From positions 66,980 through 130,979 of the forward strand of contig JBIKTR010000004.1 of assembly GCA_044348005.1 (NCBI GenBank): a stretch of DNA of 64,000 nucleotides. Direction: 5' to 3'. Below, piece after piece: positions 1-64,000 of the stretch. Numbering within the stretch: position 1 is the stretch's first letter; every line of letters starts with the position of its first letter. The translations under genes were made by a program, and so were the position numbers. The notes beneath the pieces were generated by a model. It saw nothing but the letters and a program-made list of their open reading frames with translations. It ran no database searches and was not told the origin of the DNA. This DNA comes from Vampirovibrionales bacterium (GTDB lineage: Bacteria > Cyanobacteriota > Vampirovibrionia > Vampirovibrionales > JAJTHC01).

Positions 1-155
1 GCAAAAACATTCACCACGTGTTAGATGTCAAAACGCTGGTGTTAGACTTACTTAAAAAGCAGACGCCTGAAGAACTGGAGCACGCATTTTGGCAACGCTT
101 GCCCGAATTAAGTGAAGACTGCATTAAAGGCTACTTCTTCATGACGCGGGGGTAA
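1..155 (+). CDS. 3' end of an unidentified CDS that ends ...GYFFMTRG* and continues upstream of the window
   Basis: Open frame runs off the window start; stop TAA at 153-155; no recognisable domain in 51 aa. Confidence 0.3.
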   Translation, partial: KNIHHVLDVKTLVLDLLKKQTPEELEHAFWQRLPELSEDCIKGYFFMTRG

Positions 156-175
156 AACTCGCTATTGTACACGCT

Positions 176-1105
176 TTACAACTGCACCAGCTGGCACCAG
201 TGACTGTAGGCGGGCACTTGGTTTCGCACGACTTTAAAATATAAGTCTTGAATTTGTTGAGAAAGCGCCCCCACTTCGCCTGTGCCAATGGGGCGGTGAT
301 CCACCTTGGTGACGCTGGCCACTTGTGCGCCTGTACCGCAGAAGAAGAGTTCGTCCGCCACGTAAAGTTCGGTGCGCTCTACGGCCCGTTCCACCACGCT
401 TAGGCCCAATTCTTGGCGCGCGATCTGAATAATTGTGTCACGCGTAATGCCTTCTAAAATGTTTTCCGTATTGGAAGGGGTGATGAGTTGGCCATTTCTG
501 ACCATAAACAAGTTCATGGCAGAACCTTCAGAAACCTTGCCTTGTTCAGTCAGCACAATGGCATCATCAAAACCAGCACGGCGGGCATCGGTGACGGCAA
601 GGGCCGTGTTCATGTAGGCGCCACCCGCTTTGGCACGGGGGGGAATGGCGTTGTCTCCGTTGCGGCGCCAGTTGGAAACGGTGACGTGCAAGCCCTTGTT
701 GGTGGGGATGTAGTCGCCCAAGGGTTGGGTGAAAATGCTTAGACTGGTGGGGTCTTTGTCGAGGCAGGGGCCTATGGAAAGGCCGTCTTTAAAAAGGGTG
801 GGGCGAATGTAGGTGTCGCCTTTATGCGCATTTTGACGAATCAACTCAGCCACAAGGTTCAGGCAATCTTCGAGCGTTTCTTCAATGTGCATGTGAAAAA
901 TGTTGGCATTGGCCAGTAGGCGTTCAAAGTGTTCTTTGGCCCTAAAAATGGCAATGGCGTTTTGCTCTTCAATCCAATAGCCACGAATCCCTTCGAAAAT
1001 CGAGGTGCCATACAACAACGAATGGTTACGAATGGACACGACGGCTTCGGCATTGGGGCGAATTTGACCGCGAAAATAAACATAAGCAGGCGTTGAAGCG
1101 TTCAT
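176..1105 (-). CDS. ilvE: Branched-chain amino acid aminotransferase
   Basis: 309 aa; fold IV PLP aminotransferase signature (YIRP, LTEQGKVSEGSAMNLF, EELFFCGTGAQV); ATG start. Confidence 0.9.
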   Translation of the reverse strand: MNASTPAYVYFRGQIRPNAEAVVSIRNHSLLYGTSIFEGIRGYWIEEQNAIAIFRAKEHFERLLANANIFHMHIEETLEDCLNLVAELIRQNAHKGDTYIRPTLFKDGLSIGPCLDKDPTSLSIFTQPLGDYIPTNKGLHVTVSNWRRNGDNAIPPRAKAGGAYMNTALAVTDARRAGFDDAIVLTEQGKVSEGSAMNLFMVRNGQLITPSNTENILEGITRDTIIQIARQELGLSVVERAVERTELYVADELFFCGTGAQVASVTKVDHRPIGTGEVGALSQQIQDLYFKVVRNQVPAYSHWCQLVQL

Positions 1106-1183
1106 GGAAACATCCTTTAATTAAGCGTAAAACAGGTGCAAAAACAGGTGAAAAAATGTTTTTTTCATTGTAGCGTAAAAAAA

Positions 1184-2197
1184 TCAAATAATCCATTCCC
1201 ACTGCGGAATGCCTTGAAAATAAAGCAAGGCGCTTAAATCATTGAACTGCACACAAACGCGACTTTGGGCTTGTACGGCTTTTTTGGCATGAAACGCCAC
1301 GCCCATGCCACTGGCTTGAAGCATGCGCAAATCATTCGCGCCGTCGCCCACGCACAGGGTGGATTCAAGGGGAAGCGACAGGCGTTTGCTGTAATAGACT
1401 AAGGCGTCGTGCTTGGCTTGTTGGCCTAAAATCGGGGGAATAACTTCGCCTGTAAAGACGCCGTCTGCTTCTTCAAGGCGGTTGGCTTGGTGGGCATCCA
1501 TGCGTAACTCATCGGCCACGGCTTGGGTAAAGGGGGTGAATCCGCCAGAAACCAGCACGCTAAAGGCGCCAAAATGCTTCATGGTTTGCACCAAGGTGTG
1601 GGCCCCCGCCATGCGAGAGGTCGTGCGTAAAACGTCTTGTACACATTCAACAGGCAGGCCTTTTAACAAGGCGACTCGCTCAATGAGCGCCTCTTCAAAA
1701 TTCAGCGTCCCGTTCATGGCGGCTTCGGTAATGCGAGCGACTTCGGCTTTTTTACCGACAAAATCCGCCAATTCATCAATGCATTCGCCTTCTAAAAAGG
1801 TGGAATCCATGTCGCTCATCAGCAACGCTTTTCGACGTGCAAAGGCATCATCCACAGGGTGAAGGCACCAATCGAGCTTGAAACCGTCTAGGGCGTCTTT
1901 AACGAGGGCGTGCATGCCAAAAAAGGCACAGGGTTCTTCGAGTTCTAGGGTAAAATCCCACGCCGATTGGTGTTCGGCTACCGCAGGGTGGTTTAAAGGC
2001 GTGAGTTGAGCCACGTGCAAGGGCATAAAATAATTCAAACCTTCCACCAACACAGGCACATTTTTCGCCCGAACGGATTCCCAGCGGTGGGTGGCGTGTT
2101 GATGCGGTTGCCAGCGTAAATCTTGGGCGGCTAAAACAACCGTAAGCACCCATGTTTTATAGGGTTTTTCCCAGTTGATGGGGGGGGCTTCATTCAT
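1184..2197 (-). CDS. serB: Phosphoserine phosphatase (HAD family) with N-terminal regulatory domain
   Basis: DMDSTFL (DxD nucleophile), VSGGF, GDGANDL HAD motifs; start chosen at MNEAPP (2197) giving an ATGA overlap with the upstream gene; ORF extends to 2248. Confidence 0.85.
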   Translation of the reverse strand: MNEAPPINWEKPYKTWVLTVVLAAQDLRWQPHQHATHRWESVRAKNVPVLVEGLNYFMPLHVAQLTPLNHPAVAEHQSAWDFTLELEEPCAFFGMHALVKDALDGFKLDWCLHPVDDAFARRKALLMSDMDSTFLEGECIDELADFVGKKAEVARITEAAMNGTLNFEEALIERVALLKGLPVECVQDVLRTTSRMAGAHTLVQTMKHFGAFSVLVSGGFTPFTQAVADELRMDAHQANRLEEADGVFTGEVIPPILGQQAKHDALVYYSKRLSLPLESTLCVGDGANDLRMLQASGMGVAFHAKKAVQAQSRVCVQFNDLSALLYFQGIPQWEWII

Positions 2198-2796
2198 GCC
2201 ATGGCATCCGAAAGGTTGTGGTGGTGGGCTTCTAAAATGGCGAGCCACGGTGTGCGCCCTTGCTGAACAATCGCGGCGTCCACGTCAAAACGCATACACC
2301 CAAAACACGGGGAATGGCAACACACTTTGTCTGTTTCAACGGAAAAGGCATCCACGGCTTCAGGGGTGAGCGCGAGCTGTTGATAAATATAAGCTTGAAG
2401 GGCCTCTTCACGTTCAGGCGTCCACGTTTGGCCTTCATGCAGTTCAACGGCCAATTTGACTTGGCTTTGCGCAATTTCACGAAATTCGTTGGGGGTGAGG
2501 GTGGGGAGCTTCACGTTGCGTTGGAAGTAACGCCCAAACCAAATTTGAGCAATACCGTAGTGTTGGAGTAAATCAGCGTCGTTCAAGCCCGCTTCTTCAA
2601 GAAAGCCTTGCCCTAAGGCGTAGGCAAGCGTGCCATCGGGATTGTAGGCGGTTTCAGTGGCGATGCGTCGTTCAAAATCACAGACGTGTTGGGCATAAGC
2701 GCTTTGAAGCTGAGGATCAGGGAAAGTCATGGGCGTCCTTTTTGCGTTTTTTGGGGGGAGTGATTCTATTGTATCGGAAGCAGAAGCGCTATTCAA
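2194..2796 (-). CDS. Hypothetical protein with C-terminal CCHSPCFGC cysteine cluster
   Basis: 200 aa ORF (start alternatively MTFPDP at 2730); stop overlaps the serB start (ATGA); no confident family assignment. Confidence 0.5.
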   Translation of the reverse strand: MNSASASDTIESLPPKNAKRTPMTFPDPQLQSAYAQHVCDFERRIATETAYNPDGTLAYALGQGFLEEAGLNDADLLQHYGIAQIWFGRYFQRNVKLPTLTPNEFREIAQSQVKLAVELHEGQTWTPEREEALQAYIYQQLALTPEAVDAFSVETDKVCCHSPCFGCMRFDVDAAIVQQGRTPWLAILEAHHHNLSDAMA

Positions 2797-2843
2797 GCGT
2801 GAAAGTTTTAGGGGTTGACAGAGCCCCCTCTTTTTTTACTATC

Positions 2844-2871
2844 TAAATGAAAGCCCTTGATGCTTTTCTCC
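2844..2871 (+). promoter_or_regulatory. Consensus-like sigma70 promoter (TTGACA-16/17-TACTAT) of paralog-family gene 2906
   Basis: TTGACA at 2844 and TACTAT at 2866; same module upstream of the 12939, 21204 and 22179 genes. Confidence 0.5.
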
Positions 2872-2905
2872 ACTTGTTTCCCTCATCCTTAAAAAAGGTC
2901 TTACT

Positions 2906-3610
2906 ATGATTTCTTCTCTCTCTCGTTTTGGCACGTCTTTGCCCGCTTATTCAACCAACCCTGCCTTTACTGCCACGACTGAGAACAGTAAAGCACTAGG
3001 GGTCTCTTCACGGGCTAACACCCAACGCCAAGGCTTTTCTATCTTTACATTCACTGGGATGATGATGGAAACTGATTTAAAACCCAATCAAGTTAGTTTT
3101 ACTCCTTCTCAAGTACAAGATAAACTAACGGATATATTTGATAGAAACCTTCCTCGAGATATTGTTCCTTATCTAAAGGAGCGCTTTGAAAGTGTCTTTC
3201 CCAACACGGCCGATCCACTGACTGTTCTCAAAGATTGGCTTGGGGGGAAAGGGCAGGATACACCGCCAATTACAAAAAAAACGCTTCGTGCCTACATTCA
3301 AGATTGTAAGTTTTATGCAAGGATGTTAGAACAAGCAGAAACCCCAGTTCAAACAAGAAAGACAGGAAAAAAACCGAGCTCAGCTAACAAAACAAAGTTA
3401 GATAAATGGGTAGAAAAAATGCGTGATAAAGAATGGAGTGAACTCCCTCTTACTACAACAGAACAGAGACGATGGGCTTCTTACAAGATTTGGCTTAAGC
3501 TAGAGCTACAACATAGAAACACGACAGATCAAAAACAAGCACGCGGGCAGTTATTTACAAACTTGATTCCTAAATTAAAAGCATTACTACCCCCTGTTCC
3601 AGCCAAGTAG
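2906..3610 (+). CDS. Hypothetical protein, member of a paralog family with shared N-terminal ~45 aa (..N.QRQGF motif) and a unique helical C-terminus
   Basis: N-terminus MISSLSRFGTSLPAY..ANTQRQGFS parallels the 21204 and 22179 proteins; AT-rich C-terminal body; ATG start. Confidence 0.6.
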   Translation: MISSLSRFGTSLPAYSTNPAFTATTENSKALGVSSRANTQRQGFSIFTFTGMMMETDLKPNQVSFTPSQVQDKLTDIFDRNLPRDIVPYLKERFESVFPNTADPLTVLKDWLGGKGQDTPPITKKTLRAYIQDCKFYARMLEQAETPVQTRKTGKKPSSANKTKLDKWVEKMRDKEWSELPLTTTEQRRWASYKIWLKLELQHRNTTDQKQARGQLFTNLIPKLKALLPPVPAK

Positions 3611-4096
3611 TTAGAAAAGAGCCCCCTCACCCCAACCCTCTCCCAGAGGGAGAGGGGGTAAAGCCAGCTTGCCGACGGCGCACTAAATGCGAGGCTTCCG
3701 AGACATTTTGCGCACGGCAGGAACGGAGCGAAAGCGAGAGGGGTGGGATAAACTCATTCACGAAGTGAATCTACTTCTTTAGGATGGAGAGGTTAGGAGA
3801 GGAAACCAACGGTTTTCTTTCCTAAGAGAAAAAGTCAGAGACTTTTTCGACGGGAGGGGGATTCTTAAGGGGGGCATACTGGGGGGAGGGAGGACGTAAC
3901 ACGTCCCTCCCCCCGCCGCCCCTTAAGCCGCTTTGGGGGTTTGGGGAGTCTTTGGCGGGACAAAGACCCCCAAGCACCAGCTCAAAAAGGGAACAAGAAA
4001 ACCCCCTCACCCCAACCCTCTCCCAAAGGGAGAGGGAGTAAAACGCCCTTTCGCAGAGTCTTCTATAATACAGAAAACTCCTAGGTTTAAAGGAAG
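3611..4096. repeat. Mosaic cluster of small palindromic repeats (families R1, R4, R5, R6)
   Basis: R1 hairpin ccctctccc-aga-gggagaggg at 3622-3663 and 4002-4044; 3661-3730 is the reverse complement of 12425-12511; 3735-3835 matches 20896-20996; 3884-3997 is near-identical to 25272-25398. Confidence 0.85.
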
Positions 4097-4189
4097 TTGT
4101 GTTGGGTCAGGCTTGGCATAGGGACGAAATTTTGCTACAGTGTTTTTATAGGTAAACAACCCAACCAAACGCCACAAAGGAAGCCCCCC

Positions 4190-4405
4190 ATGGGGAAATC
4201 ACGCACGAACCACGCCCATTTTCAAGACGACTACACCCTTCGCGCCAAAAAAACCAGCGAACCTTCTAAAAAATCCTTTCGCAACCTCACCAAGCAGTGG
4301 GAACTGCTCGTAGAAGACGACCTAGACGAATACAACAACGAAGAAGCCCCACCAAACTCGGGCGACTACTTCTTAGGTGAGCTAGACGCTTCAACATTGG
4401 ATTGA
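4190..4405 (+). CDS. Small acidic hypothetical protein (72 aa)
   Basis: ATG preceded by AAGGAAG; ORF from MGKSRTNHAHF; no known domain. Confidence 0.35.
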   Translation: MGKSRTNHAHFQDDYTLRAKKTSEPSKKSFRNLTKQWELLVEDDLDEYNNEEAPPNSGDYFLGELDASTLD

Positions 4406-4411
4406 ACCACA

Positions 4412-4648
4412 CTAGCCAATTAAGCCATCACCCAAGTCCACTTCACTGGACTTCATAATCAACGCTTGGTAAATGACTTTTTCGTCATTATAGCTATTAA
4501 GTTCCGTGCCAAAAGGATCTGACTTGCGACGTTCGCGTTGGCTGTCCATCAGGCGTTTGGCGAGTTCCGCAATTTGAAGCACCAGCTTATAGCGGTTGTC
4601 GACTTGTTCGTTTAAATCACTGGCGATATTGGTGTGCATGACGGACAT
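4412..4648 (-). CDS. rpoZ: DNA-directed RNA polymerase omega subunit-like protein
   Basis: NRYKLVLQIAELAKRL resembles the RpoZ core (NRY/F.LV...A.RAR); ORF extends to 4726, internal start at MSVMHT more likely. Confidence 0.55.
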   Translation of the reverse strand: MSVMHTNIASDLNEQVDNRYKLVLQIAELAKRLMDSQRERRKSDPFGTELNSYNDEKVIYQALIMKSSEVDLGDGLIG

Positions 4649-4744
4649 AGAAAAGAACTCCCTTCGATTTGTTGAGATACCTTTATAATCCCACAAACGC
4701 GAAGAATCGACAAGCTTTTTATTCACAAGTGCATGCGGGCTCCC

Positions 4745-5917
4745 TTAAGACGTGGCTTCAAGCATCACGGCGTTCATGGGGCCAAGCCCATAGGCCCGCA
4801 CTTGGTTTCGCCCACTTCGCTTGGATTCGTACAACCCAAGATCCGCTTCTTCAAATAAGGTGGTGGCATCGTGACGCCGTGGGTCAAATTGCGTCACCCC
4901 TGAACTAATCGTCATGCGCAAGGGTTTGCCTGCCGCCACAAAAATATGTTCCCCCACCAAGCGACGCAACCTGTCCAACAACGAAAGGGCTTCTAAGCAC
5001 CGTGTTTCCGGCAGAATCAAGGCAAACTCTTCCCCCCCGTAACGCGCCACCACATCCATGTCTCGCAGATTGTTTCGTAACACCCCTGCCAGTTCTACCA
5101 AAACGTCGTCGCCCGCTTTATGGCCGTAAACGTCGTTAATCTGTTTAAAGTGGTCAATGTCTAACATCGCCACTGAAAGAGGCGCCCCCGTGCGACGGCT
5201 TCGAGAAATTTCGCGTAACATCACGCTAGTAAGACTACGACGGTTCATCAATCCAGTCAGGTCGTCTTTACTGGCGGTGTCTTTTTCCATATTTAAGGCA
5301 CGGTTTAGGTTCAGAATATGATCTTCATAACGTTTAATGCACACAATAAGGTACACAAAGGCCAAGCTTTTCAGCAAGGCGCCACTGAAGTTGACCCAAA
5401 GGTTTTGCTTTAAAATCAGCGCATTGATGTGATGCACCGGCTGGGGTAAAAACAACGCCAGATTGATCAGAAATACCCCAAAACAAGCCCCCCACACCCA
5501 TTTGCGAGGCGACTGAATCAAAGGCAAATGCCCAAGCATCATTAAAATAGGCAAGCTGTACCACATTAAACTGGCATGATGCTGAGAAATCATGAGCCCT
5601 GAAAGCACTAAAACACTTAGGGGAAAGACGCTGTACAGCGACCATTTAAGCCACGCCCGCAAGGGAGGCATAAAAATAAAGACGGTATACAACACGGCAA
5701 TGGCGATCGTTAGTTCTTCGATTTGAAAGGTAAACGCGGTGCCAATGGTGGTGGCGCCCATGTGGTGGTTTTGTACGAGCATGCACATGACTTCATACAC
5801 GGCACTGAGCCAAGTCAAGCCTAAGAGTGGGTAAAGCTTTTGGCGATCCTTCAACACCAAAACATGCACCGCTTGGGTGAGTTTGTTGAACACGAAGGGC
5901 AGGGGGCGTTGTGGCAT
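4745..5917 (-). CDS. Membrane-anchored diguanylate cyclase (GGDEF domain)
   Basis: N-terminal multi-TM region then RYGGEEF active-site motif and DIDHFKQIND. Confidence 0.85.
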   Translation of the reverse strand: MPQRPLPFVFNKLTQAVHVLVLKDRQKLYPLLGLTWLSAVYEVMCMLVQNHHMGATTIGTAFTFQIEELTIAIAVLYTVFIFMPPLRAWLKWSLYSVFPLSVLVLSGLMISQHHASLMWYSLPILMMLGHLPLIQSPRKWVWGACFGVFLINLALFLPQPVHHINALILKQNLWVNFSGALLKSLAFVYLIVCIKRYEDHILNLNRALNMEKDTASKDDLTGLMNRRSLTSVMLREISRSRRTGAPLSVAMLDIDHFKQINDVYGHKAGDDVLVELAGVLRNNLRDMDVVARYGGEEFALILPETRCLEALSLLDRLRRLVGEHIFVAAGKPLRMTISSGVTQFDPRRHDATTLFEEADLGLYESKRSGRNQVRAYGLGPMNAVMLEATS

Positions 5918-5954
5918 GAGTTAAGCGCTCAATTGTTGTGTGAAAGGAAGGGGT

Positions 5955-6836
5955 TTACTTGTTTTCTAAGGTGGGGGGTGTGTTGAAGCCTTTAGGGAAG
6001 CTTTTTTCAAGCAATAAAATACGGCTTTGCGATTGCAACGCCAGTGCTGAGCCGGGATCCATTTGAATACAGCGTTCATAATACATCCACGCGCTTTGGG
6101 GTTGCTTGGCTTCATGGTAAAGCGTCGCGAGGTTAAAGAAGCTCGGCGGGTGTTTGGGATTGACCAACAAGGCGTTTTTATAGGCGTCAACTGCTTTTTC
6201 ATGCTGGCCCTGTTGTTGAAGAATCGTGCCTAAATTAAACCAGTGCCGTTCTGTTTCAGGGTACCATTGGGTCAAAGAAGTCAACAGCGCGAGGGCTTTT
6301 TCGCTTTGTGCCGATTCATGCAACGCCATGGCCCACCCCGCCACAGATGCTTCATGCCGTGGGCTTAACCCCACGGCTTTTTCAAAATAAGGCATGGCTT
6401 GCTTGGCGTGCGATTCGCTCAATTCAATATACCCTAAATTACTGTGGGCTTCCACCAAGTCAGGATTCAACTTAAGCGCCTGTTTAAAGGCTTTTTTCGC
6501 ATTTTGACGCAACCGGTACGATTCCCCGATGCTTTGGGTGCTGGTGCCTTGAGACGCGTGAAACAGCCGAACCCCTTCATTATAAATCACCACGGCTTCT
6601 TCTTTGGGCGCAAGCGTTGGGACGACTTCATTCGAGGGAGCCGGCTGGGTGAGTTTAGTGACTTTGGGCGCCTTTTTAGCAGGCGGCGTTGCTGTGACGC
6701 TTGATGCGGGTGTGGCGGGTGTGTGGGTTGGGGACGTTTGGGGACGCTTCACGCCCGCCTGCGCGGTGGGCAACGCCCAAGCCACGAAAAGCGCTAGAAC
6801 AAGTGCAAGGCAGAAGAAGGGACGAAGATTGAACAA
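5955..6836 (-). CDS. Secreted TPR-repeat protein with Pro/Thr-rich linker
   Basis: Signal peptide MFNLRPFFCLALVLALFVAWALPTAQA (TTG start, GAGGTG RBS); TPR-like helical repeats; G9 tract immediately upstream. Confidence 0.65.
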   Translation of the reverse strand: MFNLRPFFCLALVLALFVAWALPTAQAGVKRPQTSPTHTPATPASSVTATPPAKKAPKVTKLTQPAPSNEVVPTLAPKEEAVVIYNEGVRLFHASQGTSTQSIGESYRLRQNAKKAFKQALKLNPDLVEAHSNLGYIELSESHAKQAMPYFEKAVGLSPRHEASVAGWAMALHESAQSEKALALLTSLTQWYPETERHWFNLGTILQQQGQHEKAVDAYKNALLVNPKHPPSFFNLATLYHEAKQPQSAWMYYERCIQMDPGSALALQSQSRILLLEKSFPKGFNTPPTLENK

Positions 6837-6985
6837 GGCATCACCTCAAGGGGGGGGGTAAAGTCAGGCAGGGCAGGCACAAGTGGCCGTTACTAACTTT
6901 TAGTGTAGCATAGAATCCACAAACGCCATACACCTTAAGGTTAATTTTAGGTAAGGTTAATTTATAATTTCAACATAACGCAAAG

Positions 6986-7020
6986 AAGGTCTGCGTTCAT
7001 TGTTCTGAACGCAGACCTTC
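6986..7020 (-). terminator. Intrinsic terminator hairpin downstream of the 7051-7968 gene
   Basis: Perfect 15-bp stem gaaggtctgcgttca/tgaacgcagaccttc with a 4-nt loop. Confidence 0.55.
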
Positions 7021-7050
7021 CAGCCATTTGTGTGCGACAAATCCCCGTAG

Positions 7051-7968
7051 TTACAAGGTTTCACTACCCGAGGCTCCGACAACAGCGCCACCAGCAAATC
7101 CTACAGAACCCGCTGCTACGGTTGCTCTTAATGGGTGATCTATAATAGACTGTCTTAAGCGATCACCTGTTTCTTGAATGCTGTTTGCAGCCTGTGTGCC
7201 AGCGTTTCTGACTGACGAACCAGCACCTGCTACGGCTTGTCCGACTGTTTCGCTCGCTTTAGCGGTTGCTGTTCGGACGGCTTCTGCAGCCTCTCCTGCT
7301 TTTGCTCTAGCCTGTCTTGCTTGATTTCTTACGCCTGCTTGTGCTCTAGCAAACCAAGAAGGTGAAGCTGTGGAAGAGGCAACCGCATCTGTTAATGGGG
7401 TATTCGGATCAACTACGTGCGTATAATTGGCAAAACTAGATGGCCAACCTGAAGCTTTAGAAGATCTGTAGGGTTGTGGTTGTTGCAATGTAGTGGGCGT
7501 CAAATCACCGTCTAAATTTCTAGAATATCTGTAGAGTTGTGGTTTTCTAGCTTCGAATGCGGGGGATAATAATTTAACCTCTTGTGGCGGAGGGTGAAGG
7601 CCTCCAACCTCCGAAGTTATATCACGAACTGCCACTGGTTTTATAGATAAATCAACATGCGCAGCACTTTTAGGGGCGGGCAAGAGTTTCTGTCCGCTTG
7701 CAAATCGTAGAGTTGCAGGTGGTGGGAAAGGAGGTACTTGAGAAGTGTTAACAAGCTTACTAAAATCTGTGTCCTTTACGACTTTTACTATCCCCTTTCC
7801 TGCTACTTCTACTGTAGACTGTGCTGCGTTTGGCCCAAATCGTACACGGTGTAGCGCCTCTTCCGCAACTGACCTTACAGTTTTACCTACTGTGTTAAAT
7901 AAAAACATATTATTTCGTCCTTCCCTGTTGTTTGCTTGATTCCGTTCACTAAAGATTCGAACAACCAT
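7051..7968 (-). CDS. Hypothetical low-complexity Ala/Gln-rich protein
   Basis: 305 aa ORF; C-terminal ARQARAKAGEAAEAVRTATAKA helical repeats; no family recognised. Confidence 0.45.
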   Translation of the reverse strand: MVVRIFSERNQANNREGRNNMFLFNTVGKTVRSVAEEALHRVRFGPNAAQSTVEVAGKGIVKVVKDTDFSKLVNTSQVPPFPPPATLRFASGQKLLPAPKSAAHVDLSIKPVAVRDITSEVGGLHPPPQEVKLLSPAFEARKPQLYRYSRNLDGDLTPTTLQQPQPYRSSKASGWPSSFANYTHVVDPNTPLTDAVASSTASPSWFARAQAGVRNQARQARAKAGEAAEAVRTATAKASETVGQAVAGAGSSVRNAGTQAANSIQETGDRLRQSIIDHPLRATVAAGSVGFAGGAVVGASGSETL

Positions 7969-8075
7969 TCCTAGCCTATATGAATGGTGTTTCTTATTTT
8001 TTTAAGTCCTGGTTTGTTCTTACTAGCTTAAAAACAAAGTCGGTTCACTATTGTGCTAGTAAAATTAAAAAAGTT

Positions 8076-9257
8076 TCAAAAGTTGAGCGTTTCGGCGTAA
8101 CCCGCGAGTTCTACATAGGCCCTGCCTTGCACCGGCGTTTGGCCCCGCGTGCCTGTAACAAGGTTCGCCCCTTCCCAATAGCTTAACGCCCTTTGCTTAG
8201 AAAAATAGAGTTCCTGTTCAGCCAAGGCAGGCGTTACGCGTAAGTTCAGCTTTAGGGCAGGCACCTTTAGTTCCCACGCACTGGGGTAGTTTACCCCACT
8301 TTGCGCACTCTTCCACCGGTTCAACACCTTTAATTCAAGTTCTTTTGCGGTGAATCGAATCACTTGGCCCGTTTTGCTCACCCACGTGGCGCCACTTTGC
8401 GGAGAAATCCCGCCATTTTTTTCACGCATGAAGTACAGCATCAGTTCTTGCCCGTCGTCTAACTGAATGGCAAACCAGTCCCACCCCACTTGTGTTTTAC
8501 TTAATTGAGACGAGCCAAACTCGTGATCAAACCAACTGTTGCCTGTTACTTGAAACACACGATCCTTCAAACGGGCGTGGGGGTCTTTGAGCGTCACGTG
8601 GCCCGTGGTTGAAATGTGGGTAAAACTATAGTACATGGACGCACAACTGGCACAGCTCCCTTTTTTAGAATAGCCGTTTGACGTTCCGTGAAAGACCTTG
8701 TCCTTCTTGGGAACCAAGTGTAAATCAAGCGAAAAGTGGGTGTCCTGCACGCTTAAATCCCACCGAGGGAGAGCCTCTTTTGGGTGGGGCCGTTCTTTGA
8801 GGCTCAGGCTTTTGGCCATAAAGCGCCACGGTTCTACTTTAACAACGTCACGAAAGGGGTTTTGGCGTTCATAGGCCGTGCTATAATAAAAATGCTTACC
8901 GCTTAGATCGCTCAAGGCCACATGAACCATGTACAGCTGTTGAGGCTTCCACGCACTGGATCTTAGCGTCAAGCTTTGTACCGCAGTGGGGCGTGAAAGT
9001 CGAAACAAGGTGGCCTCATACCCAAAGTGATGCGGGGCTTGAAAGGGCTGCCAAGGCGTGGCCAAATGACCCGTGGTGTACCACCATTCATTGGCGTAAT
9101 CAGGGTGTTCACCCTGATCTTGCGGGAATTGCCAGCGGTAATTAGGTTTAGCGATTAAAAACGGCGTGGTTGAAGATCCGCTGGCGTGAGCGGGTGGGCC
9201 ATTCAGCGAAAGCACCGTTGCGACCACGGTTAATACGAGTAAAATCATCCGCCACAT
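8076..9257 (-). CDS. AttH/CrtC-like lipocalin-domain secreted protein (hydroxyneurosporene synthase family)
   Basis: Signal peptide MWRMILLVLTVVATVLS; motif WQFPQDQGEHPDYANEWWYTTGHL typical of AttH/CrtC; ORF extends to 9413. Confidence 0.7.
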   Translation of the reverse strand: MWRMILLVLTVVATVLSLNGPPAHASGSSTTPFLIAKPNYRWQFPQDQGEHPDYANEWWYTTGHLATPWQPFQAPHHFGYEATLFRLSRPTAVQSLTLRSSAWKPQQLYMVHVALSDLSGKHFYYSTAYERQNPFRDVVKVEPWRFMAKSLSLKERPHPKEALPRWDLSVQDTHFSLDLHLVPKKDKVFHGTSNGYSKKGSCASCASMYYSFTHISTTGHVTLKDPHARLKDRVFQVTGNSWFDHEFGSSQLSKTQVGWDWFAIQLDDGQELMLYFMREKNGGISPQSGATWVSKTGQVIRFTAKELELKVLNRWKSAQSGVNYPSAWELKVPALKLNLRVTPALAEQELYFSKQRALSYWEGANLVTGTRGQTPVQGRAYVELAGYAETLNF

Positions 9258-9289
9258 CGCGTCGTTTCCTTTTGTTTGCTTCTGCTTAT

Positions 9290-9620
9290 CCTGTAGTATT
9301 TTAAAGAGTTTTCCATACAGTAGGCTAGACAAGGAGCCTAGATTATTTTGTGAAGGAGTGTAGATAGACCTACATGACTGAACAAAATAATCGTAGCGAC
9401 AAAGTATAGACACTGTAGGGGAAATTATTTAAAACACTATAACATAAATCTACAGGGGAGTAGACCGAATCTTTGTTGTCGACGTATACTTAATTTTATA
9501 AGTTTACGAAGCTGTCTTTACTCCCTCTCCCTATGGGAGAGGGTTGGGGTGAGGGATTCGGGATGCCCTATTGGAGCTGGTGTTTCCCTCATCCTAGCAT
9601 AGCCCGCCATAGGCGAGGCG
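9290..9620. repeat. Intergenic repeat cluster (family C element plus inverted R1 element with GWGEGFGMPYWSW extension)
   Basis: 9519-9560 is the reverse complement of the R1 consensus; 9300-9420 shares acagtaggcta..ggagcctagatt and cgtagcgacaa with 39700-39830 and 54525-54650. Confidence 0.6.
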
Positions 9621-9698
9621 TGCGACCTAAGGGAGGAGGGACAAAGCAAAATAGACTTTCACAGAGCTGTTTATATCAAGAAATTACCAAACGCAAGG

Positions 9699-10859
9699 AT
9701 GCCCATGAATCAGTTTAAAGATGCGTCTATTGTTCTAACTGGCGGGGGTACGGGTGGTCACCTCTACCCAGCGCTTGCCGTGGCCGATGCCTTGGTGCGC
9801 GATTTCAGCTTCCCGCTAGAAAACATCACCTATATTGGCAATGAAGCCAGTTTAGAATCTCAAAAAGTGCCCACTAAAGGCATTCCCTTTCTTCCACTGG
9901 TCAGCCATGGCATGCCACGTTCCAAAAACCCGCTGGCTCTGCTGAAATGGGCGTTTGAAATGCTTAAAGCCACGGCTTTGGCCGCACGGTATTTAAAGGC
10001 CTTAAACGCCCAAGCCGTTCTAGGCACAGGGGGCTATGTGTCAGGCCCCGTGTTACTGGCGGCGTTTGCCTTAAAAATCCCTTTTGTGGTGCATGAAAGC
10101 GATGCCATCCCCGGACTCGTCAACCGATTGATGGCGCCCAAAGCCCGCGTCGTAACAGGTTCTTTTCCCGAAGTTCAAACCCGCCTAAAGCTCAAGCATG
10201 AACGCTTTCGGCTCACAGGGAACCCCGTCAATGAACGCATCGGCCAACTCAGTAAAGCAGACGCATTGACACAACTGGCGTATCTCCTGCCCCCAAACTG
10301 GAAAGAGTCTGACAAAATACTGCTGGTACTCGGCGGTTCGCAAGGGGCGTTAAGTCTGAATGAAGCCGTCTTTAATCAGGTAGAAGCGTTGATTGAGGCG
10401 GGCTATAAAATTGTGCATCAGTGTGGAAGCAAACATGTTCAGGGGTTGAAACAGGCGTTTCTTCAAAAATACGGCAGTGAAACCCCCTTTAATCAGGATT
10501 ATGTGTACCTGCCGTATATTGAAAACATGCCCGCGCTGTGGGCCTTGGCTGATGTGGCCCTATGCCGTGCGGGTTCCATGACGCTTTCAGAACTCTTTGC
10601 GTCTGAAACGCCCGCCATTTTGGTGCCTTACCCCTATGCGGCGCAAAATCACCAAGTCGCCAATGCCCGTGCAGTCGAAGCCCAAGGGGCTGCTCGTGTG
10701 GTGTTAGACGCCGAACTTAAGCGCGTTTCAATCGTTGAAGCGCTTAAGGCCCTTTGCCCCACGCAAGCCGACGCCTTAGCCATCAAGCAGGCGCTTAAAC
10801 AACTGGCCAAGCCCCACGCCACAAAAGCGATTGCGGAAATTTTACTTCAACTCTTATAG
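9699..10859 (+). CDS. murG: Undecaprenyldiphospho-muramoylpentapeptide beta-N-acetylglucosaminyltransferase
   Basis: LTGGGTGGHLYPALAVADAL N-terminal motif; GT28 C-terminal domain; ATG with AAGG RBS. Confidence 0.9.
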   Translation: MPMNQFKDASIVLTGGGTGGHLYPALAVADALVRDFSFPLENITYIGNEASLESQKVPTKGIPFLPLVSHGMPRSKNPLALLKWAFEMLKATALAARYLKALNAQAVLGTGGYVSGPVLLAAFALKIPFVVHESDAIPGLVNRLMAPKARVVTGSFPEVQTRLKLKHERFRLTGNPVNERIGQLSKADALTQLAYLLPPNWKESDKILLVLGGSQGALSLNEAVFNQVEALIEAGYKIVHQCGSKHVQGLKQAFLQKYGSETPFNQDYVYLPYIENMPALWALADVALCRAGSMTLSELFASETPAILVPYPYAAQNHQVANARAVEAQGAARVVLDAELKRVSIVEALKALCPTQADALAIKQALKQLAKPHATKAIAEILLQLL

Positions 10860-11025
10860 TTCATAAACAATTAAGAAATTACCCCTTGCATTATTTAAAT
10901 AAGTCGTTCATAATGGTGAAGATGGTTCTTTGAAATTTTCATATACATGTAATGACCCACCAAAAAAGGCAAGTGCTTACGAGGTTTAAACCCCTTTGGC
11001 ACGACGCTGTTTTTTAAAGACATGG

Positions 11026-11462
11026 GGTCGTTCTGGACTTGACAGGACGAATTCTTGTGACTGGGTTGCGCGTCGAGGACGCTTAATCCTCGTTAATCCT
11101 GAGCAAAACAATAAATGCAGAAACTCAAACTGCTCGCAACAATGTTGTTGCTTTTGCACGTCCAGTACGTGCAAAAATCGCTGCTTAATTCTTTTAAGTA
11201 GTAAACATTGCTTGTTCCCACACATGCTATCATGCTGCTAAGGTGGGCTTGCTAATTCGCATGACCATGCTGAAAGACTCATTGGCTCTTCAGTACAGCG
11301 TATGCGTCAATGCGTCCGAACACGGACGTAAAACGGGTTAAAGTTCGTGGTGAACTGGGGTACACAGCTACCACGAAACGAAACACTCTAAAGTTACCTA
11401 CACGCGTAGACGCCTGGAGGCAATCGTTTTGGACGAGGGTTCGATTCCCTCCGACTCCACCA
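11026..11462 (+). ncRNA. ssrA: Transfer-messenger RNA (ssrA)
   Basis: 5' GGGGUCGUUCUGGACUUGACAGGACG and 3' GGACGAGGGUUCGAUUCCCUCCGACUCCACCA (T-arm and acceptor with G3-U70); tag frame GCU CGC AAC AAU GUU GUU GCU UUU GCA CGU...GCU GCU UAA gives ARNNVVAFARPVRAKIAA, resembling cyanobacterial ANNIV.FAR..AA tags. Confidence 0.75.
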
Positions 11463-11753
11463 TTTTTTGTGGGTCGTTACATGGTATGGATGAATCAGAC
11501 GTGTTTGTTTTGACGATGCCCTGAATCTCCCGGTTTTTAGATTTTTTCCAAAACATCCTTTTTTGAAGAACGATTAAAGTTCCTATTTTAGTGTTTCTGC
11601 TGAAGATCTCTCGGTACTTGGTTGGTTAGTGATCAGATTTTCGGTTGACGTTTTGATTTTGAAAAACTTCCCGTTTTTTTGCGATAGTTCGCCAGTTGCA
11701 AAAAAATGTTTTACTCTGTTGGCGGAACTTATTTTGATTAGGAACTTTTGATT

Positions 11754-12131
11754 ATGAAATTATATGTGGGCAACGTGCCTTTTTCTGCGAACGATGATGA
11801 ATTGTTGGCGTTATTTGTAGACTGTGGCGAAGTGCAGTCTTGCCGCATCGTGATGGATCGTGAAACGGGCCGTTCTCGTGGATTCGCGTTTGTTGAAATG
11901 GACAACGACGAAGAAGCGAAAGTTGCCATTGAACGTTTAGATGGATTTGACATGAACGGTAAAGTCTTACGCGTCAACGAAGCACGTCCTCGTGAAGCGC
12001 GTCCAGTCGGCGGTGGCGGTGGCTATCGTGGCGGCGGCGGCGGCGGTGGCTATCGTGGCGGCGGCGGTGGCGGTGGACGCTCCGGTGGCGGCGGCTACGG
12101 CGGCGGCGGTGGTGGCGGTGGACGCTGGTAG
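11754..12131 (+). CDS. RRM-type glycine-rich RNA-binding protein
   Basis: RNP2 LYVGNV and RNP1 RGFAFVEM motifs; C-terminal GGGYRGGGGGG repeats; ~290 nt leader upstream. Confidence 0.85.
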   Translation: MKLYVGNVPFSANDDELLALFVDCGEVQSCRIVMDRETGRSRGFAFVEMDNDEEAKVAIERLDGFDMNGKVLRVNEARPREARPVGGGGGYRGGGGGGGYRGGGGGGGRSGGGGYGGGGGGGGRW

Positions 12132-12195
12132 TCCTCTACCCTCGTTTCATGGCTAAACCCGACAGACGTTTTGAATAATTTCATAGACGTTTTTC

Positions 12196-12232
12196 AACAG
12201 GTGGATTGAGTTTCAATCCACCTGTTTTGCAT
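12196..12232 (+). terminator. Intrinsic terminator after the RRM gene
   Basis: caggtggattga-gttt-caatccacctg stem followed by a TTTTG run. Confidence 0.6.
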
Positions 12233-12259
12233 GCATGGGGGCGGTTAAATCACAATTTG

Positions 12260-12850
12260 CTTCTGTTCCCTCTCCTGATTTTGGCTAGCTCCGTTTAACG
12301 CTGGTGCTTGGGTTTCTCGCTCCCTTTTTGAGCTGGTGCTGTCAGAGACCTTTGCTCGCACAAAGGTTCTCCGACACCTCTAAATGCGCTTAAGGGAGGG
12401 AGGGTCTTGGTCGCCCCCCTCCCTTAAGAATCCCACCCCTCTCGCTTTCGCTCCGTTCCTGCCGTCCGCAAAATGTCTCGGAAGCCTCGCATTTAGTGCG
12501 CCGTCGGCAAGTTTTTCAGAAACCAACTTGTTCACAATTTTAAAATGAAGTGTTGATTTTTGACTCGTTGCACCAGCCGACGTCCAAGCACTAAATCCGA
12601 GCGGGTGAGCGCACTGCGAATCCCCGAGCGATTTTGCGGACGTCCCAAAGGTGCAAGTGGAACAAGCGAAGAGGTTGAGATGGGGGGTGGATTTTTAAGG
12701 AGGGGGGAAGAGAAGGAGAGCCGCAACAACTTCCTTCTCTTCCCCCCTCCTTGAACCGCCTTTAGAGGTGTTGGAGACCTTTGGCGGAGCAAAGGTCTCT
12801 GACAACGACCAGCTATAAAAACAAACGAGAAACCCAAAATCAGGAGAGGG
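12260..12850. mobile_element. Composite MITE-like element bounded by imperfect ~100-bp terminal inverted repeats
   Basis: 12270-12400 is the reverse complement of 12730-12850 (ccctctcctgattttgg / ccaaaatcaggagaggg; tgtcagagacctttgctcgcacaaaggt / ggagcaaaggtctctgacaa); interior carries an R6 copy (reverse complement of 3661-3730) and a 50-bp perfect palindrome at 12694-12745. Confidence 0.65.
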
Positions 12851-12859
12851 CTAGGGGGG

Positions 12860-12888
12860 TTGACGGCGGTTTTTCTTTGCGTTACGAT
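12860..12888 (+). promoter_or_regulatory. Family promoter TTGACG-17-TACGAT upstream of the 12939 gene
   Basis: Aligned with TTGACA-17-TACTAT modules at 21112-21140 and 22086-22115. Confidence 0.5.
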
Positions 12889-12938
12889 TCAAACTAAAGC
12901 TCACCCGCTTTTCTCTATTTACGTCTCTCCTTCAACCG

Positions 12939-13478
12939 ATGAAAGGTGCTTTTCATGCGACTCTCGCCCTCTTACCCACGCCCCACGATGCCCTTGTCGA
13001 TGCCCCAGCCTGCGCTGACCCCCCCAATAGCAAAAGTATAGCGAATCAATCCCTCCACCAGCGCTCGGGGTTTAGTGCTGAGGAATGGCGATTTCTGAAT
13101 AGTCAATTGAGTGAAATAGCTGACCTACAATACCTTTCCAAAGACGACTTGTCTAAATCTATGATTGTTCAAGATCCTAAGGCTGTTTTCAATAGATTAC
13201 ACGAACTATTGATGCGTGGTAAATTATACATACATTGCTTAACAGAGGAAGGCTTTCTTACAAAACCACGACAGGAACAGTGGGATATAATTAACGCGTT
13301 TCATCAGGAAGAGAACATCAACCCGTCGATTTTAGCAAATAACGAAATAGATACTCCCTTGTTAATGTCACAAAGCGATAATGAAGGAGGGTTCTCTCAA
13401 GCAGAGATTAGACATTGGTGGGAAACGTTCGTAACAAGAGTAGAAGAAGTAATCAAAAACCTCACTCCCTCCCCATAG
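12939..13478 (+). CDS. Paralog-family member with recoded N-terminus (frameshift in C7 tract compensated by a new upstream ATG)
   Basis: The family-conserved ATGCGACT start is at 12955 but that frame stops at ~13040; an ACG-to-ATG change at 12939 opens a frame that rejoins the family frame after the ccccccc tract (13016-13022): NSKSIANQSLHQRSGF versus NNKSKVNNSTSALNQRQGF in the 22179 protein. Confidence 0.5.
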   Translation: MKGAFHATLALLPTPHDALVDAPACADPPNSKSIANQSLHQRSGFSAEEWRFLNSQLSEIADLQYLSKDDLSKSMIVQDPKAVFNRLHELLMRGKLYIHCLTEEGFLTKPRQEQWDIINAFHQEENINPSILANNEIDTPLLMSQSDNEGGFSQAEIRHWWETFVTRVEEVIKNLTPSP

Positions 13479-13508
13479 ACTAGCTAGGGTTTGTGCTACA
13501 ATACAGGC

Positions 13509-15698
13509 ATGGATGCCTTAGCTCTTACCCCCCTTCAACAACGATGCCAAACGTGGTCGCAACTCGCCCAAGCCCGAAATTGGTCCGCGCTTGACGCCCT
13601 TAATCAAGACACGATCAACACCCTTAAACAGGCGTGGCAAGGCCACGGCGTGCTTGCCACCCTACAATGGAACCCCCACCCCGGAGATCTGGCGGGCAAC
13701 GCGCAACTGGTGGAACAGGCCATGCAATTCGCCGAAGCCCTCGGCGCCGATGCCCTTGTGCTTCCAGAACAAACGCTCTTGGGCTACCCCTTGCGAGACA
13801 TGCTCTTGCGCTTTCCCAAGCTGGTGAAAGACAATGAATCGGCGCTACAGGCCTTGGCGTTAAAATCAGGCCACACGCGGGTTTTTGTGGGTTTTGCTGA
13901 GCGTCGTTACGACGCGGATGAAGGCTGGGGCCATTCCTGGGGCAAGCCGTATTACAACAGCGTGGCCATTTTAGGCGGGGGCGTCATTCAAGGCGTGGTG
14001 CGAAAAAGCCTGTTGCCGAATTACCATGAATTTGAAGATTCTCGGGTGTTTGAAGCCAGCGAAACCCCCGGCGTCCAGCGATGGGAACTCCCTCACCCCA
14101 ACCCTCTCCCAGAGGGAGAGGGAGTAAGACAGGGGGCTGTGGCCTTAGAACCCTCTCCCTCTGGGAGAGGGCAGGGTGAGGGTTTCGACCAGCTCGAGGG
14201 GGGGGAAGACCCTCATCCTAACCTTCTCCCAGAGGGAGAAGGAACAAAACCCCCTCACCCCAACCCTCTCCCAGAGGGAGAGGGAGTAAAAGACCCCCTC
14301 GACGCCTACGGCAACATCACCATTCACGGACGCAAGTTCGCCGTGACGGTGTGTGAAGACCTATGGGCGAACGAACCGAATCAACACCCGTGGTACAAGC
14401 AAAACGTCGTCGCCCCGCTCATGCAAGGGCATCCCGATGTGCTGGTGAACCTGTCGTCGTCGCCGTCTCGGGCGGGCAAGGAATACCGCAGGCAGTCGCT
14501 CTTGCGTTCGATTGCCACGCAGTACCGCACCCCCATTCTCTACGTCAACCAAGTCGGCGCGGTGGATGAACTCATCTTCGACGGAGGCTCTCGGTTGGTG
14601 GGGGCGCACGGCGAAATGCTCAGTCGTTCGCGCTTGTTTGAAACGCAGTTTAGCCTGCATCATCTGCAAAACACGGCCTTTCACACCCTTGAAGACTGGG
14701 TGCCTGATGTGGAACTTTCCCAACGAAGCCTGCCCAACGATGTGTTTGACCCCTACGATCCAAGCGATTTGCCGCGCACGTATGCCGCCCTGACCTGCGG
14801 GATTCGCGATTACTTCGACAAATGCGGATTCACGCGCGCGGTGTTGGGCCTTTCTGGCGGACTCGATTCCGCCGTCAATGCCGTGTTAGTGGCGGATGCC
14901 TTGGGGGCTGAAAACGTGCTAGCCTTTAGCTTTCCTTCTGAGCTCACGCCTGCTGACAATAAAGACGACGCCCTACAACTCGCCCAAAATCTTGGCATCG
15001 GCTGGGTGGAAATCCCTATTTCGGCGATGCAATCGGCGTTTTTAGAGGGCATTGACGCCGAACGCCAAACGCTAGAATCGTTGTGGGGCAAGCCGACTAG
15101 CGAAAGTTTTGCGAAAGACAACGTACAAGCCATGAGCCGTGCGACGCTGTTGAGACTCATTGGCAATGATTACCGCGCCCTGCCCATTGCCACCAGTGAC
15201 AAAAGCGAGTTTTACATGGGTTACGCCACCGTGAATGGGGATATGTCTGGGGCGTTGGCGCCGTTGGGCGATGTGTGCAAAACCAAGGTGCGCGCCTTGG
15301 CCCGCTGGATCAATCAACAGCGCGGGGGGGTGATACCGCAAGCCGTGGTGGAACGTCCTTCGGGGGCGGATTTGGCGGTGAATCCGCAAACAGGCCAACT
15401 GTTGACGGCCGAAGAAGCGTTGATGCCCTATGAAGTGATTGACGAGTTGATTTGGCGGATTGAAGCCCACCACCTAGATGCCGCCCGCCTAAGCACCCTG
15501 CTGTGGAGCTGGGAACGCACGCACGGTAGACTTGAACCCACGCAGAAGGCGGCGTGGGTGGGTAAGTTTTTTAGGCGCATGCAGGCCAGTGTGTTTAAGT
15601 GGTGGGTGGCCCCGCCGATGTTGCTGGTGGACGCCAACGGCACGCTGGCAAAATCGGCGTACCACCCCGTGATTACCGCAATGAAGACGCTATACTAG
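13509..15698 (+). CDS. nadE: Glutamine-dependent NAD+ synthetase (nitrilase domain plus NAD synthetase domain) carrying an in-frame 70-aa repeat insertion
   Basis: N-terminal CN-hydrolase region (VCEDLWA); C-terminal NadE (LGLSGGLDSAV P-loop-like SGGxDS); ATG at 13509, the ORF can extend to TTG 13491. Confidence 0.85.
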   Translation: MDALALTPLQQRCQTWSQLAQARNWSALDALNQDTINTLKQAWQGHGVLATLQWNPHPGDLAGNAQLVEQAMQFAEALGADALVLPEQTLLGYPLRDMLLRFPKLVKDNESALQALALKSGHTRVFVGFAERRYDADEGWGHSWGKPYYNSVAILGGGVIQGVVRKSLLPNYHEFEDSRVFEASETPGVQRWELPHPNPLPEGEGVRQGAVALEPSPSGRGQGEGFDQLEGGEDPHPNLLPEGEGTKPPHPNPLPEGEGVKDPLDAYGNITIHGRKFAVTVCEDLWANEPNQHPWYKQNVVAPLMQGHPDVLVNLSSSPSRAGKEYRRQSLLRSIATQYRTPILYVNQVGAVDELIFDGGSRLVGAHGEMLSRSRLFETQFSLHHLQNTAFHTLEDWVPDVELSQRSLPNDVFDPYDPSDLPRTYAALTCGIRDYFDKCGFTRAVLGLSGGLDSAVNAVLVADALGAENVLAFSFPSELTPADNKDDALQLAQNLGIGWVEIPISAMQSAFLEGIDAERQTLESLWGKPTSESFAKDNVQAMSRATLLRLIGNDYRALPIATSDKSEFYMGYATVNGDMSGALAPLGDVCKTKVRALARWINQQRGGVIPQAVVERPSGADLAVNPQTGQLLTAEEALMPYEVIDELIWRIEAHHLDAARLSTLLWSWERTHGRLEPTQKAAWVGKFFRRMQASVFKWWVAPPMLLVDANGTLAKSAYHPVITAMKTLY
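14086..14295 (+). repeat. Four palindromic repeat units inserted in frame within nadE
   Basis: R1 units at 14089-14136 and 14253-14295 and R2-like units at 14148-14196 and 14210-14250 translate as LPHPNPLPEGEGV...PSPSGRGQGEG...PHPNLLPEGEGT..PHPNPLPEGEGV between VQRWE and LDAYGNITIHG. Confidence 0.85.
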
Positions 15699-15717
15699 GG
15701 CATTTTTTGGGGGTTAT

Positions 15718-16008
15718 TTAGTTTTTTTGGGGGAAACACGGTCCTGTTCTAATCCAACCACCGTAGTCCTGTTTCAGCTTGTGGACATGATTATTCGCAG
15801 CTGGAATTGTATCAAATGGTTTAGTTTCATTTGAACCATTGTTACTAATGATAATTTTATTATTTTGGAGGCGTGCCTTTACTAATACATCGTTAACAGG
15901 AGTTAAGACTGAAGTGGGTGATGGCTGAACTCGTATTGGTCTTCTTGCAGTAAATAGGATTTCTGGTGTTTTAGTTAGTTGTACACCACATAATTGAATT
16001 AATCCCAT
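15718..16008 (-). CDS. Small hypothetical protein (~96 aa, two Cys), tandem paralog sharing its leader with 16116-16415
   Basis: Start MGLIQL placed 8 nt after the shared AAAGGAA; ORF runs up to 16107 through the homopolymer region; AT-rich. Confidence 0.4.
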   Translation of the reverse strand: MGLIQLCGVQLTKTPEILFTARRPIRVQPSPTSVLTPVNDVLVKARLQNNKIIISNNGSNETKPFDTIPAANNHVHKLKQDYGGWIRTGPCFPQKN

Positions 16009-16038
16009 AAAAATAGTTCCTTTCATTAGGAGAGTTAA

Positions 16039-16067
16039 GGGGGGGGTAAAAAGAGAGAGAGGGGGGG
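16039..16067. repeat. G8-(AG)4-G7 homopolymer/dinucleotide tract in the leader of the 15718 gene
   Basis: gggggggg taaaa agagagag ggggggg read directly. Confidence 0.9.
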
Positions 16068-16115
16068 CGTGTGGGTTGGTCAGGTGAGTGGCGCAAGCAC
16101 CACTCACCGTTGAAG

Positions 16116-16415
16116 CTAGTTAAGTAATTGCTCAAATGGTTGGTTTGTGCAAGAAGTAACTAGGTTATAACCTTGACCTGTTAGTTTATTGGCTTCCGTG
16201 TTCAAGAATCGTGCAGTAGCTTTCGTATCGCCAATGGTCTGAGTAGGAAGCCCATTTGAATAATGCACCCTGTGTGCTCCAGTACTGAACGTCGTTGTTA
16301 TTTCGATTGGGCGCTCACTACCTTTTTTGGCTACAATCTTATTGTACTGACCATTACCTGATTTATTTACACAAGCGCGGTTAAAGGTCTTTGGACCCGT
16401 TATAGTTCCTGCCAT
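16116..16415 (-). CDS. Small hypothetical protein (99 aa, two Cys), tandem paralog
   Basis: ATG 7 nt after AAAGGAA; leader ttaactctcctaatgaaaggaa identical to that of the 15718 gene and preceded by a 15-nt homopolymer. Confidence 0.45.
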   Translation of the reverse strand: MAGTITGPKTFNRACVNKSGNGQYNKIVAKKGSERPIEITTTFSTGAHRVHYSNGLPTQTIGDTKATARFLNTEANKLTGQGYNLVTSCTNQPFEQLLN

Positions 16416-16444
16416 ATTTAAATTCCTTTCATTAGGAGAGTTAA

Positions 16445-16459
16445 GGGGGGGGGGGGGGG
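16445..16459. repeat. 15-nt poly-G (poly-C on the coding strand) tract 29 nt upstream of the 16415 start codon
   Basis: Uninterrupted G15 directly abutting the conserved leader ttaactctcctaatgaaaggaa. Confidence 0.9.
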
Positions 16460-16639
16460 AGTAAATACAGAAGGTATTCTTCTGTGTCTTAATAAAAACA
16501 ATCTTTCCTTAAGAATTAACCCCCTTGTTACAATTGTTTACGTGGGGTTGTTCCCAAAAACCCCCCAACACCCTAAAAATAGTGGGGTTTAGGCACTGTT
16601 TTTATGTCGAAACCTTTGTCATACTGCAAGCGTAACCTT

Positions 16640-17175
16640 ATAGAACCCTCCCTCCTCCTAGCCTCCTCCCTTAGGGAGGAGGAACAAGAACCCCCTCACC
16701 CCAACCCTCTCCCAGAGGGAGAGGGAGTAAATACAGAACCCTCCCTCCACCTAACCTCCTCCCTAAGGGAGGAGGAACAGAACCCTCTCCCTAAGGGAGG
16801 AGGAACAAGAACCCTCTCCCTTAGGGAGCACGCCTCGCCGATGGCGGGCTACGCAGGGTGAGGGAAACGACCAGCTCCAGTGGGGAAGAGTCCCTCCTCC
16901 TAGCCTCCTCCCTTAGGGAGGAGGAACAAGAACCCTCTCCCTTAGGGAGAGGGCAGGGTGAGGGAAACGACCAGCTCCAGTCGGGAAGAGTCCCTCCTCC
17001 TAACCTTCTCCCAAAGGGAGGAGGAATAAGAACCCTCTCCCTTAGGGAGAGGGCAGGGTGAGGGAAACGACCAGCTCCAGTCGGGAAGAGTCCCTCCTCC
17101 TAGCCTCCTCCCTTAGGGAGGAGGAACAGAACCCCCTCACCCCAACCCTCTCCCAGAGGGAGAGGGGGTAAATAC
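16640..17175. repeat. BIME-like tandem mosaic array of hairpin units (families R1, R2, R3)
   Basis: About 11 units: R3 cctcctccc-tta-gggaggagg (LLLASSLREEEQ), R2 ccctctccc-tta-gggagagggcagggtgagggaaacgaccagctccag (three copies), and R1 at 16686-16730 and 17133-17175; irregular unit order with no unique spacers. Confidence 0.85.
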
Positions 17176-17207
17176 AGAACCTCAAAAAAGAAAGAGAGAC
17201 CCTGAAC

Positions 17208-19145
17208 ATGAACGCCCCCTATTCCCCCGATCAAAACCCCTACGTCCACCTTGCGAGCTTTTGCCGAACGGCCGTGTGGCAAGAAATGGATGCCATTAAC
17301 GAAGCGCTGCCCCCTGAAGCCCAGTTTTTGGCCCGCCTGCAAAGCCCCCCCGCCTGGGATGCCCGCCGCCAAGCCATCATTGAAAAACGCACCGCCCTTT
17401 ACGAACGCCTCAAGCAAGACGACGCGCTGGCCGAACTCATGCACCACGACTGCCGAAACAACATCCTGCTGTGGTTTCGCTACTTCGCGTGGACGTACGA
17501 CCCACGCCCCAACCCCTTTCAAAACGGCAATCGAAGCATTGGGCGCGTGCCCTTTGTGCTGTACCCCTTTCAAATGGAAGTCGTCTTGCGCTTGAATGAA
17601 GCCATTGAATTGGGGGAAGATTTACTGGTGGAAAAAAGCCGAGACATGGGCCTTTCTTGGTTAATTAGTTTGGTGTTTCAGTACCGCTGGTTGTTTCATT
17701 CAGGCCAGCAATTTTTGGTGGGCAGTCGTAAATACGGCCATGCAGACACGCGCGGCGATCTTTCCACGCTGATGGAAAAATGCCGTTTCAACCTGCGTGA
17801 ACAGCCCACCAATATGTTGCCTGCGGGCTTTGACTTTCGCAAGCACGATGTCGCCGGTCGTCTGCTGAATCCGCAAAATGGCAATACCATTATTGCTGAA
17901 GCCACTACGGAAAACTTTGCGCGGGGGGGGCGTTATTCCGCCGTATTGCTGGACGAATTTGCGTTTTGGATGTGGGATGATGGCGCCTATGCTGCGGCGG
18001 GTCAGTCCACGCTGTGTCGCTTGTTGGTGTCAACGCCCAACGGTCGAAAAAACCGCTTTGCCCTAGAACGCTTTTCAGGCCTTACCCCCGTGCTAACCGT
18101 GCATTGGAGCCTTCACCCTTTTAAGGACAAGGTGTGGTACACCGCACAGCAACGGCGCCTGTTGAAGCATGAAATCGCGCGAGAGCTGGATATTAGCTAC
18201 GAATACTGCAATCGAGATCGCGTGTTTGAAGAGTTTACCGCTCAACATGTGGCGCACGTGGCGTATAATCCGGATTTGGAGATTTTGCGTTCGTGGGATT
18301 TTGGGTACCATACGCCTGCGGTGTTGGCCTTACAGCGGGACGAATGGGGCCGTGTGGTGGTGTTGAAAGAATGGGTGGGCCAACGCGTGGTGCTCAAAAA
18401 CTTTGCCCAGCAGGTGAAAGACGACTGCGTGGCGATGTTTGGCCCCAATGCGCGCTTTCGCGATGTGTGTGACCCTGCGGGGCATCAGCATAACGACAAA
18501 TCTGAAAACACCAGTATTGAAGTGCTCAATCGCATGGGTATTCACCCTGTGGGCGTGCGATGTGGCGTGGTTGCTAGCATTGACAAGCTTCGCCACCTGA
18601 TGATTGAAGAGCGCGATGTGCCAGTGTCCCTCACCCCAGCCCTCTCCCAAAGGGAGAGGGAGCAAGGCGACCCTCACCCCAACCCTCTCCCAGAGGGAGA
18701 GGGGGTAAATACAGAACCCTCTCCCTTAGGGAGAGGGCTGGGTGAGGGACACGACCAGCTCCTGTGGGAACAAGGCATCCCTCCACCTAGCCTCCTCCCT
18801 AAGGGAGGAGGAACAAATGCCAGTGAAGAAGCCGTCTTCATGCGTGAAGGCCAGCACATGGTCAAATCCCCCGCCTTTTTGGTGGATGCTCAACATTGCC
18901 CCACGCTCATTGACGCCTTGCAAGGGGGGTATCGCTATGTGTCGAATGATTCGGAAGAACTGGCGCAGGAGCATCCCTTTGAAGATGTGGCGGATGCCTT
19001 GCGTTACGCCGTGTGGGAATTGGGCAAACTGCTGATGGATTCGTCTGATTGGGCGCGGGACTTGCGAAAGGAGCGGTATCAGAAGTGGGAAGCGTTGGAA
19101 AAGTTGCGTCGCTACAACCAGCGCCGTGGGCAGTGGTATGCCTAG
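17208..19145 (+). CDS. Phage terminase large subunit (Terminase_6-like) with in-frame repeat insertion
   Basis: KSRDMGLSWL P-loop variant (KSRQ.G.S type), VLLDEFAFW Walker B, C-terminal nuclease region WDFGYHTPAVLAL...DVCDPAG; no portal, capsid or small-subunit genes nearby. Confidence 0.75.
   Translation: MNAPYSPDQNPYVHLASFCRTAVWQEMDAINEALPPEAQFLARLQSPPAWDARRQAIIEKRTALYERLKQDDALAELMHHDCRNNILLWFRYFAWTYDPRPNPFQNGNRSIGRVPFVLYPFQMEVVLRLNEAIELGEDLLVEKSRDMGLSWLISLVFQYRWLFHSGQQFLVGSRKYGHADTRGDLSTLMEKCRFNLREQPTNMLPAGFDFRKHDVAGRLLNPQNGNTIIAEATTENFARGGRYSAVLLDEFAFWMWDDGAYAAAGQSTLCRLLVSTPNGRKNRFALERFSGLTPVLTVHWSLHPFKDKVWYTAQQRRLLKHEIARELDISYEYCNRDRVFEEFTAQHVAHVAYNPDLEILRSWDFGYHTPAVLALQRDEWGRVVVLKEWVGQRVVLKNFAQQVKDDCVAMFGPNARFRDVCDPAGHQHNDKSENTSIEVLNRMGIHPVGVRCGVVASIDKLRHLMIEERDVPVSLTPALSQREREQGDPHPNPLPEGEGVNTEPSPLGRGLGEGHDQLLWEQGIPPPSLLPKGGGTNASEEAVFMREGQHMVKSPAFLVDAQHCPTLIDALQGGYRYVSNDSEELAQEHPFEDVADALRYAVWELGKLLMDSSDWARDLRKERYQKWEALEKLRRYNQRRGQWYA
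18625..18822 (+). repeat. R1-R1-R2-R3 repeat units inserted in frame within the terminase gene
   Basis: Translate as SLTPALSQREREQGDPHPNPLPEGEGVNTEPSPLGRGLGEGHDQLLWEQGIPPPSLLPKGGGTNA, in the same orientation and frame type as the nadE insertion. Confidence 0.85.
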
Positions 19146-19149
19146 TCGG

Positions 19150-19503
19150 TTAAATTTCTTTGAGCCTGTAGAGCTTAAACACTTGAGACACGACTTGCCC
19201 TTGCGTCACCTGCAAACGGCTGGATTCCGCCTTAATGAAATTAACGACCTCCTCATCCACACGGAGCGTCAGGATTTTAGCCCCTGTTTTGGGCTTGCGT
19301 CCTGCTTTTTTCATGGGCTTAAACTTGCCCTGCAAAAAAGCTTCGTAAGAAGAGTCAAGCATCTCGTAAAACATTTCGTAAGCGTCTTCTCGTTTTTCTT
19401 CGACCCCTGCAATGTTAATACACAGGGGAGAGGTGACGATAAACGCGTGGTCTTCTTCGCTCCACTTGCAGGTGACACTGTTTTTGATGGCGTCTAAATC
19501 CAT
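19150..19503 (-). CDS. hicB: HicB-family antitoxin
   Basis: N-terminal HicB tadpole-like region (HAFIVTSPLCINIAGVEEKREDAYEMFYEMLD) plus C-terminal RKPKTGAKILTLRVDEE RHH-like tail; 1-nt overlap with hicA. Confidence 0.7.
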   Translation of the reverse strand: MDLDAIKNSVTCKWSEEDHAFIVTSPLCINIAGVEEKREDAYEMFYEMLDSSYEAFLQGKFKPMKKAGRKPKTGAKILTLRVDEEVVNFIKAESSRLQVTQGQVVSQVFKLYRLKEI

Positions 19504-19727
19504 TAGGCTTTTCCTTCTTGTTTAAGTAACTGTAAAAAAGTTTTGACGTAATGCGGTTTGATGTATCGTTTACGGCCTTTACTGTGAAAAATGGCGAAGT
19601 TCAAAAGGTTCACACCGTTTTCATCGGCGATGTAGTGGTGACTTTTACTTGGAAGAATCGTCCAGCCGGCTTGTTTAACCAGTTTTTCAAATTGACTCAA
19701 ATCCATGGGTTTATAATGAGACGGCAT
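19503..19727 (-). CDS. hicA: HicA-family mRNA interferase toxin
   Basis: LSQFEKLVKQAGWTILPSKSHHYI...HSKGRKRYIKPHYVKTFLQLLKQ matches the HicA/YcfA fold pattern; start uncertain (ATG 19727 with AGAAAGAG SD, 19706 or 19748 possible). Confidence 0.65.
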   Translation of the reverse strand: MPSHYKPMDLSQFEKLVKQAGWTILPSKSHHYIADENGVNLLNFAIFHSKGRKRYIKPHYVKTFLQLLKQEGKA

Positions 19728-19981
19728 GAGATCTCTTTCTTGGCACATTTTATAATTATATATTAGCGTAATACAAAATAAATTACAAGTGCTTTAAGCA
19801 AAAAAACTGGCGTTGGAAAAGTTGCGTCGCTACAACCAGCGCCGTGGGCAGTGGTATGCCTAGTCGGTTGCGGGCGATGCTTCCTGTTTGCTTTCTGTGC
19901 TAGCCCGCCCCCTCGACAAGTGCGTGAAAATAGGGTAGACTAGGGGCAGTTGTTGCGTTGTGTGTGGAAGGAAATGCCCCC

Positions 19982-20725
19982 ATGTTTAACTGGATTGAAT
20001 CCCACGGAAAAACGGCCTTGCTCACGGCGGTGCTGGCTTCTGTCATCATCGGCACCAGTATTTTGGCCGGTGGGCTGGTGAAATTTAAAGCCCTTGAACA
20101 GTCTAAGCTCGCCGTCACAGGGTATGCCGAAACCCTTGTCCAGTCGGACATTGCGGAATGGACACTTACTGTGAGTGCCTTTGATTCCAGCAAAGCGCAG
20201 GCCTACAAAAAACTCAATCACGATTTAGCCACCTTGAAAAACGTGCTCAACACCAACGGCATTCCCCCCAGCGATTTTAACGAAAATACCCTGTATGTCA
20301 CCACTCAGTACAAAAAAAACCTGAATGGTTATGACACCACTGAACTTGCGGGTTACACCCTGAGCAAGGCAGTGGTGGTGCGCACCACCAAGCTCGACGC
20401 CGTTCAATCCACCGCAAAAACGCTTGAACGCTTGGTGGGTAACGGCCTTGGGGTGGATGTCACTGCGCCACAATACCTGTTTAGCAAGCTCGATTCGCTG
20501 AAGCTGAACCTGATTGCCAAAGCCACCAAAAACGCCAAGGATCGCGCCACAACCATGGCCAAAGTCACAGGCAATGAAGTGGGTAGCCTGCTTAGCGCGA
20601 CTAGCGGAGTGTTTCAAATCACCCCGCCCAACAGCACGGATGTGAGCGATTACGGCCAGTACGACACCACCACGCGTCAAAAAAAGGTCACCAGTGTCGT
20701 CAACGTCACCTTTTCCATTCAGTAG
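19982..20725 (+). CDS. SIMPL-domain (DUF541/YggE-like) periplasmic protein
   Basis: N-terminal TM/signal, Thr/Val-rich beta-strand pattern and C-terminal VVNVTFSI typical of SIMPL; ORF extends to 19958. Confidence 0.7.
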   Translation: MFNWIESHGKTALLTAVLASVIIGTSILAGGLVKFKALEQSKLAVTGYAETLVQSDIAEWTLTVSAFDSSKAQAYKKLNHDLATLKNVLNTNGIPPSDFNENTLYVTTQYKKNLNGYDTTELAGYTLSKAVVVRTTKLDAVQSTAKTLERLVGNGLGVDVTAPQYLFSKLDSLKLNLIAKATKNAKDRATTMAKVTGNEVGSLLSATSGVFQITPPNSTDVSDYGQYDTTTRQKKVTSVVNVTFSIQ

Positions 20726-20859
20726 GGTGTTTTTTCAATACATCAAACACCGCATTTTTGTAAGGAAAAAAGTCTCTTTTTAAAATAGTTACGCTTAGGT
20801 GTTCAGAAATTTAAAAACAAATTGATATTTTAGCGAGAGTGTTTATTAGAGGATACAGA

Positions 20860-21110
20860 GAAAGTGGATTTACTCCCACTCCCTTAGGGAGAGGAAAACA
20901 AGCTTCTCATTCACGAAGTGAATCTTCACCTTTAGGAAGGAGAGGTTGGGAGAGGAAACCAACGGTTTTCTTTCCCAAGAGAAAAAGCTTGCTTTTTCGA
21001 CCATGGTGGGGTGAGGGATTTGGGATGTTCAGTTATAGCTGGTGTTTCCCTCCCTTAGGTCGCACGCCTCGCCTATGGCGTGCTCCCTAAGGGAGGAGGG
21101 AGAGCGAGGG
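20860..21110. repeat. Intergenic repeat cluster (R1 fragment, R4 copy, inverted R1 with GWGEGFGMF extension)
   Basis: 20896-20996 matches 3735-3835 (attcacgaagtgaat palindrome); 21005-21050 is the reverse complement of R1 plus the extension seen at 9560-9600 and 56040-56075. Confidence 0.6.
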
Positions 21111-21111
21111 G

Positions 21112-21140
21112 TTGACAGCCGTGTTTCTTTGCTTTACTAT
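21112..21140 (+). promoter_or_regulatory. Family promoter TTGACA-17-TACTAT with conserved ~65-nt 5' UTR
   Basis: Perfect -35 element, 17-bp spacer, TACTAT; UTR tcaagctaaagcacgatcgcttttatctacgacgccccctcatcctgacgaaag is 95% identical to 22118-22170. Confidence 0.6.
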
Positions 21141-21203
21141 TCAAGCTAAAGCACGATCGCTTTTATCTACGACGCCCCCTCATCCTGACGAAAGGTCTCT
21201 TCT

Positions 21204-21812
21204 ATGCGACTTCAGCTTTCTGCGTTAGCCGCCAGCCCGTTGAATCCCCAACAACAAGCCCCATTGACCCACAACAACAATAGTCTAGTCAAAAATACCC
21301 CGCCCGCTTTGGCCCAACGTCAGGGGTTGACGGAAGTTCTGGTTCAAGAGTTAGAACACCAATATACTCAAATAAGATTCAAATTAAGAAGTGTAGATGT
21401 TACCACTACTTTTGAAAAGTTTGCAAGATTAAGACAATTAGAAACACTCATTAATAAGGCTGAGTGTTTCATCAATTGTTTAAATCATCCTGAGTGGGCG
21501 ACTACAGACTGTGCTGGAAAGGTTAAGATCCTTAAGGATTTTGCAAGAGAATTAGGTCTATCTCGGACAATCAACGTAGCTACTTTTAAGACACATATTA
21601 CACACTCCAATAATAATGACTTGCCAAATAGAGCCTTGCGATCTGAATTGAATAGATTTAAAGAACGATTGAAAGCATATTTAGAAGGTGCGTTTAACAA
21701 TGAAGAAATACAGCGTTATTTAAAGCATGTACGTACAAAGAGTCGCATTCCTAGTGATAATGATCGTGAAATACATCCATGGCGTTATCCCAATCTATTG
21801 ATCCTAGCCTGA
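21204..21812 (+). CDS. Paralog-family protein (MRLQLSALAASPLNPQQQAP...AQRQGL N-terminus, unique AT-rich helical C-terminus)
   Basis: First ~45 codons alignable with the 22179, 2906 and 12939 genes; remainder unrelated. Confidence 0.6.
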   Translation: MRLQLSALAASPLNPQQQAPLTHNNNSLVKNTPPALAQRQGLTEVLVQELEHQYTQIRFKLRSVDVTTTFEKFARLRQLETLINKAECFINCLNHPEWATTDCAGKVKILKDFARELGLSRTINVATFKTHITHSNNNDLPNRALRSELNRFKERLKAYLEGAFNNEEIQRYLKHVRTKSRIPSDNDREIHPWRYPNLLILA

Positions 21813-21850
21813 TCAAAGCCTTTACCTGAGCTAGAAAATCCACAGGGCTG

Positions 21851-21905
21851 AAGTTAGCGCCTACGCCTCATGCTGTTCATAGAGCCGAAGGGTGTTTTGC
21901 AACAA
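21851..21905 (-). pseudogene. Duplicated fragment of the folD 3' end (encoding ..ATLLQNTLRLYEQHEG)
   Basis: cctcatgctgttcatagagccgaagggtgttttgcaacaaggtcgc is identical to 22780-22826 at the real folD terminus; diverges after ~55 bp. Confidence 0.6.
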
Positions 21906-22085
21906 GGTCGCCACGCCATAGCTTGCCACATATACCGCCTTTACCACAGATTCATCAAACATAAAAACGCCTTCTTTCTTTTTTGTGTGCTGTGGCTATT
22001 ATACCCCCATCCTGAAAAAGAAACCACTGCTGGCTCGCTTCCTGCCCCCGCTCCCTTTGGGAGAGGGTTGGGGTGAGGGGGAAGT

Positions 22086-22115
22086 GTTGACAGGGGGGAG
22101 GCTTTGCGATACTAT
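22086..22115 (+). promoter_or_regulatory. Family promoter TTGACA-17-TACTAT with conserved UTR
   Basis: Aligned with 21112-21140. Confidence 0.6.
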
Positions 22116-22178
22116 TCAAGCTAAAGCACGATCGCTTTTCTCTACGACGCCCCCTCATCCTGACGAAAGCTCTCTTCT

Positions 22179-22775
22179 ATGCGACTTCAACTCTCTTCGT
22201 TGCCTGCCCGCCCGATGAATACCCAACAACAAGCCCCATTTACCCCCACCAATAACAAAAGTAAAGTGAATAATTCTACCTCCGCTTTGAACCAGCGTCA
22301 GGGGTTTACAACGAAACTATTAGAAAAAATGATAGAGTCTTCAAACGCTTCACAAGGATTAATCGAGAAGATTAAAAATAGTCGTCCTGCTGATAAACAC
22401 AAGCAATTAGAAAAGTTAATAAAAACTATTGAGCAGGCTCACTATATTACAACTTCTTTAAGCGATCCGATCTGGTTAGCATTAGATGAATTTTCTAGTC
22501 TTTTAGCTATGAATAATCTTGATTCTCTAAGGCGTTTAGGTACAGCTTCTGGGCTAAAAACAGCACTTAGGTCTTTTAAACAAAGTAGACCTCGTCCAAC
22601 TGACGAAGTGATAACCCAGTTAGCAGAAGGTTTTTATGCTTTACGAAACTCGTTGGAAGCTTTTGTACTAGAACAGCAAAATGAAGCAAAATTAAAAAAA
22701 TATATACTTGGAAAAACAAGGTATGGATTATGGCATCCTCGTTATAAAACAACTAATGCCCCAGTCGACCTTTAG
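22179..22775 (+). CDS. Paralog-family protein (MRLQLSSLPARPMNTQQQAP...NQRQGF N-terminus, unique C-terminus)
   Basis: Shared promoter, UTR and N-terminus; stop lies 2 bp from the convergent folD stop. Confidence 0.6.
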   Translation: MRLQLSSLPARPMNTQQQAPFTPTNNKSKVNNSTSALNQRQGFTTKLLEKMIESSNASQGLIEKIKNSRPADKHKQLEKLIKTIEQAHYITTSLSDPIWLALDEFSSLLAMNNLDSLRRLGTASGLKTALRSFKQSRPRPTDEVITQLAEGFYALRNSLEAFVLEQQNEAKLKKYILGKTRYGLWHPRYKTTNAPVDL

Positions 22776-22777
22776 CC

Positions 22778-23650
22778 CTACCCCTCATGCTGTTCATAGA
22801 GCCGAAGGGTGTTTTGCAACAAGGTCGCAATGGTCATCGGGCCAACGCCTCCGGGTACAGGCGTCACCGCAGATGCCACCCCCCACATCGACGCCGCATC
22901 CGCATCGCCCACCAGCGTGCCGTTGGGCAAGCGGTTAATGCCTACATCCAAAACAACAGCACCTTGCTTGAGTTGCTCGCCCGTAAAGGCCTTGGGCATC
23001 CCCACCGCCAGCACCACAATATCCGCCTGCTTAAGGTAGTCCTCGATGTTTTTCGTGCGACTATGGCAAATCGTCACCGTCGCATGCGCCTGTAAAAGCA
23101 GTTGCGCCATGGGTTTGCCCACAATGTTGGAACGCCCCACAATCACCGCATGCAAACCAGCAATTTCAATCTTATAAAAATCCAGTAAGCTCATCATGCC
23201 CGCAGGGGTGCAAGGCAAGGCATAGGGGGTCAATCCCGCGGCCAAACGCCCCACATTAAAGGGATGAAACCCGTCGACATCTTTGCCAGGTGAAATCGAC
23301 TCCAACACGGCGGATTCATCCAAGTGCTTGGGCAGCGGCAACTGCACCAAAATGCCATCGACCGCCTCATCGTCATTCAGTTGTTGAATCGTGGCCAACA
23401 AAACGCCTTGAGCCACATCATCGGCAAGGGCGATAATTTCAGACTTCATGCCAAGGGCTTCAGCGGTTTGCTTCTTTTTTTTGACATACACGCTAGACGC
23501 GGGATCATGCCCCACTTGAATCACCACCAACTTCGGGAGCCGTTTTCCCGCGGTTTCTAAGGCCAAAACCGCCGTTTTAAGCGTGGCCAAAACGCTTTGG
23601 GCGCAAGCGTTGCCGTCAAGCTTTAGCGTGGTAAGCGGGGGCATCATCAT
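22778..23650 (-). CDS. folD: Bifunctional methylenetetrahydrofolate dehydrogenase/cyclohydrolase
   Basis: 290 aa; Rossmann GRSNIVGKPMAQLL; C-terminal PVPGGVGPMTIATLL. Confidence 0.9.
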   Translation of the reverse strand: MMMPPLTTLKLDGNACAQSVLATLKTAVLALETAGKRLPKLVVIQVGHDPASSVYVKKKKQTAEALGMKSEIIALADDVAQGVLLATIQQLNDDEAVDGILVQLPLPKHLDESAVLESISPGKDVDGFHPFNVGRLAAGLTPYALPCTPAGMMSLLDFYKIEIAGLHAVIVGRSNIVGKPMAQLLLQAHATVTICHSRTKNIEDYLKQADIVVLAVGMPKAFTGEQLKQGAVVLDVGINRLPNGTLVGDADAASMWGVASAVTPVPGGVGPMTIATLLQNTLRLYEQHEG

Positions 23651-23683
23651 AGAAAAGTCTCCTCGTGAAAAAAGGCGCTGGCT

Positions 23684-25078
23684 TTAGCTTAAGCGACACA
23701 CGGTTAAATCAATCGAAGAGGGGGGCGTCGGCGTGTGTACGCCTTCAAGGTGCGGATCCCCCAAAATGCCCGAATCTTCAGGCAAGTGGTCGTGCGTGTC
23801 GTTGGCGTCAAAGGTGTTCATTTTTTCATCGTCAAAAACGCCTTCCCACCGAGCCACCACGGCAGTGGCCACGCAATTTCCGACCAAATTAACAGACGTG
23901 CGTCCCATATCCAAGAAGTGATCAATCCCTAAAATAACGGCCACCCCTTCAATGGGCAGATTGTACAAGGTCAGTGTGCTCGCTAAAATCACCAAACTCG
24001 CGCGAGGCACGGCGGCCACCCCTTTAGACGTCAACATCAGCGTGGCCATAATGCTCAGCTGTTGCCACAAATCCAGCGGAATGTTGGCCATTTGCGCCAC
24101 AAACAAGGTCGCCAACGCCAAATACAGGGTAGAACCGTCTAAATTAAAGCTATAGCCCGTTGGCATGACAAAAGCCACAATATGCGTAGGCACGCCAAAA
24201 CGCTCCATCACGCTCATGGCTTTGGGCAACGCCGATTCACTATTGGCGGTGGAAAACGCAATCAAGAACGGTTCCTTAATGGCGGAAAACATCCGCGTAA
24301 AGGGGACTTTAATAATGGCACAAGCGCTTAACAACACAATGCCTACAAAAATAAACAACGCCAAGTACAGCGAACCCGCCAGCTTGCCATACGTCCACAA
24401 AATGTCCAACCCGTTGGAAGAAACCGCATAGGCAATCGCCGCCAGCACGCCCATCGGCGCAAAACTCATTACATAACCCACGAACTTAAACATAATTTCA
24501 CTCAAGCTTGAAAGCCCGCGCAAAATGGGCTTGCCTTTTTCACCCGCAGCCATAATCGCCAAGGCAAAAAACACGCTAAACACCACCATTTGAAGCACGT
24601 TGCCCGTTGCCATGGCGTCAAAAATGCTGGTGGGCACCATCCCCAAGACGCTGTCCATAAACGTGTGGTTCGCCACGGTGTGGGTATTACTCGTTATGGT
24701 TGCCAAATCGCTGAGGTTTTTGGCGTTCGCCTGAAGCACCACGCCCGCCCCCGGTTTCAACCAATTCGCCACGCCTAAGCCAATGGCGAGTGCAAGCGTT
24801 GTGGCAATTTCAAAGTACAAAATGGTTTTCAGCCCCAGCGATCCCACTTTTTTGGTGTCACCTGCCCCTGCGATGCCTACAATAAGCGAAGAAATCAGCA
24901 AGGGGGCAATCAGCATTTTAATCATGCGTAAGAAGAGATCCGACAAGGGTTTGAGTTTTACGCCTAGTTCAGGGGCATAAATCCCGAGCATGAGGCCCAC
25001 GGCAAGGCCTATCATAATTTGCGTGGTGAGCGACAGGGAAAAGGTGGGTTTTTGAGTGGTTGTAGGGGTTTGGGTCAT
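23684..25078 (-). CDS. Dicarboxylate/amino acid:cation symporter (GltP/DctA family)
   Basis: 464 aa multi-TM protein with conserved DAACS motifs (NMDGTALY-like SFNLDGSTLYLA, AGVP-like VAAVP); acidic C-terminal tail. Confidence 0.85.
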   Translation of the reverse strand: MTQTPTTTQKPTFSLSLTTQIMIGLAVGLMLGIYAPELGVKLKPLSDLFLRMIKMLIAPLLISSLIVGIAGAGDTKKVGSLGLKTILYFEIATTLALAIGLGVANWLKPGAGVVLQANAKNLSDLATITSNTHTVANHTFMDSVLGMVPTSIFDAMATGNVLQMVVFSVFFALAIMAAGEKGKPILRGLSSLSEIMFKFVGYVMSFAPMGVLAAIAYAVSSNGLDILWTYGKLAGSLYLALFIFVGIVLLSACAIIKVPFTRMFSAIKEPFLIAFSTANSESALPKAMSVMERFGVPTHIVAFVMPTGYSFNLDGSTLYLALATLFVAQMANIPLDLWQQLSIMATLMLTSKGVAAVPRASLVILASTLTLYNLPIEGVAVILGIDHFLDMGRTSVNLVGNCVATAVVARWEGVFDDEKMNTFDANDTHDHLPEDSGILGDPHLEGVHTPTPPSSIDLTVCRLS

Positions 25079-25189
25079 GGTGAAATCTCAAGGCTTATGT
25101 GATTAACTGAACTATCATAGCAGAAAAGTGCTAAAAGCTAAAACATTTCTAAAGAAATAAAGATGCCCCTGTTACAAAACCCCGTTTTG

Positions 25190-25450
25190 GGGTGAGGGGG
25201 CTTTCTCATTCCGTTTAACGCTGGTGCTGTCAGAGACCTTTGCTCGCACAAAGGTTCTCCGACACCTCTAAATGCGCTTAAGGGAGGGAGGGAGGACGTA
25301 ACACGTCCCTCCCCCCGCCGCCCCTTAAGCCGCTTTGGGGGTTTGGGGAGTCTTTGGCGGGACAAAGACCCCCAAGCACCAGCTCAAAAAGGGAACAAGA
25401 AAACCCCCTCACCCCAGCCCTCACCCAGAGGGAGAGGGAGCGAGAAAACC
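25190..25450. repeat. Intergenic mosaic repeat cluster (R5, R1 variant, TIR-like segment)
   Basis: 25205-25290 matches 12300-12400; 25272-25398 is near-identical to 3884-3997; R1 variant at 25406-25445. Confidence 0.75.
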
Positions 25451-25503
25451 CAAGCACCAGCTCAAAACGGAGCAAAGAAATCCAAAAATCAAGAAAGGGT
25501 GCG

Positions 25504-27408
25504 CTATTCTTCTAACAAAAACGAAACACTCGCCGTAAAATACCCTTCAGCATAAGACAACAGCAACGTCCCGTCCATGGCTTCGGTCAAGGCTTTGGCA
25601 ATAAATAACCCTAGCCCACTGCCACGACTACGACGCGTGAGGCCGGCGTCTAAACGGTGAAACTTTTCAAAAAGCTGTTTGAGTTGGGCTTCGCTGAGTT
25701 CTTCACTGGGGTTGGAAATATGCATGTAGAGCCGTTGCGCACGTTGTTCAAAGCACACGCGAATGGGGTCGCTTTCTTCAAGGCGATATTTGGCCGCGTT
25801 TTCAAGTAGGTTCACCAGCACTTGTTGCCAGCGGTCTTCATCCACAAAAAGCGTCCATTGTGCCAAGGCGTCGATGTTGGGGGGGTGAACGTCTAGGGCG
25901 TCTTGCACGGCTTCAGGGAGCAACGGCAACAGATGTTGCCAGAGGCTTTGAAGGGGTTGCGTTTCACAATACACACGCAGGCTATGATTTTCCAAATCGG
26001 GAATGACGAGTAAATCTTCCACCAAGCGATTGAGTCGCTTACACTGTTGCTTAATGGTGTGAAGCGATTGCACTTGTTGTTCTTCGCTTAGTGTGCTGCG
26101 ATGTTTAAGCAAGCGGTTGGTGTAGCCTTGAATGTTCATCAACGGCGTGCGAAGCTCGTGGCTGACGGTGTCAATTAACGTGGATTTTAACTCATCGAGC
26201 TTGGCCAGTTGCGTATTGGCTTCTTGAATCGTGGTGACTTGCTTTTCAAGCTGACGGCCCATGCGGTTGACTTCAGACGTTAAATAGCGAATTTCAAAGG
26301 GCGTCACCCAATTGATGATCAAGCGTATTTGCCGACCGTAATTGCCTTCCCCCATGGCCTTAATGCCCTTAATCAATTGGCGAAAGTTCCGCACAATGCC
26401 CAGCACATAGCCCAAGCCAATGAGGATGCTAATCAGTAAACTACCGCCAATGAGTCCGAAAATCTTGAGGCGCGCTTGCTTGAGAAAGTGTCGGTTCTGA
26501 TGCCAATCAGGCGACACGATCAACCACGTATTGAGTGGCTTGAGTTCCGCAAGAATATAATCTTTCCCCTCGTGACGAACGCCTTTCCAGCTTAATTCTT
26601 GGGTAAAAGGGTCTTTTAAAACAAGCTGACGTTCTTGGCGGAGCGCTTCTAAAACGGCTTGTGGGGGGGCTTTCGTTTCAAAAACAAGCTCACCCGATCG
26701 ATTTTCTTTAAGGTGTAAAATATCTAAACGACTTTCTGAACGACGTTCTACAAGGGTAGGCAAGGCCATCCACACGCCCGCCTTTTGCAGATGCACGAGA
26801 TCGTCTAAAATCGTATGCAGGCTGTTAAACGTGCGGACTTGTACCAACGCAAACCCTTGATTGAAAGGCAAACGGCTTTGCAACCACGCGGGTTCAAGTG
26901 TATTGCCTTGCCAAGCAGAAAGAAGTTGATACGCTTCTTGCGGTTTTGTTGAAGTTCCACACGCCCAGGTATTTAAGCCCTTGCGTTGATTCCTATTCGG
27001 CGGTACTTTGCTGGCCCATTGCAGAAGTTCTTGTGTTTTGGAGTTGCACACGCCCACGAACTGCAGATCGTCTTCAAAGCTCAATAAATGAGCCAAGCTC
27101 TGTTGATTTAAGCGTTTCGGGGTAAAGCGTCGTTCTTGAAAAAGACGCAACACACGTTGAGATTGTACCCTTTGAAAGGCCACTTCCTGCCAACTACTTT
27201 TAAGCGTCGCACGCAAGACGTCTTCTTCTGTGGCGGCGATTTGCTTGCGTAAGGCGCCGTCGTTAATGTCGTACAACCACACGCTTAGGCCCCCAAGCGG
27301 AATGGTGACAATCAACAAGACCAAAATAATAATCTGCTGATAAAAGCGAAAGCCCGTCGTCTTACGACGCAAGCCCCACGGCTTGGATTTCAAAAAAGCA
27401 AGTACCAT
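25504..27408 (-). CDS. Sensor histidine kinase (TM-HAMP-HisKA-HATPase)
   Basis: H-box SHELRTPL, N/G boxes LLENAAKY...GSGLGLFIAKAL. Confidence 0.85.
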   Translation of the reverse strand: MVLAFLKSKPWGLRRKTTGFRFYQQIIILVLLIVTIPLGGLSVWLYDINDGALRKQIAATEEDVLRATLKSSWQEVAFQRVQSQRVLRLFQERRFTPKRLNQQSLAHLLSFEDDLQFVGVCNSKTQELLQWASKVPPNRNQRKGLNTWACGTSTKPQEAYQLLSAWQGNTLEPAWLQSRLPFNQGFALVQVRTFNSLHTILDDLVHLQKAGVWMALPTLVERRSESRLDILHLKENRSGELVFETKAPPQAVLEALRQERQLVLKDPFTQELSWKGVRHEGKDYILAELKPLNTWLIVSPDWHQNRHFLKQARLKIFGLIGGSLLISILIGLGYVLGIVRNFRQLIKGIKAMGEGNYGRQIRLIINWVTPFEIRYLTSEVNRMGRQLEKQVTTIQEANTQLAKLDELKSTLIDTVSHELRTPLMNIQGYTNRLLKHRSTLSEEQQVQSLHTIKQQCKRLNRLVEDLLVIPDLENHSLRVYCETQPLQSLWQHLLPLLPEAVQDALDVHPPNIDALAQWTLFVDEDRWQQVLVNLLENAAKYRLEESDPIRVCFEQRAQRLYMHISNPSEELSEAQLKQLFEKFHRLDAGLTRRSRGSGLGLFIAKALTEAMDGTLLLSYAEGYFTASVSFLLEE

Positions 27409-28170
27409 TTAGTCCTGACTTTCTTCAATGTTTAAGCGGTAGCCCACGTTATTGACGGTTTGAATCAAGGTGGGGTGCTTGGCATCTAGCTCCACTTTTT
27501 GACGCAAGCCCCCGACATGCACACGCACCGTGCGCACGTCATCACTCGCGTCATAGCCCCAGACTTCTTGTAAGAGCGTCGACAAAGAAACGGCTTCATT
27601 GGCATGTTGCACCAAGCAATACAAAATCTCAAATTCGGTCGGCGTTAGCCGAATCATCTGCCCATGGCAAAACACTTCCAGTGACTTAGGCAATAGCCGT
27701 AAATCGCCAATGGCCAAGCGTTCTTGTGCGGTGGCTTCAGTACTTTGGGTGGGGCTTACGGGGGTTTTGCCTTGTAAATCCGCCAGCTTGCCTGAACGAC
27801 GGAATAAGGCGCGCATTCGCACCATGAGCTCTTGCAGTTCAAAGGGTTTGACGAGGTAATCGTCCGCCCCAGCGTGAAAGCCCTTGACTTTGTCTTCCAA
27901 CTGGCTTTTGGCGGTGAGCAAAATAATCGGCAAGCTTTCCCGATGCGTAAGCTCTCGCACATGCTTGCACAAGGCGTACCCGTCTAACTTGGGCATCATT
28001 ACATCGACCAAGGCAATATCCAGTGGGGTAGGGCCTTGCAGGAACTTGAGGGCATCCATGCCGTTTTTGGAGGTATGGACTTCAAAGCCCATGAGTTCAA
28101 AGTCCATTTGCAGGAGCGAAAGAATATCGGGATCATCATCCACAATCAATAAGCGAACGGGGCTTGCCAT
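27409..28170 (-). CDS. OmpR-family response regulator
   Basis: REC domain LLIVDDDPDI..D56-like..KPF; winged-helix C-terminus VRVHVGGLRQKV; directly upstream of the kinase. Confidence 0.9.
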   Translation of the reverse strand: MASPVRLLIVDDDPDILSLLQMDFELMGFEVHTSKNGMDALKFLQGPTPLDIALVDVMMPKLDGYALCKHVRELTHRESLPIILLTAKSQLEDKVKGFHAGADDYLVKPFELQELMVRMRALFRRSGKLADLQGKTPVSPTQSTEATAQERLAIGDLRLLPKSLEVFCHGQMIRLTPTEFEILYCLVQHANEAVSLSTLLQEVWGYDASDDVRTVRVHVGGLRQKVELDAKHPTLIQTVNNVGYRLNIEESQD

Positions 28171-28241
28171 AAACGTTTCCTTTGCACGCGTAGTTGCATC
28201 TGCCTGTATTTATTATAAACTGATGAAAGAAATTATGAAAG

Positions 28242-28676
28242 ATGAAGGATGCCACCTACTTGCCTGAATCACGACTTCACGCCTTACGAGGAGCCACCAC
28301 CCTACCCGAAGACACCGCTGAAGCCATGGACATTGAAGTGAGCCGTCTGCTAGAAGCCATGGTGTCTCAAAACCACATTAAACCTAGCGATATTGTCAGC
28401 GTACTATTTAGCTTGACGCCTGATTTGCATAGTGCTAGCCCAGCGAAAGTCGCTCGTCGCGCCTTGCCGTGGCAGGATGTTGCCCTTTTTTCCGGCCTAG
28501 AACCCGAGATTGAAGGCCAGCCCCCCAAGGCCGTTCGTGTGATGATTCACTTTTATAGCACCAAAACCCAAGCCCAACTCAAGCATGTGTACTTAAACGA
28601 AGCCCGCCACTTGCGCCCTGATCGCGTGGTGAATCCCTATTCGTATGCAGGCTCTGCGCTTGGGTTGATGCCTTAA
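28242..28676 (+). CDS. aroH: AroH-type chorismate mutase
   Basis: LRGATT...TPDLHSASPAK..VRVM pattern matches B. subtilis-type AroH. Confidence 0.8.
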   Translation: MKDATYLPESRLHALRGATTLPEDTAEAMDIEVSRLLEAMVSQNHIKPSDIVSVLFSLTPDLHSASPAKVARRALPWQDVALFSGLEPEIEGQPPKAVRVMIHFYSTKTQAQLKHVYLNEARHLRPDRVVNPYSYAGSALGLMP

Positions 28677-30598
28677 TACTTCGTCATCAAAGGACGTGGG
28701 GGCGTGAGCGTGAAGCTGTAGTAGTCGTCCGCAAAACGCTTCCACACGGCCACACAATACGCACTGCCCAACCCCTTTAACGGCACATTCTGCGGATGCC
28801 CCAGCCAAATCGTCGCCACAAAATCCCGCGTATAGCCTGAAAACCAAATGTCTCGGGTTTGATCGGTCGTGCCTGTTTTGCCCGCTACATCCCGATTGTG
28901 GAGTCGCGCTTTTTGGCCCGTGCCAGAATCGACCACCGTCTTTAACGCCGCATTGATCATCGCCACAGAACGCGCGTCCAAGTGACGCTTGGGCGCTTGC
29001 ACCTTTCGAAAAATCTCTTTACCGCTGGGGTCTTGAATCCGCAAAATGGCTTGAGGCGTTCGGTACATTCCCCCACGCGCAAAGGTGCTATAAGCGTTGG
29101 CCAGTTCCAACACGGAAACGCCTGAAGCCCCCAGTAAGCTCGCGAAATTAGGCGCAATGTCCGATTGAATCCCGGCCAAGCGAGCCGTTTCAATAATGGC
29201 CTTCAAACCCACCATTTGCCCCACCTGCACGGTTGTGGTGTTTCGGCTTTGCGCCAAGGCTTGGCGAATGTTCATACGGCCTTTAAAAACGCCGTCGTAA
29301 TTCTTGGGCTTCCAATAGCCATAGCCTGTATTAAACGAAATGGGTTTGTCGTAAATCGTGGAATCGGGCGAGATTTTACCGAGTCGAAAGCCAGTTAAAT
29401 ACACAAACGGCTTAAACGTAGACCCCGGTGAACGCCGAGCCATGGTGGCATTGTTAAATTGCGAATGATTAAAGTCTTTGCCCCCGACCATGCCGAGAAT
29501 CTGGTCTTCATCCACATTTAAAACAATCATCGCCCCTTCTTTCAGGTTTGATGAGGGCGGAGCCTTTTCAAACGCCACCTTCATCGACGCTTCTGCCGCC
29601 GACTGCGCGCGTTGATCCAGCGTGGTTGTAACCATCAACCCCCCTCGCCGAACGACGTCTTCACCAAAGGCGTCAATCATTTCTTGTCTTACATGGTTCA
29701 CAAAAAACGGGTAGCGATACTGCGTTTTAATACGATCGTAAAGCAAGGGTTCGCTTAGGGCTTGTTCGTGCTGTTCTGGGGTAATAAAGCCGTGGTCTTC
29801 CATGGCATTCAATACCAGTAACTGTCGTTCTTTTGCCGCTTGGGGAAAGACATAAGGGTTCAGCCCTTCAGGGGCTTTTAACAGGCCCGCCATTAAAGCA
29901 GCTTGCGCCAAACTTAATTCTTCCGCCGGTTTATTGAAGTATCGTTTGGCGGCTTTTTCAGCGCCATAGGCTTGATTGCCCCAATACACCACGTTTAAAT
30001 AAAGTTCTAAGATTTTGTCTTTACTATACAATTTTTCAATCCGTGTGGCGAGCAGGGCTTCAGCCAGTTTTCGCCCTAAGGAACGTTCTGAAGACAAGTA
30101 GAGATTCTTAATCAACTGCTGAGTTATGGTGGAACCGCCTTGCACTTCACCGCCTTTTATATTGCTGATGATGGCGCGCAAGGTGCCTTTACTGTCTACC
30201 CCTTGGTGATGATAAAAGCGGTTGTCTTCAATGGCCATAATCGCGCGAGGCAGGTAGGGAGAAATATGCGCAAGGTTTTTCACGGTACGGTCTTCATCGC
30301 CACTAATGTTGGCAATCAGCGTTCCGTTTCGATCCAAAATCTGCGTCGATTCTGACGGGTGCCATTCATCCAACAGGCTCAAATTCGGGAGCTTTTTAAG
30401 GCTATTTGAAATAACAAAGCCCAAGTTCACACTCACTAAAAACAGCACCATAATCATAATGCCCATGCCCCCCATCATCACAAAAAGCCCCCATCGGTTT
30501 TGCGTGACTTCTTGCTTCATCGGCACATCAACCGGCAGTTCCTGCGTGTAGGGCGAAACGGCATTATTAGACTGGTACGAAGGCTCTTCAGTATTCAC
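28673..30598 (-). CDS. Class A penicillin-binding protein (transglycosylase plus transpeptidase)
   Basis: GT51 motifs (EDNRFYHHQGVD, RKLAEALLATRIE); transpeptidase STFK, SRN, KTGT. Confidence 0.9.
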   Translation of the reverse strand: MNTEEPSYQSNNAVSPYTQELPVDVPMKQEVTQNRWGLFVMMGGMGIMIMVLFLVSVNLGFVISNSLKKLPNLSLLDEWHPSESTQILDRNGTLIANISGDEDRTVKNLAHISPYLPRAIMAIEDNRFYHHQGVDSKGTLRAIISNIKGGEVQGGSTITQQLIKNLYLSSERSLGRKLAEALLATRIEKLYSKDKILELYLNVVYWGNQAYGAEKAAKRYFNKPAEELSLAQAALMAGLLKAPEGLNPYVFPQAAKERQLLVLNAMEDHGFITPEQHEQALSEPLLYDRIKTQYRYPFFVNHVRQEMIDAFGEDVVRRGGLMVTTTLDQRAQSAAEASMKVAFEKAPPSSNLKEGAMIVLNVDEDQILGMVGGKDFNHSQFNNATMARRSPGSTFKPFVYLTGFRLGKISPDSTIYDKPISFNTGYGYWKPKNYDGVFKGRMNIRQALAQSRNTTTVQVGQMVGLKAIIETARLAGIQSDIAPNFASLLGASGVSVLELANAYSTFARGGMYRTPQAILRIQDPSGKEIFRKVQAPKRHLDARSVAMINAALKTVVDSGTGQKARLHNRDVAGKTGTTDQTRDIWFSGYTRDFVATIWLGHPQNVPLKGLGSAYCVAVWKRFADDYYSFTLTPPRPLMTKY

Positions 30599-30602
30599 GG
30601 GA

Positions 30603-31421
30603 CTATCCTAAGCTGATGTGTTCAGGGAGTTGGATAATTTCAAAAATAGGTTCGACGCTCAAGCATTGACCGCTTTCCGCTTCGATCACAAAGCGTACGG
30701 CGTTAATCTGAATCTGCGGACTTTTGGCCACTTCCATTTTCACCCAGCCGAGTTCAGTCATGCGTCGTTGAGCTGCCAAGGGTTCCATGCCAATCACGCT
30801 TTCATAGGTGCCGTTCATCCCAGCATCGGTGATGAAGCCCGTGCGCTCATGCAAAATGCGAGCATCGTTGGTTTGCACATGGGTATGCGTGCCGACTACG
30901 GCGGACGCTCCCAATTGCGACGCATAACGCGCCAAGGCGCCTTTTTCGGCGGTGGCTTCGGCGTGAATGTCCACAAACACAATCGGGGTAACGTTTAAGA
31001 GCTGGGGCAATTCGGCGTCTAACACTTCCCAAGGCGAGTTGTAATTCGCCATAAAGACCTGCCCCAACACGTTTAGAACCCCCACCTTCTGGCCCTCAAC
31101 ATCCACAATACGGGCGCCTCGCCCCGGCACATGACGCCCTGCGATGTTGGCGGGTCTCACCAGGCGTTCGGCGTTGTTCATAAACTCGAACGATTCTTTG
31201 CGATCGAAGGTGTGATTGCCCCCTGTGAGGGCATGAAAACCGTGACCGATCATGTCTTGGTAATGTTTTTCAGAAGTGCCAGCGCCATGGGTGATATTTT
31301 CGGCATTGGCAATGAGCATATCAGGCTTGCGTTTGAGGTGATGTTCCAAAAAATAGTAGACGCCTTCACGCCCCGGTTTACCGATCACGTCTCCGAAAAA
31401 GAGGATTTCAAATGTAGACAT
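30603..31421 (-). CDS. YmdB-like metallophosphoesterase (TIGR00282)
   Basis: ILFFGDVIGKPGR and GNHTFD calcineurin-like motifs; start set at MSTFEIL (ORF extends to 31535); 5 bp upstream of the PBP gene. Confidence 0.75.
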   Translation of the reverse strand: MSTFEILFFGDVIGKPGREGVYYFLEHHLKRKPDMLIANAENITHGAGTSEKHYQDMIGHGFHALTGGNHTFDRKESFEFMNNAERLVRPANIAGRHVPGRGARIVDVEGQKVGVLNVLGQVFMANYNSPWEVLDAELPQLLNVTPIVFVDIHAEATAEKGALARYASQLGASAVVGTHTHVQTNDARILHERTGFITDAGMNGTYESVIGMEPLAAQRRMTELGWVKMEVAKSPQIQINAVRFVIEAESGQCLSVEPIFEIIQLPEHISLG

Positions 31422-31571
31422 CCACGACTCACTTTCTATAGCTTTCTTAGGATTATCCCTTAAACAGGCGTTTACTTCAAGTGGGTGTGTGAGCTCTTTT
31501 CCAGAGCGGAGCCTTTGTGCTAGAATAAGGGGCATACATGGGCGAATGACGCCACAAACAAGAAGGAAATA

Positions 31572-32735
31572 ATGGCAATGACCAGCTATACAACGCTAGA
31601 GGTGGAAAACTTCAAGGGCATCCGTAAGATGAAACTTGAGGGCTTGGGCATGGTGAATGTGTTTGTGGGGGGCAACAACGTCGGCAAGACCTCCGTTTTG
31701 CAGGCGTTGAATATACATTTTAATAACTCTCAAAATAGACATAATGAGGTTGTGGAAAATTTGAAAGGTCATTTTTACGATGGTGTATTAACCCATTTAA
31801 TTGACGAATTAAATCCTGTTAATAATTTTTATAAGACTCTTACGGATAATGTAAAAATACAGATTGAGACGGATTTAGACTGTAGCTTCATAAGTGCGAG
31901 ATTCGATTCAAGCAGTGCAAGCCCTAGTATTGAAATAGAACCATCAATCGAGTTGTCTTATTCCCAAAAAGGAGTATTATGTAACACTCATAGAACTCCA
32001 TCAATAATCACGATCTTAGTAGATAGTTTGGAAGAAATAAAAACAAGAAAAGTTAGTAATATACTCGAAGTTTATCGTAACTTTAATAAACAATCTCATT
32101 ATATTGGAAGCAAAGCTGATGTTACAAAATTTTCAGAACATCTGTTTCAAACTTATATTGAAAATAAGCAAAAGAACAAGGTTATTACTTTATTGCAAAA
32201 ATCAATTCAACCTAACCTTATTGATATCGTGTATGCACCTGCAAGTAAGCTACTATGTGAGTTGAGTGATTATCCTAAGATGATTCCCTTAGACGTCATG
32301 GGTGACGGTTTTGTTAAGCTGTTGGGTTTGGCTTGTCTAATAGGTATACCTAAAAATATTTTCCTTGTTGACGAACTTGAAAACGGGTTTCATTACAGCG
32401 TCCAAGAAGACATGTGGCGGATGATCCTCACCGCGGCGAAAGAAGACGGTACGCAGTTCTTCTTCACCACCCACAGCTACGAGGTGCTGGAATCGTTGAA
32501 CGCCATGACGCAGAAAATCACCGCTGAATGGGAACAAGAAAAAGCTGAAGGCTATCAAGACGGCAAACTCCTTGTCGGTGAAAACAAAACGCCTATGGAA
32601 CCTGTCTGTGTGTTTGAACTTGAAAAAAGTACAGATGATGTGGTGACATACAAAAGATTTGCAGGAAAATCTTTAAATGGGGCAATAAAGCGTCACATGG
32701 AATTAAGAGGGAAAGGTGCAAATGCTCATGGCTAA
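31572..32735 (+). CDS. AAA15/ABC-type ATPase of a predicted two-gene defence module (AriA/OLD-ATPase-like)
   Basis: Walker A GGNNVGKTS, signature-like MGDGFVKLL, Walker B IFLVDELENGFH, H-loop FFTTHS; AT-rich (~35% GC); 3' end overlaps the next gene by 20 nt. Confidence 0.75.
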   Translation: MAMTSYTTLEVENFKGIRKMKLEGLGMVNVFVGGNNVGKTSVLQALNIHFNNSQNRHNEVVENLKGHFYDGVLTHLIDELNPVNNFYKTLTDNVKIQIETDLDCSFISARFDSSSASPSIEIEPSIELSYSQKGVLCNTHRTPSIITILVDSLEEIKTRKVSNILEVYRNFNKQSHYIGSKADVTKFSEHLFQTYIENKQKNKVITLLQKSIQPNLIDIVYAPASKLLCELSDYPKMIPLDVMGDGFVKLLGLACLIGIPKNIFLVDELENGFHYSVQEDMWRMILTAAKEDGTQFFFTTHSYEVLESLNAMTQKITAEWEQEKAEGYQDGKLLVGENKTPMEPVCVFELEKSTDDVVTYKRFAGKSLNGAIKRHMELRGKGANAHG

Positions 32736-33555
32736 TCCTTCCGTTTTAATCATTGTCGAAGGTGAGACAGATAAAGAATGTATCCGTAAAATTTTCGACT
32801 TCAATAAAGAAGACGCTGAAATCCACGCTTTATCTGACTATATACCGTTTGACGAAAACTTGTGTCAATACGAACATACAGGTGGATTCAACCATTTAAA
32901 AGACACTTTGGAAAAACGATTGCTTAGTGACATACTGCCACTTCTTGATGCGGAATGTCTTAAAGCGATTGTTTTAATTGTAGACGGCGATAATGAACCT
33001 ATCTCTAAGCGTCTTCAAGATATTCAAAAGGCTTTTAGTTCCATAAAAGAATTCCAAGAGACAGGACTTATCCCTGATTTTACAGAAAAAGACTGTAATT
33101 CTTTTAGACCTTTAACGATACAGACAAACTCCAAAAAATATCCTTTAGAATTTGGAATCTATATTTTTCAGGATTCAACATATCAAGATTTGGAATCTTT
33201 TTTATTCGCTACAGCAAAAACAAAGAAGCCTACACATCATAAGATCGTGGCTAAGTTTAGAGAAACGTTAAAAAAAGAACTCGTTGATTCAGAGGGGCAG
33301 TATATTGGTCCGAAATATAAAAACGCAGAAGGTAAACATAACGGTTCTTTAAATAAAGCCATTTACCAGATTTATTTACATACCCAACAAGAGCTAGATG
33401 GCTATAGGCGTAATATAGATAAACGACTCGACAAATTTTTTGATTTTTCATTTACAGGGATTGATCAAACCTCACCCATGTGGAACATAAAGAATTGCTA
33501 TGAAGACTTGAAACGCATCATAAATCAAGACGTTACGGCAAAAGAGAGTCCTTAA
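32716..33555 (+). CDS. Standalone TOPRIM-like protein (DUF4435/RloB-like; AriB-like nuclease partner)
   Basis: LIIVEGETDK (TOPRIM Glu) and LIVDGDNEP (DxD) motifs; translationally coupled to the upstream ATPase; AT-rich. Confidence 0.6.
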   Translation: MQMLMANPSVLIIVEGETDKECIRKIFDFNKEDAEIHALSDYIPFDENLCQYEHTGGFNHLKDTLEKRLLSDILPLLDAECLKAIVLIVDGDNEPISKRLQDIQKAFSSIKEFQETGLIPDFTEKDCNSFRPLTIQTNSKKYPLEFGIYIFQDSTYQDLESFLFATAKTKKPTHHKIVAKFRETLKKELVDSEGQYIGPKYKNAEGKHNGSLNKAIYQIYLHTQQELDGYRRNIDKRLDKFFDFSFTGIDQTSPMWNIKNCYEDLKRIINQDVTAKESP

Positions 33556-33640
33556 AGCGTCCCAATAATCGAGGGGTTTAGGCATTCGGCAGGGCGTTGA
33601 AAAGGCGTCATCCTGAAAAAGTAGTAGGCTAGCTTCCTAT

Positions 33641-33668
33641 CCCCCCCTCCTAAAATCAGGAGGGGGGG
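33641..33668 (+). terminator. Hairpin cccccctcct-aaaatc-aggagggggg downstream of the ATPase/TOPRIM pair
   Basis: 10-bp GC-rich perfect stem 85 nt after the stop. Confidence 0.4.
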
Positions 33669-33700
33669 ACAAGAACAATAATCGTGCTATACTCAAGGGT

Positions 33701-35563
33701 ATGCAAACACTCATCCAACACTTTGAAAAACAGTGGGCGAAAGTCCTCGTCTACCTGTCGATATTCGGCTTGCTTCTGCACGGCGTTTTCATCTTCGCCT
33801 CCCCAACCCACGCCCAAATCCCCCTCATCGCCCTGCTTTGGGTCGGTGCCGTCCCGCTGACGATAGAAGCCCTCATCAAGCTCTACCAAAAAGACTTCGG
33901 GGCGGATCTGCTCGCTGTTCTCGCCATGCTCACCAGCCTAGTCATGCACGAATACCTCGCAGGCGGACTCATCGTGCTGATGCTCGCAGGCGGTCAAAGC
34001 TTGGAACAATACGCCCTTAAAAAAGCGTCTTCGGTGCTTGAAGCGCTGGCTAAACGCATGCCCAATACGGCGCATCGTCAAGAAGGGGGCGAGATTGTGG
34101 AAGTCCCCCTCGACGACATCAAAGTCGGGGATTTACTAGTGATTTTCCCCCACGAAACCGCCCCCGTCGACGGCATCGTGCGTGAAGGCAACGGCACCAT
34201 GGATGAATCCTACCTCACAGGCGAACCCTATCAGGTTTCCAAAGCACCAGGCTCTTCGATTTTGTCGGGAGCGATTAACGGCAACGCCGTTTTGGTGATC
34301 GAAGCGGAAAGGCCTGTGGCCGATTCTCGTTACGCCACGATTATGCAAGTCATGCAAGACGCCGAAGCCAAACGTCCCAACCTTCGACGTTTAGGCGATC
34401 AAATCGGGGCCATTTTCACGCCAATTGCGTTAGCAATTGCCCTTGTCGCATGGGGCTTAACAGGCGATGCCACACGCTTTTTGTCCGTTTTGATGATTGC
34501 CACGCCCTGCCCCTTGCTCATTGCGATTCCCATTACCATTATTAGTGCGATTTCTCTGGCTGCCAAGCACGGCATCATCATCCGAGACCCTGGCATTCTC
34601 GAGCGTTTACCGACCTGTCGCACCGCCATTTTCGACAAAACAGGCACGCTCACTTATGGTAAACCGACTTTAACCGAAATCATCCCCAGTACGCCTTTTA
34701 CTCGCCGAGAACTGCTGCAAGCGGCGGGCAGTTTGGAGCGTTATTCTAAGCATCCGCTAGCCAACGCCTTGATTGAAGCCGCCACCGAAGAGCATTTGGT
34801 GTTGCCTCAAGCCAGCGAAGTGTCTGAAAAACCGGGGCAAGGGTTATTTGGCGTCATTAACGGCAGGGGCTGGCATATCACGAGTCGCCAAAAAATTGGC
34901 CAAAACTGGTCGCAGTTGCTCCCACAATTGCCTCAAAGCACCGTGGGTTTGGAGTGCATCTTGCTTTGTAATAACCAACTGGCTGGCGTTTTTCGTTTGC
35001 GGGATGAGGCACGCTCCGAAGGCAAGTCTTTTATCGGGCATTTGGCACCAGCGCATCAGTTGAACAAGGTCATCTTGCTTTCAGGGGACAGAGCCTCTGA
35101 AGTGGCGTATTTGGCGGATGTCTTGGGGATTGAAGAGACCTTTGCCGAACAGTCTCCCGAACAAAAGGTGGATATTGTTCGAAAAGAAACGGCGTTGGCC
35201 CCCACCTTGTTTATGGGCGACGGCATCAATGATGCGCCCGCCTTAGCCACAGCCACGGTGGGCTTGGCCTTTGGTCAACAAAACAATGTGACCAGTGAAG
35301 CGGCGGGGGCGGTTATTTTAGAAAACACCTTACACAAGGTGGATGAACTCTTACACATTAGTTTGTCGCTACGAAGTATTGCGTTGCAAAGTGCGGTGGG
35401 TGGAATGGTGTTAAGTGTGGTGGGTATGGCACTCGCGGCGATGGGGTACATCTCGCCTGTGCAGGGGGCGTTGGCTCAAGAAGCGATTGATATTTTAGCC
35501 ATTGCCAATGCCTTGCGTCTGGCGTGGCAACCGAATATCGCGACAGACATGCACAGTCATTAA
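33701..35563 (+). CDS. P-type ATPase, probably P1B heavy-metal transporter lacking an N-terminal metal-binding domain
   Basis: DKTGTLT phosphorylation site, GDGINDAPAL hinge, TGEP, and a PCP-type motif (ATPCPLL) in the TM helix. Confidence 0.8.
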   Translation: MQTLIQHFEKQWAKVLVYLSIFGLLLHGVFIFASPTHAQIPLIALLWVGAVPLTIEALIKLYQKDFGADLLAVLAMLTSLVMHEYLAGGLIVLMLAGGQSLEQYALKKASSVLEALAKRMPNTAHRQEGGEIVEVPLDDIKVGDLLVIFPHETAPVDGIVREGNGTMDESYLTGEPYQVSKAPGSSILSGAINGNAVLVIEAERPVADSRYATIMQVMQDAEAKRPNLRRLGDQIGAIFTPIALAIALVAWGLTGDATRFLSVLMIATPCPLLIAIPITIISAISLAAKHGIIIRDPGILERLPTCRTAIFDKTGTLTYGKPTLTEIIPSTPFTRRELLQAAGSLERYSKHPLANALIEAATEEHLVLPQASEVSEKPGQGLFGVINGRGWHITSRQKIGQNWSQLLPQLPQSTVGLECILLCNNQLAGVFRLRDEARSEGKSFIGHLAPAHQLNKVILLSGDRASEVAYLADVLGIEETFAEQSPEQKVDIVRKETALAPTLFMGDGINDAPALATATVGLAFGQQNNVTSEAAGAVILENTLHKVDELLHISLSLRSIALQSAVGGMVLSVVGMALAAMGYISPVQGALAQEAIDILAIANALRLAWQPNIATDMHSH

Positions 35564-35698
35564 CGTATTTTTTGAAAAAAGTATTGACAAATTGTATCTA
35601 GTTTGTCATAATCAGTATACATACCTTACCTGGTCGGTAAGGCGGCCTAGTTGGAAACTCTAGGCCTCTTTTATTTTTTGGATGTTTTGGGGATCGTG

Positions 35699-36367
35699 AT
35701 GAAGCGGGTTCATGTGTTTATTGATGGCTTTAATATGTACCATGCTTTAGAAGAATACCGTAGACATACAGGTGAAAATCTTAAATGGTTGAATTATAGA
35801 AGCCTTATGGAAAGTTTCGCTTCATCTGAAGAAATAGTAACAAGCATACACTTTTTTACTGCGATTGATGAGAAGCGTCCCGACGATGTCATTCAACGAC
35901 ACCATAATTATATTGGGGCTTTAAAAACTCAAAACATCGAAGTATATCGAGGGGTTTTTAAGCACCGCAAGCAAACTTGCAAGTCCTGCCACGCTTCATG
36001 GGAAAAAGCTGAAGAAAAAGAAACTGACGTTCGTATCGCCTGTAAAATTTTAGAATTTGCGATGAAAGACTTCTTTGATGAGTTTTGGCTCGTTTCGGGG
36101 GATAGTGATTTTGTGCCTGTTATTCAATCTTTTAAATCCCTTTTTCCTCACAAATCCATTAAGGTCATTATTCCCCCAAAATATAACCGAAATGGTCAAT
36201 ACGGTAATCCCTATGCGGCTAAAACATTCGCTAAAAGTAAAAAAAGCCAAGCAGAAACGCATCAGTTGGGATTTAGAGCATGCTCTAAGCACCCTTTGGC
36301 GGATGAACTCATCAACCCCAAAGGACGACGCTTTACAAATCCGTATCTCCAAAATAGTAGCCCATAA
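35699..36367 (+). CDS. NYN-domain (LabA/DUF88-like) protein
   Basis: VHVFIDGFNMYH and LVSGDSDFVPV NYN catalytic motifs; AT-rich; TTGACA-17-CATAAT promoter at 35594-35622; ORF extends to 35651. Confidence 0.7.
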   Translation: MKRVHVFIDGFNMYHALEEYRRHTGENLKWLNYRSLMESFASSEEIVTSIHFFTAIDEKRPDDVIQRHHNYIGALKTQNIEVYRGVFKHRKQTCKSCHASWEKAEEKETDVRIACKILEFAMKDFFDEFWLVSGDSDFVPVIQSFKSLFPHKSIKVIIPPKYNRNGQYGNPYAAKTFAKSKKSQAETHQLGFRACSKHPLADELINPKGRRFTNPYLQNSSP

Positions 36368-36368
36368 T

Positions 36369-36986
36369 ATGCCCACCCTTTCGACGTTTTTAGAACACGA
36401 ACACTACCAGCTTACCCAAACCACGACCCCCTTTGAAGTCGCTCGGCTCAACGAAGCGCAACGCATTACGCTTGAACGTCTTGGTTCTGAACAAGCTCGG
36501 CATCACGCCTTGTTAGGTGTTCAGTTAAAAAATAGTGTTTCTGGTCTTTCATACCCCGCACGACAGGTGAGCCTTTCTCATAGCGAAAATGTCGCCGTGA
36601 TGGCCATTCATCAGGATTCGTCACAATGCGTTGGTGTGGATATTGAAGCGGTGCATCGGGGGATTCACCCTCGCCTTCGCGCACGGTTGACGCCGTCTTT
36701 CGCCGAAGCCCAGCGTGTTGAAAAACTGCCTTCACTCGGCTTGTGGTGCGTGAAAGAAGCCTTGTGGAAAGCGTGGGAACATAATCACCAAGGCCTGATT
36801 AAGGCCGTGAACATTCGCCACGTTGTTGAACAGCCCCCCCAAACACAAGCGTCACAAGGTTTGTTATTTGAAGGTCAAGCCCAAGCCCCATGTGGCCAGC
36901 CGTTGCAATGGCACTTGTATGAAATAGATTCGCTTGGACCAAAGGCTCACGCCTTTTATGTGGCGGTGGCCTTTGGCTTGCCGTAA
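36369..36986 (+). CDS. 4'-phosphopantetheinyl transferase (Sfp/EntD type)
   Basis: GVDIE and WCVKEALWKA motifs; start placed at the ATG directly after the NYN stop (ORF 36075 overlaps the NYN gene out of frame). Confidence 0.7.
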   Translation: MPTLSTFLEHEHYQLTQTTTPFEVARLNEAQRITLERLGSEQARHHALLGVQLKNSVSGLSYPARQVSLSHSENVAVMAIHQDSSQCVGVDIEAVHRGIHPRLRARLTPSFAEAQRVEKLPSLGLWCVKEALWKAWEHNHQGLIKAVNIRHVVEQPPQTQASQGLLFEGQAQAPCGQPLQWHLYEIDSLGPKAHAFYVAVAFGLP

Positions 36987-37687
36987 GGCAGTAAATGGGA
37001 ACGAATCCAATAATGCAACGCGTATAAAAGCGGGGTAATACCCAGCGCCACGACTAACTTGACTTCATAATTAGAACGGCCAATTAAGAAAATTTCCTGC
37101 CACGAAAGTGTACCCGCAAAGGCAATACTGGTTACAATAAAGGAGTCAAACCCTTGGGAAATAAGCGTTGAACCCGTCGCCCTTAGCCCAATGAATCGAT
37201 TGCCCGTCCATTGTTTGAATAAGGAAAAAATGGTGATGTCCAGAAATTGAGAAAATAAGTACGCCGTTAAAGACGCCACAATCATACCCGTAAAGTTGTT
37301 GGCCACTTGATGAAACGCCACCGCAGAAATCGGCGAATGGGGGGTGATTGGCAAGGTTTCTAAAAAACGAAACACCCCGTAAAAGCCTAGAGCCACCGCA
37401 AAGCCAAGCCAAGTCACTCGTTTGGCGCCTGCGTTACCGTAAAATTCGTTCAACAAATCCGTGAGCAAAAACGTCACAGGAAAGGTAATAATCCCCGCTG
37501 AAATGAGGCGTTCGCCCAACAACGGCAGATGCAACGGAATCAACACCGCCCCCGTGAGGTTGGCCACAATGAGTGAGGTACAAAACACCACGGACATCAA
37601 GGTAAACAAGGTGCCTTGTGCATTGACGCCTTCAATTTCAGGCAAAATCCACTGCTTTAAGGTGTGTAACTGGCGTAAGGCATTCAT
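36956..37687 (-). CDS. Queuosine-precursor transporter family (YhhQ/DUF165) membrane protein
   Basis: Six or more TM segments and the conserved LTDLLNEFYG motif. Confidence 0.65.
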   Translation of the reverse strand: MNALRQLHTLKQWILPEIEGVNAQGTLFTLMSVVFCTSLIVANLTGAVLIPLHLPLLGERLISAGIITFPVTFLLTDLLNEFYGNAGAKRVTWLGFAVALGFYGVFRFLETLPITPHSPISAVAFHQVANNFTGMIVASLTAYLFSQFLDITIFSLFKQWTGNRFIGLRATGSTLISQGFDSFIVTSIAFAGTLSWQEIFLIGRSNYEVKLVVALGITPLLYALHYWIRSHLLPYGKPKATAT

Positions 37688-37757
37688 GCGTTTTAAAACA
37701 GACTTTCATCATACTATATATATAAGGTATAATATCATAAAAGGAGCAAATAAAGCT

Positions 37758-38351
37758 ATGGTAAAACGCATCGGCATTACAGGCGCAATAGGGACGGGCA
37801 AAAGTACCGTAGGGCGTTTATTGGAAGCCCAAGGCTACCCCGTGATTGATGCCGATGAGGTGGTGCATCAGGCGTTGGCAGAAAATACGGCCGTTCATCA
37901 CGCCTTGCGCGAGCAGATGGGCAATGAACTCTTTGATCAGCGCACAGGTCAACCATCTCGACCCGCATTGGCGAAGCGAATTTTTCAAAACGACACAGAT
38001 AAATTGTTTTTAGAACGTCTTCTTCACCCGATTGTGCGTCAAGAAATTGAGCGCTTTTTTACGCAGTATCAAGCCAAAGACTTGGCGTTTGCCTTGGTGC
38101 CCCTATTATTTGAAAGCGGATTAGAGCCGTTTTATGATGAAGTGTGGTGTGTGGCTTGTTCCCCTGCAATCCAAGTAAGCCGATTAAAAGTAAACCGCGG
38201 TATGACGGATGAGCAAATCCAAGCACGACTGAGCAATCAGTGGGCGTTGGACGAAAAAATCAAGCGTTCTGATCGCGTGTTATGGAACGACGGTTCACTT
38301 CAAGCCCTACAAACGCAGGTAGAACAAGCCCTTTCGAACACTATAAAGTAA
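37758..38351 (+). CDS. coaE: Dephospho-CoA kinase
   Basis: IGITGAIGTGKST P-loop; AAGGAG RBS; ORF N-terminal extension from 37461 rejected. Confidence 0.85.
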   Translation: MVKRIGITGAIGTGKSTVGRLLEAQGYPVIDADEVVHQALAENTAVHHALREQMGNELFDQRTGQPSRPALAKRIFQNDTDKLFLERLLHPIVRQEIERFFTQYQAKDLAFALVPLLFESGLEPFYDEVWCVACSPAIQVSRLKVNRGMTDEQIQARLSNQWALDEKIKRSDRVLWNDGSLQALQTQVEQALSNTIK

Positions 38352-38372
38352 AAGTCGTGGTTCTAGCGAATG

Positions 38373-39326
38373 CTAGGGAGACATCGCATCACAGGCCGTC
38401 CACAAATCCTTAAACAGCGGAGACGACAAATAACGTTCCCCATTGGAACACTGAATGGTGACAATCAGTTGGCCGTTTGATTCAGGACGCTTGGCCACTT
38501 CAAGGGCGGCCCACACATTGGCCCCAGAAGAAATGCCCGACATCATGCCTTCTTTTAAGGCCAAGTCTTTCGCCACCGTCATGGCGGTTTCAGAAGAAAC
38601 GGGGATGATTTCATCAATGACGTGGGGGTCTAAAATACTCGGCACAAAACCTGCCCCGATGCCTTGAATCAGATGAGGGCCAGCAACTTGCCCACTCAAA
38701 ACGGCACTTTCAGCCGGTTCAACCGCAATGATTTTAATGTGAGGGTTTTGTTCCTTCAAAAAACGCCCAACCCCTGTAATGGTCCCCCCTGTGCCCACCC
38801 CCGCAATAAAGACATCCACCTTGCCTTGGGTGCTTTGCCAAATTTCAGGGGCGGTGGTTTTATAATGAATTGCTGAATTGGCGGGGTTGCCGAATTGATC
38901 CAACAAATAGGCATTGGGAGTCGATTCAACAAGGGTTTGGGCATATTCACAGGCGCCCTTCATGCCGAGAGAAGCAGGGGTGAGTTGGACATCCGCACCA
39001 TAGGCTTTTAAAATCACCCGACGTTCCATGGAACAGTTTTCAGGCATCACAATAATGAGCCGATACCCTTTGACCGCGGCTACCATGGCAAGGGCAATAC
39101 CGCTATTGCCACTGGTGGGTTCAACCAACACACTTTGGCTGGGGTGAATCAGGCCTTTGGCTTCGGCCTCTTCAATCAAGTACAGGCCGACACGATCCTT
39201 AATGCTACCCCCTGGGAGTCGGGATTCTTGTTTGACGGCGATTTGAGCGTGCAGGCCTTGGCTCAGCGCGTTGAGCAAGACCAAGGGGGTATCTTTAATG
39301 GTTTGGGTAATACAGTCCACCAACAT
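38373..39326 (-). CDS. cysK: Cysteine synthase (O-acetylserine sulfhydrylase)
   Basis: PLP-lysine region GGSIKDR, SGNSGIALAMVAA, GTGGT loop. Confidence 0.85.
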   Translation of the reverse strand: MLVDCITQTIKDTPLVLLNALSQGLHAQIAVKQESRLPGGSIKDRVGLYLIEEAEAKGLIHPSQSVLVEPTSGNSGIALAMVAAVKGYRLIIVMPENCSMERRVILKAYGADVQLTPASLGMKGACEYAQTLVESTPNAYLLDQFGNPANSAIHYKTTAPEIWQSTQGKVDVFIAGVGTGGTITGVGRFLKEQNPHIKIIAVEPAESAVLSGQVAGPHLIQGIGAGFVPSILDPHVIDEIIPVSSETAMTVAKDLALKEGMMSGISSGANVWAALEVAKRPESNGQLIVTIQCSNGERYLSSPLFKDLWTACDAMSP

Positions 39327-39407
39327 GCGGGGGGGTGTTCCTTTTAATGAAGAACTAGAGACTTTACAGTATAGCAAAAGTATAGCAAAAAAGTCTGGGA
39401 ATCTCTC

Positions 39408-39450
39408 TAAAAAAGAAAAACCGCTGGTTTTCTTAAAACACCCAGCGGCA
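39408..39450 (-). terminator. Intrinsic terminator downstream of the aminotransferase/repeat region
   Basis: ccgctgg/ccagcgg stem with the minus-strand T-run tttttcttttttag. Confidence 0.45.
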
Positions 39451-39639
39451 AACCCAATTTGACCAGAATAAAAGTAAAAAGCGTCAGACTCCTGTACAGT
39501 GGAGCAACTGGCTTTGTAAATCTATCTTAATAAAATAAAAACAGGCAGAAATAATGCCCAATCGTTACAATGTGCAATGTTTGTTTCAACACATCACTTA
39601 GGTGGTGTCGACATTTATAGTGTCGAGGGTATAGAGAAA

Positions 39640-39835
39640 AAGCGAAGGTATTTTAAATGACGTGAAAAAATGACTAAATTGAGCCTTCTATAGGGTTCGA
39701 AAGATAAAATAGGCGATGAGGCTATTCTAGGAGCCTAGATTTTTTTGTGCGGGCGTGTACACAGACGACCATAACCAAACAAAAAAATCGCAGCGACAAC
39801 GAAGAGACCATAGACCGTTTTATCTCGCGAACACG
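39640..39835. repeat. Family C dispersed repeat
   Basis: ggctattctaggagcctaga and cgcagcgacaacgaagagaccatagaccgttttatc shared (inverted) with 54525-54650, and partly with 9300-9420 and 56070-56110. Confidence 0.55.
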
Positions 39836-39837
39836 AC

Positions 39838-41010
39838 CTAACTTAGGCGACGAATGGCCTCTTCTAAGGTGGCAATTTCTTTAGCAAAACAAATTCGCAC
39901 AAACCCACTTCGAGGCGCTTGAACAAACGTACACCCCGGCACAACGGAAATCCCGGCCGTGTGAATAAGTTCTTTGGCCCAGCGCCATTCATCGTCCACC
40001 CCGAGCGTTTTTTTCAAATCAAGCCAAATATAATAGGCCCCTTCTGGCAAATAGGCCTGCGCCTGTTCAGCAGAAATGCCGAACGCCTGTACGACTTGCA
40101 AGGCCACACGACGTTTTTCGGCATAGGTGGCTTGAACTTCCGCTTGCAAAGTGGGGGTATACGCGTTCAAGGCTTCAGCAGCCACCAATTGAAAGAAGGT
40201 GTTGGTGCCTGCGGTGCTTAAGTCATGTAAGCTTCTAAAGGCGTGTGTGAATTCAGCAGGGCCCACCGCCCAACCGACTCGCCAACCTGTTGCGCTAATG
40301 AGTTTTGAACACGAACCAAGCGTCACGGTTCGTTCCGCCATGCCTGCCATGCGAGCCAACGGCGTAAAGGTGCGCCCGTCGTAAAGGAGCTGATCGTACA
40401 CTTCATCCGTCAAACACCACAAATTGTGTTGAATCGCTACATCGGCCAGGGCGTGCAGTTCGGCGTCCGTCAACACCCGCCCCGTTGGATTGTTCGGATT
40501 GTTGATCAAGATCGCCTTAGTGTTTGGGGTAATAAGGGCGTCTAAAACTTCTGCTTCAATGCGAAAATCAGGCGCTTTTAAGGGGTAAAAAACGGGAATG
40601 GCCCCTAAGCTTTTGACTAAATCATGATACGGTTCATAAAAGGGTTCAAAAACAAGGACTTCATCGCCCGCGTTGACGAACGCTTTTAAGGCCAAATACA
40701 ACGCTTCTGTGGCGCCACAGGTAATGGTGACTTCACGTTCAGCGTCGTAATGTAGACCATAAAAACGCTGGTAATACGACGCCACCGCTTCACGCGTTTG
40801 ACGGGCGCCCCAGGTGTTACGCAGCTGGTGAAGATCTTTGCCTTGTGCCAAGACGTCTTCATAAGCGGCTAACACCCAAGGGGGGGGATCGTAATCAGGC
40901 AAGCCTTCGGCCAAATTAAGCGCCTGTTTTTCCACCGCCAAACGAGACATTTCACAGATTAACGATTCCTGCACCCCTTGCGTGATGCGAGACAATGGCG
41001 GAATCCACAT
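39838..41010 (-). CDS. Class I/II PLP-dependent aminotransferase
   Basis: 390 aa; NPTG, SKLISATGWRVGW (Lys-PLP region); start overlaps the mraY stop (TAATG). Confidence 0.8.
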   Translation of the reverse strand: MWIPPLSRITQGVQESLICEMSRLAVEKQALNLAEGLPDYDPPPWVLAAYEDVLAQGKDLHQLRNTWGARQTREAVASYYQRFYGLHYDAEREVTITCGATEALYLALKAFVNAGDEVLVFEPFYEPYHDLVKSLGAIPVFYPLKAPDFRIEAEVLDALITPNTKAILINNPNNPTGRVLTDAELHALADVAIQHNLWCLTDEVYDQLLYDGRTFTPLARMAGMAERTVTLGSCSKLISATGWRVGWAVGPAEFTHAFRSLHDLSTAGTNTFFQLVAAEALNAYTPTLQAEVQATYAEKRRVALQVVQAFGISAEQAQAYLPEGAYYIWLDLKKTLGVDDEWRWAKELIHTAGISVVPGCTFVQAPRSGFVRICFAKEIATLEEAIRRLS

Positions 41011-42083
41011 TAGTGTAAGACCCCGTTAAATCGCTGTAAATACAAGGTCAACATGCACAATAGGCCATGAAACAAAACAAACGCATTGACCACGTGAGTT
41101 TCATGCCAACCACAGAGTTCAAAATGGTGATGAAAGGGGGCCATTTTAAAGAAGCGTTTTTTCCAGAGTTGAAAGCCCACAATTTGAATCAGCACACTGA
41201 GTGCTTCAAGCGTAAAAATGCCCGCGCTCAGCAGTAACCACGCATCTTGATGGGTCATTAGGCCCACTGTGGCGATCAATCCGCCCAGCGCAAGGCTCCC
41301 AGAATCTCCCATAAACACGCGGGCGGGAAATTTGTTGTATACCAAAAAAGCAATTAAACAAGGAAGAATTAACACACACAATAATAAAGAAGGAAAATAG
41401 GTTTGCGCGTGAGCTTGGGTGATTAAAAACAAGGCAAAGGCATAAAAGGTAAGCGCAGTGGTGCTTCCTGCCAAGCTGTCAAGGCCATCCGTTAAGTTGA
41501 CGGCGTTAGACAAGGCCGTAACAGCAAAGGTGGCGTACAATATATATTGCCACGCTTCTAAACGAAGCACGTGATGAAACACATGCACGTGGGTGTCGCC
41601 CACCACAAACACCATAATCAGCCCCAAAATGATGCCAATCCCCGCTTGTACAACGAGTTTGGTTCTGGCACCAAGGCCTTTGTTGTGTTGTTTAAGCACT
41701 TTAGCAAGGTCGTCCCACATGCCTAGGCCCATAAGGCTCAAGCATATGACGAGTGGGGTGTAAAAATAGGGCGACGGTAAAATATGTTCGGCTTGTTTGA
41801 CAGCTTGCATGACCCCCGCCATGATTAAGGACACCAGAACCCACAAGGTAATTAAGAAAATGCCTCCGCCTGTTGGGGTGCCTTGTTTAGACTGGTGCGA
41901 ATCGGGGCCTTCTTCACGAATAAATTGTTGCACACGCAGTGATTTAAGGAAGTTAATGAACAACGGAAAACCAATCAAACCTAAGCCAAAGGCAATCAAC
42001 ACAGCGGGTAAAATAAAAATGAGTTGCGATTTAAGTAAAGGAACCAAGTGGGCTTGTTGAATGAGTTCTATAAAAGTATTCAT
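41010..42083 (-). CDS. mraY: Phospho-N-acetylmuramoyl-pentapeptide transferase
   Basis: 10-TM protein with MraY motifs (NAVNLTDGLDSLA, VFMGDSGSLALG); ATGA overlap with murF. Confidence 0.9.
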   Translation of the reverse strand: MNTFIELIQQAHLVPLLKSQLIFILPAVLIAFGLGLIGFPLFINFLKSLRVQQFIREEGPDSHQSKQGTPTGGGIFLITLWVLVSLIMAGVMQAVKQAEHILPSPYFYTPLVICLSLMGLGMWDDLAKVLKQHNKGLGARTKLVVQAGIGIILGLIMVFVVGDTHVHVFHHVLRLEAWQYILYATFAVTALSNAVNLTDGLDSLAGSTTALTFYAFALFLITQAHAQTYFPSLLLCVLILPCLIAFLVYNKFPARVFMGDSGSLALGGLIATVGLMTHQDAWLLLSAGIFTLEALSVLIQIVGFQLWKKRFFKMAPFHHHFELCGWHETHVVNAFVLFHGLLCMLTLYLQRFNGVLH

Positions 42084-43537
42084 AAAGCGAAATGCCCCCA
42101 TTCGGATGCGGTGTATGGATATGATTCTAAGAAGGGGATTACCCGTTCAAGGGCATGAAAACGACTGCCTTTTAAGAAGTAGGCGATGGGCGTTTTGTGG
42201 CCTACTTTGTGACCTAATTTGTGGCCTAAGGTATTTATACAGTCGACTTTAAAGGACTCAAGGGCGTGTAAAAAGTCTTCTGTTGTGGGGTAAATCACGG
42301 TGTTTTCGTTCAAGGAAAGGCCCTGCCATTCTTCACCGACAAGCACCACGCCTTGCACGCCTTCAGCAGTAGCAGCGACTTGATACACGTCTGCATGATA
42401 GGTCAAAGACGCTTGGCCCAATTCTTTCATACTCCCTAGAATCAGGATTCGCGCGGGGTGATCTTCTAGTGAAGTAGCGAAAAACGCGTTTAAGCTGGCG
42501 TTCATACTAGCGGGGTTGGCGTTATAGGCATCGTTAATCAGGGTATTGCTGTTGGGCAGTTCAAGACGCTCAAAGCGTCCGCTTTGAGAGGTAAAGGATG
42601 CCAAAGCATCCGCGACGGCTTGGGTGGAAAGGCCAAGCACTTTGGCGATTTTAATCACCCCCAAAAGGTTCGACACCTGATGTTGCCCCGGTAATGGGGA
42701 ATGAAACGCCACCCCTTCAACGCTAAAGCGAAAGGTGCCATCGGGCAACGCGACCATGTTTTCAGCGTCTTTTATATCGTAACGCCAGTGGGTCAAATGG
42801 GCCAAGGAAAGTTCAGCCAGTCGGGCTTCAAGGTAGGGGTCGTTACCGTTTGAAACCAACGTACTTTTTAGGCCTTCAACCAATTCGCACTTGGCGATGG
42901 CCGTATTTTCTAGCGTGCCGAGCAATTCAAGGTGGGCAGGCCCAATGTTAATCAATAGCCCAATATCGGGTTCGGCCATCAGGCTCAAGCGTCTAATTTG
43001 ACCTAGGCCTCGCATGCCCATTTCAACAATCGCGATTTCGGTGTCTTTTTCAAGGGCCAAAAGCGTTTGAGCCACCCCAATATCGTTATTACAATTCCCC
43101 TGCGTGGCTTGTGTGGGGCGACTTTGCTTAAAAACGTGAAAGAGATATTCTTTTAAAGTGCTTTTGCCTGAACTGCCTGTTAAGCCAATCACAGTGGCCA
43201 AAGAGCGTCTGCGGTGAAAGCGAGCCAGTACTTGAAGGGCCTCTAGGGTGTCTTTCACCAACAGGAGTGTGAGATTCTTTAAGGCGTGAGATTGATTGAA
43301 ATGGCTGTTGTAATACCGTTCTTCACAAAACGCCACTAACACGCCCGAATCAGCCACGGACGCCAAATAATCATGCCCGTCAAAACGTTCGCCCACCAAC
43401 GGTAAAAAAAGGTCGTGCGCCTTTAGGTGACGAGAATCCGTACTAATGGAAAAGCATACACTAGAATCGGGCGGTCCATGAAGTACGCGGGCTTGTGTGG
43501 CTTGCACCAATTCAGCGAAGCTAAAAGTCGCTGTCAT
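42080..43537 (-). CDS. murF: UDP-N-acetylmuramoyl-tripeptide--D-alanyl-D-alanine ligase
   Basis: Mur ligase P-loop GLTGSSGKST and central/C-terminal Mur domains. Confidence 0.85.
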   Translation of the reverse strand: MTATFSFAELVQATQARVLHGPPDSSVCFSISTDSRHLKAHDLFLPLVGERFDGHDYLASVADSGVLVAFCEERYYNSHFNQSHALKNLTLLLVKDTLEALQVLARFHRRRSLATVIGLTGSSGKSTLKEYLFHVFKQSRPTQATQGNCNNDIGVAQTLLALEKDTEIAIVEMGMRGLGQIRRLSLMAEPDIGLLINIGPAHLELLGTLENTAIAKCELVEGLKSTLVSNGNDPYLEARLAELSLAHLTHWRYDIKDAENMVALPDGTFRFSVEGVAFHSPLPGQHQVSNLLGVIKIAKVLGLSTQAVADALASFTSQSGRFERLELPNSNTLINDAYNANPASMNASLNAFFATSLEDHPARILILGSMKELGQASLTYHADVYQVAATAEGVQGVVLVGEEWQGLSLNENTVIYPTTEDFLHALESFKVDCINTLGHKLGHKVGHKTPIAYFLKGSRFHALERVIPFLESYPYTASEWGHFAL

Positions 43538-43552
43538 AGGATTATCCCCCCC

Positions 43553-43768
43553 CTAAAATAGCTTCTGCTGAACGGGTTCAGCTTCAAATAAATCCCCGAC
43601 GGCACAATCTAAAATATCACACAATCTGTCCATATTTTCGTAGTTGGGTTGGGTACGACCGCTGGCCCATGAATAAATGGTTTGTTGAGGCAACCCCATT
43701 TCTTTGGCCAATTTATAGAGGCTCCAGGCTTTACGTTCGCGAGCGACATCTTTAAGCTTAATTTTCAT
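43553..43768 (-). CDS. XRE-family helix-turn-helix transcriptional regulator
   Basis: LYKLAKEMGLPQQTIYSWASGRTQP HTH; start set at MKIKLK (ORF extends to 43918). Confidence 0.6.
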   Translation of the reverse strand: MKIKLKDVARERKAWSLYKLAKEMGLPQQTIYSWASGRTQPNYENMDRLCDILDCAVGDLFEAEPVQQKLF

Positions 43769-44024
43769 AGGGAACCCTCTAAATACTTCAAATGCTTGTT
43801 GAGTCAACATACTAAACAGTATACGGCCTATACAAAAAAGCATCAAGTCTTTTTTCTTGACTGCTGTCCCAGCCCCTAAGAATCCCCTGTGTGAATGAAC
43901 TTGATCCTTATCGATCAACCAAAGAAGGGAGATGACACAAGGGCCAACACGAAAGCGCTACAGCAAGTCCTTATAATAAAAAGTGTGTACCCCTAACGGT
44001 TTCCCTAATTATTGAGGTGTCTAA

Positions 44025-47000
44025 ATGTTTAGCCCATTTGTTAATCCACTTTTGTGTAAAAAAACGGCTCAAACCCTAGGTGCCGTGTTAGGTGTTACCG
44101 CATTATTGGTGGGGGGATTCGAACACGCTTTGGCCGCGTCAAGCCTTCCAGCTTCGGCTCAATCGGGGGTTAGGCTTTATAATCGAGGGTTGGTGGCTCA
44201 GTCTTTAAAGGTATTTAGATCCACCGTCAAACGAAACCCCACCAATGCCTTGGCCTACACGTGGCTAGGTAAAGCCTATAAAAAACAAGGGGGGCAAACC
44301 AATCAGGCTTTAGCGATTCAAGCCTTTGAAACCGCCTTGGAACTGGATCCCACAGAAGCTACAGCCCTAAAAGAACTGGCGGAACTGTATAGTTGGGATC
44401 CAAACAAGCGCGCCGAAGCCACCCGTTTGCTACAACAGTACGTAAGTCTAAAACCGCAGGATTACAGTGCTGAAAAACAACTGGCCATGCTATACATATG
44501 GCAAGGGCTTTATGAAAAAGCCACCCCCTATGTAGAACATGTTCAAGCCTACTACCCCAAGGATGCTCCGTTTTTAACGGCTTATGCGCAATACCTGACT
44601 TATACAGGGCGCCCTTACGAAGCCGTCGAATTGTATGAAGGCCCCCTTAAGGCGCATTCCGCCAATGCTGGTGTGAATCTGCGTCAGGCTTATGTGGCGG
44701 CGTTGGTGAAAAGTGGGCAAACCGCGCAGGCCCGCACGATCTATCGCCAAATGCTTTCGGCGTCTGAAGTCAATGGCCGCTTGGATGACACCGTTTTAAA
44801 TGCCTTAGCCGGCATGGCTTATGAACTAGGGGACTTTGAAGAAGCCCTTTCCATAGACAAAGAACTGCTTCATTCCACTAAAGTAGACGCCGTTCAAATC
44901 ACCTTTCGCATGGCGCGTTCCTACCAGCACTTGGGGCATTATGAAAAAGCCTTGACGTTGTTTGGGGAATTGCACCATCAAGGCCGTTTAAACACGAATG
45001 AAAAAATTGAATACGCCGATGTATTGACTGAAGCAAGGGCCAAAGGCGTCACGGGTGTGGATCCCTCTCATATTGAAGAGATCTTTCATGAAGCCCTAAA
45101 AACCACGAACGACAAAGTGGGCCTTTCTTTAAGACTGGCACGCTTGTATGCCACTCAAGCGGATGAATCCGCCAATGCGGTGAACTACTTTATTTATGCC
45201 GCTGAACGAGATGCCACCGGCAAAGCCAAAACGGAACTCATTGACTTTTTAAAATCGTTGGCCGAAAATCCGGCCGCCAATGTGCAAGAAGCTTATTCTA
45301 AAGCTTTGCACAGTTTCCCGAACGATCCTGAACTCACGGGTGTTTACGCGGAATATCTTTCGTGGAATGAAGCCACGCGCCCCCAAGCCTTAGAACAATT
45401 TTTAAAGCTGGCCCAAACCCAGCCCAAGGTTTCTAAAGCCTATGCTGAAAAAGTGGAACAAACGTTGGTGTGGCACCAAGCCAAACGCGAATACGTCACG
45501 TGGTACGAACTATTGGGCCAAGCCTACCCCACGATTCACGCCCACAAGCTCGCCTTGGCGCGTGCTTACTGGCAAGACAAATCTGCCACCCCTAATGTTG
45601 AAAAGGCCTATAGCCTTTACAATGAATTAATGCCCCTTTACGGTAAGGATCCTAAATTTGTCAATGAATTTGCAGGTTTGTTAAGCCAAAGCCCTGACAA
45701 AAAAATGAAGGCGCGTGGCCTTGCGCTGGTGGAAGGCTTATATCTTCAAAATCCTACCGACTTGGGTTTAACGCTTGCGTACGCCAAGCAGTTAAGTTAT
45801 TCTGGCAAGCAAAGCCACGCCATTAAATTGTTTGACAAAGTGTTGAGTCATTCTCCCCAATCCCGAGATGCGTTGGTAGGTAAAGCGAATGCTTATTTGT
45901 GGAATAGTGAAAATTATAAAGCCATTAAACTTCTCAACCAAGCGCGTCAAACCTACCCGCATGATTCAGAAATACTTCATTCACTAGCAGAAGCATATAA
46001 GGCCATTGGCCGTTATGACAAAGCCTTGGCGATTATGAAAGAAAGTAAGCAGATTCAGCCTGTGACCCCGTCATCCATAAGCGATGCATTTCTTGAAACA
46101 AAGGGGGCTGAATCCAACCAAGGGTTCATGGATGCTTTAAAGCCAGAATCCGAGGCGTCTAATTTATCATCCAATACATCTACGCTACGGCAGCCTGGTA
46201 GAAATAAAATTGTGGACTTTGAGTCCACCGAAGCCTACCCCCTTATTGTATGGGAAGACGCCGCAAGTGACGTGCTTCCACAAACACAACGCACGACTCA
46301 TCCCACCCCTCTAATCCCCCAACCCCTTGGCATGGATGAAACATTCGCCACCTTGCATCGTTTGCAACAACAGTCTTCTCAACAATTAGAACGCTTGCAT
46401 ACCAAAGTCAACGTCCTTAGCGATATGGCCCCAGGGCAGGCAGAAGTCACTGGCGTTCGTTTGAATAAACCAGATCAATCAGCCTTTGCTTCGGGTTTTC
46501 ATACGGCGCTTTCGAATCAATCCCATGTTCAAGATCTGGCCACCTATGGTGTGTTAGGGGAACTAAACGCTCAGGAAGACGTTGAACTAGGCATGGGGCA
46601 AACCATTATTTCAGACGAAGACCCCGCCGTGGGCAACTATGTCGGCGGAAGAGGCGACCTCTTTCAGCTCGACAAACTAACGGATTTAAATCGTGATATT
46701 AAAGAAGCCATGCGTCCGACCTTTCGTACAGGCTTTTTGTACACCTCTCAAGACGGTGAAGACACCACCAACAAGTTACGCCATTGGATTGTACCAAACC
46801 AAATTAGCTTTAACCTAACCCCCAATGTGCGCATGCGGGCAGGCTATGCCGTTCGAAACCTCATGATTCCCGCCATTCGGGACTACAACTTGAATCCTCG
46901 TAGCACGATGGCGCATCAGTACAGTTTAGGCACGAGCTTTGCCCTTACGGACAAATTAAGCTTCGACGGCGATGCTTCACTTGAAAATTATACCCAAAGT

Positions 47001-47810
47001 AGTAGCGTCAACGTCAACTATCAAGCGCGTTTAAAGTACAGTTTGAATGACCGCGTCAAGTTCCAAATGGGTTCACGGCGTTCACCGCTTGAAACCAGTT
47101 TCTTGTCATACGCAGGGTTCACGCCTAAAAATGGTAGTTTGGCGGGGGAATTGATCGGTCAGGTGCGTGAAACCACTCTTTTTGCGGAAGCAAACGTGGT
47201 GCCCTGGAAAAATTGGGACTTAAACATGGCCTATGAATTTGGGCTAGTCAATGGTAAAAATGTTCAACGTAACACGAAAAACCAAGTGTATGCCAGTCTT
47301 GGTTACAACTGGCAGTATGCTAAAAATCATGCCGTTCGCTTGGCGTATGAATCCCTGTTCTTTGGCTATGCCAAAAATGCGACACTGGGCTATTATAACC
47401 AGTTTACCACCTTGCCTCAGTTGGTTTCAGCGCAAGCCCCGCTTGAAGCAACACCTAAGGGATACATTCTAGGCGGGTACTTTTCGCCAGATACCTTTTT
47501 CTTAAACGATTTACGCCTTGATTTTAGAGGCAGTTGCTTAAACAAGTTCATTGAATACAAGTTAGGTGGAAGTATCGGGGTACAGACTCAAAACCCTGGG
47601 ATTCCAGGGCAGGCTAATGCCACCGGTGCGGCTTATTCAGGCAACAGTCAACTCACCTTTAACCTCAATGAAGCCGTTTCCCTTTACGGCGTGGTGGACT
47701 ACTTAGACACGGGCGGGGTATTTTCTCGCTGGCGTTTAGGTGGGGGGTTGATTTACCGCCCAGCTATTCGAGGCATGATGCCCGTGATCGGTTCAAAAAT
47801 CGACGACTAA
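44025..47810 (+). CDS. Large TPR-repeat outer-membrane protein with C-terminal beta-rich (porin-like) domain, BcsC/PgaA-like architecture
   Basis: Signal peptide; ~700 aa of TPR helices; Ser/Gln-rich linker; ~450 aa of Y/G/N-rich alternating strands; no partner synthase genes nearby. Confidence 0.65.
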   Translation: MFSPFVNPLLCKKTAQTLGAVLGVTALLVGGFEHALAASSLPASAQSGVRLYNRGLVAQSLKVFRSTVKRNPTNALAYTWLGKAYKKQGGQTNQALAIQAFETALELDPTEATALKELAELYSWDPNKRAEATRLLQQYVSLKPQDYSAEKQLAMLYIWQGLYEKATPYVEHVQAYYPKDAPFLTAYAQYLTYTGRPYEAVELYEGPLKAHSANAGVNLRQAYVAALVKSGQTAQARTIYRQMLSASEVNGRLDDTVLNALAGMAYELGDFEEALSIDKELLHSTKVDAVQITFRMARSYQHLGHYEKALTLFGELHHQGRLNTNEKIEYADVLTEARAKGVTGVDPSHIEEIFHEALKTTNDKVGLSLRLARLYATQADESANAVNYFIYAAERDATGKAKTELIDFLKSLAENPAANVQEAYSKALHSFPNDPELTGVYAEYLSWNEATRPQALEQFLKLAQTQPKVSKAYAEKVEQTLVWHQAKREYVTWYELLGQAYPTIHAHKLALARAYWQDKSATPNVEKAYSLYNELMPLYGKDPKFVNEFAGLLSQSPDKKMKARGLALVEGLYLQNPTDLGLTLAYAKQLSYSGKQSHAIKLFDKVLSHSPQSRDALVGKANAYLWNSENYKAIKLLNQARQTYPHDSEILHSLAEAYKAIGRYDKALAIMKESKQIQPVTPSSISDAFLETKGAESNQGFMDALKPESEASNLSSNTSTLRQPGRNKIVDFESTEAYPLIVWEDAASDVLPQTQRTTHPTPLIPQPLGMDETFATLHRLQQQSSQQLERLHTKVNVLSDMAPGQAEVTGVRLNKPDQSAFASGFHTALSNQSHVQDLATYGVLGELNAQEDVELGMGQTIISDEDPAVGNYVGGRGDLFQLDKLTDLNRDIKEAMRPTFRTGFLYTSQDGEDTTNKLRHWIVPNQISFNLTPNVRMRAGYAVRNLMIPAIRDYNLNPRSTMAHQYSLGTSFALTDKLSFDGDASLENYTQSSSVNVNYQARLKYSLNDRVKFQMGSRRSPLETSFLSYAGFTPKNGSLAGELIGQVRETTLFAEANVVPWKNWDLNMAYEFGLVNGKNVQRNTKNQVYASLGYNWQYAKNHAVRLAYESLFFGYAKNATLGYYNQFTTLPQLVSAQAPLEATPKGYILGGYFSPDTFFLNDLRLDFRGSCLNKFIEYKLGGSIGVQTQNPGIPGQANATGAAYSGNSQLTFNLNEAVSLYGVVDYLDTGGVFSRWRLGGGLIYRPAIRGMMPVIGSKIDD

Positions 47811-47811
47811 A

Positions 47812-47850
47812 CCAATTTAAGGGAAGGAATACACCTTCCCTTTTTAGCTT
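47812..47850 (+). terminator. Intrinsic terminator after the TPR-OMP gene
   Basis: aagggaagg-aatacac-cttccctt stem followed by TTTT. Confidence 0.55.
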
Positions 47851-48125
47851 TATTGATTTAGCATAGCGAGGATACAGAGAAAGTCGGTTGTTTTTGGTAA
47901 AATAAGGGTATAACCATTAAATGGGCATAATCCGCAAGTGGTGAAAGCGTGGGCTATTACGGCAGGGGCAGGATCCATTTTCTGCTTCAATGAAGCCGTG
48001 GCCTTGGTGGGTTCCTTGTATTCGTCGATTACGCGCTCTCTCCACTTGGGGCATCGTCAGGATCACGAAATGAGGCTTTCGCAGAGCTTTCTATAGTAAT
48101 TTAGGGCAAAGAAACAAAAAATGGA

Positions 48126-49823
48126 CTAAAGGCCTGCGTTTACTGTAGAACGAGGCGTTGCATCAGACGTTTGCAGGGCATCCTGCTCAAAGCCATTTCG
48201 ATCAAAAATAGGCATCCATAACGTAAACACTGAACCACGTTGTTCTTGGCTTTCAAGTGTAATACCCCCCCCGTGTTGATGCATAATTTGTTGAGCCAAG
48301 TAAAGGCCCAAACCACTTCCACTATTTCGTTTACGTCGGGTTCCTTGTGAAAAACGTTGAAACAAATGGGCTTGATCTTCTAGGGGGATCCCTTGGCCGT
48401 TGTCTCTAATGTCAATGCTTAACCAGCCCAACCATGCTTCAGGCGGGGTTAAGTCGTCTTCTGAAAAGCCTCGCCAAGGGGTTGAAGTGCTCGGCTTGAG
48501 TTGGACAGAGACGTCTACCTGCGTGCCTTCAGGCGTATGTTTAAGGGCATTGCCGATTAAATTCGTTAAAACGCGCTTAATTTCCAAAACATCGCCAAAC
48601 AGCAAATGAGTTTCGCTTAAAGGGCTGGGCAAGAACGTTAAGGCGTGCTGACGCTCTTCGGCCAAGGGAGCCAACGTTTCAACCACTTGCTCAATGGCAT
48701 GTAACAGGTTGAACTCTTGTAACACAAGCGTTTGACGACCAGATTCATAACGGTAGACGTCCAACAACGTGTTGACGAGATTTAACAAATCCTGGTGATT
48801 TTCACTCATCACGTGAAGCATGTCCAACTGTTGGGCGGTGGGCGGACCAAACTTACCTTGTCTAAAAAAGTCGTAAAATTGAAGAGTCGACTGCAAAGGC
48901 GTGCGTAAATCATGGGTCAGGGTGGCCACAAAGTCTTGCCTTAATTCATCTAATTTTCGACGTTGCGTCACATCTCGAAAAACCCACAAACTACGCCCTT
49001 CTGCATGAGGCAATTCGCTGCCGAGGGCTTCAATAGGGCGTTGACTCTGTTGCATACGCGTTTCTAAGTAATAGGGTTCTTGCTTTTCAAACGCGTGCCT
49101 AGCTTCTTCTATCCGTAAATTGGCCACCCATTGCATGACGGGTGTTTCTTTCAACACAGGTGCTTTTTTATCTTGCGCTTGCTTCACCCATTTTTTAAAA
49201 ACAGGGTTGCATAGTTCCACACAACCCGTGCGGTCTAACACAACAATGGCATCGGCACTATGATTGAAAATGGCTTCAAGCTCTGCTTTGGCTTCTTCAA
49301 GCGATTCGGTGCGTTTGGCCACGGTTTCTTCAAGAACCAGATTATAATTTTTTAGGGTGGAATTGAGTTTATTGACTTTTTTTAGGGTGTTTTCAAGGCC
49401 TCTAACCAAGCGCTGACGTTCAAGGGCTTGTTCAATAGTGGCTTGAAGTTGGGCGTTGTCCCACGGTTTTTCAAGGTAACGATAAATACCCACTTCGTTA
49501 ATGGCAGCAATGGCATTTTCTTTGTCTGCATAACCCGTCAGTAAAATCGTTTCAACATTGGGCAATTTGGCCTTCACTTGTTTTAAAAACTCAATCCCCG
49601 TTAATGGAGGCATGTTAAAATCGCTGACCACCACATCAGGACGAATACTTTCAAGCGCAGCAAGGGCGTCAAGGGGGTTATTATGACTCACAATGTCATG
49701 CGGGGTTTCAAGCATTAGGTAGCTTTCAATGCTTGAAGTTACGATGTGTTCATCGTCCACCAGTAAAATTTTGGCCGATTGTTGACGCAATTGCACTAAC
49801 ATTTCTTCAATGTTAAGACTCAT
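48126..49823 (-). CDS. Hybrid signalling protein: N-terminal receiver, PAS, HisKA, HATPase
   Basis: REC (LLVDDE...SDFNMP...KPW); H-box LTHDLRTPL; G-box GSGLGLYLAQQI. Confidence 0.85.
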   Translation of the reverse strand: MSLNIEEMLVQLRQQSAKILLVDDEHIVTSSIESYLMLETPHDIVSHNNPLDALAALESIRPDVVVSDFNMPPLTGIEFLKQVKAKLPNVETILLTGYADKENAIAAINEVGIYRYLEKPWDNAQLQATIEQALERQRLVRGLENTLKKVNKLNSTLKNYNLVLEETVAKRTESLEEAKAELEAIFNHSADAIVVLDRTGCVELCNPVFKKWVKQAQDKKAPVLKETPVMQWVANLRIEEARHAFEKQEPYYLETRMQQSQRPIEALGSELPHAEGRSLWVFRDVTQRRKLDELRQDFVATLTHDLRTPLQSTLQFYDFFRQGKFGPPTAQQLDMLHVMSENHQDLLNLVNTLLDVYRYESGRQTLVLQEFNLLHAIEQVVETLAPLAEERQHALTFLPSPLSETHLLFGDVLEIKRVLTNLIGNALKHTPEGTQVDVSVQLKPSTSTPWRGFSEDDLTPPEAWLGWLSIDIRDNGQGIPLEDQAHLFQRFSQGTRRKRNSGSGLGLYLAQQIMHQHGGGITLESQEQRGSVFTLWMPIFDRNGFEQDALQTSDATPRSTVNAGL

Positions 49824-49996
49824 AAAAACCTCGTTTGAGTGGGTGGCCTAAAAGGAACCCGACTTGCATAAGAACTATTGAGTAGTTTAACAAGTTTTTA
49901 CAAATATGGCAAAAATCTAGTCCATGTCACATCCACAAATGACTTTTATGCTAGATTAAAAGGATGACTGTATAGAAAAACGGAGACTTCCCCATC

Positions 49997-50809
49997 ATGT
50001 TTTTTTTAGAAACCCTTGACACGCCGAGTCAAAAAGCCTTACAAGACTTAACCAAAGACTTTGACCCCCAAAAACCAACCCTACTCGTTTACAGTGGGCC
50101 TTCAGGCGTAGGGAAAGGGGTGCTGCGTAACGCCCTTTACACGGGCCACAGTGATTACGGCAAGGGCTATAAAGGCGTGCCGTGGCAACACTTTCAAGCG
50201 ACTGTTTCCGCCACAACTCGCCCCGCCAGGTCTTGTGAAACAGAAGGGGTGGACTATTATTTTTTAAATAGCGAACGTTTTAATCAAAAGCTAAAAACGG
50301 ACGACTTTCTTGAATGGAAGGCTTCAGGTTCTGGAGACCTGTACGGTACCCTTAAAAGTGAAATAGATCGTATTGCTCAACTGGGTTTATTGCCTGTTTT
50401 AGAAATTGAAACAGAAGGCAAGAAAGAAATCGACAAACTGAAGTCTATGTACAATGTGTTGAGTCTATTTATTTTACCCCCTGCTCAGGAAGATCTGATA
50501 CTCAAACAAGAACTTTCTGCTCAGGTGGGTATTATGCTTTCAGAACAACCCACCCTAAAGCGTTTACTTCAAGCCCTTAATACCCCTGAACTTTCAGCCC
50601 AACTAACAACGCTCTACAGTCGCTTGAATCATCGCAGTACTGAAAACAAGGCCAAACGTTTTTTACGATTAACAAAAGCCGTTGAAGAACTCAAAGAAGC
50701 CCCCCATTACGATGTCGTCCTCGTCAATGACACCTTAAAGGAAGCCGTTCCTAAAGTGCAAGCCGTGTTTGAAGCCGTGTATAACGGCAGTCACCTACAC
50801 AACCACTAA
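49997..50809 (+). CDS. gmk: Guanylate kinase with N-terminal extension and internal insertion
   Basis: P-loop SGPSGVGKG; TTRPAR...EGVDYYF; 270 aa versus ~200 typical. Confidence 0.7.
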   Translation: MFFLETLDTPSQKALQDLTKDFDPQKPTLLVYSGPSGVGKGVLRNALYTGHSDYGKGYKGVPWQHFQATVSATTRPARSCETEGVDYYFLNSERFNQKLKTDDFLEWKASGSGDLYGTLKSEIDRIAQLGLLPVLEIETEGKKEIDKLKSMYNVLSLFILPPAQEDLILKQELSAQVGIMLSEQPTLKRLLQALNTPELSAQLTTLYSRLNHRSTENKAKRFLRLTKAVEELKEAPHYDVVLVNDTLKEAVPKVQAVFEAVYNGSHLHNH

Positions 50810-52557
50810 AACGACGCATTTCTAGCTTGGCGAAGTCGGGGTTTGCGTGGTTTGCGAGGGGGCTTTGGGCAGGCGTTTGGTAAAATAGCCTTCGGCAATT
50901 GTGCCATCGATTCTTGAAGAGACACCAGCGTGATGGCCTCTTCGGCCCGAATTAAAGGGGCTTCATCTAGTCGATCGTCGCCAGATTTGATCCATCGAAT
51001 GGCCTTGGCTTCGAGTTGGTAAGGCTGGCTTGGCGTGGGTGAAGACGTCAGTTGCTGGGAAATACTGATAAAATTTTGGCGTTCCAATTGTTCTAAATAA
51101 AGGGAAATTCGAAACGCCCCTTCTTGCTTAAAGCTTCCAAAACTAGGCAAGCCTTGCACCCATTCACGCACGCCCATAGGAACAGGGGCTAAATCCCCAC
51201 ACAACACCCCCATCACCGTGTCAGGCAAGGCCTTTTCCTTTAATCGATGAATCACCGAAAAGGCATGCTTCATCAATAACGCCGATTCATGATAAACAGC
51301 AGGACGCGTTTGGCAGACGTCGCAACCCGTGCAGCGCTTGCTTTTGAGCGTCTGCCCAAAGTGATCCAAAATCAATTGATGTCGACATGTTGCACTGTCG
51401 GTATACATCAGCATATTCCATAGGCGCTGGGTGGATTCCCCATTTTTTTGGAGTAGATTCGTCCAACTGCGTTCGTCGCTAGAGCGTTTGAATAAATAAC
51501 ACGTGGCTGGTAGGCCGTCGCGTCCTGCTCGGCCGGCTTCTTGCACATAACCTTCTAGCGATTGAGGCATGCTGGCATGAATCACAAAGCGAATATCCGC
51601 GCGATCAATCCCCATGCCAAAGGCCGTGGTGGCCACCATAATGTTTACTTTACCTTGCATAAAGGCGTCTTGGTTTTGACTGCGTAAGGCATCAGGCAAA
51701 CCCGCGTGGTAGGCCTTGGCATTAAAGCCATTGACTTGCAAAGCCAGGGCCATGTCTTCTACATCTTTACGGCTTAGGCAGTATATAATGCCAGCTTGTT
51801 CTTTACGCCCTTGAAGAATGGGCAAGACCTGATCTTGTAAGAATTCTGCCAAACGCCCAGAACGTTGAAGCACCTTATACGCGAGGTTGGCTCTAAACAT
51901 GGACGATTGAAACCGTTTGGGGGTATTGAGTTTAAGGCTGGTTTCAATGTCTTGCACCACGGGACGAGGGGCGGTGGCCGTAAAGGCGTGAATCGCTAAA
52001 TGCGGAAAGGTTTCACGCAAGCCCCCTAGTTTTTGATAATCAGGGCGAAACTGATGCCCCCATTGGCTAATGCAGTGGGCTTCATCAATCGCGATGTAGG
52101 CCAACTGCCCATGCTGTTTTAGGGCCATTATAAATGAAGGGTTGGCCATTTTTTCAGGAGACACATAAAGCAGTTGCAGATCACCGTTTTGATATCGCGA
52201 AAAAGTGTCTCGACGCTCTTCAAGCGATTGCGACGAATTGAGGCAACCCACGCTAAACCCTTTTTGCTGGGCTTGTTGCACTTGATCTTCCATTAAAGCA
52301 ATTAACGGACTAATAATAAGAGCCGTACGTTTTGGAAAAAAGAGAATGGGCAATTGAAAGCAAAGGGATTTTCCGCCCCCTGTAGGAAAGAGGGTAACGC
52401 TGTCTTGCCGCGTGAGCACGGCTTCAATGCTTTCAAGCTGTAAGGCTCTAAAATCGTCATAGCCCCAGTGGTGCTGAAGCGCCTTGAGCAAATCGCCCCG
52501 ATGAATAGAAAGGGAGGCGGGAGTGGTATGATTCAACGCATCGAGTAATGCCGACAA
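50806..52557 (-). CDS. recQ: ATP-dependent DNA helicase RecQ
   Basis: Helicase motif I TGGGKSL, DEAH box (IDEAHCISQWGHQFRPDY), RecQ zinc-binding CRHQ...CDVC. Confidence 0.9.
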   Translation of the reverse strand: MSALLDALNHTTPASLSIHRGDLLKALQHHWGYDDFRALQLESIEAVLTRQDSVTLFPTGGGKSLCFQLPILFFPKRTALIISPLIALMEDQVQQAQQKGFSVGCLNSSQSLEERRDTFSRYQNGDLQLLYVSPEKMANPSFIMALKQHGQLAYIAIDEAHCISQWGHQFRPDYQKLGGLRETFPHLAIHAFTATAPRPVVQDIETSLKLNTPKRFQSSMFRANLAYKVLQRSGRLAEFLQDQVLPILQGRKEQAGIIYCLSRKDVEDMALALQVNGFNAKAYHAGLPDALRSQNQDAFMQGKVNIMVATTAFGMGIDRADIRFVIHASMPQSLEGYVQEAGRAGRDGLPATCYLFKRSSDERSWTNLLQKNGESTQRLWNMLMYTDSATCRHQLILDHFGQTLKSKRCTGCDVCQTRPAVYHESALLMKHAFSVIHRLKEKALPDTVMGVLCGDLAPVPMGVREWVQGLPSFGSFKQEGAFRISLYLEQLERQNFISISQQLTSSPTPSQPYQLEAKAIRWIKSGDDRLDEAPLIRAEEAITLVSLQESMAQLPKAILPNACPKPPRKPRKPRLRQARNASF

Positions 52558-52567
52558 GGGAAAGTGT

Positions 52568-52628
52568 CCTTCTTTAGTGTGTGCGTTAAGTGTGAACCTT
52601 AAGTGTGAACCTTAAGTGCCGAACCTTA
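52568..52628. repeat. Tandem 13-bp repeat (gaaccttaagtgt, ~4.5 copies) in the recQ upstream region
   Basis: cgttaagtgt gaaccttaagtgt gaaccttaagtgcc gaaccttaagtgt read directly. Confidence 0.8.
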
Positions 52629-52780
52629 AGTGTAGCACAAGCGATAAAAATAAGGGAATGGCCAAGAAAACGTCTTTTTTCGGGCAAACCTAAAACGTGA
52701 CGTTGTAAAAAAGGTAAAAGCATGCTAGACTGATTCCTGTGTTTATGTTTCCTCAAGTCATGCGATAGGAAGTCTTCACC

Positions 52781-53128
52781 ATGGCGATGTATAAAAAGCT
52801 CCTGCCTTTGCTTAATCGTTTTGTGTATTTGAGACAAGGCTACTTTAACCGCTATTACGAAGGCAAGCTCCTTGAAGTCACCCCAGACACCCTTACCATT
52901 CAAGCCTATGACGAGCAAGGTCGTCCTGAAGCGGAATGGGTCATTACGCTGTCTACCATCACCGAATTTATGGTGGGCGATCGGGATTTAGACGAGTTAA
53001 ACATCAAGGTGTGCTTGGCTAAAACCGTTGAACAAGCCGAACTCAATGATTCTGCTGAAGCGTATGCGTCTTACGAGCGAATGAAGCAGTCGGTGACGTC
53101 AAACACGGGCCACCCTGAAGGCTTTTAA
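52781..53128 (+). CDS. Hypothetical protein (115 aa)
   Basis: ATG with AGGAAG RBS; precedes the neuB-like gene by 12 bp; no domain recognised. Confidence 0.4.
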   Translation: MAMYKKLLPLLNRFVYLRQGYFNRYYEGKLLEVTPDTLTIQAYDEQGRPEAEWVITLSTITEFMVGDRDLDELNIKVCLAKTVEQAELNDSAEAYASYERMKQSVTSNTGHPEGF

Positions 53129-53140
53129 AGGGACTTTTTC

Positions 53141-54217
53141 ATGTTTTCCTTTAGCGCACTTACTCAAGCCCAAGTCTATATCATTGCTGAAGCGGGGGTC
53201 AATCACGACGGTTCGCTTGAAAAAGCCCTTGCTTTGGTGGATGCCGCCATTTACGCCCAAGCCAACGCCGTCAAATTCCAACTGTTTAATCCGTATGAAC
53301 TTGCCACGGCTTCCGCGCACAAGGCGGACTACCAACTTGCAAATGAAGCTTCGCCAGAAGGGGATGAATCCCAACAAGCCATGCTTGAACGCTTATGGCT
53401 GAATGCTGAAGCGTTGAAAAAAGTGCAAGCCTACGCCCATAGTAAAGGGATTGATTTTTTATGTTCGCCCTTTGATGCAGAGAGTGCCAACGCCCTTGTC
53501 GAACGTTTTCAACTCCCTTTTGTAAAACTAGGCAGTGGGGAATTGACGAATTTTCCATTATTAAAACGACTGGCCCTAAAAGGGGTTCCGCTCTTACTTT
53601 CTACAGGCATGGCAAACCTGAAGGATGTTCAACGCACCCACGAGTTCTTGGCCCCCTTTTACGGGTTTCGCTTTAGTGATGCCGTCGCTTTTATGCATTG
53701 CACCAGTCAATACCCTGCGGATCTTGAAACATTGAACCTAAAAGCCTTACGCACCCTTCAAGACGCCTTTTCAGGCCACGTGATTGGCTATTCGGATCAC
53801 TCCCTTTCCGTGACCGAAGTTCCCGCTACCGCCGTGGGCTTAGGGGCCAGAATTTATGAAAAACACCTCACCCTTGACGCTTCAGCCAAAACGGGGCCAG
53901 ATCACCAAGCATCCCTTGAACCTCAAGCGTTTAAACACTTGGTGAAAACCATTCGCAACGCCGAACTCACGCTAGGAAACGGAATTAAAGAAGCCCACGC
54001 CTGCGAAAGAAACACGTCTGAAGTGGCGCGTAAAAGCCTTGTGCTGAATGTGGATGTCCCCGCAGGCACCGTGCTTGAAGAAGCGCATCTCACCACCAAG
54101 CGCCCCGGAACGGGGCTTTGTGCGTCTCGCTATTATGACGTATTAGGTCAACGCACCAAGTACGCCTTAAGCGCCGACACCGTGCTACAGGCCGACATGT
54201 TGGAAGACGACGCCTAA
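53141..54217 (+). CDS. N-acetylneuraminate (nonulosonic acid) synthase family protein
   Basis: NeuB N-terminal TIM barrel (IIAEAGVNHDGSLEKA, KFQ) and C-terminal SAF domain. Confidence 0.85.
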   Translation: MFSFSALTQAQVYIIAEAGVNHDGSLEKALALVDAAIYAQANAVKFQLFNPYELATASAHKADYQLANEASPEGDESQQAMLERLWLNAEALKKVQAYAHSKGIDFLCSPFDAESANALVERFQLPFVKLGSGELTNFPLLKRLALKGVPLLLSTGMANLKDVQRTHEFLAPFYGFRFSDAVAFMHCTSQYPADLETLNLKALRTLQDAFSGHVIGYSDHSLSVTEVPATAVGLGARIYEKHLTLDASAKTGPDHQASLEPQAFKHLVKTIRNAELTLGNGIKEAHACERNTSEVARKSLVLNVDVPAGTVLEEAHLTTKRPGTGLCASRYYDVLGQRTKYALSADTVLQADMLEDDA

Positions 54218-54522
54218 TGCCTACTTACGGCTATGTGTGTAGCAACTTGGCGTGCTTACATACGTTTAGCATCCACCGCTTAGCCCGTGAAAGTCATTTA
54301 ATCACCTTCTGCCCCCAGTGCCACGCCTTGGCCGAACGAGACCCCAACGATTATAAACGCATTCGTTTAAAGCGCCTTCGTGCTTCTTTGCCTCAAGAAG
54401 CGTTTGAAACGTCGCCACAAAGCCCTGAACACGTACATGGTGAAAACTGTTCTTGCGCCTTAAATAAGGATTGGCACGCCTACGTCAAGCTTCGATTGGC
54501 AGAAGATTCTCCTGATATATAG
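54217..54522 (+). CDS. FmdB-like zinc-ribbon protein
   Basis: MPTYGYVCSNLAC...FCPQCH two-CxxC pattern with Y.Y.C N-terminus; start overlaps the previous stop. Confidence 0.5.
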   Translation: MPTYGYVCSNLACLHTFSIHRLARESHLITFCPQCHALAERDPNDYKRIRLKRLRASLPQEAFETSPQSPEHVHGENCSCALNKDWHAYVKLRLAEDSPDI

Positions 54523-54524
54523 TA

Positions 54525-54740
54525 TCCGATAGATAAAACGGTCTGTGGTCTCTTCGTTGTCGCTACGATTCTCGATGTGCTTATGGTCGTCTTTGTAGAC
54601 TTCACACATCTGCGAGTCTAGGCTCCTAGAATAGCCTACTGTACGAAAAACTCTAAACTTGGCTATATACCCATTAAACGATATAAAATACTATTTGCGT
54701 GAAAGGGGCTTTTCAGTTAGGATGGTAAAACCTAAAAAAA
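54525..54740. repeat. Family C dispersed repeat (inverted relative to 39640-39835)
   Basis: gataaaacggtctgtggtctcttcgttgtcgctacga and ctaggctcctagaatagcc are reverse complements of motifs at 39700-39830. Confidence 0.55.
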
Positions 54741-54759
54741 GTATGGAGAAGACCGTTCA

Positions 54760-55980
54760 ATGTTTAACGATCCCGCAGAAATCAATGAAGTTGGTGTGGT
54801 TCATTACCCTGATTTAGACCATCACGTCCGTATATTTGACACCACCTTAAGAGACGGCGAACAATCGGCAGGGGCATCTTTACACCCTTATGAAAAATTA
54901 CAAATTGCCAAAAATCTTGAAAAATTGCGGGTGGACATCATTGAAGCGGGCTTTCCAGCCTCTTCAGAACAAGACTTTAATTCTGTTCGTGAAATTGCGG
55001 CCACCATTGAGTATTCAACCGTTGCTGGCTTGGCTCGGTGTAAACAATCAGACATTCAAGCCGTCTGGGATGCTGTAAAAATCGCCAAAAAACCTCGCAT
55101 CCACACGTTTATTGCGACCTCTGACATTCACATTGAAGCCAAATTCAACAAAACCCGTGAAGAAGTGTTGAATATGGCTGTTGAACACGTAAGGTTTGCC
55201 AAAAGTTTGTGTAACGACATTGAGTTTAGTGCCGAAGACGCAGGGCGAACGGATCCTGAATACTTATATGCCGTGCTTGAAGCCGTCATTGAAGCAGGCG
55301 CTACAACAGTCAACATACCTGACACCGTGGGCTATACCTTGCCGAATGAGTTTGGTCGTTTAATTTATAACATACGTCATCGTGTTTCTAACATCAACCA
55401 AGCCGTGATTGCCACGCATTGCCATAATGATTTAGGCTTAGCCGTTGCCAATAGCCTAATGGGCGTTATGAATGGGGCGAGACAAGTGGAATGTACGATC
55501 AACGGCATTGGTGAACGGGCGGGTAATGCGGCGATGGAAGAAGTTGTGATGGCCTTGCATGTGCGTCGAGATGTGATGCAAGGCATCCATACGACGGTTA
55601 ATCCGTTGTATTTTTACGAAACCAGTCGCATGGTGAGTGAAATGACCAGTATTGCGGTTCAGCCGAACAAGGCGATTGTTGGACGCAATGCCTTTGCCCA
55701 TGAAAGTGGCATTCATCAAGATGGCTTTCTCAAAAGTAGTCAAACCTACGAAATTATGGAACCTGAAATGGTGGGTGTGGCCGCCACAGATTTACCCCTG
55801 GGGCCACGTTCAGGGCGTGCCGCCTTACGGATGCGTCTTCATGCCTTGGGGTATGATTTAACCCCCCAAGAACTTCAGGCCTTGTTCCCCATTTTTAAGC
55901 GCGTGGCAGACGAAAAAAAACGCGTTGAAAATGAAGAGCTTCAAGCCATACATTCAGAATGGTTGTCGCTTAAGGTTTAA
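54760..55980 (+). CDS. 2-isopropylmalate/homocitrate/citramalate synthase family (HMGL-like) enzyme lacking the LeuA C-terminal regulatory domain
   Basis: [12 protein letters not shown] and HCHNDLGLA catalytic motifs; 406 aa. Confidence 0.8.
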
Positions 55981-55989
55981 TATAGAAGC

Positions 55990-56115
55990 CTCTAAAAAAG
56001 TGGCTTTACTCCCTCTCCCTCTGGGAGAGGGTTGGGGTGAGGGATACGGGATGCCCCGTCAGAGCTGGTGTCCCTCCTCGCGACAACAAAGAGAACATAG
56101 ACCATTTTATCTTTC
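55990..56115. repeat. Inverted R1 element with GWGEGYGMPRQSW extension plus a family C fragment
   Basis: 55996-56045 is the reverse complement of R1; 56070-56110 cgcgacaacaaagagaacatagaccattttatc resembles 39790-39826. Confidence 0.7.
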
Positions 56116-56120
56116 GAACA

Positions 56121-57269
56121 CTATAAAAGTGAAAATAATAAGCCAATCATCCCTAAAGTCACCACCACACTCGTGCCGCCATAACTAATTAAAGGCAACG
56201 TAACCCCTGTGACAGGAAATAAACCTATGGCGACACAGATATTGATGAGCGCTTGTACGACGAGCATCCACGTCAAAGCAAAGGCCAACAACTGCTTAAA
56301 GGGTGTTTCTGCACTGCGGCTAATGTTAAAACCACGAAGCGCCAACCAGCCGTAAAAACTAAGCGTCACCATCGCCCCTAAAAACCCCAGTTCATCGCAA
56401 ATAATGGCAAAAATAAAATCGGTATGTTGAAAGGGCAAGTAAAATAATTTTTGCACAGAATTGCCGTAGCCTGTTCCAAGCAAGCCCCCACTGGAAATGG
56501 CGTAAAAGCTCTGAATAATGTTATAGCCCACATCCTGCGGATCGTTCCACGGATTGAGCCAGCCTTCAATGCGTCGCCATTGATAAGGGGTGTGCTTAAT
56601 TTTTTCAAAAAGCAGCCAAAAGCCCAAGGGAAGCCCCCCCACATAGAACCAAGTCGGTGCACCTGCCATAAAAGTCACGCCTAAAAAAGCTGAACTTAAC
56701 AGGAGTGTTATACTTAAGTTGGGTTGCTTAAAAATTAACCCTATAATGGCCAAACACATCACGCTTGCCGTTACCACGCGTTCTAAGCGTCGATGCGATT
56801 GATCGCTGAATGCCCACGCCAGCAATAAGGCGACCGCTGGTTTGGCGAGTTCAGAGGTTTGAAAGCGAATAGGACCAATGCTGAGCCATCGTTCCGAGCC
56901 ATTGGCTGTGTCTCCCACCCATTGCGTTAAAAGAAGTAGCCCTAAAGTGACCCAAGCAAACACCCAGACCCTTTGCTTGAGTCGTGCTTCTTTAAATCCC
57001 GCTAAAATCCACATTAACAAAAAACCAACCACCATAAAAAGGGCCTGTCTCAACACAAAATACAGCTTAGAATCGTTTAGTTCTGCTCCATAATGGGCTG
57101 AAGCACTAAATAAAACCAGCAATCCAAAGACGCATAAGGCCACTGTCACCCAAAAAAGTTGGGGATCTGTTTGAAAGGGTTCGTAAAAGCCCTGCCAAGC
57201 ATCCTTCAAAAAGGGAAGAAGTCCTTTATGAGTACGTGTGTGTGTTCTGATTAGTGGGCTATTCATCAC
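56121..57269 (-). CDS. ftsW: SEDS-family peptidoglycan glycosyltransferase (FtsW/RodA)
   Basis: 10-TM SEDS protein; ATGA overlap with the upstream murD. Confidence 0.8.
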   Translation of the reverse strand: MMNSPLIRTHTRTHKGLLPFLKDAWQGFYEPFQTDPQLFWVTVALCVFGLLVLFSASAHYGAELNDSKLYFVLRQALFMVVGFLLMWILAGFKEARLKQRVWVFAWVTLGLLLLTQWVGDTANGSERWLSIGPIRFQTSELAKPAVALLLAWAFSDQSHRRLERVVTASVMCLAIIGLIFKQPNLSITLLLSSAFLGVTFMAGAPTWFYVGGLPLGFWLLFEKIKHTPYQWRRIEGWLNPWNDPQDVGYNIIQSFYAISSGGLLGTGYGNSVQKLFYLPFQHTDFIFAIICDELGFLGAMVTLSFYGWLALRGFNISRSAETPFKQLLAFALTWMLVVQALINICVAIGLFPVTGVTLPLISYGGTSVVVTLGMIGLLFSLL

Positions 57270-58831
57270 GCAAGTTCCTTAAAAAAGTCTGCCACAACGG
57301 ATTCAAAAAAACGGCCTCGTTCTTCAAAATCCTTAAAGGCGTCTTGGCTGGCACAGGCGGGCGCCAGTAAAACAGGGTAAGTCGGATGCAATTGTTGAAG
57401 CGTCAAGGCTTTTATTGTGGCGTCTTCCAAGCTTTTTACCACAGAAAAAGGCTTGTTGTAGCCCGCGTGTTTAAGGGCGTCGAAAAACTCAGGGGCATCT
57501 TGACCAAAACAGAACACGCACGCGGTGCGTTCTTGGCATAATTTGGCCCAATCTTGTAAGGGGGTGTGCTTTGAAAGTCCACCCACCAGTAGGATGGCCG
57601 GCGTCTGAAGTGGGATGCACCCCAAGGCAGACATACTCGCTTCGGGATTCGTGGCCTTAGAATCGTTAATCACCACATAAGGGGCAGGCACCGCCAAACG
57701 CTGAAAGCGATGAGCCAACCCTTGAAAAGCACCCAAGGCGTGCGAAAGCGAATGGGCACGGGCGGGGGTGAGTGGGCTTTTTTCAATGAAGGCATCCCAC
57801 AAAATGGCGCCTAGAGCCAGTAGCATATTTTGGGTATGATGCCCCCCCGTTTCAGGGTAAGCCTGTCGCCGAAGCTCAAGTGAATTAAAGTCACGCAAAG
57901 GGGCCAAAGCATCTTGAAAGGCTTTAGGAATGTAGAGTTCAATGACGTCGTGTTTATTCACAAATAATTGAGGAACGTCTAAAACTTCTAAAGCATGGGG
58001 ACGCGTATGAATGCCTATGGTCTTTAAAGGGTTACGTTGATTTTGCCATTGCATGGCAATGGGGTCATCCAAATTTAAAACGGCGTATTCACAGGCGTAA
58101 TCGCCAATAAACAAGCGAGCTTTTGCTTCGACATAGGCTTGCCAACTGCCGTGCCAGCTTAAATGGTCAGGCGTCAAGTTACTAAACACACCAATTTTCT
58201 GCGTCACGTGGGTCGAATAATACAATTGATAAGAACTTAATTCCGCGACAATTTGCACAGGGGTTTGACTCTGCAACGATTCAATCACCACATCTGAAAT
58301 CGCATGGCCGATGTTACCACAAGCAACCGAATTCACCTGTGGATTTAAGCCCTTTAAAAGGTGCGAAATTAAGCTTGTAATGGTACTTTTGCCGTTGGTG
58401 CCCGTTACACTAATCCACCCGCGCACGTGTTTGGGTTGATTGAGACAAGCCCAGTCCGGTTCAGAAAGAAGGGTAAAGCCTTTTGCTTTTAAGGACTTGA
58501 CTAAATCTGAATGAGGGGGAATGCCGGGGGAAAGCACCACCACTTCGGCATGATGCAGTAACGAATCGTTTGAGCCGATTTCAAGATGCACTTGATCAGA
58601 CAACTGAGCCAAGGTGGCATCCTGCAAGCGGGCTTGAGGATTAGAATCGCTTAAAAGAATCGAAGAACACCCAAGTGCTACTGCTAAGCGTGCCGCGGCT
58701 TGCCCAGAAGTCGAAATGCCCACAATGGACAAGGATTCTGGCACGCAAAAGGCCTGAAGCGGACTCTCTTCCACTTGAAAGAGCTGGCTTTGCTCTTGCC
58801 TATCTTCAGGATTCACTTCAAGACCTTGCAT
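57266..58831 (-). CDS. murD: UDP-N-acetylmuramoylalanine--D-glutamate ligase
   Basis: SIVGISTSGQAAARL N-terminal Rossmann, GTNGKST P-loop, Mur ligase C-terminus; ~35 aa N-terminal extension. Confidence 0.85.
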   Translation of the reverse strand: MQGLEVNPEDRQEQSQLFQVEESPLQAFCVPESLSIVGISTSGQAAARLAVALGCSSILLSDSNPQARLQDATLAQLSDQVHLEIGSNDSLLHHAEVVVLSPGIPPHSDLVKSLKAKGFTLLSEPDWACLNQPKHVRGWISVTGTNGKSTITSLISHLLKGLNPQVNSVACGNIGHAISDVVIESLQSQTPVQIVAELSSYQLYYSTHVTQKIGVFSNLTPDHLSWHGSWQAYVEAKARLFIGDYACEYAVLNLDDPIAMQWQNQRNPLKTIGIHTRPHALEVLDVPQLFVNKHDVIELYIPKAFQDALAPLRDFNSLELRRQAYPETGGHHTQNMLLALGAILWDAFIEKSPLTPARAHSLSHALGAFQGLAHRFQRLAVPAPYVVINDSKATNPEASMSALGCIPLQTPAILLVGGLSKHTPLQDWAKLCQERTACVFCFGQDAPEFFDALKHAGYNKPFSVVKSLEDATIKALTLQQLHPTYPVLLAPACASQDAFKDFEERGRFFESVVADFFKELA

Positions 58832-58862
58832 CAGGGGGCGTCCTTTTAAGTCACTTACATGC

Positions 58863-61361
58863 TTATTCGCTTTGGGGTTTGACGACGATATTCACCAACT
58901 TATTAGGAACCACAATGACTTTGACGATCGTCATGCCTTCAAGAAACTTTTGCACCGCTGGGGAAGCTTTGGCCAATGTTTCAAGGGTGTCTTTATGCGT
59001 GTCTAACGCCACAGAAACTTTGTCTCGCAATTTACCATTGACTTGAAAGACCACCGTGACTTCATCCGCCACCAGTGCTTCTTGAAGGGCCACACACCAT
59101 GATTGATGATGAATACTGCCTTCACCGCCAAGCTTGTGCCATAATTCTTCACTAAAATGGGGCGTAATCGGGGCAGAGAGCTTTAAAAATGTTTCCACCG
59201 CATGGGTAAAAACGGCATCTTTGGGTGATTGAGGCGTGTATTTAGCAAAAACATGGGCAAAGGCTCGTAATTTGGCCATAATCGTGTTGAATTGAAACCC
59301 TTCATCTAAGTCTTGGGTAACGCCTACAATCGCCTTATTGCTTTCTTGAAACAAGTGGCGTGCGGGCCCTTCTAAACTACTGTACGCAGGGACTTCTAGG
59401 CTAAAATCAACGGCGTGCTGATGCGTGACAATGCTTTGCCACACACGACGCAAAAACTTGTAACAGCCTTCTACCGCCGAATCTTTCCAATCAAAATCGG
59501 CCGCAGGAGGAGAATCACTCAAAATAAAGAATCGGGCGGCATCGGCGCCATAGTCTTTAATAATTTCAACAGGCGAAACAATGTTACCCTTAGATTTAGA
59601 CATTTTCGAACCGTCTTTAAGTACCATGCCTTGGGTCAACAGGTTTTTAAACGGCTCATCAAAATTAATCAATCCCCCACGATGCAAGGCTTTGGTAAAA
59701 AATCTTGAATACAACAGGTGTAAAATGGCATGTTCAACGCCACCCACGTATTGATCCACAGGCAACCACTGATTCACCAAATCCGAATCAAAAATCGCAC
59801 GCTCATTGTGCGGATCCACATAACGCAAATAGTACCAACTGGAACAAACGAAGGTGTCCATGGTGTCCGTTTCACGCTTGGCAGGCTTGCCACAGGTGGG
59901 GCAAGGCACATTGAGCCACGCGTCATGCTTCGCCAAAGGCGAGCCTCCTGCTCCGCTAAAGGCCACATCTTCGGGTAACACGACAGGTAGATCCGCTTCA
60001 GGCACAGGCACCACTCCACATTCTTTGCAATGAATCATGGGAATAGGCGCCCCCCAATAACGTTGACGAGACACCAACCAATCCCGCAAACGATACTGCA
60101 CCTTTTTAGACGCAACCCCTTCTCGCACCCCTTTTTCAACAATGGCGTGTTTCGCTTCATGTGAAGCAAGTCCATTGAAGGTGTCCGAATTGATGAGTAC
60201 CCCTTCTTCCGTAAACGCGTGCAAAAGTTCACTCGACTCCTTGCCCTTCGCACGAACCACTTCAACCATTCCTAAGTCAAATTTTGTGGCAAACGCAAAA
60301 TCTCGATCATCATGGGCAGGTACCGCCATCACGGCGCCTGTGCCGTATTCCATCAGTACATAATCGCTCACCCAAATCGGGATGTTTTGCTGTGTGTACG
60401 GATTTACGGCAAACGCGCCTGTAAAAACGCCCGTTTTTTCTCGAGTCAGCGAACTGCGTTCAATGTCTGACAAATTTTTAACCGAAGCCTGATACGCACG
60501 AACCGCGTCACGTTGTTCAGGCGTCACGATTCGTTCAAGCAAGGGGTGTTCAGGCGCAAGCGTACAAAACGTTACCCCGTAAATGGTGTCTGGTCGAGTG
60601 GTGAAAATGGTAAAGGCTTCTTCGGTGCCTGAAATTTTAAAGGTAATGTTGGCACCAATAGAACGATCAATCCAGTTGGCTTGCATGGATTTCACCCGAT
60701 CAGGCCAGCCCTCAAGTTGAGCAATCCCATCAAGTAACTCATCCGCATAGGCGGTGATTTTAAAGAACCATTGGCTCATGTTGCGTTTTTCAACCACCGC
60801 CCCACTTCGCCAGCTTTTTCCGTCAATGACTTGTTCATTGGCCAACACCGTTTGATCAATAGGGTCCCAGTTGACAGGGGCTTCTTTTTTATAGGCCAAG
60901 CCTTGTTTGTACAAAAACAAGAAAATCCATTGCGTCCACTTATAATAATCTTCACGGCACGTATAGATTTCGCGGTTCCAGTCGTACATCAAGCCCAGCG
61001 AGTTTAGTTCCTTCTGCATATTCGCAATGTTGTCAAAGGTCCAGCCTTTGGGAGGCACCCCGTGTTGAATGGCGGCATTTTCAGCAGGCAGGCCGAAGCT
61101 GTCCCACCCCATGGGGTGAAGCACATTATAGCCTTGCATCTTCTTATAGCGAGCAATGACATCCGTAATGGCGTAATTACGCACATGCCCCATGTGGAGC
61201 TTGCCCGAAGGATAGGGAAACATGGAAAGCACATAGTATTTGGGCTTGCTGGAGTCGTGAATGTTGGTGTCGTGTTGTTTTTGGGTGGCCCAGTGGTGTT
61301 GCCATTTGGGCTCTATTTGACTTGGGGCGTAGAAATCTAGTTGTAAAATATCGTCTAGCAT
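58863..61361 (-). CDS. leuS: Leucyl-tRNA synthetase
   Basis: HMGHVRNY (HIGH) and KMSKSKGN motifs; CP1 editing domain; start at MLDDIL with GGAG RBS (ORF extends to 61394). Confidence 0.9.
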   Translation of the reverse strand: MLDDILQLDFYAPSQIEPKWQHHWATQKQHDTNIHDSSKPKYYVLSMFPYPSGKLHMGHVRNYAITDVIARYKKMQGYNVLHPMGWDSFGLPAENAAIQHGVPPKGWTFDNIANMQKELNSLGLMYDWNREIYTCREDYYKWTQWIFLFLYKQGLAYKKEAPVNWDPIDQTVLANEQVIDGKSWRSGAVVEKRNMSQWFFKITAYADELLDGIAQLEGWPDRVKSMQANWIDRSIGANITFKISGTEEAFTIFTTRPDTIYGVTFCTLAPEHPLLERIVTPEQRDAVRAYQASVKNLSDIERSSLTREKTGVFTGAFAVNPYTQQNIPIWVSDYVLMEYGTGAVMAVPAHDDRDFAFATKFDLGMVEVVRAKGKESSELLHAFTEEGVLINSDTFNGLASHEAKHAIVEKGVREGVASKKVQYRLRDWLVSRQRYWGAPIPMIHCKECGVVPVPEADLPVVLPEDVAFSGAGGSPLAKHDAWLNVPCPTCGKPAKRETDTMDTFVCSSWYYLRYVDPHNERAIFDSDLVNQWLPVDQYVGGVEHAILHLLYSRFFTKALHRGGLINFDEPFKNLLTQGMVLKDGSKMSKSKGNIVSPVEIIKDYGADAARFFILSDSPPAADFDWKDSAVEGCYKFLRRVWQSIVTHQHAVDFSLEVPAYSSLEGPARHLFQESNKAIVGVTQDLDEGFQFNTIMAKLRAFAHVFAKYTPQSPKDAVFTHAVETFLKLSAPITPHFSEELWHKLGGEGSIHHQSWCVALQEALVADEVTVVFQVNGKLRDKVSVALDTHKDTLETLAKASPAVQKFLEGMTIVKVIVVPNKLVNIVVKPQSE

Positions 61362-61462
61362 GGGGGAAGCTCCGCATTGATTAAACCACTCCATTATCCC
61401 ACAGTTTACAAAAGTTCACAAGCAAAGGGGGTGAATCTATTGGGCTAATCGAAGTTCACCTA

Positions 61463-62353
61463 CTACGGCACCATTTTTTCTAACTTATATTCTAAAATAT
61501 CGGTGGCACCCGCTTTTACGAGTTCAGGGATCAACACATGGACTTGCATGGCAGGCACAGCCACTTTAACCGCAAAGCCTTCATGATTGTACAAATCACT
61601 CACCGTGGGGGAGTTCATGGAATGGCCCGCCAGTAAGGCAATCACGCCGTCAAAAGCCGTCGTACTCACGTTCATTTCTAGTAACACGCGTTGTGTGGCC
61701 CGTAAGGTCGCTTCCATCAGCATTTTCATTTCTTCGATTTTTTGACGCTTGGCCGGATCGTTCATGGCTTGTTTGCTCGCTATAAAGCGAGTCGTCGACG
61801 TGGTAATAACATCCACAATCGCCAAACGGTTCATACGAAGCGTGGTGCCTGTGGCGGTATTGTCTACAATAATATCGGCATCTTCAGGCGGAAACGCTTC
61901 TGTTGCGCCATAACTTTGTAAGTAAACCGCGTTTAGGGCGTGCTTTTTGATGAAGTCTTCAGTGCATCGCTTATATTCGCTGGCCACCACGATTTGACGG
62001 CTCTTATTTTCAAAAGGATTTTCTTCGCTATTGAGTAAGTCTTCAGGAATAGCCGCGACAATTTGAACGGGGTCGTATCCCAAATCAAGCACAGTGACGA
62101 CATCGGCTTGATGTTCATAAATCCAATCTCCCCCTGTAAAGCCACAATCATGACGCCCCAGTTCCACTAAAGCAGGAATATTTTGGGCTTTCATGATTTT
62201 CGCTTCTATGTAGGCATCACTACATTGTGGGCGGTAGCTCCGGCTGGTGGACTTGAACTTCACCCCAATGTTACCCAGCAAGGCCAGTACTTTTTCTTGA
62301 ATACGGCCTTTGGGTAAAACCAGTTTTAGGGTAGGCGTTTGTTCAGTGGTCAT
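61463..62353 (-). CDS. hisG: ATP phosphoribosyltransferase, long form
   Basis: LVLPKGRIQEKVLALL and DCGFTGGDWIYE motifs; C-terminal regulatory domain present; start at MTTEQT. Confidence 0.8.
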   Translation of the reverse strand: MTTEQTPTLKLVLPKGRIQEKVLALLGNIGVKFKSTSRSYRPQCSDAYIEAKIMKAQNIPALVELGRHDCGFTGGDWIYEHQADVVTVLDLGYDPVQIVAAIPEDLLNSEENPFENKSRQIVVASEYKRCTEDFIKKHALNAVYLQSYGATEAFPPEDADIIVDNTATGTTLRMNRLAIVDVITTSTTRFIASKQAMNDPAKRQKIEEMKMLMEATLRATQRVLLEMNVSTTAFDGVIALLAGHSMNSPTVSDLYNHEGFAVKVAVPAMQVHVLIPELVKAGATDILEYKLEKMVP

Positions 62354-62452
62354 GGTGAATATCCTTTTTTTAAGCTTTTTAAGAATGCACGTTATTATTA
62401 AAACACAAGCAAAGGGTTCTTTCAAAGTCTGGGGTGGAAGGTTAAACTGAAC

Positions 62453-64000
62453 TTACAACGACACCATCAAATCGTCCCCAGAACGATGAAGTTTGGCATA
62501 CGCCCCATTTTGCGCTAACAAGCTTTGATGAGTCCCTGTTTCCACAATCTCCCCGTGATTCATCACCGCAATGAGATCACAATGTTGAATCGTACTGAGT
62601 CGATGGGCAATCACAATCACCGTTCTTTCACGCATTAAAACGTCAATGGCTTGCTGGACCATGCGTTCGCTTTCGTTGTCTAGCGCTGAAGTGGCTTCAT
62701 CTAAAACCAAAATAGGGGCATTGCGAAGTAAGGCACGCGCAATAGCGAGACGTTGGCGCTGCCCGCCTGAAAGTAAAACCCCCCGCTCTCCTAAAACGGT
62801 GTCTAAACCATTGGGCAACTGGTTTTCAACCATGTCTAACAAATAAGCATTGGCCAAGGCTTGCTTCAATTCGTCTTCTGTTGCGGAAGGTTTAATCAGC
62901 AGTAAATTGTCTCGCAACGTGCCGTGAAAAATGAAATTGTCTTGAAACACGGCACTAACTAGATGCCTGAACGCCGTTTCTTCAATGTCATGGATGGGGG
63001 TTCCATCAATGAATATAGCCCCTTCGCTTGGGTCGTACAAGCGAAGCAGTAAGTGAGCCAGCGTCGATTTTCCACTGCCTGATCCTCCCACAAAAGCGAC
63101 ACTTTGGCCTTTTTGAATGGTCAGGTTAAGATGCTTTAAAACCCAAGGCAAATGGGGGCGGTACCGAAAAGAAAGATCTTTAATTTCAATCGCCTTTTGT
63201 AAGTGAGTGGTGTGAACCTGACCCACAGGGGTTGCTTCAATGGGCCTGTCTATTCGAGCAAACACGCGTTCTAAGGCAATAAACGCCAAATAAAATTGTG
63301 TGGAAGAGTTACCTAAGCTTTTAATAGGTGTGTAAAGCAAAATAAGCGATGTAATAAATGCCGCAAATCCACCCGCTGAAAGGGTGCCGTCTTGAATGAG
63401 AATGGAACCATAATACAACACAAGCCCAATGCCTAAGCCTGCAATACTGTGCATCAAAGGCGTTAAAATCCCCGAAATTTGAGCCATACGGATGCTGAAC
63501 TTTCGCACCACTTTCAAAGAGGCTTTGAGCATGTCTAGTTGATGCAACTGAAGCTGAAAGAGCTTAATGACTCGGTTTCCTTGCAAGGCTTCAATGTAAG
63601 GAATGGTTAAATACGTGTTGGCATTAAGGCTTTGTTCACTGACGCGTTTTAGGTATTTGCGAGAAAAGCTAATGGGAATGACAATCGTTCCTAAAACGCC
63701 CAAAGCAATAAACGCCAGATGCGGAGACAACCCCAGTAACGTTAAGGCCAACCCTGCCACACTAAAAAAGCGAATCGTGGAGGTTTTTAAAATATCGGTC
63801 AAACCAGCTGTGGCGGTATCGGAATCTCCACAAAAGTGTGAAATCACTTCTCCGCTTGAAGAGCCGTCGTACCAAGTGGCTTCATAGTTAAGTAGTTTTG
63901 CAAACAAATCTTGCTTGAGTCGCTGGTTTATATCCACCCGCACAATAGAATTGGCCACATTAGACGTATAGTTAAACACCCCCTGAACAATCGTAAAAAG
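62453..64000 (-). CDS. ABC exporter ATP-binding/permease fusion (MsbA-like), 5' end beyond the window
   Basis: Walker A GGSGSGKST, signature LSGGQRQR, Walker B ILVLDEATSALD; TM region continues to the window edge. Confidence 0.8.
   Translation of the reverse strand, partial: LFTIVQGVFNYTSNVANSIVRVDINQRLKQDLFAKLLNYEATWYDGSSSGEVISHFCGDSDTATAGLTDILKTSTIRFFSVAGLALTLLGLSPHLAFIALGVLGTIVIPISFSRKYLKRVSEQSLNANTYLTIPYIEALQGNRVIKLFQLQLHQLDMLKASLKVVRKFSIRMAQISGILTPLMHSIAGLGIGLVLYYGSILIQDGTLSAGGFAAFITSLILLYTPIKSLGNSSTQFYLAFIALERVFARIDRPIEATPVGQVHTTHLQKAIEIKDLSFRYRPHLPWVLKHLNLTIQKGQSVAFVGGSGSGKSTLAHLLLRLYDPSEGAIFIDGTPIHDIEETAFRHLVSAVFQDNFIFHGTLRDNLLLIKPSATEDELKQALANAYLLDMVENQLPNGLDTVLGERGVLLSGGQRQRLAIARALLRNAPILVLDEATSALDNESERMVQQAIDVLMRERTVIVIAHRLSTIQHCDLIAVMNHGEIVETGTHQSLLAQNGAYAKLHRSGDDLMVSL

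Follow-up and report, generated by a model that had tools for sequence, protein, structure and literature searches.

The BoxC / PIT / triplex-motif (TM) repeat has for thirty years been treated as a strictly intergenic curiosity. It consists of three 9-nt arms, with a hairpin and a third arm that is able to pair as a triplex, and in E. coli its copies are described as 'always' intergenic, with no transposase found nearby (PMC4666352). An intergenic-only location in E. coli is also given in another study, where the motif is treated as a G-quadruplex-hairpin switch (PMC5100583). Small palindromic repeats that lie in-frame in unrelated housekeeping genes are known from Rickettsia, where the proteins that carry these Rickettsia palindromic elements (RPEs) stay functional and both genic and intergenic copies are present (PMC10969869, section 4.2).

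Here, we analyse a 64,000-nt stretch of a Vampirovibrionales genome (contig JBIKTR010000004.1; hereafter the window), in which four three-arm repeat units are located at 18628-18811, inside a 645-aa ORF resembling the terminase large subunit. The units are the known BoxC/TM repeat, because their arms equal the arms of the E. coli TMECO copies and the triplex rule is obeyed. They share with BoxC/PIT/TM-TMECO (PMC4666352) the three 9-nt arms, the arm sequences and the 33-37-nt size, and also the occurrence as single units or inverted pairs, the very wide taxonomic spread, the lack of a linked transposase and the tie to local sequence turnover between close strains. By contrast with the E. coli copies, the units here and in several sampled phyla are inside ORFs and presumably translated, and here they form long mixed arrays with the variant arms GGGAGGAGG and GGGAGAAGG.

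The closest analogue is the RPEs. Like them, the window units are in-frame in genes, add peptide, and are both genic and intergenic. RPEs are set apart by their description, being about 100-150 bp long, confined to one genus, different in sequence and each with its own conserved ORF, whereas the window units are 33-43 nt long, present in many phyla, stacked in arrays and read in several frames. The differences in size and frame use speak for no more than an analogy. Like MITEs and REP/REPIN elements, the units are short, structured, non-coding, dispersed and sometimes nested, and the 99-100-nt R2-R3 composite, with its inverted three-arm ends, looks like inverted terminal repeats that enclose a spacer. 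Unlike these elements, they show no target-site duplication and no cognate transposase or RAYT among the window ORFs that were scanned; moreover, they have no GTAG/CGTC tag of the REP/REPIN type (described in PMC3733652), and the three-arm, mirror-repeat design is not in the MITE or REP/REPIN families.

The terminase-like gene and its variable loop

The terminase-like protein has no match in Pfam or NCBIfam, and its identity comes from PHROGs, PDB profiles and fold. The ORF matches phrog_2 at 1.5e-16 and, in profile searches, T4 gp17 (ATPase) and the D6E terminase (nuclease), and its best Foldseek matches are the D6E, T4, HK97 and Sf6 terminases, with E down to 2.5e-15. The N-terminal ATPase domain has GSRK at residue 172 and LLDEFAF at 247, while the C-terminal RNase-H-like nuclease domain has WDFGY at 363, CDPAG at 421 and EDVADALRY at 592. 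Among the homologues D249/E250, D364 and D422 are invariant, with D593 invariant in A1 and nearly so in A2. The ORF has the features of a terminase large subunit, namely the ATPase with Walker motifs and the RNase-H-like nuclease with its acidic residues.

The gene is an orphan among housekeeping genes, with NadE, a SIMPL-domain protein, FolD and others as its neighbours, and the setting is cellular rather than that of a phage also in L001-L008, L129 and L130. It is not located beside portal, small terminase and capsid genes, as in a phage or prophage, and the small ORFs adjoining it have no match in PHROGs. Phage, integrase and transposase genes are all absent among the window ORFs of at least 120 aa scanned with Pfam, which are most of them (the ORFs 44025-47810, 58863-61394, 61463-62425 and 62453-63979 and the unconfirmed 35651-36367 lie outside the scan), and on this basis a prophage setting was rejected.

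The initial annotation placed an in-frame insertion within the nuclease region of the terminase ORF, a reading that would fail if the gene were a decayed pseudogene with its frame preserved by chance. The insertion, with the frame kept, is borne out by relatives that are without all or part of it, and the pseudogene idea is rejected. Because dN/dS is 0.11-0.23 in comparison with four orthologues, the gene is not a pseudogene; it is functional and chromosomally encoded, with its motifs intact. That we see a decaying prophage remnant in which the frame is open by chance is thus extremely improbable. A lone terminase gene with no phage genes nearby and with abundant repeats around it would fit such a remnant, but, besides the dN/dS values, all relatives have the ORF at full length, its homologues are conserved Melainabacteria-wide in cellular contexts, the AF2 model is confident, and the two genic arrays of the window would both be open by chance with a probability of about 0.07 x 0.06.

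In the nuclease domain, the repeat array occupies a surface loop that is tolerant by nature and is bounded by a helix ending ...RHLMIEE and a strand PAFLVD. It had been suggested to compare the terminase homologues and to ask whether the insert interrupts the RNase H-like fold. In the comparison, 52 of the 65 homologues have 0-6 residues between RHLMIEE and PAFLVD and the others have 8-108, and some of the long inserts are unrelated sequences. In the D6E terminase, the insert site aligns with the helix-to-strand turn ...ALNKK / MILYND. As for the fold, in the AF2 model it is predicted with confidence on both sides of the insert, with strands either side (mean pLDDT 87), and disorder is limited to the insert, where pLDDT is below 50 at residues 487-520 and 523-540.

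Repeat units and arrays in the window

In pattern searches the window matched CCCTCTCCCNNNGGGAGAGGG at 19 places and CCTCCTCCCTNNGGGAGGAGG at 17, as against none in dinucleotide-preserving shuffles, and a repeat search located copies at 18627-18664, 18670-18707, 18713-18784 and 18778-18815. The 198 nt at 18625-18822 read SLTPALSQREREQGDPHPNPLPEGEGVNTEPSPLGRGLGEGHDQLLWEQGIPPPSLLPKGGGTNA without a stop, adding about 66 residues. Both searches and the open 198 nt confirm the arrangement R1-R1-R2-R3 in the nuclease region of the terminase-like gene, as first described. Table 1 lists these units together with the other arrays in the window.

Table 1. Positions of the terminase-like ORF, its loop and the repeat arrays in the window
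Feature	Position	Strand	Composition or basis
Terminase-large-subunit-like ORF, 645 aa	17208..19145	+	PHROGs, PDB profiles, fold
Whole variable loop, nuclease domain	18612..18869	+	Residues 469-554, 86 aa
R1 copy 1	18628..18660	+	CCCTCACCC-CAG-CCCTCTCCC-AAA-GGGAGAGGG, read LTPALSQRERE
R1 copy 2	18671..18703	+	CCCTCACCC-CAA-CCCTCTCCC-AGA-GGGAGAGGG, read PHPNPLPEGEG
R2, inverted three-arm unit	18717..18748	-	+ strand CCCTCTCCC-TTA-GGGAGAGGG-CT-GGGTGAGGG, read PSPLGRGLGEG
Spacer after R2	18749-18778		ACACGACCAGCTCCTGTGGGAACAAGGCAT
R3, variant three-arm unit	18779..18811	+	CCCTCCACC-TAG-CCTCCTCCC-TAA-GGGAGGAGG, read PPPSLLPKGGG
Companion genic array	14090..14284	+	CN-hydrolase domain of NAD+ synthetase (NadE, ORF 13491-15698)
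NadE array units	starts 14090, 14210, 14252; 14151-14182	+ (three starts); - (14151-14182, inverted)	
Intergenic array	16640..17180	.	Directly upstream of terminase start codon; 3 x 100-nt tandem at 16853-17152

The arms CCCTCTCCC, GGGAGAGGG and GGGTGAGGG are identical to those of E. coli TMECO copies (Table 1 of PMC4666352): the reverse complement of 18671-18703 is CCCTCTCCC-TCT-GGGAGAGGG-TTG-GGGTGAGGG, and TMECO no. 17 is CCCTCTCCCTGAGGGAGAGGGTTAGGGTGAGGGG (same table). The triplex pairing rule holds at 9/9 positions in all 21 units of the window, each with at most one hairpin mismatch. Three arm variants are present, R3 being one of them, and they change in all three arms together, giving a three-way covariation. 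Going by this rule and the hairpin prediction, the units may form intrastrand triplexes. The exact 33-nt pattern is present in genomes of many phyla. With the units inside the ORFs 17208-19145 and 13491-15698, the description of the repeat as always intergenic does not hold in the window. It is noted that an intergenic location describes the E. coli copies and is not a structural criterion.

R2 and R3 make up a 99-nt inverted-pair composite (18719-18817), and such composites are tandemly repeated upstream. For the mRNA of the inserted segment a fold of -122.5 kcal/mol is predicted (z = -8.6). Rfam at gathering thresholds gave a match to tmRNA alone; miRNA-hairpin matches at E up to 1 were spurious and far under the cut-off.

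Unit turnover among relatives

At the terminase site close relatives differ unit by unit, with 0, 1, 2 or 4 units: L007 has none, L004 has one unit, L001 has R1-R1 and the window has R1-R1-R2-R3, and the site in L008 has R2, with a nested element inside, followed by R3. R1 copy 2 is the positional equivalent of the single L004 unit, while R1 copy 1 is missing from both L004 and L008, with a net difference of 36 nt from L004. The NadE site has four units in the window vs one in L001, a 97%-identical strain, giving a difference of 180 nt, and in place of the intergenic array L001 has unrelated sequence. Thus the two genic sites and the upstream spacer all differ between the window and L001 (dS 0.11), and between the window and others, which is the rearrangement between close strains that is a trait of BoxC/TM. 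The net size differences between relatives are 36, 99 and 180 nt, and only multiples of three are seen, in a single stop-free frame.

Repeats that are short and dispersed are known to cause misassembly, and it could be argued that in this metagenome-assembled genome the repeats were collapsed or mis-joined. This is very improbable, since three independent assemblies (L001-L003) have the R1-R1 version in identical form, R2-R3 is found with the same flanks in a fourth (L008), and both the frame and the flanking protein are continuous.

The R2-R3 block with its flank is identical at 98 of 100 positions between the window and L008, though the genes are only about 80% identical, so lateral exchange or a DNA-level constraint also plays a part. 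The same conservation could be ascribed to co-option, with the peptide serving as a flexible linker, an interaction surface or a regulator of the nuclease, or with the mRNA or DNA structure regulating expression; the very stable predicted RNA structure and the long inserts at the same loop in many family members would also fit. We consider co-option quite unlikely, however, because unit content varies among close relatives, the same peptide types are present in unrelated enzymes, most family members lack an insert, and what is conserved is the DNA arms with their three-way covariation and not the peptide.

New units lie directly after a conserved ...GAACC tail, with a ...GAACC|CC junction. It is noted that this placement would be compatible with a site-specific enzyme, too. 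Around the terminase array we found no target-site duplication; the 8-nt TGCCAGTG (18619-18626 and 18818-18825) was tried and rejected, the two copies being 199 nt apart and the right one being native L004 sequence.

We regard it as likely that a four-unit BoxC/TM array was built up in a tolerant loop of a functional gene, with the versions bearing stops or frameshifts removed by selection. The array would gain and lose whole units where a unit already sits, probably by template switching or slippage during replication or by ectopic recombination with other arrays, and the non-B DNA of the units may promote these events. A dedicated enzyme for the turnover is possible, though not seen. As part of the gene, the array would be transcribed and translated, giving a disordered P/G/E-rich loop of 60-70 residues, which probably has no function of its own.

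Reading frame, orientation and meaning

It was proposed in the initial annotation that the two genic insertions have the same orientation and frame, which would imply a frame- or orientation-biased insertion or retention. The first proposal is only partly correct. In each genic array a single frame of the six, the one in use, is free of stops; but the unit orientations are +,+,-,+ in the terminase-like gene and +,-,+,+ in NadE, and in the former the R1 copies, 43 nt apart, are read in different frames (LTPALSQRERE vs PHPNPLPEGEG). As for the second, retention is supported, whereas the insertion bias is unneeded and its premise was overstated. The intergenic array has stops in all six frames, and among its 198-nt windows x frames 7% are stop-free. 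Since the genic arrays are open in one of six frames vs none of six for the intergenic array, R2 is inverted and the R1 frames differ, selection for an open frame suffices and a biased insertion mechanism is unnecessary. The open frame would then be a matter of survivorship, with versions bearing a stop or a frameshift lost under purifying selection.

In-frame copies are present in other phyla, in YgiQ, DnaE, HsdR, HrpA, UvrA-like, UvrB, HlyD and DegT proteins. The frame survey covered about 230 exact copies of R1 in many phyla, with about 15 Pfam-supported genic copies, a number too small to test firmly for bias. Among these, at least three frames are in use (PHPNPLPEGEG, PSPQPSPxGRG and PLPLGEGWGEG), with PHPNPLPEGEG the commonest (about 8 of the 15), and about 12 of the 15 lean forward, which is not significant when stop-closed frames are allowed for (P about 0.09, by our calculation). 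A frame preference beyond stop-codon avoidance is thus compatible with these numbers. The pattern GGGAGAGGGCNGGGTGAGGGNNNCGACCAGCTC (the R2 spacer) has no match in metagenome contigs, and the spacer is present in just one related locus.

By contrast, it could be supposed that placement itself is biased in frame or orientation, for example by a single-strand HUH/RAYT-like transposase inserting 3' of a short target on one strand. The conserved ...GAACC|CC junction at which units follow one another, with no target-site duplication seen, resembles IS200/IS605-type insertion. Moreover, the C-rich strand is the coding strand for most units of both genic arrays, and the forward lean and the commonest frame elsewhere point the same way. 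If this were true, it would be expected that the units keep one orientation and one frame; however, both genes have an inverted unit, the terminase R1 copies differ in frame, the intergenic spacings of 28, 42, 43, 50 and 100 nt have no codon register, and the orientation excess loses its significance once closed frames are counted. Neither the Pfam-scanned ORFs of at least 120 aa (most of them, with four long ORFs outside the scan) nor the surroundings of the E. coli copies (PMC4666352) have a transposase. We therefore think biased placement unlikely, and selection on an array in a tolerant loop remains the explanation that we prefer.

Nothing in these results suggests a new molecular system. 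They show that a widespread 'intergenic' repeat can live in essential, conserved genes by way of permissive loops, adding disordered P/G/E-rich segments. In annotation, the peptides PHPNPLPEGEG, PSPQPSPRGRG and PLPLGEGWGEG mark repeat-derived inserts and not domains. The arrays that differ between near-identical strains provide a handle on repeat gain and loss, and it is also testable whether non-B DNA in genes is tolerated more on one strand than on the other.

Finally, we put forward tentatively, as a possibility that we think has the lesser chance of being right, that BoxC/TM is an actively turning-over element that colonises coding genes in-frame across phyla, a pan-bacterial counterpart of the RPEs with its DNA structure constrained inside ORFs. 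If this is true, the present lineage, where 97%-identical strains differ at two genes and a spacer, could reveal the mechanism of spread, possibly a site-specific addition after GAACC.

The host gene and the position of the insert

The repeat units R1, R1, R2 and R3 lie in an ORF whose 645-aa product has no match in Pfam or NCBIfam; it matches the terminase large subunit of PHROGs (phrog_2, 1.5e-16), and a profile built from 65 homologues matches the T4 gp17 ATPase domain and the D6E and SPP1 terminase nuclease domains in the PDB. The best Foldseek matches of its AlphaFold model (mean pLDDT 87.1) are the D6E, T4, HK97 and Sf6 large terminases. Homologues are found in Vampirovibrio and further Melainabacteria, and the gene is conserved across Melainabacteria under purifying selection; its catalytic motifs are intact and dN/dS is 0.11-0.23 against four orthologues (Nei-Gojobori), which excludes the decayed pseudogene that the initial annotation had named as a refutation of its reading.

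A prophage location is rejected, since the neighbours are cellular (MurG, tmRNA, RRM protein, NAD+ synthetase, SIMPL-domain protein, FolD, Mur ligases, FtsW and similar genes); the adjoining small ORFs match no phage family. The homologue loci are also cellular in context, with the context varying by lineage. It is noted that portal, capsid, small terminase and integrase genes are all absent nearby, both in the window and at the related loci L001, L004, L007, L008, L129 and L130. We regard the gene as that of a chromosomal, possibly domesticated ATPase-nuclease.

In the frame of the ORF the 198 nt translate as SLTPALSQREREQGDPHPNPLPEGEGVNTEPSPLGRGLGEGHDQLLWEQGIPPPSLLPKGGGTNA, while each of the other five frames has stops. 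The segment between the helix end RHLMIEE and the strand PAFLVD has 0-6 residues in 52 of the 65 family members and 8-108 in the remainder (86 in the window protein), and several of the long inserts have no sequence relation to one another. In the model, strands 468-472 and 544-555 stand on either side of the insert, and residues 487-520 and 523-540 have pLDDT <50, the surroundings all being confident; on alignment to the D6E terminase the site is the turn between ...GIRNVATALNKK and MILYND. Thus the insert does not interrupt the RNase-H-like fold but enlarges a loop that is a natural hot spot for insertions.

Note also that an exact direct repeat brackets a two-gene cassette at the 3' end of the gene. 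The cassette is HicB/HicA-like by eye, with no HMM match. Its 117-aa protein is 96% identical to that of the terminase-adjacent gene of L004, the terminases being only ~82% identical, which suggests a mobile cassette targeting this 3' end.

Positions of the repeat units and other features in the window
Feature	Position	Strand	Remark
Terminase-like ORF	17208-19145	+	contains 18625-18822
Terminase units, arm pattern	starts 18628, 18671, 18779	+
Inverted unit (R2)	18717-18748	inverted
Terminase copies, repeat search	starts 18627, 18670, 18713, 18778
R2-R3 composite	18719-18817		99-nt inverted pair
Tandem composites	16853-17152		three, period 100, just upstream of terminase start codon
Other repeat copies	14089-14290, 16649-17170, ~ten more sites
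Intergenic array	16640-17180		540 nt of triplex-motif units in the spacer before the terminase start, tandem composites included
Run of 15 G	16445-16459		just upstream of intergenic array
Exact 60-nt direct repeat	19092-19151, 19810-19869		takes in terminase stop codon
Bracketed cassette	19150-19748	-	117 aa + 81 aa
Shared leader	12859-12917, 21111-21169, 22086-22144		near-consensus promoter (GTTGACA ... TACTAT)
Leader-plus-ORF starts	21095-21280 = 22070-22255		84% identical over 186 nt
Dispersed pairs	3874-4038 = 25276-25440; 12323-12404 = 25211-25292; 3753-3834 = 20906-20987; 9322-9411 = 39719-39808
GGC/GGT-rich tandem repeat	12008-12127		glycine-rich tail of RRM RNA-binding protein
Low-GC region	31572-33555		GC 0.40 vs ~0.48

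Identity and structure of the repeat

The two hairpin cores have 19 and 17 matches in the window and none in dinucleotide-preserving shuffles, so the abundance is far above chance. Every unit is made of three arms of 9 nt, as in CCCTCACCC-CAA-CCCTCTCCC-AGA-GGGAGAGGG. The arm sequences, searched in the literature, proved to be those of the BoxC / PIT / "triplex motif" (TM, TMECO) repeat described by Holder et al. 2015 (PMC4666352), of which E. coli copies such as CCCTCTCCCTGAGGGAGAGGGTTAGGGTGAGGGG share the three arms. The triplex rule is satisfied at 9/9 positions in 21/21 units of the window, and for each of the three purine-arm variants (GGGAGAGGG, GGGAGGAGG, GGGAGAAGG) the two remaining arms carry corresponding changes; this is three-way covariation, and it is seen within genes too. 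Judged by structure and sequence, the element belongs to the BoxC/PIT/TM family, for which Rfam has no family, and among the features compared departs from its description solely in the word "intergenic": in E. coli the repeat is reported to be strictly intergenic (PMC4666352; PMC5100583 agrees), whereas the window units also lie inside coding sequences, of which we found no description for this repeat in the literature searched. Rickettsia palindromic elements (PMC10969869) behave alike, probably by analogy only.

The exact 33-nt pattern matched at least 120 stretches in species-representative genomes (Pseudomonas, Variovorax, Enterobacter, Chloroflexota, Planctomycetota, Verrucomicrobiota, Acidobacteriota, Vampirovibrionales) and a 38-nt pattern matched 111 metagenome contigs, in agreement with the wide taxonomic breadth of BoxC/TM.

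Three small ORFs without a family match (179, 202 and 198 aa) each follow a copy of the shared leader. Some of the dispersed families (80-165 nt, 78-96% identity) end in a triplex-motif unit, and small repeats nested in one another make the region a mosaic. A small islet of defence type is one possible reading of the low-GC region, in which an AAA_15/AAA_21 ATPase and a DUF3226 protein are encoded.

Orientation and reading frame

It was proposed in the initial annotation that two genic insertions, one of them in the terminase gene, share one orientation and frame, which would argue for a frame- or orientation-biased insertion or retention. The in-frame open reading holds, while the common orientation and frame do not: R2 is an R1-type unit in inverted orientation, as its arm positions indicate, followed by a spacer containing CGACCAGCTCC, and the two terminase R1 copies are read in different frames. 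The NadE (NAD+ synthetase) array is built from the same kinds of block: a unit, an inverted one with a variant unit, then another unit. The RNA of the terminase array has a predicted fold of -122.5 kcal/mol (z = -8.6), in which the first R1 pairs with the inverted R2.

The number of open frames out of six is 3-5 for a single unit, two for the R2-R3 composite, just one (the frame in use) for either complete genic array, and zero for the intergenic array. In the intergenic array, stop-free windows x frames amount to only 7% at a length of 198 nt and 6% at 207 nt, so two open genic arrays would be unlikely without selection (chance ~0.004); purifying selection acting on two constrained genes would produce precisely this outcome.

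Exact R1 copies from other organisms were also surveyed, with long ORFs spanning the unit checked against Pfam. The frame PHP(N/S)PLPEGEG is read in YgiQ radical-SAM proteins (L020, L140), another radical-SAM protein (L065), a nucleotidyltransferase/kinase protein (L109), a Ser/Thr kinase-AAA protein (L160), a UvrA-like protein (L178) and UvrB (L132); PSPQPSPxGRG in HsdR (L096), DnaE (L102), a lipoamide dehydrogenase linker (L203) and HrpA (L218); and PLPxGEGWGEG in HlyD (L232), DegT (L229) and a MoCoBD-cytochrome c junction (L017). Pfam-supported copies thus use several frames and both orientations. The exact 33-nt repeat is in-frame within recognisable genes of other phyla, the YgiQ copy being at a similar position in two different contigs (betaproteobacterial or metagenomic). 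About 12/15 Pfam-supported copies are forward; one reverse frame always has TGA, and the excess is not significant against a 3:2 expectation (binomial estimate, P ~0.09). A mild preference is possible; greater hydrophilicity of the encoded peptides, or avoidance of the G-rich strand as the non-template strand, could account for it. The data do not call for a biased insertion mechanism.

Turnover among relatives and its explanation

At the DNA level, the content of the orthologous terminase site differs in each relative: no recognisable unit in L007 (a complete Vampirovibrio sp. genome), one unit in L004 (82% protein identity), R1-R1 and a short remnant in L001-L003 (97%, dS 0.11), and R2 with a nested extra element, then R3, in L008 (84%). 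Misassembly is contradicted by R1-R1 in three independent assemblies (L001-L003) and by R2-R3 in L008. NadE has four units in the window and one in L001, a difference of 180 nt, and L001 lacks the 540-nt intergenic array, its equivalent spacer (9200-9970) holding ~770 nt of other small repeats (units that contain ACCAGCT, CAGAGACCTTTGC hairpins). It is doubtful that the loop has been co-opted for function, a reading disfavoured by such variation among close relatives.

Every net length difference inside the genes (36, 99 and 180 nt) is divisible by three; between genes the units are spaced at 28, 42, 43, 50 and 100 nt. Moreover, 18740-18839 (the 3' half of R2, R3 and ~20 nt of flank) is 98/100 identical to L008 1825-1924 while the rest of the gene is ~80% identical, which suggests either exchange between lineages by recombination or transfer, or unusually strong DNA-level constraint.

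BoxC/TM has been linked to local rearrangement between strains (PMC4666352). The regular ...GAACC|CC junctions leave room for a site-specific enzyme that adds the units, but none was found in Pfam scans of most window ORFs of at least 120 aa, and such an enzyme is unlikely. We consider it probable instead that triplex-motif repeats of the known kind have built up in a tolerant loop encoded by a functional terminase-like gene, where the repeats would be translated as a disordered segment and selection would keep the array in frame; units may be added where the DNA is structured, by template switching or ectopic recombination.

Follow-up and report, generated by a model that had tools for sequence, protein, structure and literature searches.

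The insertion of mobile DNA at the 3' end of a gene is a familiar arrangement. Prophages and integrative elements that target such sites bring a replacement gene end with them, as do e14 and phage 21 in the icd gene of E. coli and the islands that target tRNA genes. CIMEs are ICE-derived, att-flanked DNA segments without a recombination module of their own, which depend on the integrase of the cognate ICE. Chromosomal integrons hold many toxin-antitoxin cassettes. In homology-facilitated illegitimate recombination, of the type described by de Vries and Wackernagel, homology on a single side anchors the incoming DNA, and the event usually deletes recipient DNA and leaves no reusable repeat. To our knowledge, little is understood of how stand-alone toxin-antitoxin pairs that lack their own mobility genes move from one chromosome to another, and the mechanisms of gene flow in the uncultured predatory, non-photosynthetic sister lineage of the cyanobacteria to which the host belongs are essentially unknown. 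The minimal mobile elements of Neisseria are portrayed, in the relevant passages of the sources (Saunders & Snyder 2002, cited in PMC1797815; also PMC3787668), as one to three genes without mobility functions that occupy a syntenic slot whose contents vary by strain.

In this report, we describe a small putative toxin-antitoxin cassette that is flanked by two copies of the end of a terminase-like gene. A literature search for a toxin-antitoxin cassette with a duplicated target-gene end returned no relevant description. The locus offers a concrete and testable route by which toxin-antitoxin pairs might spread.

The Terminase Tail and the Two-Gene Insert

The window, which is the entire 64-kb stretch of DNA that was analyzed, contains an ORF of 645 amino acids on the plus strand (17208–19145) that resembles the terminase large subunit (TerL; phrog_2, E = 1.5e-16). 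The 3' end of this ORF is the proposed recombination target. A Pfam search with the 645-aa ORF itself gave no hit; its distant relatives carry PF03237. A total of 167 TerL-like homologues were found, mostly from the Vampirovibrionales/Melainabacteria, and some of these contain PF03237.

The end of this gene is present twice as a 60-nt direct repeat, with the first copy (DR1) at 19092–19151 and the second copy (DR2) at 19810–19869. The two copies are identical at 60/60 positions, the spacing from start to start is 718 nt, and the repeat is exactly 60 nt long because the bases that flank the two copies differ. The sequence-only reading of this DNA had reported a 60-bp duplication of the terminase end around an AT-rich hicAB cassette; the duplication is real, with coordinates that were off by 2 nt and 0–1 nt. 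The search for further copies that it had proposed was run within the window, where these two were the only ones at up to three mismatches, and 100 shuffles produced none. The insert between the repeats (19152–19809, 658 nt) has a GC content of 0.36–0.46 versus 0.53–0.56 in the flanks, and it contains only two small ORFs, both on the minus strand and overlapping by 1 nt. These properties bear out the earlier description of an AT-rich two-gene cassette inserted at the 3' end of the terminase gene. No inverted repeat at the insert ends was reported by the repeat analysis.

DR1 is the functional end of the terminase ORF and consists of a 48-nt tail (designated f) followed by a 12-nt tail, GCCTAGTCGGTT. 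It contains the last 17 terminase codons, the TAG stop (19143–19145), and six further nucleotides, and over its first 48 nt it exactly matches the one copy at the cassette-free sister locus L004. The 12-nt cassette-type tail (19140–19151, plus strand) is composed of one extra codon, TAG, and TCGGTT, with the last two bases lying within the antitoxin stop codon. The same tail is also found in DR2, a non-coding second copy in the plus orientation, for which a role as the right-hand (attR-like) homology arm is proposed as probable. DR2 is preceded by a linker without assigned strand (19790–19809, ending …TTTAAGCAAAAAAACTG) that is found only in those cassette copies that also have DR2; it is common to the window, L008, L022, and L025 and is absent from L018 and L013. 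DR2 is followed on the plus strand by 38 nt that are unique to this lineage (19870–19907), for which no match was found in any related locus fetched. This segment precedes the SIMPL promoter and contains a weak terminator-like hairpin; the terminator-like site at 19870–19891 is not above the expectation from shuffles. Homology with L004 resumes at 19908 and includes the SIMPL/DUF541 gene (19958–20725, plus strand; PF04402, E = 1.3e-26; 97% identical to L004), the conserved right-hand neighbor of this variable slot. A second gene-end duplication with the same geometry is located 2 kb away at folD (21860–21911 and 22777–22828). No empty site was found for the folD duplication, and a second sample has the same occupied arrangement.

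The putative toxin (HicA-like, 74 aa; 19503–19727, minus strand) precedes the putative antitoxin ("HicB-like", 117 aa; 19150–19503, minus strand), and the two genes share 1 nt in the TAATG at 19503, where the toxin stop meets the antitoxin ATG. The toxin gene likewise comes first in L013, L018, L022, and L025. For the toxin, PF07927 (HicA_toxin) was the best Pfam family in four of four orthologues, covering profile positions 3–54 of 58 at a score of 16.9 bits versus a cutoff of 27, so that even the best match (E = 4.7e-4) lies below the gathering score; phrog_353, annotated as "toxin", matched with E = 0.0016. The AF2 model of the 74-aa protein (pLDDT 83.6) has an alpha-beta5-alpha layout. A Foldseek search with this model returned no HicA structure and nothing significant, and a PDB sequence search gave no hit.

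The antitoxin is predicted to comprise an N-terminal domain and a C-terminal ribbon-helix-helix (RHH) domain. Its C-terminus matched BrnA/RHH weakly (E = 0.0099), the family profile matched CopG and MazE7 with E = 0.02 and E = 0.054, respectively, and RHH_1 was detected in one relative (E = 2.8e-5). No HicB Pfam hit was obtained for the 117-aa protein or for 39 distant relatives. Alignment with hhalign placed the family profile on residues 14–62 of E. coli HicB in the expected register (P = 0.02, probability 2.4%). The AF2 model is poor (pLDDT 53.8), with a strand-helix-helix layout at residues 77–111. Only 3 close clusters of antitoxin relatives were found among 5.8e9 proteins, together with 120 distant relatives. 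The name hicAB given in the sequence-only reading is thus weakly supported, by matches below threshold: HicA_toxin is the best family for the toxin, and the antitoxin, which gave no HicB Pfam hit, has a weak RHH/CopG-like C-terminus.

The two genes are bordered on the right by an AT-rich promoter-like region (19728–19789, minus strand), which is the right-hand limit of the homology common to all cassette copies. This region is 89–95% identical across lineages whose terminase genes are approximately 80% identical; a consensus promoter scan made no call at 19728–19789. Homology with the cassette copy found next to topA stops at 19788, and the outer limits of cassette homology coincide exactly with the antitoxin stop codon and the promoter. 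The hicA gene is cleanly absent in L008 and frameshifted in L014–L016, and the antitoxin gene is kept, a pattern of decay that appears typical of toxin-antitoxin loci.

Empty, Occupied, and Newly Invaded Sites in Related Genomes

All of the related loci are from metagenome contigs or MAGs. Three of them (L001, L002, and L003, from three independent JGI metagenome assemblies) have the same structure as the window with both 60-mers. A scan of genome_contigs provided four loci, two of which (L025 and L026) were informative, and two scans of metagenome_contigs gave first nothing and then one empty-site contig. The comparison with related strains that had been suggested was made, and sites with a single copy of the tail were found in sister genomes. 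In L004–L007 and L024, the terminase gene is 96–97% identical to that of the window at the nucleotide level and has the same nadE and SIMPL neighbors; the single tail copy ends in TAT-TGA and is followed by a pentapeptide-repeat gene with no cassette. The slot between terminase and SIMPL is therefore filled by hicBA in the window versus a pentapeptide gene in L004, with flanks that are 97% identical. Further empty sites were found in L021, L027, and L029. With these, the states available for comparison are empty, occupied, freshly invaded with hybrid junctions, carrying decayed copies, and tail-only.

The cassette is found at the same terminase site in other lineages (L008–L010, L018–L020, L022/L023, and L025). 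The spacing of the repeats in L025 is 718 nt, as in the window, and a minimal unit with the same boundaries and spacing is found in four lineages, with no other element genes or pseudogenes inside. Relative to L022 and L025, the window is 97–98% identical in hicB, 91–96% in hicA, and 93–95% in the promoter and linker, versus 81–82% in the body of the terminase gene and 79% in SIMPL. For L008 and L018, the corresponding identities are 93–94% in hicB and 79–84% in the terminase gene. A cassette that is 93–98% identical at the same site in lineages whose terminase genes are approximately 80% identical argues for horizontal movement. The gene downstream of the cassette varies between hosts and may be SIMPL, a pentapeptide gene, or a PALP gene.

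The end of the terminase protein differs between the two classes of sites. Family members end in ...Y*, the window copy ends in ...WYA*, and the genes adjacent to a cassette end in ...YA* or ...YG*. The same or a similar 12-nt tail is found at every terminase/antitoxin junction (L018, L022, L025, and L008), whereas the cassette-free genes of L004, L021, and L027 end in TAT-TGA. Since all of the other family members end in ...Y*, the new end appears to be supplied by the cassette. L026 is a tail-only site that carries the cassette-type tail, and the sequence after this tail has no match among the fetched loci. In L008, DR2 is approximately 83% identical to DR1, with indels, and has the ancestral TGA form. 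In L018–L020, the cassette adjoins the terminase gene without the linker and DR2, and in L012–L017 its neighbors are FtsX and topA and the terminase tail is missing altogether. The repeats are therefore not the sole route by which this cassette moves.

The repeats of L022 and L025 were compared at eight tail sites that separate the window type (W) from the resident type of L021 (N). In L022, DR1 reads NNNNN-N-o-N, where o at the seventh site is neither type, and is followed by the foreign tail GGGTAGTCGGTT. DR2 of L022 reads WWWWW-NNN and is followed by the resident sequence TGACACGG… and the resident region upstream of the pentapeptide gene. The hybrid pattern in L025 is the same, and DR2 in both loci has the ancestral TGA form of the tail, its left part being of the window type at 5/5 diagnostic sites. 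DR1 is thus resident on the left and foreign on the right, and DR2 is foreign on the left and resident on the right, continuing into resident downstream DNA. One exchange between tail positions 21 and 40 accounts for both repeats in both loci, with the exchange point resolved to approximately 19 nt in two invaded lineages. No other stretch shared identically by donor and resident is as long as the crossover interval (TACAACCAGCGTCGTGGG), and a site-specific core fixed at this position would give the same appearance. Judged from these sequences, the reciprocal hybrids are the signature of a cassette-borne terminase tail that recombined with the resident gene. They agree with the earlier assertion that the 60-bp repeat is not a transposon target-site duplication and, of the routes suggested there, fit homology-driven capture best.

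Proposed Route of Entry and Alternative Explanations

We propose that the 60-mers are probably attL- and attR-like copies at the left and right junctions of a mobile unit of approximately 718 nt that enters by recombination through its own terminase tail. The loci provide empty and occupied sites, a cassette conserved far beyond the surrounding host genes, reciprocal hybrids in a newly invaded lineage, and a constant unit length. The unit would consist of the promoter, the HicA-like toxin gene, the RHH antitoxin gene, and its own copy of the last 48–60 nt of the TerL-like gene. This tail would recombine with the resident gene in one of two equivalent ways. With a 718-bp circle, one reciprocal crossover would suffice (Campbell type); with a linear fragment of the form repeat-cassette-repeat, two crossovers would be involved and DR2 would act as the homology arm on the right. 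The length of such an arm, approximately 50–60 nt, resembles that used in recombineering. The terminase ORF would remain intact with one added codon, the convergent antitoxin gene would then lie 4 nt further on, and the displaced resident tail would become DR2. The exchange appears to be homology-dependent (RecA-type, after DNA uptake) and to proceed with no dedicated recombinase, and addiction to the toxin-antitoxin pair would disfavor loss of the cassette by recombination between DR1 and DR2.

The DR2 of the window carries the cassette-type tail GCCTAGTCGGTT, which could not result from a single crossover into a naive site, and an extra event is therefore assumed. Candidates are integration into a site that already bore the tail, as in L026, or formation of a tandem dimer that later underwent a deletion, with loss of the pentapeptide gene as well. 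A junction of AAAAAACTG + 60-mer + AAATTTC would mark a 718-bp circle or a tandem dimer, and GTGGGAA + 60-mer + GCGGGCG would mark an excised chromosome. No circle, donor genome, or transfer vehicle was observed, and a search of IMG/VR found neither the cassette nor the terminase gene. With a short copy of the end of a conserved host gene on board, the cassette could be placed at the same site by ordinary recombination in any genome with that gene, whatever lies downstream. The host gene is left intact, and the two repeats would permit later excision or re-mobilization. It is conceivable, and in our judgment quite doubtful, that the 718-nt unit is a recombinase-free element, self-sufficient in cis, that "homes" to one conserved gene with the carried tail as its attachment sequence. 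Insertion might then be stimulated by a site-specific activity in trans, such as a TerL-like nuclease that cuts near its own gene end or an unrecognized recombinase, and the same process would cover the duplication of the folD tail as a general route of cassette capture.

Other explanations of the repeats were weighed against this proposal. Repeats at the 3' end of a gene, replacement of that gene end, reciprocal hybrids, a unit length that stays at 718 nt, and an exchange interval within the most conserved block of the tail would also be expected if the cassette were a CIME-like, cis-mobilizable mini-element with the terminase tail as a true att site, the 60-mers as attL and attR, and a site-specific recombinase whose gene lies at another genomic location or on a helper element. 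We consider this unlikely. The nearby integrase or recombinase that had been suggested as a check was found neither in the cassette nor in the 64-kb window, where 42 ORFs of at least 180 aa included no integrase, recombinase, or transposase, nor among the called genes in the fetched flanks of the related loci. Moreover, an exchange point known to within approximately 19 nt in two lineages does not define a core, and coding constraint on the Y-N-Q-R residues likewise accounts for the conserved block. Formation of the repeat in place, as a by-product with no role in spread, is rather improbable. It would involve one-sided homologous recombination with an illegitimate right-hand join in the tail (HFIR-like), or a tandem duplication of 718 nt from which the second cassette was then deleted. 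The cassette-type tail of the window DR2 is what a partly deleted second unit would leave, the linker ends in CTG, which is also the codon just before the tail in most terminase genes and could reflect a microhomology join, the L018 cassette adjoins the terminase gene without DR2, and folD has a gene-end duplication of like geometry 2 kb away. However, DR2 of L022 and L025, with its window-type left part, its resident-type right part, and its continuity with resident downstream DNA, requires a pre-existing foreign copy, and the in-place route may describe the first formation of the structure rather than its spread.

It is very unlikely that the 60-mers are the att sites left over from a larger integrated element, a prophage or ICE, that lost its interior and kept only the addictive toxin-antitoxin pair. 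In favor of this, the targeted gene is of phage type, and toxin-antitoxin pairs often outlast the decay of an element; yet the minimal unit, with the same boundaries and spacing, is found in four lineages, it contains no further element genes or pseudogenes, and cassette homology stops exactly at the antitoxin stop codon and the promoter. We give even less credence to a transposon- or casposon-like target-site duplication from a 60-bp staggered cut, or to an integron attC cassette. The window repeats are perfect and directly abut the insert, as such a duplication would, but neither a transposase nor IntI was found among the ORFs of at least 180 aa in the 64 kb, and no inverted repeat was reported at the insert ends. 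The integron/attC interpretation of the sequence-only reading did not hold, as the repeat is ordinary coding sequence and neither strand of the 60-mer folds in an attC-like manner better than its shuffles (z = 0.25 and −0.92). The missing fold signal, together with the missing IntI and attI in the window, ruled out an integron cassette. A true target-site duplication was ruled out by the repeats of L022 and L025, which differ from one another and are each half foreign, a state that duplication cannot produce. An apparent integron-like array in L025, with a decayed copy of the terminase tail for each tandem pentapeptide gene, was rejected as well, since similarity beyond the shared GGTATTGACACGG was not significant (p = 0.08–0.38). 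Finally, a duplicated or collapsed repeat in the assembly, the possibility that the sequence-only reading had itself raised against its claim, is scarcely credible: beyond the general risk of short-read metagenome assemblies, nothing points to it, three independent assemblies reproduce the identical structure with both 60-mers, and diverged versions of the architecture occur in other lineages from other studies.

Comparison with Known Systems

The proposed unit resembles the integrative elements of gene 3' ends in several respects. The cassette is flanked by a direct repeat of the 3' end of the target gene, which is present in one copy at empty sites; the terminase gene is intact with a slightly different, element-supplied end; and the displaced end decays downstream, as in DR2 of L008. 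The junction copies are reciprocal hybrids of element and chromosome, as in Campbell-type integration. In contrast to those elements, the insert is only 658 nt long and encodes no integrase, and the targeted gene, which is protein-coding and of phage type, does not lie in a prophage context. Campbell-type integration in addition involves an element-encoded or cognate recombinase with a fixed core, and none was seen in the element or the window, with two invaded lineages at hand; exchange that depends on homology accounts for the data no less well than a site-specific one. The cassette is similar to CIMEs as att-flanked-type DNA without a recombination module, but no cognate integrase was seen for it.

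The possible CTG microhomology at the joint between the linker and DR2 recalls homology-facilitated illegitimate recombination, which could explain the first formation of the structure but not the hybrid repeats of L022 and L025. The cassette shares with integron cassettes its small size, its toxin-antitoxin content, and a boundary marked by a repeated sequence. It differs from them in having no attC, IntI, or attI, in having its own promoter region, and in having a repeat that is the coding end of a neighboring gene.

With the minimal mobile elements of Neisseria, the locus shares alternative contents in one slot (hicBA versus a pentapeptide gene) and a lack of mobility genes. Homologous recombination after DNA uptake, which the cited passages describe for Neisseria, is what we infer for the cassette. 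In those accounts, both of the conserved neighbor genes serve as the arms and no duplication is left behind. The cassette instead has the tail of its left-hand neighbor as its own right-hand arm, and the repeat is the result. A cassette that carries its right-hand arm in this way could therefore enter genomes in which the downstream neighbor differs.

The Repeat and the Two Genes It Encloses

An exact direct repeat of 60 nt was found at 19092–19151 (DR1, left copy) and 19810–19869 (DR2, right copy), with 60/60 identity and a start-to-start distance of 718 nt. The outer neighboring bases differ at both ends, and thus the repeat is exactly 60 nt long. No further copies occur in the window when up to 3 mismatches are allowed, and 100 dinucleotide-preserving shuffles gave no comparable repeat. 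DR1 consists of the terminal 17 codons, the TAG stop, and 6 more bases of a plus-strand ORF of 645 aa (17208–19145) that matches the terminase large-subunit PHROGs (phrog_2, E = 1.5e-16). The 658-nt segment between the copies has a GC content of 0.36–0.46, versus 0.53–0.56 in the flanks, and carries two minus-strand ORFs. The sequence-only reading was correct about both the duplication and its AT-rich insert. The assembly artefact it had considered is not borne out, since both 60-mers and the same architecture are present in three independent JGI assemblies.

The two ORFs, a HicA-like toxin candidate of 74 aa (hicA, 19503–19727) and a putative antitoxin of 117 aa (hicB, 19150–19503), share one base in TAATG and are preceded by an AT-rich region. 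PF07927 (HicA_toxin) is the top Pfam family, with near-full profile coverage, in all four translatable orthologues of the 74-aa protein, at a score below threshold (16.9 bits versus 27; best E = 4.7e-4). This protein also weakly matches a phage "toxin" PHROG, and its confident single-sequence structural model (pLDDT 83.6) has no significant structural neighbors. Among 5.8 billion proteins, those close to the 117-aa protein form only three clusters, and 120 distant relatives were found; a Pfam search gave no HicB family match for it or for 39 distant relatives. Its C-terminus resembles a ribbon-helix-helix (RHH) domain (CopG, E = 0.02; MazE7 antitoxin, E = 0.054; strand-helix-helix in the model), and its N-terminus aligns in the expected register with residues 14–62 of E. 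coli HicB at a P value of only 0.02. The first gene alone has been lost repeatedly. It is cleanly absent from loci L008–L010 (L008 10146–10225) and frameshifted in L014–L016 (AAACCTTGATTATG against AAACCTTATTATG, L014 about 1900–1990), and the antitoxin is retained in both groups. The gene order, the gene coupling, and this repeated loss of only the first gene fit a type II toxin-antitoxin system. The earlier hicAB label is plausible but tentative: HicA_toxin is the best family for the toxin, and its partner lacks a HicB match. Given the subthreshold score, the missing HicB family, and the absence of structural neighbors, the two genes are described here as a toxin-antitoxin-like, HicA-like/RHH cassette.

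The terminase-like ORF has 167 homologues, labeled mostly as Vampirovibrionales or Melainabacteria and containing PF03237 in some cases. The protein, including its ...Y* end, is conserved across these groups (L004–L011, L021, and L024–L027) and is absent from IMG/VR. The gene is an orphan among housekeeping neighbors that vary by lineage (nadE, rnpA/yidD, gidB, and others), and the 64-kb window contains no other phage genes; it may be a domesticated terminase. In the terminases that adjoin the cassette, the last codons read ...YA* or ...YG*, and NNNNTT separates them from the antitoxin stop, whereas the remaining family members all end in ...Y and a stop codon, which argues that the cassette supplies a new gene end.

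States of the Locus and Hybrid Junctions

Five states of the locus were found among its relatives. The empty site with a single copy, which the sequence-only reading had proposed to look for, is present in L004–L007 and L024, where one copy of the tail (the last 48 nt of the terminase-like gene) ends in ...TGG TAT TGA and is followed by a pentapeptide-repeat gene. In these loci the terminase is 96–97% identical to that of the window at the nucleotide level, SIMPL likewise lies downstream, and nadE lies upstream in L004. The site is also empty, with the pentapeptide gene present, in L021 (81% aa identity) and L027/L029, and this distribution indicates that the empty site with the pentapeptide gene is the ancestral arrangement. 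The site is occupied and has two tail copies in the window, L008–L010, L022, and L025 (spaced by 718 nt in L025 as well), and is occupied without the second copy in L018–L020. DR2 of L008 has decayed to about 83% identity with DR1, with indels, and retains the ancestral TAT-TGA ending, which fits a displaced original gene end. L012–L017 carry the cassette alone and in another place, flanked by FtsX and topA. Here the homologous stretch is bounded exactly by the antitoxin stop codon (window 19150) and the promoter (window 19788), with no terminase-tail copy. Finally, L026 has a terminase with the cassette-type tail and no cassette.

Relative to the window, L022/L025 are 97–98% identical in hicB, 91–96% in hicA, and 93–95% in the promoter and linker; the corresponding values for host genes are 81–82% (terminase body) and 79% (SIMPL). 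For L008/L018 the identity is 93–94% in hicB and 79–84% in the terminase body. The cassette is wholly absent from L004, the closest relative of the window. These comparisons indicate that the cassette moves horizontally.

The decisive loci for the mode of entry are L022 and L025, from the lineage that includes the empty L021. At eight diagnostic sites in the 48-nt tail, window-type (W) and resident-type (N) sequences differ. DR1 of L022/L025 reads NNNNN-N-o-N, with neither type at the seventh site (o); the foreign tail GGGTAGTCGGTT comes next, and after it the antitoxin gene. A window-type linker stands in front of DR2, which reads WWWWW-NNN and runs on into resident TGACACGG... and the DNA upstream of the resident pentapeptide gene. 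This reciprocal pattern is that expected if a cassette-borne terminase tail recombined with the resident tail, and both junctions are explained by one exchange at tail positions 21–40, within the longest identical block, TACAACCAGCGTCGTGGG. A single crossover of a 718-bp circle into the resident tail would give the observed hybrids; a linear DR1-cassette-DR2 fragment entering by two crossovers would give the same product. Target-site duplication is ruled out, since it would leave both copies resident-type. The hybrids uphold the doubt of the sequence-only reading about a transposon target-site duplication and, of the modes of capture it offered, agree with the homology-driven one.

The window itself needs an additional step. 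Its DR2 also has the 12-nt cassette-type tail GCCTAGTCGGTT, which a single crossover into a naive site cannot produce. Beyond this tail lie 38 nt, with no match in the related loci compared, and then the SIMPL promoter; the pentapeptide gene is absent. Integration may have occurred where a cassette-type tail was already present, a kind of site that L026 exemplifies. Alternatively, a tandem dimer may have formed, after which a deletion took out its second cassette along with the third tail copy and the pentapeptide gene. Directly after DR2 there is a weak terminator-like hairpin that does not exceed chance expectation; it would agree with DR2 having once been a native gene end. We speculate that the structure may first have formed by a one-sided homologous event and a CTG-microhomology join.

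Other Repeats and Rearrangements

Another duplicated gene end, arranged in the same way, lies at 21860–21911 and 22777–22828 (51/52 identity, 917 nt apart). The duplicated segment is the last 16 codons and stop of folD (minus strand, 22778–23650). Between the copies (21912–22776) is an AT-rich ORF of 198 aa (22179–22775), convergent with folD, the stops being 2 nt apart. This ORF and its neighbor at 21204–21812 are paralogues of only 33% identity, which makes the gene duplication far older than the near-perfect repeat. The identical arrangement occurs in a second sample, and no empty site was found.

These paralogues belong to an AT-rich ORF family of about 175–235 aa (also 2906–3610; L004 3294–3821 and 15116–16631), often in tandem pairs, with conserved N-termini (MRLQLS... 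or MISSLSRFG..., then ...QRQGF), highly variable remainders, and no Pfam or PHROG match. Upstream DNA is shared between 21095–21280 and 22070–22255 (186 nt, 84%). Two tandem minus-strand ORFs (15718–16107 and 16116–16415), with no family match, have a common exact 30-nt 5' region, TTCCTTTCATTAGGAGAGTTAAGGGGGGGG, at 16017–16046 and 16423–16452; their L004 counterpart has three ORFs and a 41-nt repeat. REP-like palindromic units (CCCTCTCCCTTAGGGAGAGGG and variants) are dense at 18627–18833, 14074–14300, 16649–17181, and elsewhere, partly in frame within coding genes; the nadE block is translated as ...PHPNPLPEGEG..., similar to that of the terminase. The window terminase has 96 extra nt (32 aa) at 18727–18833 relative to the 97%-identical L004.

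JGI sample 3300042288 (L002 and L031) has the same strain-level sequence with different joins, at the places that correspond to the window around 21101 and upstream of 23684–25078. There SIMPL leads to tpiA and spoIID, in place of the AT-rich ORFs and folD; SDF-folD is preceded by GGDEF and TPR genes, which the window has at 4.7–6.8 kb. The single breakpoint that was mapped, between L002 and the window near 21101, is inside a REP cluster. These joins are either real rearrangements or repeat-mediated misassemblies. L025 (JBEISK010000052.1) has a Vampirovibrionales-type terminase, cassette, and SIMPL in a MAG labeled Gammaproteobacteria, and is probably mis-binned. At 3066–5700, its stretch from DR2 to SIMPL contains three tandem pentapeptide-repeat genes, compared with one in other lineages; each unit begins at GGTATTGACACGG, the terminase stop, and further-upstream similarity to the terminase tail is not significant. 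At 31572–33555 of the window, an AAA_15/AAA_21 (AbiEii-like ATPase) gene adjoins a DUF3226 gene, and the two may be a defense pair.

Recombination and Comparison with Known Systems

The cassette encodes two small proteins only. The integron/attC-type insertion previously suggested is rejected: the 60-mer does not fold like an attC site (z = 0.25 and –0.92), and no integrase, recombinase, or transposase family was found nearby, among the 42 ORFs of 180 aa or more that the 64-kb window contains. On these grounds we favor host homologous recombination after DNA uptake as the probable route. A less probable alternative, a site-specific recombinase supplied in trans, would leave identical junctions. 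Recombination between DR1 and DR2 would remove the cassette and restore an intact terminase gene, a loss that the toxin-antitoxin pair would presumably counterselect.

With all comparison states available, the locus offers a clean natural example of the way in which a toxin-antitoxin pair that lacks a recombinase can spread to one fixed site in the chromosome; no published description of such a cassette was found in the searchable literature. At icd, integrative elements such as e14 and phage 21 exchange the 3' end of the gene into which they insert. The cassette shares this junction logic, but it is a 658-nt unit without an integrase. The minimal mobile elements of Neisseria are alternative small cargos in one slot without mobility genes, a population pattern similar to that of the terminase/SIMPL slot (PMC1797815). 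As described there, both neighboring genes serve as arms and no repeat is left, whereas the cassette would import its own right arm. Such an imported arm fits the presence of three different downstream neighbors: SIMPL, the pentapeptide gene, and a PALP gene.

Follow-up and report, generated by a model that had tools for sequence, protein, structure and literature searches.

What kind of system is encoded by the AT-rich, overlapping gene pair at 31572–33555, on the forward strand of the 64,000-nucleotide stretch analysed here (the window)? The host is an uncultured freshwater Vampirovibrionales bacterium, and the pair lies in a strain-variable slot of its genome, which we take for a recombination-accessible defence slot. 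The first-pass annotation had taken it for a PARIS/OLD-like defence candidate and perhaps an undescribed variant. Our preferred reading, to which we give a probability of about 0.62, is a two-gene anti-phage module of the class that combines an ABC-ATPase sensor with a separate Toprim nuclease, the partner here being a DUF3226 protein (PDC-M38). Overall we regard the module as a candidate defence system of the PARIS/AbiL class whose Toprim partner comes from a different family; it is catalogued as an unvalidated candidate.

The ATPase and its DUF3226 partner

Both reading frames lie on the forward strand as first annotated, gene A at 31572..32735 (387 aa) and gene B listed at 32716..33555 (279 aa from a GTG). 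Public gene calls start B at an ATG (32722..33555; 277 aa, P0001), with a Shine-Dalgarno-like run, GAGGGAAAGG, 7–10 nt ahead of it; if this start is used the overlap of the two genes, reported as 20 nt, holds as such but shrinks to 14 nt. The contrast in base composition, put at about 35% against 53% GC, also stands at slightly different values, with 36.9% measured for the module (38.1% in A and 34.8% in B) against 50–53% for the flanks (the left 5 kb having 50.1% and the right-hand P-type ATPase gene 53.4%); the window as a whole has 48.3%. The low GC resides mostly in two variable segments (31.2% and 34.8%), and the conserved blocks have 45.6–49%. Upstream of A a consensus scan predicts a promoter-like site of the extended −10 type (31498..31526, + strand; TTTCCA-17-TGcTAGAAT, with TG preceding the second hexamer), whose TGnTAGAAT core is kept across the aligned modules (n = 7, from different loci). 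No second copy of the module (paralogue) was found within the 64-kb window.

Gene A carries the motifs first read from it, VGGNNVGKTS, MGDGFVKLL, LVDELENGFH and TTHS, and in an alignment of its relatives (n = 65) the residues G33, N35, G38 and K39 (Walker A), G244 and G246 (signature), D267 and E268 (Walker B) and H301 (H-loop) are invariant. The profile searches that the annotation had proposed assign it to AAA_15 (7e-22) and AAA_21 (7e-18) in Pfam; among PADLOC models it matches AbiLi (7.9e-44), PDC-M38A (5.5e-38) and AriA models (1.6e-23 and 6.5e-22), the best match, PDLC02336 AbiLi, spanning model positions 4–340 of 340. An AF2 model of A has a pLDDT of 74 overall and above 90 in the core, and its best Foldseek matches in the PDB are the defence ATPase PtuA (PDB ID: 8sux; 1.7e-7), a retron I-A ATPase (PDB ID: 9n69) and the heads of Rad50 and SMC proteins. 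Judged by these motifs and matches, A is an SMC/Rad50-like ABC ATPase with active-type ATPase motifs, and may serve as sensor or scaffold. In NCBIfam neither A nor B comes near any model cutoff, a match of the recF model being far below its own.

The partner had been thought too divergent for a confident assignment. B nevertheless matches Pfam DUF3226 (PF11536) with 35.3 bits against a gathering cutoff of 27 (E 1.4e-8; profile positions 3–151 of 208), a model matched by 14/14 members of the B family, and corresponds to PADLOC PDC-M38B, which it matches weakly itself (1.8e-5) and which 10/14 of its relatives match (best 3.6e-11). At E<=1 the only other Pfam match is a weak one to 7TMR-HDED, with none to DUF4435, RloB or DUF4276, and in PADLOC there is none besides PDC-M38B, neither AriB nor AbiLii. 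Because B matches both DUF3226 and PDC-M38B, the family cannot be called undescribed, but its entry is that of an unvalidated candidate, PADLOC PDCs being unvalidated putative candidates generally (PMC12988326). A literature search returned no paper mentioning DUF3226 or PDC-M38. The subclade to which B belongs is rare, with 7 representatives among 1.84 billion cluster representatives and one non-identical match in a first word-index search.

No Toprim Pfam model is matched by B's own sequence, and its link to Toprim proteins is therefore transitive, by way of its relatives: OLD-like_TOPRIM is matched by 6/14 family members, and mad4, HEC-01B and AbiLii more weakly (AbiLii by 2/14, at 0.003–0.006). 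Both motifs first noted in B, IIVEGETDK and IVDGDNEP, are present, and VEG(E13) and D88-G-D90 correspond to the Toprim glutamate after β1 and the DxD after β3. Within the family (n = 14) E13, D88, D156, E158 and K212 are invariant and D17 is nearly so; D90, the second aspartate of the DxD, is not conserved across the wider family. The candidate residues E13, D17, D88/D90, D156/E158 and K212 run in the same order as those of the Bp OLD site (E400, E404, D455/D457, T506/E508 and K562; PMC6755086), a match of sequence order and not of superposed structures. When the B-family profile is compared with the PDB, matches reach only E ~0.1, with the RNase M5-like 1t6t first, whose Toprim VEGKND and DLD motifs align onto the positions of E13 and D88-G-D90 (E 0.095). 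A search of the B sequence against PDB chains gave no match, and Foldseek with the B model returned generic α/β folds (best E 0.028), a result to which we attach no weight in view of the poor quality of the model. As far as its residues indicate, B is a putative Toprim-like two-metal nuclease with conserved candidate catalytic residues, and would be the effector of the pair.

The ATPase and DUF3226 genes are adjacent in 9/9 relatives examined, overlapping or <=15 nt apart, as separate genes in every case and in unrelated neighbourhoods, and since the adjacency recurs in nine independent relatives the pairing is not a product of chance. Together with the family matches of A and B, this bears out the split architecture, an ABC ATPase plus a standalone Toprim-like partner, that had been proposed for the locus. 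In a more distant B subclade the DxD is degenerate (DSS/DES) and there is often an extra downstream gene of 262–331 aa, which matches no PADLOC model. We considered whether the module in the window might be an incomplete three-gene system and rejected the idea, as its closest relatives (here numbered L083, L084 and L094) are without a third gene; in the window there is none either, and the conserved P-type ATPase gene starts 145 nt past B.

A strain-variable slot

The module fills a strain-variable slot (31490..33684) between a ymdB-like gene (30603–31421, reverse strand) and the P-type ATPase gene (33701–35563, forward strand), as delimited by flank alignments to five sister MAGs, which end at 31489–31537 and restart at 33642–33685. 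At this site A and B are missing from five close relatives (L003–L007), which have other low-GC cargo there; L084 alone has the module at this position, and L083 has it elsewhere. This is not the conserved synteny expected of a housekeeping ABC system, five of the six close relatives being without the module here. In three sister genomes the cargo matches known defence genes, namely a type VI retron RT (2.3e-51), a mad6/PD-T4-6-like kinase (4e-53) and an MTase-Mrr fusion, which supports an immune role and gives the candidate defence reading a stronger context than it had at first.

Horizontal acquisition, which the low GC had suggested, needs qualifying. It is mainly the variable segments that look foreign, whereas the conserved blocks of a sister-lineage allele at the same site are at genome-background divergence, and for this reason the slot probably held the module ancestrally. 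At the right edge of the slot lies a 12-bp G/C-rich stem-loop (33640..33669, + strand; RNA fold of 33625–33685, −28.4 kcal/mol, z −4.0, no T-run), of which the window has a single copy where 0 are expected by chance, and which is also found at the slot edge in L003. No tRNA gene was found near the slot, and the ORFs listed next to it include none that looks like a recombinase. Scans with protein patterns and with a DNA pattern from the first conserved block (C1, below) found no copy of the module on viral contigs, so any argument from association with mobile elements is confined to the hotspot; the same patterns found nothing on metagenome contigs, in a collection apparently without samples from the source lake.

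Conserved blocks and a hypervariable insert

Compared with its relatives by blastn, the module is a mosaic. Block C1 (31514..31709, + strand; GC 0.49) comprises the leader and A codons 1–46, including Walker A. It is 92.4% identical to L083, from a different locus, over 31514–31709, 82.7% to L085, and 93.6% to L084 over 31401–31709, and all of these matches stop at one breakpoint, 31709. A 59-nt stretch of C1 is identical among five modules, and synonymous codon differences number 4/196 in the 20 codons from codon 27, against 56/224 in the preceding 24 codons; these 20 codons end 1–2 codons ahead of the breakpoint. Block C2 (32370..32502, + strand; A residues 267–311) runs from Walker B to the H-loop, with identities of 94.0% to L083, 85.3% to L084 (where the block continues to 32722) and 86% to L090, and its breakpoints fall at 32368–32370 in L083, L084, L088 and L090 and at about 32295–32298 in L085 and L094. 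At the protein level it is 0.82–0.98 identical in the 21 closest relatives. Block C3 (33488..33555, + strand) is the C-terminal tail of B (…CYEDLKRIINQDVTAKESP), 83.6% identical to L083 and, in L084, part of an 89% block that reaches into the flank, with the breakpoint at 33488 in both; the tail motif is kept in 4/4 close B relatives.

Between C1 and C2 lies the variable segment V1 (31710..32369, + strand; A residues 47–266; GC 0.31), which has no blastn alignment to any other module and shows identities of 0.18–0.57 in 60-nt bins. It holds a hypervariable insert (about residues 47–200, flanked by Walker A and the signature motif), and nearly all known copies of the ATPase have a different one: among 22 alleles the median pairwise protein identity of the insert is 0.21, compared with 0.20 in shuffled controls and 0.91 in the core. 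No database protein has the insert of the window, identities to it being 9–19%, and the AF2 model has a pLDDT <50 at residues 58–171.

Comparison of the window with L084 had suggested that V1 and B are exchanged as a unit. This was rejected, as L083 and L094 are 80% identical in B and 90% in the A tail with unrelated inserts. What these alignments lead us to propose, as part of our best explanation, is that diversification of the module occurs mainly where the ATPase insert is replaced, with near-identical DNA blocks on either side. A bolder version, which we put forward tentatively and do not expect to be the likelier outcome, would make the module a recombination-diversified immune receptor, the blocks acting as anchors for swaps of the sensor insert and, at a slower pace, of the ATPase tail and the nuclease body. 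The idea of anchors comes from the near-identical blocks, whose conservation extends to synonymous sites and reaches the breakpoint itself. Such a receptor would resemble type I restriction systems, with their swaps of target-recognition domains, and the tips of polymorphic toxins, but in an ABC-ATPase defence sensor.

Known systems, alternatives and proposed action

The closest known counterpart is PDC-M38, an AAA_15/21 ATPase (M38A) with a DUF3226 protein (M38B), both of whose genes are matched here, adjacent and in the same order, the assignment consisting of model matches plus gene overlap and not of a call under PADLOC system thresholds; B of the window belongs to a rare, divergent subclade. 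Though A finds its best PADLOC match, over the full model length, in AbiLi of the lactococcal AbiL system (AbiLi ATPase plus AbiLii, Toprim/OLD-like), the partner differs from those of AbiL and the related RloA/RloB, B matching neither AbiLii nor RloB at E<=1. AbiL and PARIS have been classed together as systems of an ATPase and a Toprim protein (PMC13064643). PARIS itself has the same layout, in which a small standalone partner of Toprim type comes after an SMC/Rad50-like ATPase of the AAA_15/21 kind, and AriA, whose trigger-binding region is poorly conserved (PMC11464382), resembles A in that a variable region adjoins the conserved core. A matches AbiLi and PDC-M38A far better than AriA, however, B matches neither DUF4435 nor AriB at E<=1, and PARIS often sits on phage satellites whereas none of the viral contigs scanned had a copy of the present module. 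Of the PARIS/OLD-like label, the class of defence architecture is thus retained and membership of PARIS is not. MADS mad3/mad4 falls into the same architectural class. A further protein of interest is the archaeal PH0156 (PDB ID: 2p62), presumably a member of Pfam DUF3226, which has no known function or partner.

Of the other explanations, one that keeps the defence role survives best, though we think it doubtful. As in OLD or Gabija, A and B would stay together as an obligate, stable complex, in effect an OLD nuclease in two pieces, and would nick or degrade the DNA of phages or plasmids directly, with the ATPase regulating access of the substrate and no free RNase being released. The OLD nucleases themselves (class 1, P2 Old and TsOLD; class 2, GajA and BpOLD) have the two domains fused, where the module has two overlapping ORFs; it is also without a UvrD-like helicase partner, and their likeness to B is remote. 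Split genes with a small standalone partner are instead the arrangement of PARIS and AbiL, and the first place of RNase M5-like 1t6t among the profile matches points the same way, AriB being M5-like, even if none of these observations discriminates between DNA and RNA as substrate.

It is unlikely that the pair is a selfish addiction module of the toxin–antitoxin type, in which B would be the toxin and A its neutraliser, kept by post-segregational killing and with no net protection against phage. The tight coupling of the genes, their patchy distribution and low GC would suit such a module, and PARIS itself acts as a toxin–antitoxin pair (PMC13064643, PMC11464382), but the alternative cargoes of the slot match defence gene families, and the extreme diversity of one surface-like insert beside a conserved core is to be expected of recognition of varying invaders rather than of simple addiction. 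The two readings are, moreover, not mutually exclusive. Still less probable is a B without catalytic activity that serves as a Toprim-like adaptor, with the effector elsewhere, for instance in the third gene of some relatives or in an ATPase that arrests growth by itself. The degenerate DxD of the distant subclade, which so often has the extra gene, would agree with this; B of the window, where no third gene is present, retains every element of the E…D, DxD, DxE and K set, and E13, D88, D156, E158 and K212 are invariant in 14/14 members, including those with the degenerate DxD. We give very little credence to a housekeeping or accessory DNA-repair pair like RecF (an SMC-like ATPase) and RecR (a Toprim protein), since unrelated cargo replaces the module in 5/6 close relatives, each relative has it in a different neighbourhood, a hypervariable insert and low GC are atypical of repair genes, and no NCBIfam model is matched at cutoff.

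For the preferred reading, a two-gene anti-phage module, we infer a defence phenotype, a trigger, sequestration and release of B, a substrate and a nuclease activity by analogy with PARIS. The ATPase would oligomerise through its SMC/Rad50-like heads and would hold or gate the B nuclease while the cell is uninfected. A phage-derived trigger may then be recognised by the hypervariable insert, and B would be freed or activated through an ATP-dependent rearrangement and would cut nucleic acid by two-metal catalysis, presumably with the residues that run in the order of the Bp OLD site (E13/D17, D88/D90, D156/E158 and K212). Phage replication would thereby be stopped, and the infected cell would probably pay a price. 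It is only for E. coli PARIS that a trigger is established to release a dimeric tRNase from the AriA hexamer (PMC11464382).

Systems that combine an ABC ATPase with a Toprim protein (OLD, Gabija, PARIS, AbiL and MADS) form a major, partly understood branch of bacterial immunity, and the branch with DUF3226 partners is known from computation only. The locus offers a compact natural example of it, with its own promoter-like leader. The combination of a conserved chassis and a hypervariable insert singles out the region that most probably reads the phage trigger, and sensing by the ATPase is therefore directly testable by insert swaps. The locus also adds to the short list of defence loci described in Vampirovibrionales, a group of non-photosynthetic predators related to cyanobacteria; to our knowledge, next to nothing is known of their phages. 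If the module is indeed a recombination-diversified receptor, a Vampirovibrionales population would carry a large recognition repertoire on one conserved ATPase-Toprim chassis.

Gene pair and its strain-variable slot

The module consists of two overlapping forward-strand ORFs: A (31572-32735, +), encoding an ATPase of 387 aa, and B (32716-33555, +), encoding a partner of 279 aa when read from a GTG start. The first-pass annotation had described this arrangement, and every motif it cited was found in the two proteins; its observation is confirmed with small corrections only. The overlap stands but measures 14 nt rather than 20 nt with the start used in public gene calls (ATG at 32722, giving 277 aa), which is preceded by a GAGGGAAAGG run at 7-10 nt. 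The drop in GC is also real, reaching 0.30-0.44 across the pair, though the earlier figures of ~35% against ~53% become 36.9% for the module against 50-53% for the flanks and 48.3% for the entire window.

Judged by the flanking ymdB-like gene, the window comes from a freshwater Vampirovibrionales (Melainabacteria) lineage. YmdB is 94-95% identical in five sister MAGs, where the flanking genes are 91-98% identical and both A and B are absent; alignments of the flanks end at 31489-31537 and restart at 33642-33685. In the slot bounded by ymdB and the P-type ATPase gene, each of the five carries different low-GC cargo: a 178-aa protein with no Pfam or PADLOC match (L003:9246-9782), a 388-aa TPR protein matching Pfam TPR families (L004:4302-5468), a fusion of an N6_N4 MTase with an Mrr-like endonuclease domain (L005:8393-9892; N6_N4_Mtase 1.4e-42, Mrr_cat 7.4e-6), a type VI retron reverse transcriptase with a 135-aa neighbour (L006:8375-9163; PADLOC RT_VI 2.3e-51), and a mad6/PD-T4-6-like Ser/Thr kinase with a 166-aa neighbour (L007:8188-9285; PADLOC mad6 4e-53). 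This is the pattern of a defence hotspot flanked by core genes, and no other feature of the context supports the putative immune role of the module as strongly. We found no tRNA gene close to the slot, and none of the ORFs listed next to it looks like a recombinase.

A second low-GC patch (GC 0.39), 2 kb downstream of the slot, holds a gene for a 222-aa NYN-domain protein (35699-36367, +; PADLOC candidate HEC-09 8.6e-45, Pfam NYN 5.9e-16). Its presence in L001 (a contig identical to the window), L004 and a sixth MAG, L084, but not in L003, L006 or L007, marks a further strain-variable site 2 kb away from the first one. The slot's right edge, directly upstream of the P-type ATPase gene, holds a stem-loop (33640-33669, +) with a perfect 12-bp G/C stem (CCCCCCCTCC…GGAGGGGGGG; -28.4 kcal/mol, z -4.0). 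It is single-copy in the window, lacks a T-run, and is also present at L003:9116-9141; a terminator, a regulatory element and a recombination boundary are candidate roles. Elsewhere in the window we noted a tmRNA gene (11024-11462, +; tag peptide ARNNVVAFARPVRAKIAA), unrelated to the module, and a GC dip to 0.38-0.42 at 39200-39800, between reverse-strand ORFs at 38373-39377 and 39838-41010.

Protein families and pairing

Protein A matches Pfam AAA_15 (7e-22) and AAA_21 (7e-18), and its top PADLOC models are AbiLi (7.9e-44, over the entire model length) and PDC-M38A (5.5e-38), with AriA (~1e-23) and then many further defence ATPases behind. An alignment of 65 relatives shows invariant residues in Walker A (G33, N35, G38, K39), the signature motif (its glycines), Walker B (D267, E268) and the H-loop (H301). 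The AlphaFold model built from that alignment has a pLDDT above 90 in the ATPase core; among solved structures its fold is closest to those of Septu PtuA, the retron I-A ATPase, Rad50 and SMC heads.

For the partner, the first-pass annotation had hesitated between DUF4435, RloB and DUF4276. None of these, nor AriB or AbiLii, matched B at E≤1 in Pfam and PADLOC; B instead scores 35.3 bits with Pfam DUF3226, above its cutoff of 27, and weakly matches PDC-M38B in PADLOC (1.8e-5). Neither A nor B scores above cutoff with any NCBIfam model. B is very isolated in sequence space: an initial word-indexed search of 5.8 billion proteins returned one non-identical relative, and only seven matches came from 1.84 billion cluster representatives searched exhaustively with a profile. 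We assembled a family of 14 members from these searches and from genes adjoining A homologues. All 14 match DUF3226, and the sole recurring second Pfam family is OLD-like_TOPRIM (6/14, best 4.5e-5); in PADLOC they match PDC-M38B (10/14), MADS mad4 (8/14), HEC-01B and, rarely, AbiLii and GajA.

Across the 14 members E13, D88, D156, E158 and K212 are invariant, and G14, D17, F179 and G227 almost so. The two-metal site of Bp OLD comprises E400, E404, D455/D457, T506/E508 and K562 (PMC6755086), and the acidic and lysine residues of B follow the same order as in class 2 OLD nucleases (Glu, an acidic residue at +4, Asp of the DxD, a downstream acidic pair, Lys), as mapped by sequence order only. The predicted model of B is of low confidence (pLDDT 62, pTM 0.52); in it four main strands alternate with helices that bear the motifs, and Foldseek returned no significant match for it. 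The family profile aligns on the motifs with the Aquifex RNase M5-like Toprim protein 1t6t and with PH0156, each at E ~0.1. B is thus very probably a divergent OLD-like Toprim protein, an assignment that comes from sequence-family evidence, with the link made transitively via relatives, rather than from a confident fold.

The pairing is kept across relatives. In all nine independent relatives whose contigs were read, an AAA_15/AAA_21 ATPase gene is directly followed by a DUF3226 gene, with an overlap or a gap of ≤15 nt, in unrelated neighbourhoods (ThrRS/che genes, flagellar genes, DnaB/UbiD, MetH and others). Some more distant relatives carry a third gene of 262-331 aa 3′ of B, usually overlapping it (L085:6046-7038, L088:6779-7651, L090:9877-10665, L096:5081-6004), which is absent from the window and its closest relatives and matches no Pfam or PADLOC family save for one weak Sel1 and one weak bSEFIR match. 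The DxD motif is a complete DGD in the window's B; it is degenerate, missing the second Asp, in this DUF3226 subclade, which may represent a variant of three genes that uses another effector. A second, distant ATPase/DUF3226 module with a third gene (P0095; L086 and L087) was seen in samples SRR27425987 and SRR27428159, the same runs that hold the window-identical contigs L001 and L002, and may be a paralogous system of the same organism or population. One sister MAG, JBILSS01, has the TPR gene in its ymdB slot (L004) and an ATPase/DUF3226 module at a ThrRS/che site (L083:6001-7987); the module therefore moves between sites in this lineage.

Conserved blocks and a hypervariable insert

L084 has an ATPase/DUF3226 pair in the same slot as the window. 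The two agree at ~85% DNA identity, the genome background, in the flanks, codons 1-46 of A, the C-terminal third of A and the final 68 nt of B; residues 47-266 of A and the body of B are unalignable. Modules at other loci and of other genomes share these blocks: C1 (31514-31709, including a leader of 58 nt that contains a conserved TGnTAGAAT), C2 (32370-32502) and C3 (33488-33555), with breakpoints mostly within a few nt, although C2 starts ~72-75 nt further upstream in L085 and L094. Between L083 and the window, C1 and C2 are 92-94% identical and C3 84%, with the A proteins 44% identical overall. In the leader (31498-31557, +) the extended -10-like TGnTAGAAT is retained by seven modules from separate loci and is followed by a short GGCG…CGCC hairpin, whose stem is CGAC…GTCG in L094 with pairing retained (fold z only -1.6).

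Five modules with unrelated inserts are identical, third codon positions included, over 59 nt coding for Walker A (31647-31705, +; GGCATGGTGAATGTG…TTGCAGGC), a stretch that stops 9-10 nt before the breakpoint of the variable segment. Among the five, pair counts of synonymous codon differences, which are not independent, come to 4/196 over the 20 codons that start at codon 27 and to 56/224 over the 24 codons directly upstream. The stretch could be a recombination anchor, a gene-conversion tract or the mark of some nucleotide-level constraint.

Among 22 alleles, median pairwise identity is 0.91 in the core (N-terminus plus Walker B/H-loop block) and 0.21 in the insert, against 0.20 in shuffled controls, with 6/231 insert pairs above 0.30. 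The window's insert has no counterpart among database proteins, and AlphaFold fails to model residues 58-171 of A. The insert varies independently of the remaining module, since L083 and L094 share B (80%) and the A tail (90%) yet have unrelated inserts (0.15). GC is host-like in the conserved blocks (0.46-0.49) and 0.31-0.35 in the variable segments. From these few alleles we read the mosaic as repeated replacement of the insert via recombination within the conserved blocks; no further module copies were found in the metagenome collection searched.

Comparison with known systems

The literature groups OLD, Gabija, retron-OLD, PARIS, AbiL and MADS3-4 as systems of an ABC-ATPase with a Toprim protein. 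The proposed PARIS/OLD-like candidate holds as regards architecture, an ATPase with a separate Toprim-like partner, with intact ATPase motifs and a conserved acidic and lysine set in B; membership of PARIS itself does not, as B is not a DUF4435 protein. The pair also falls outside AbiL/RloAB, having no AbiLii or RloB partner, and is not a classical OLD protein, its ATPase and Toprim-like parts not being fused. It fits Pfam DUF3226 and PADLOC PDC-M38; the PDCs are unvalidated putative candidates from a 'guilt-by-embedding' approach (PMC12988326), and neither DUF3226 nor PDC-M38 was mentioned in the literature searched.

In PARIS, AriB is sequestered by an AriA hexamer near the ATP sites, phage triggers are bound by poorly conserved AriA surfaces, and freed AriB dimers cut tRNA by two-metal catalysis (PMC11464382, PMC12409363). 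On the PARIS pattern, A would act as sensor and scaffold, its hypervariable insert would read the phage trigger, and B would be a nuclease effector, either released or acting within the complex, on RNA or DNA. The main rival to this PARIS-like scheme is a mechanism like that of OLD or Gabija.

The module is retained as a pair across relatives and resides in a defence slot. It probably works like the PARIS, AbiL/RloAB and OLD systems and is not categorically new. It is distinctive in its separate, uncharacterised partner family, in belonging to a rare subclade, and in its notable organisation of a conserved chassis around a hypervariable insert.
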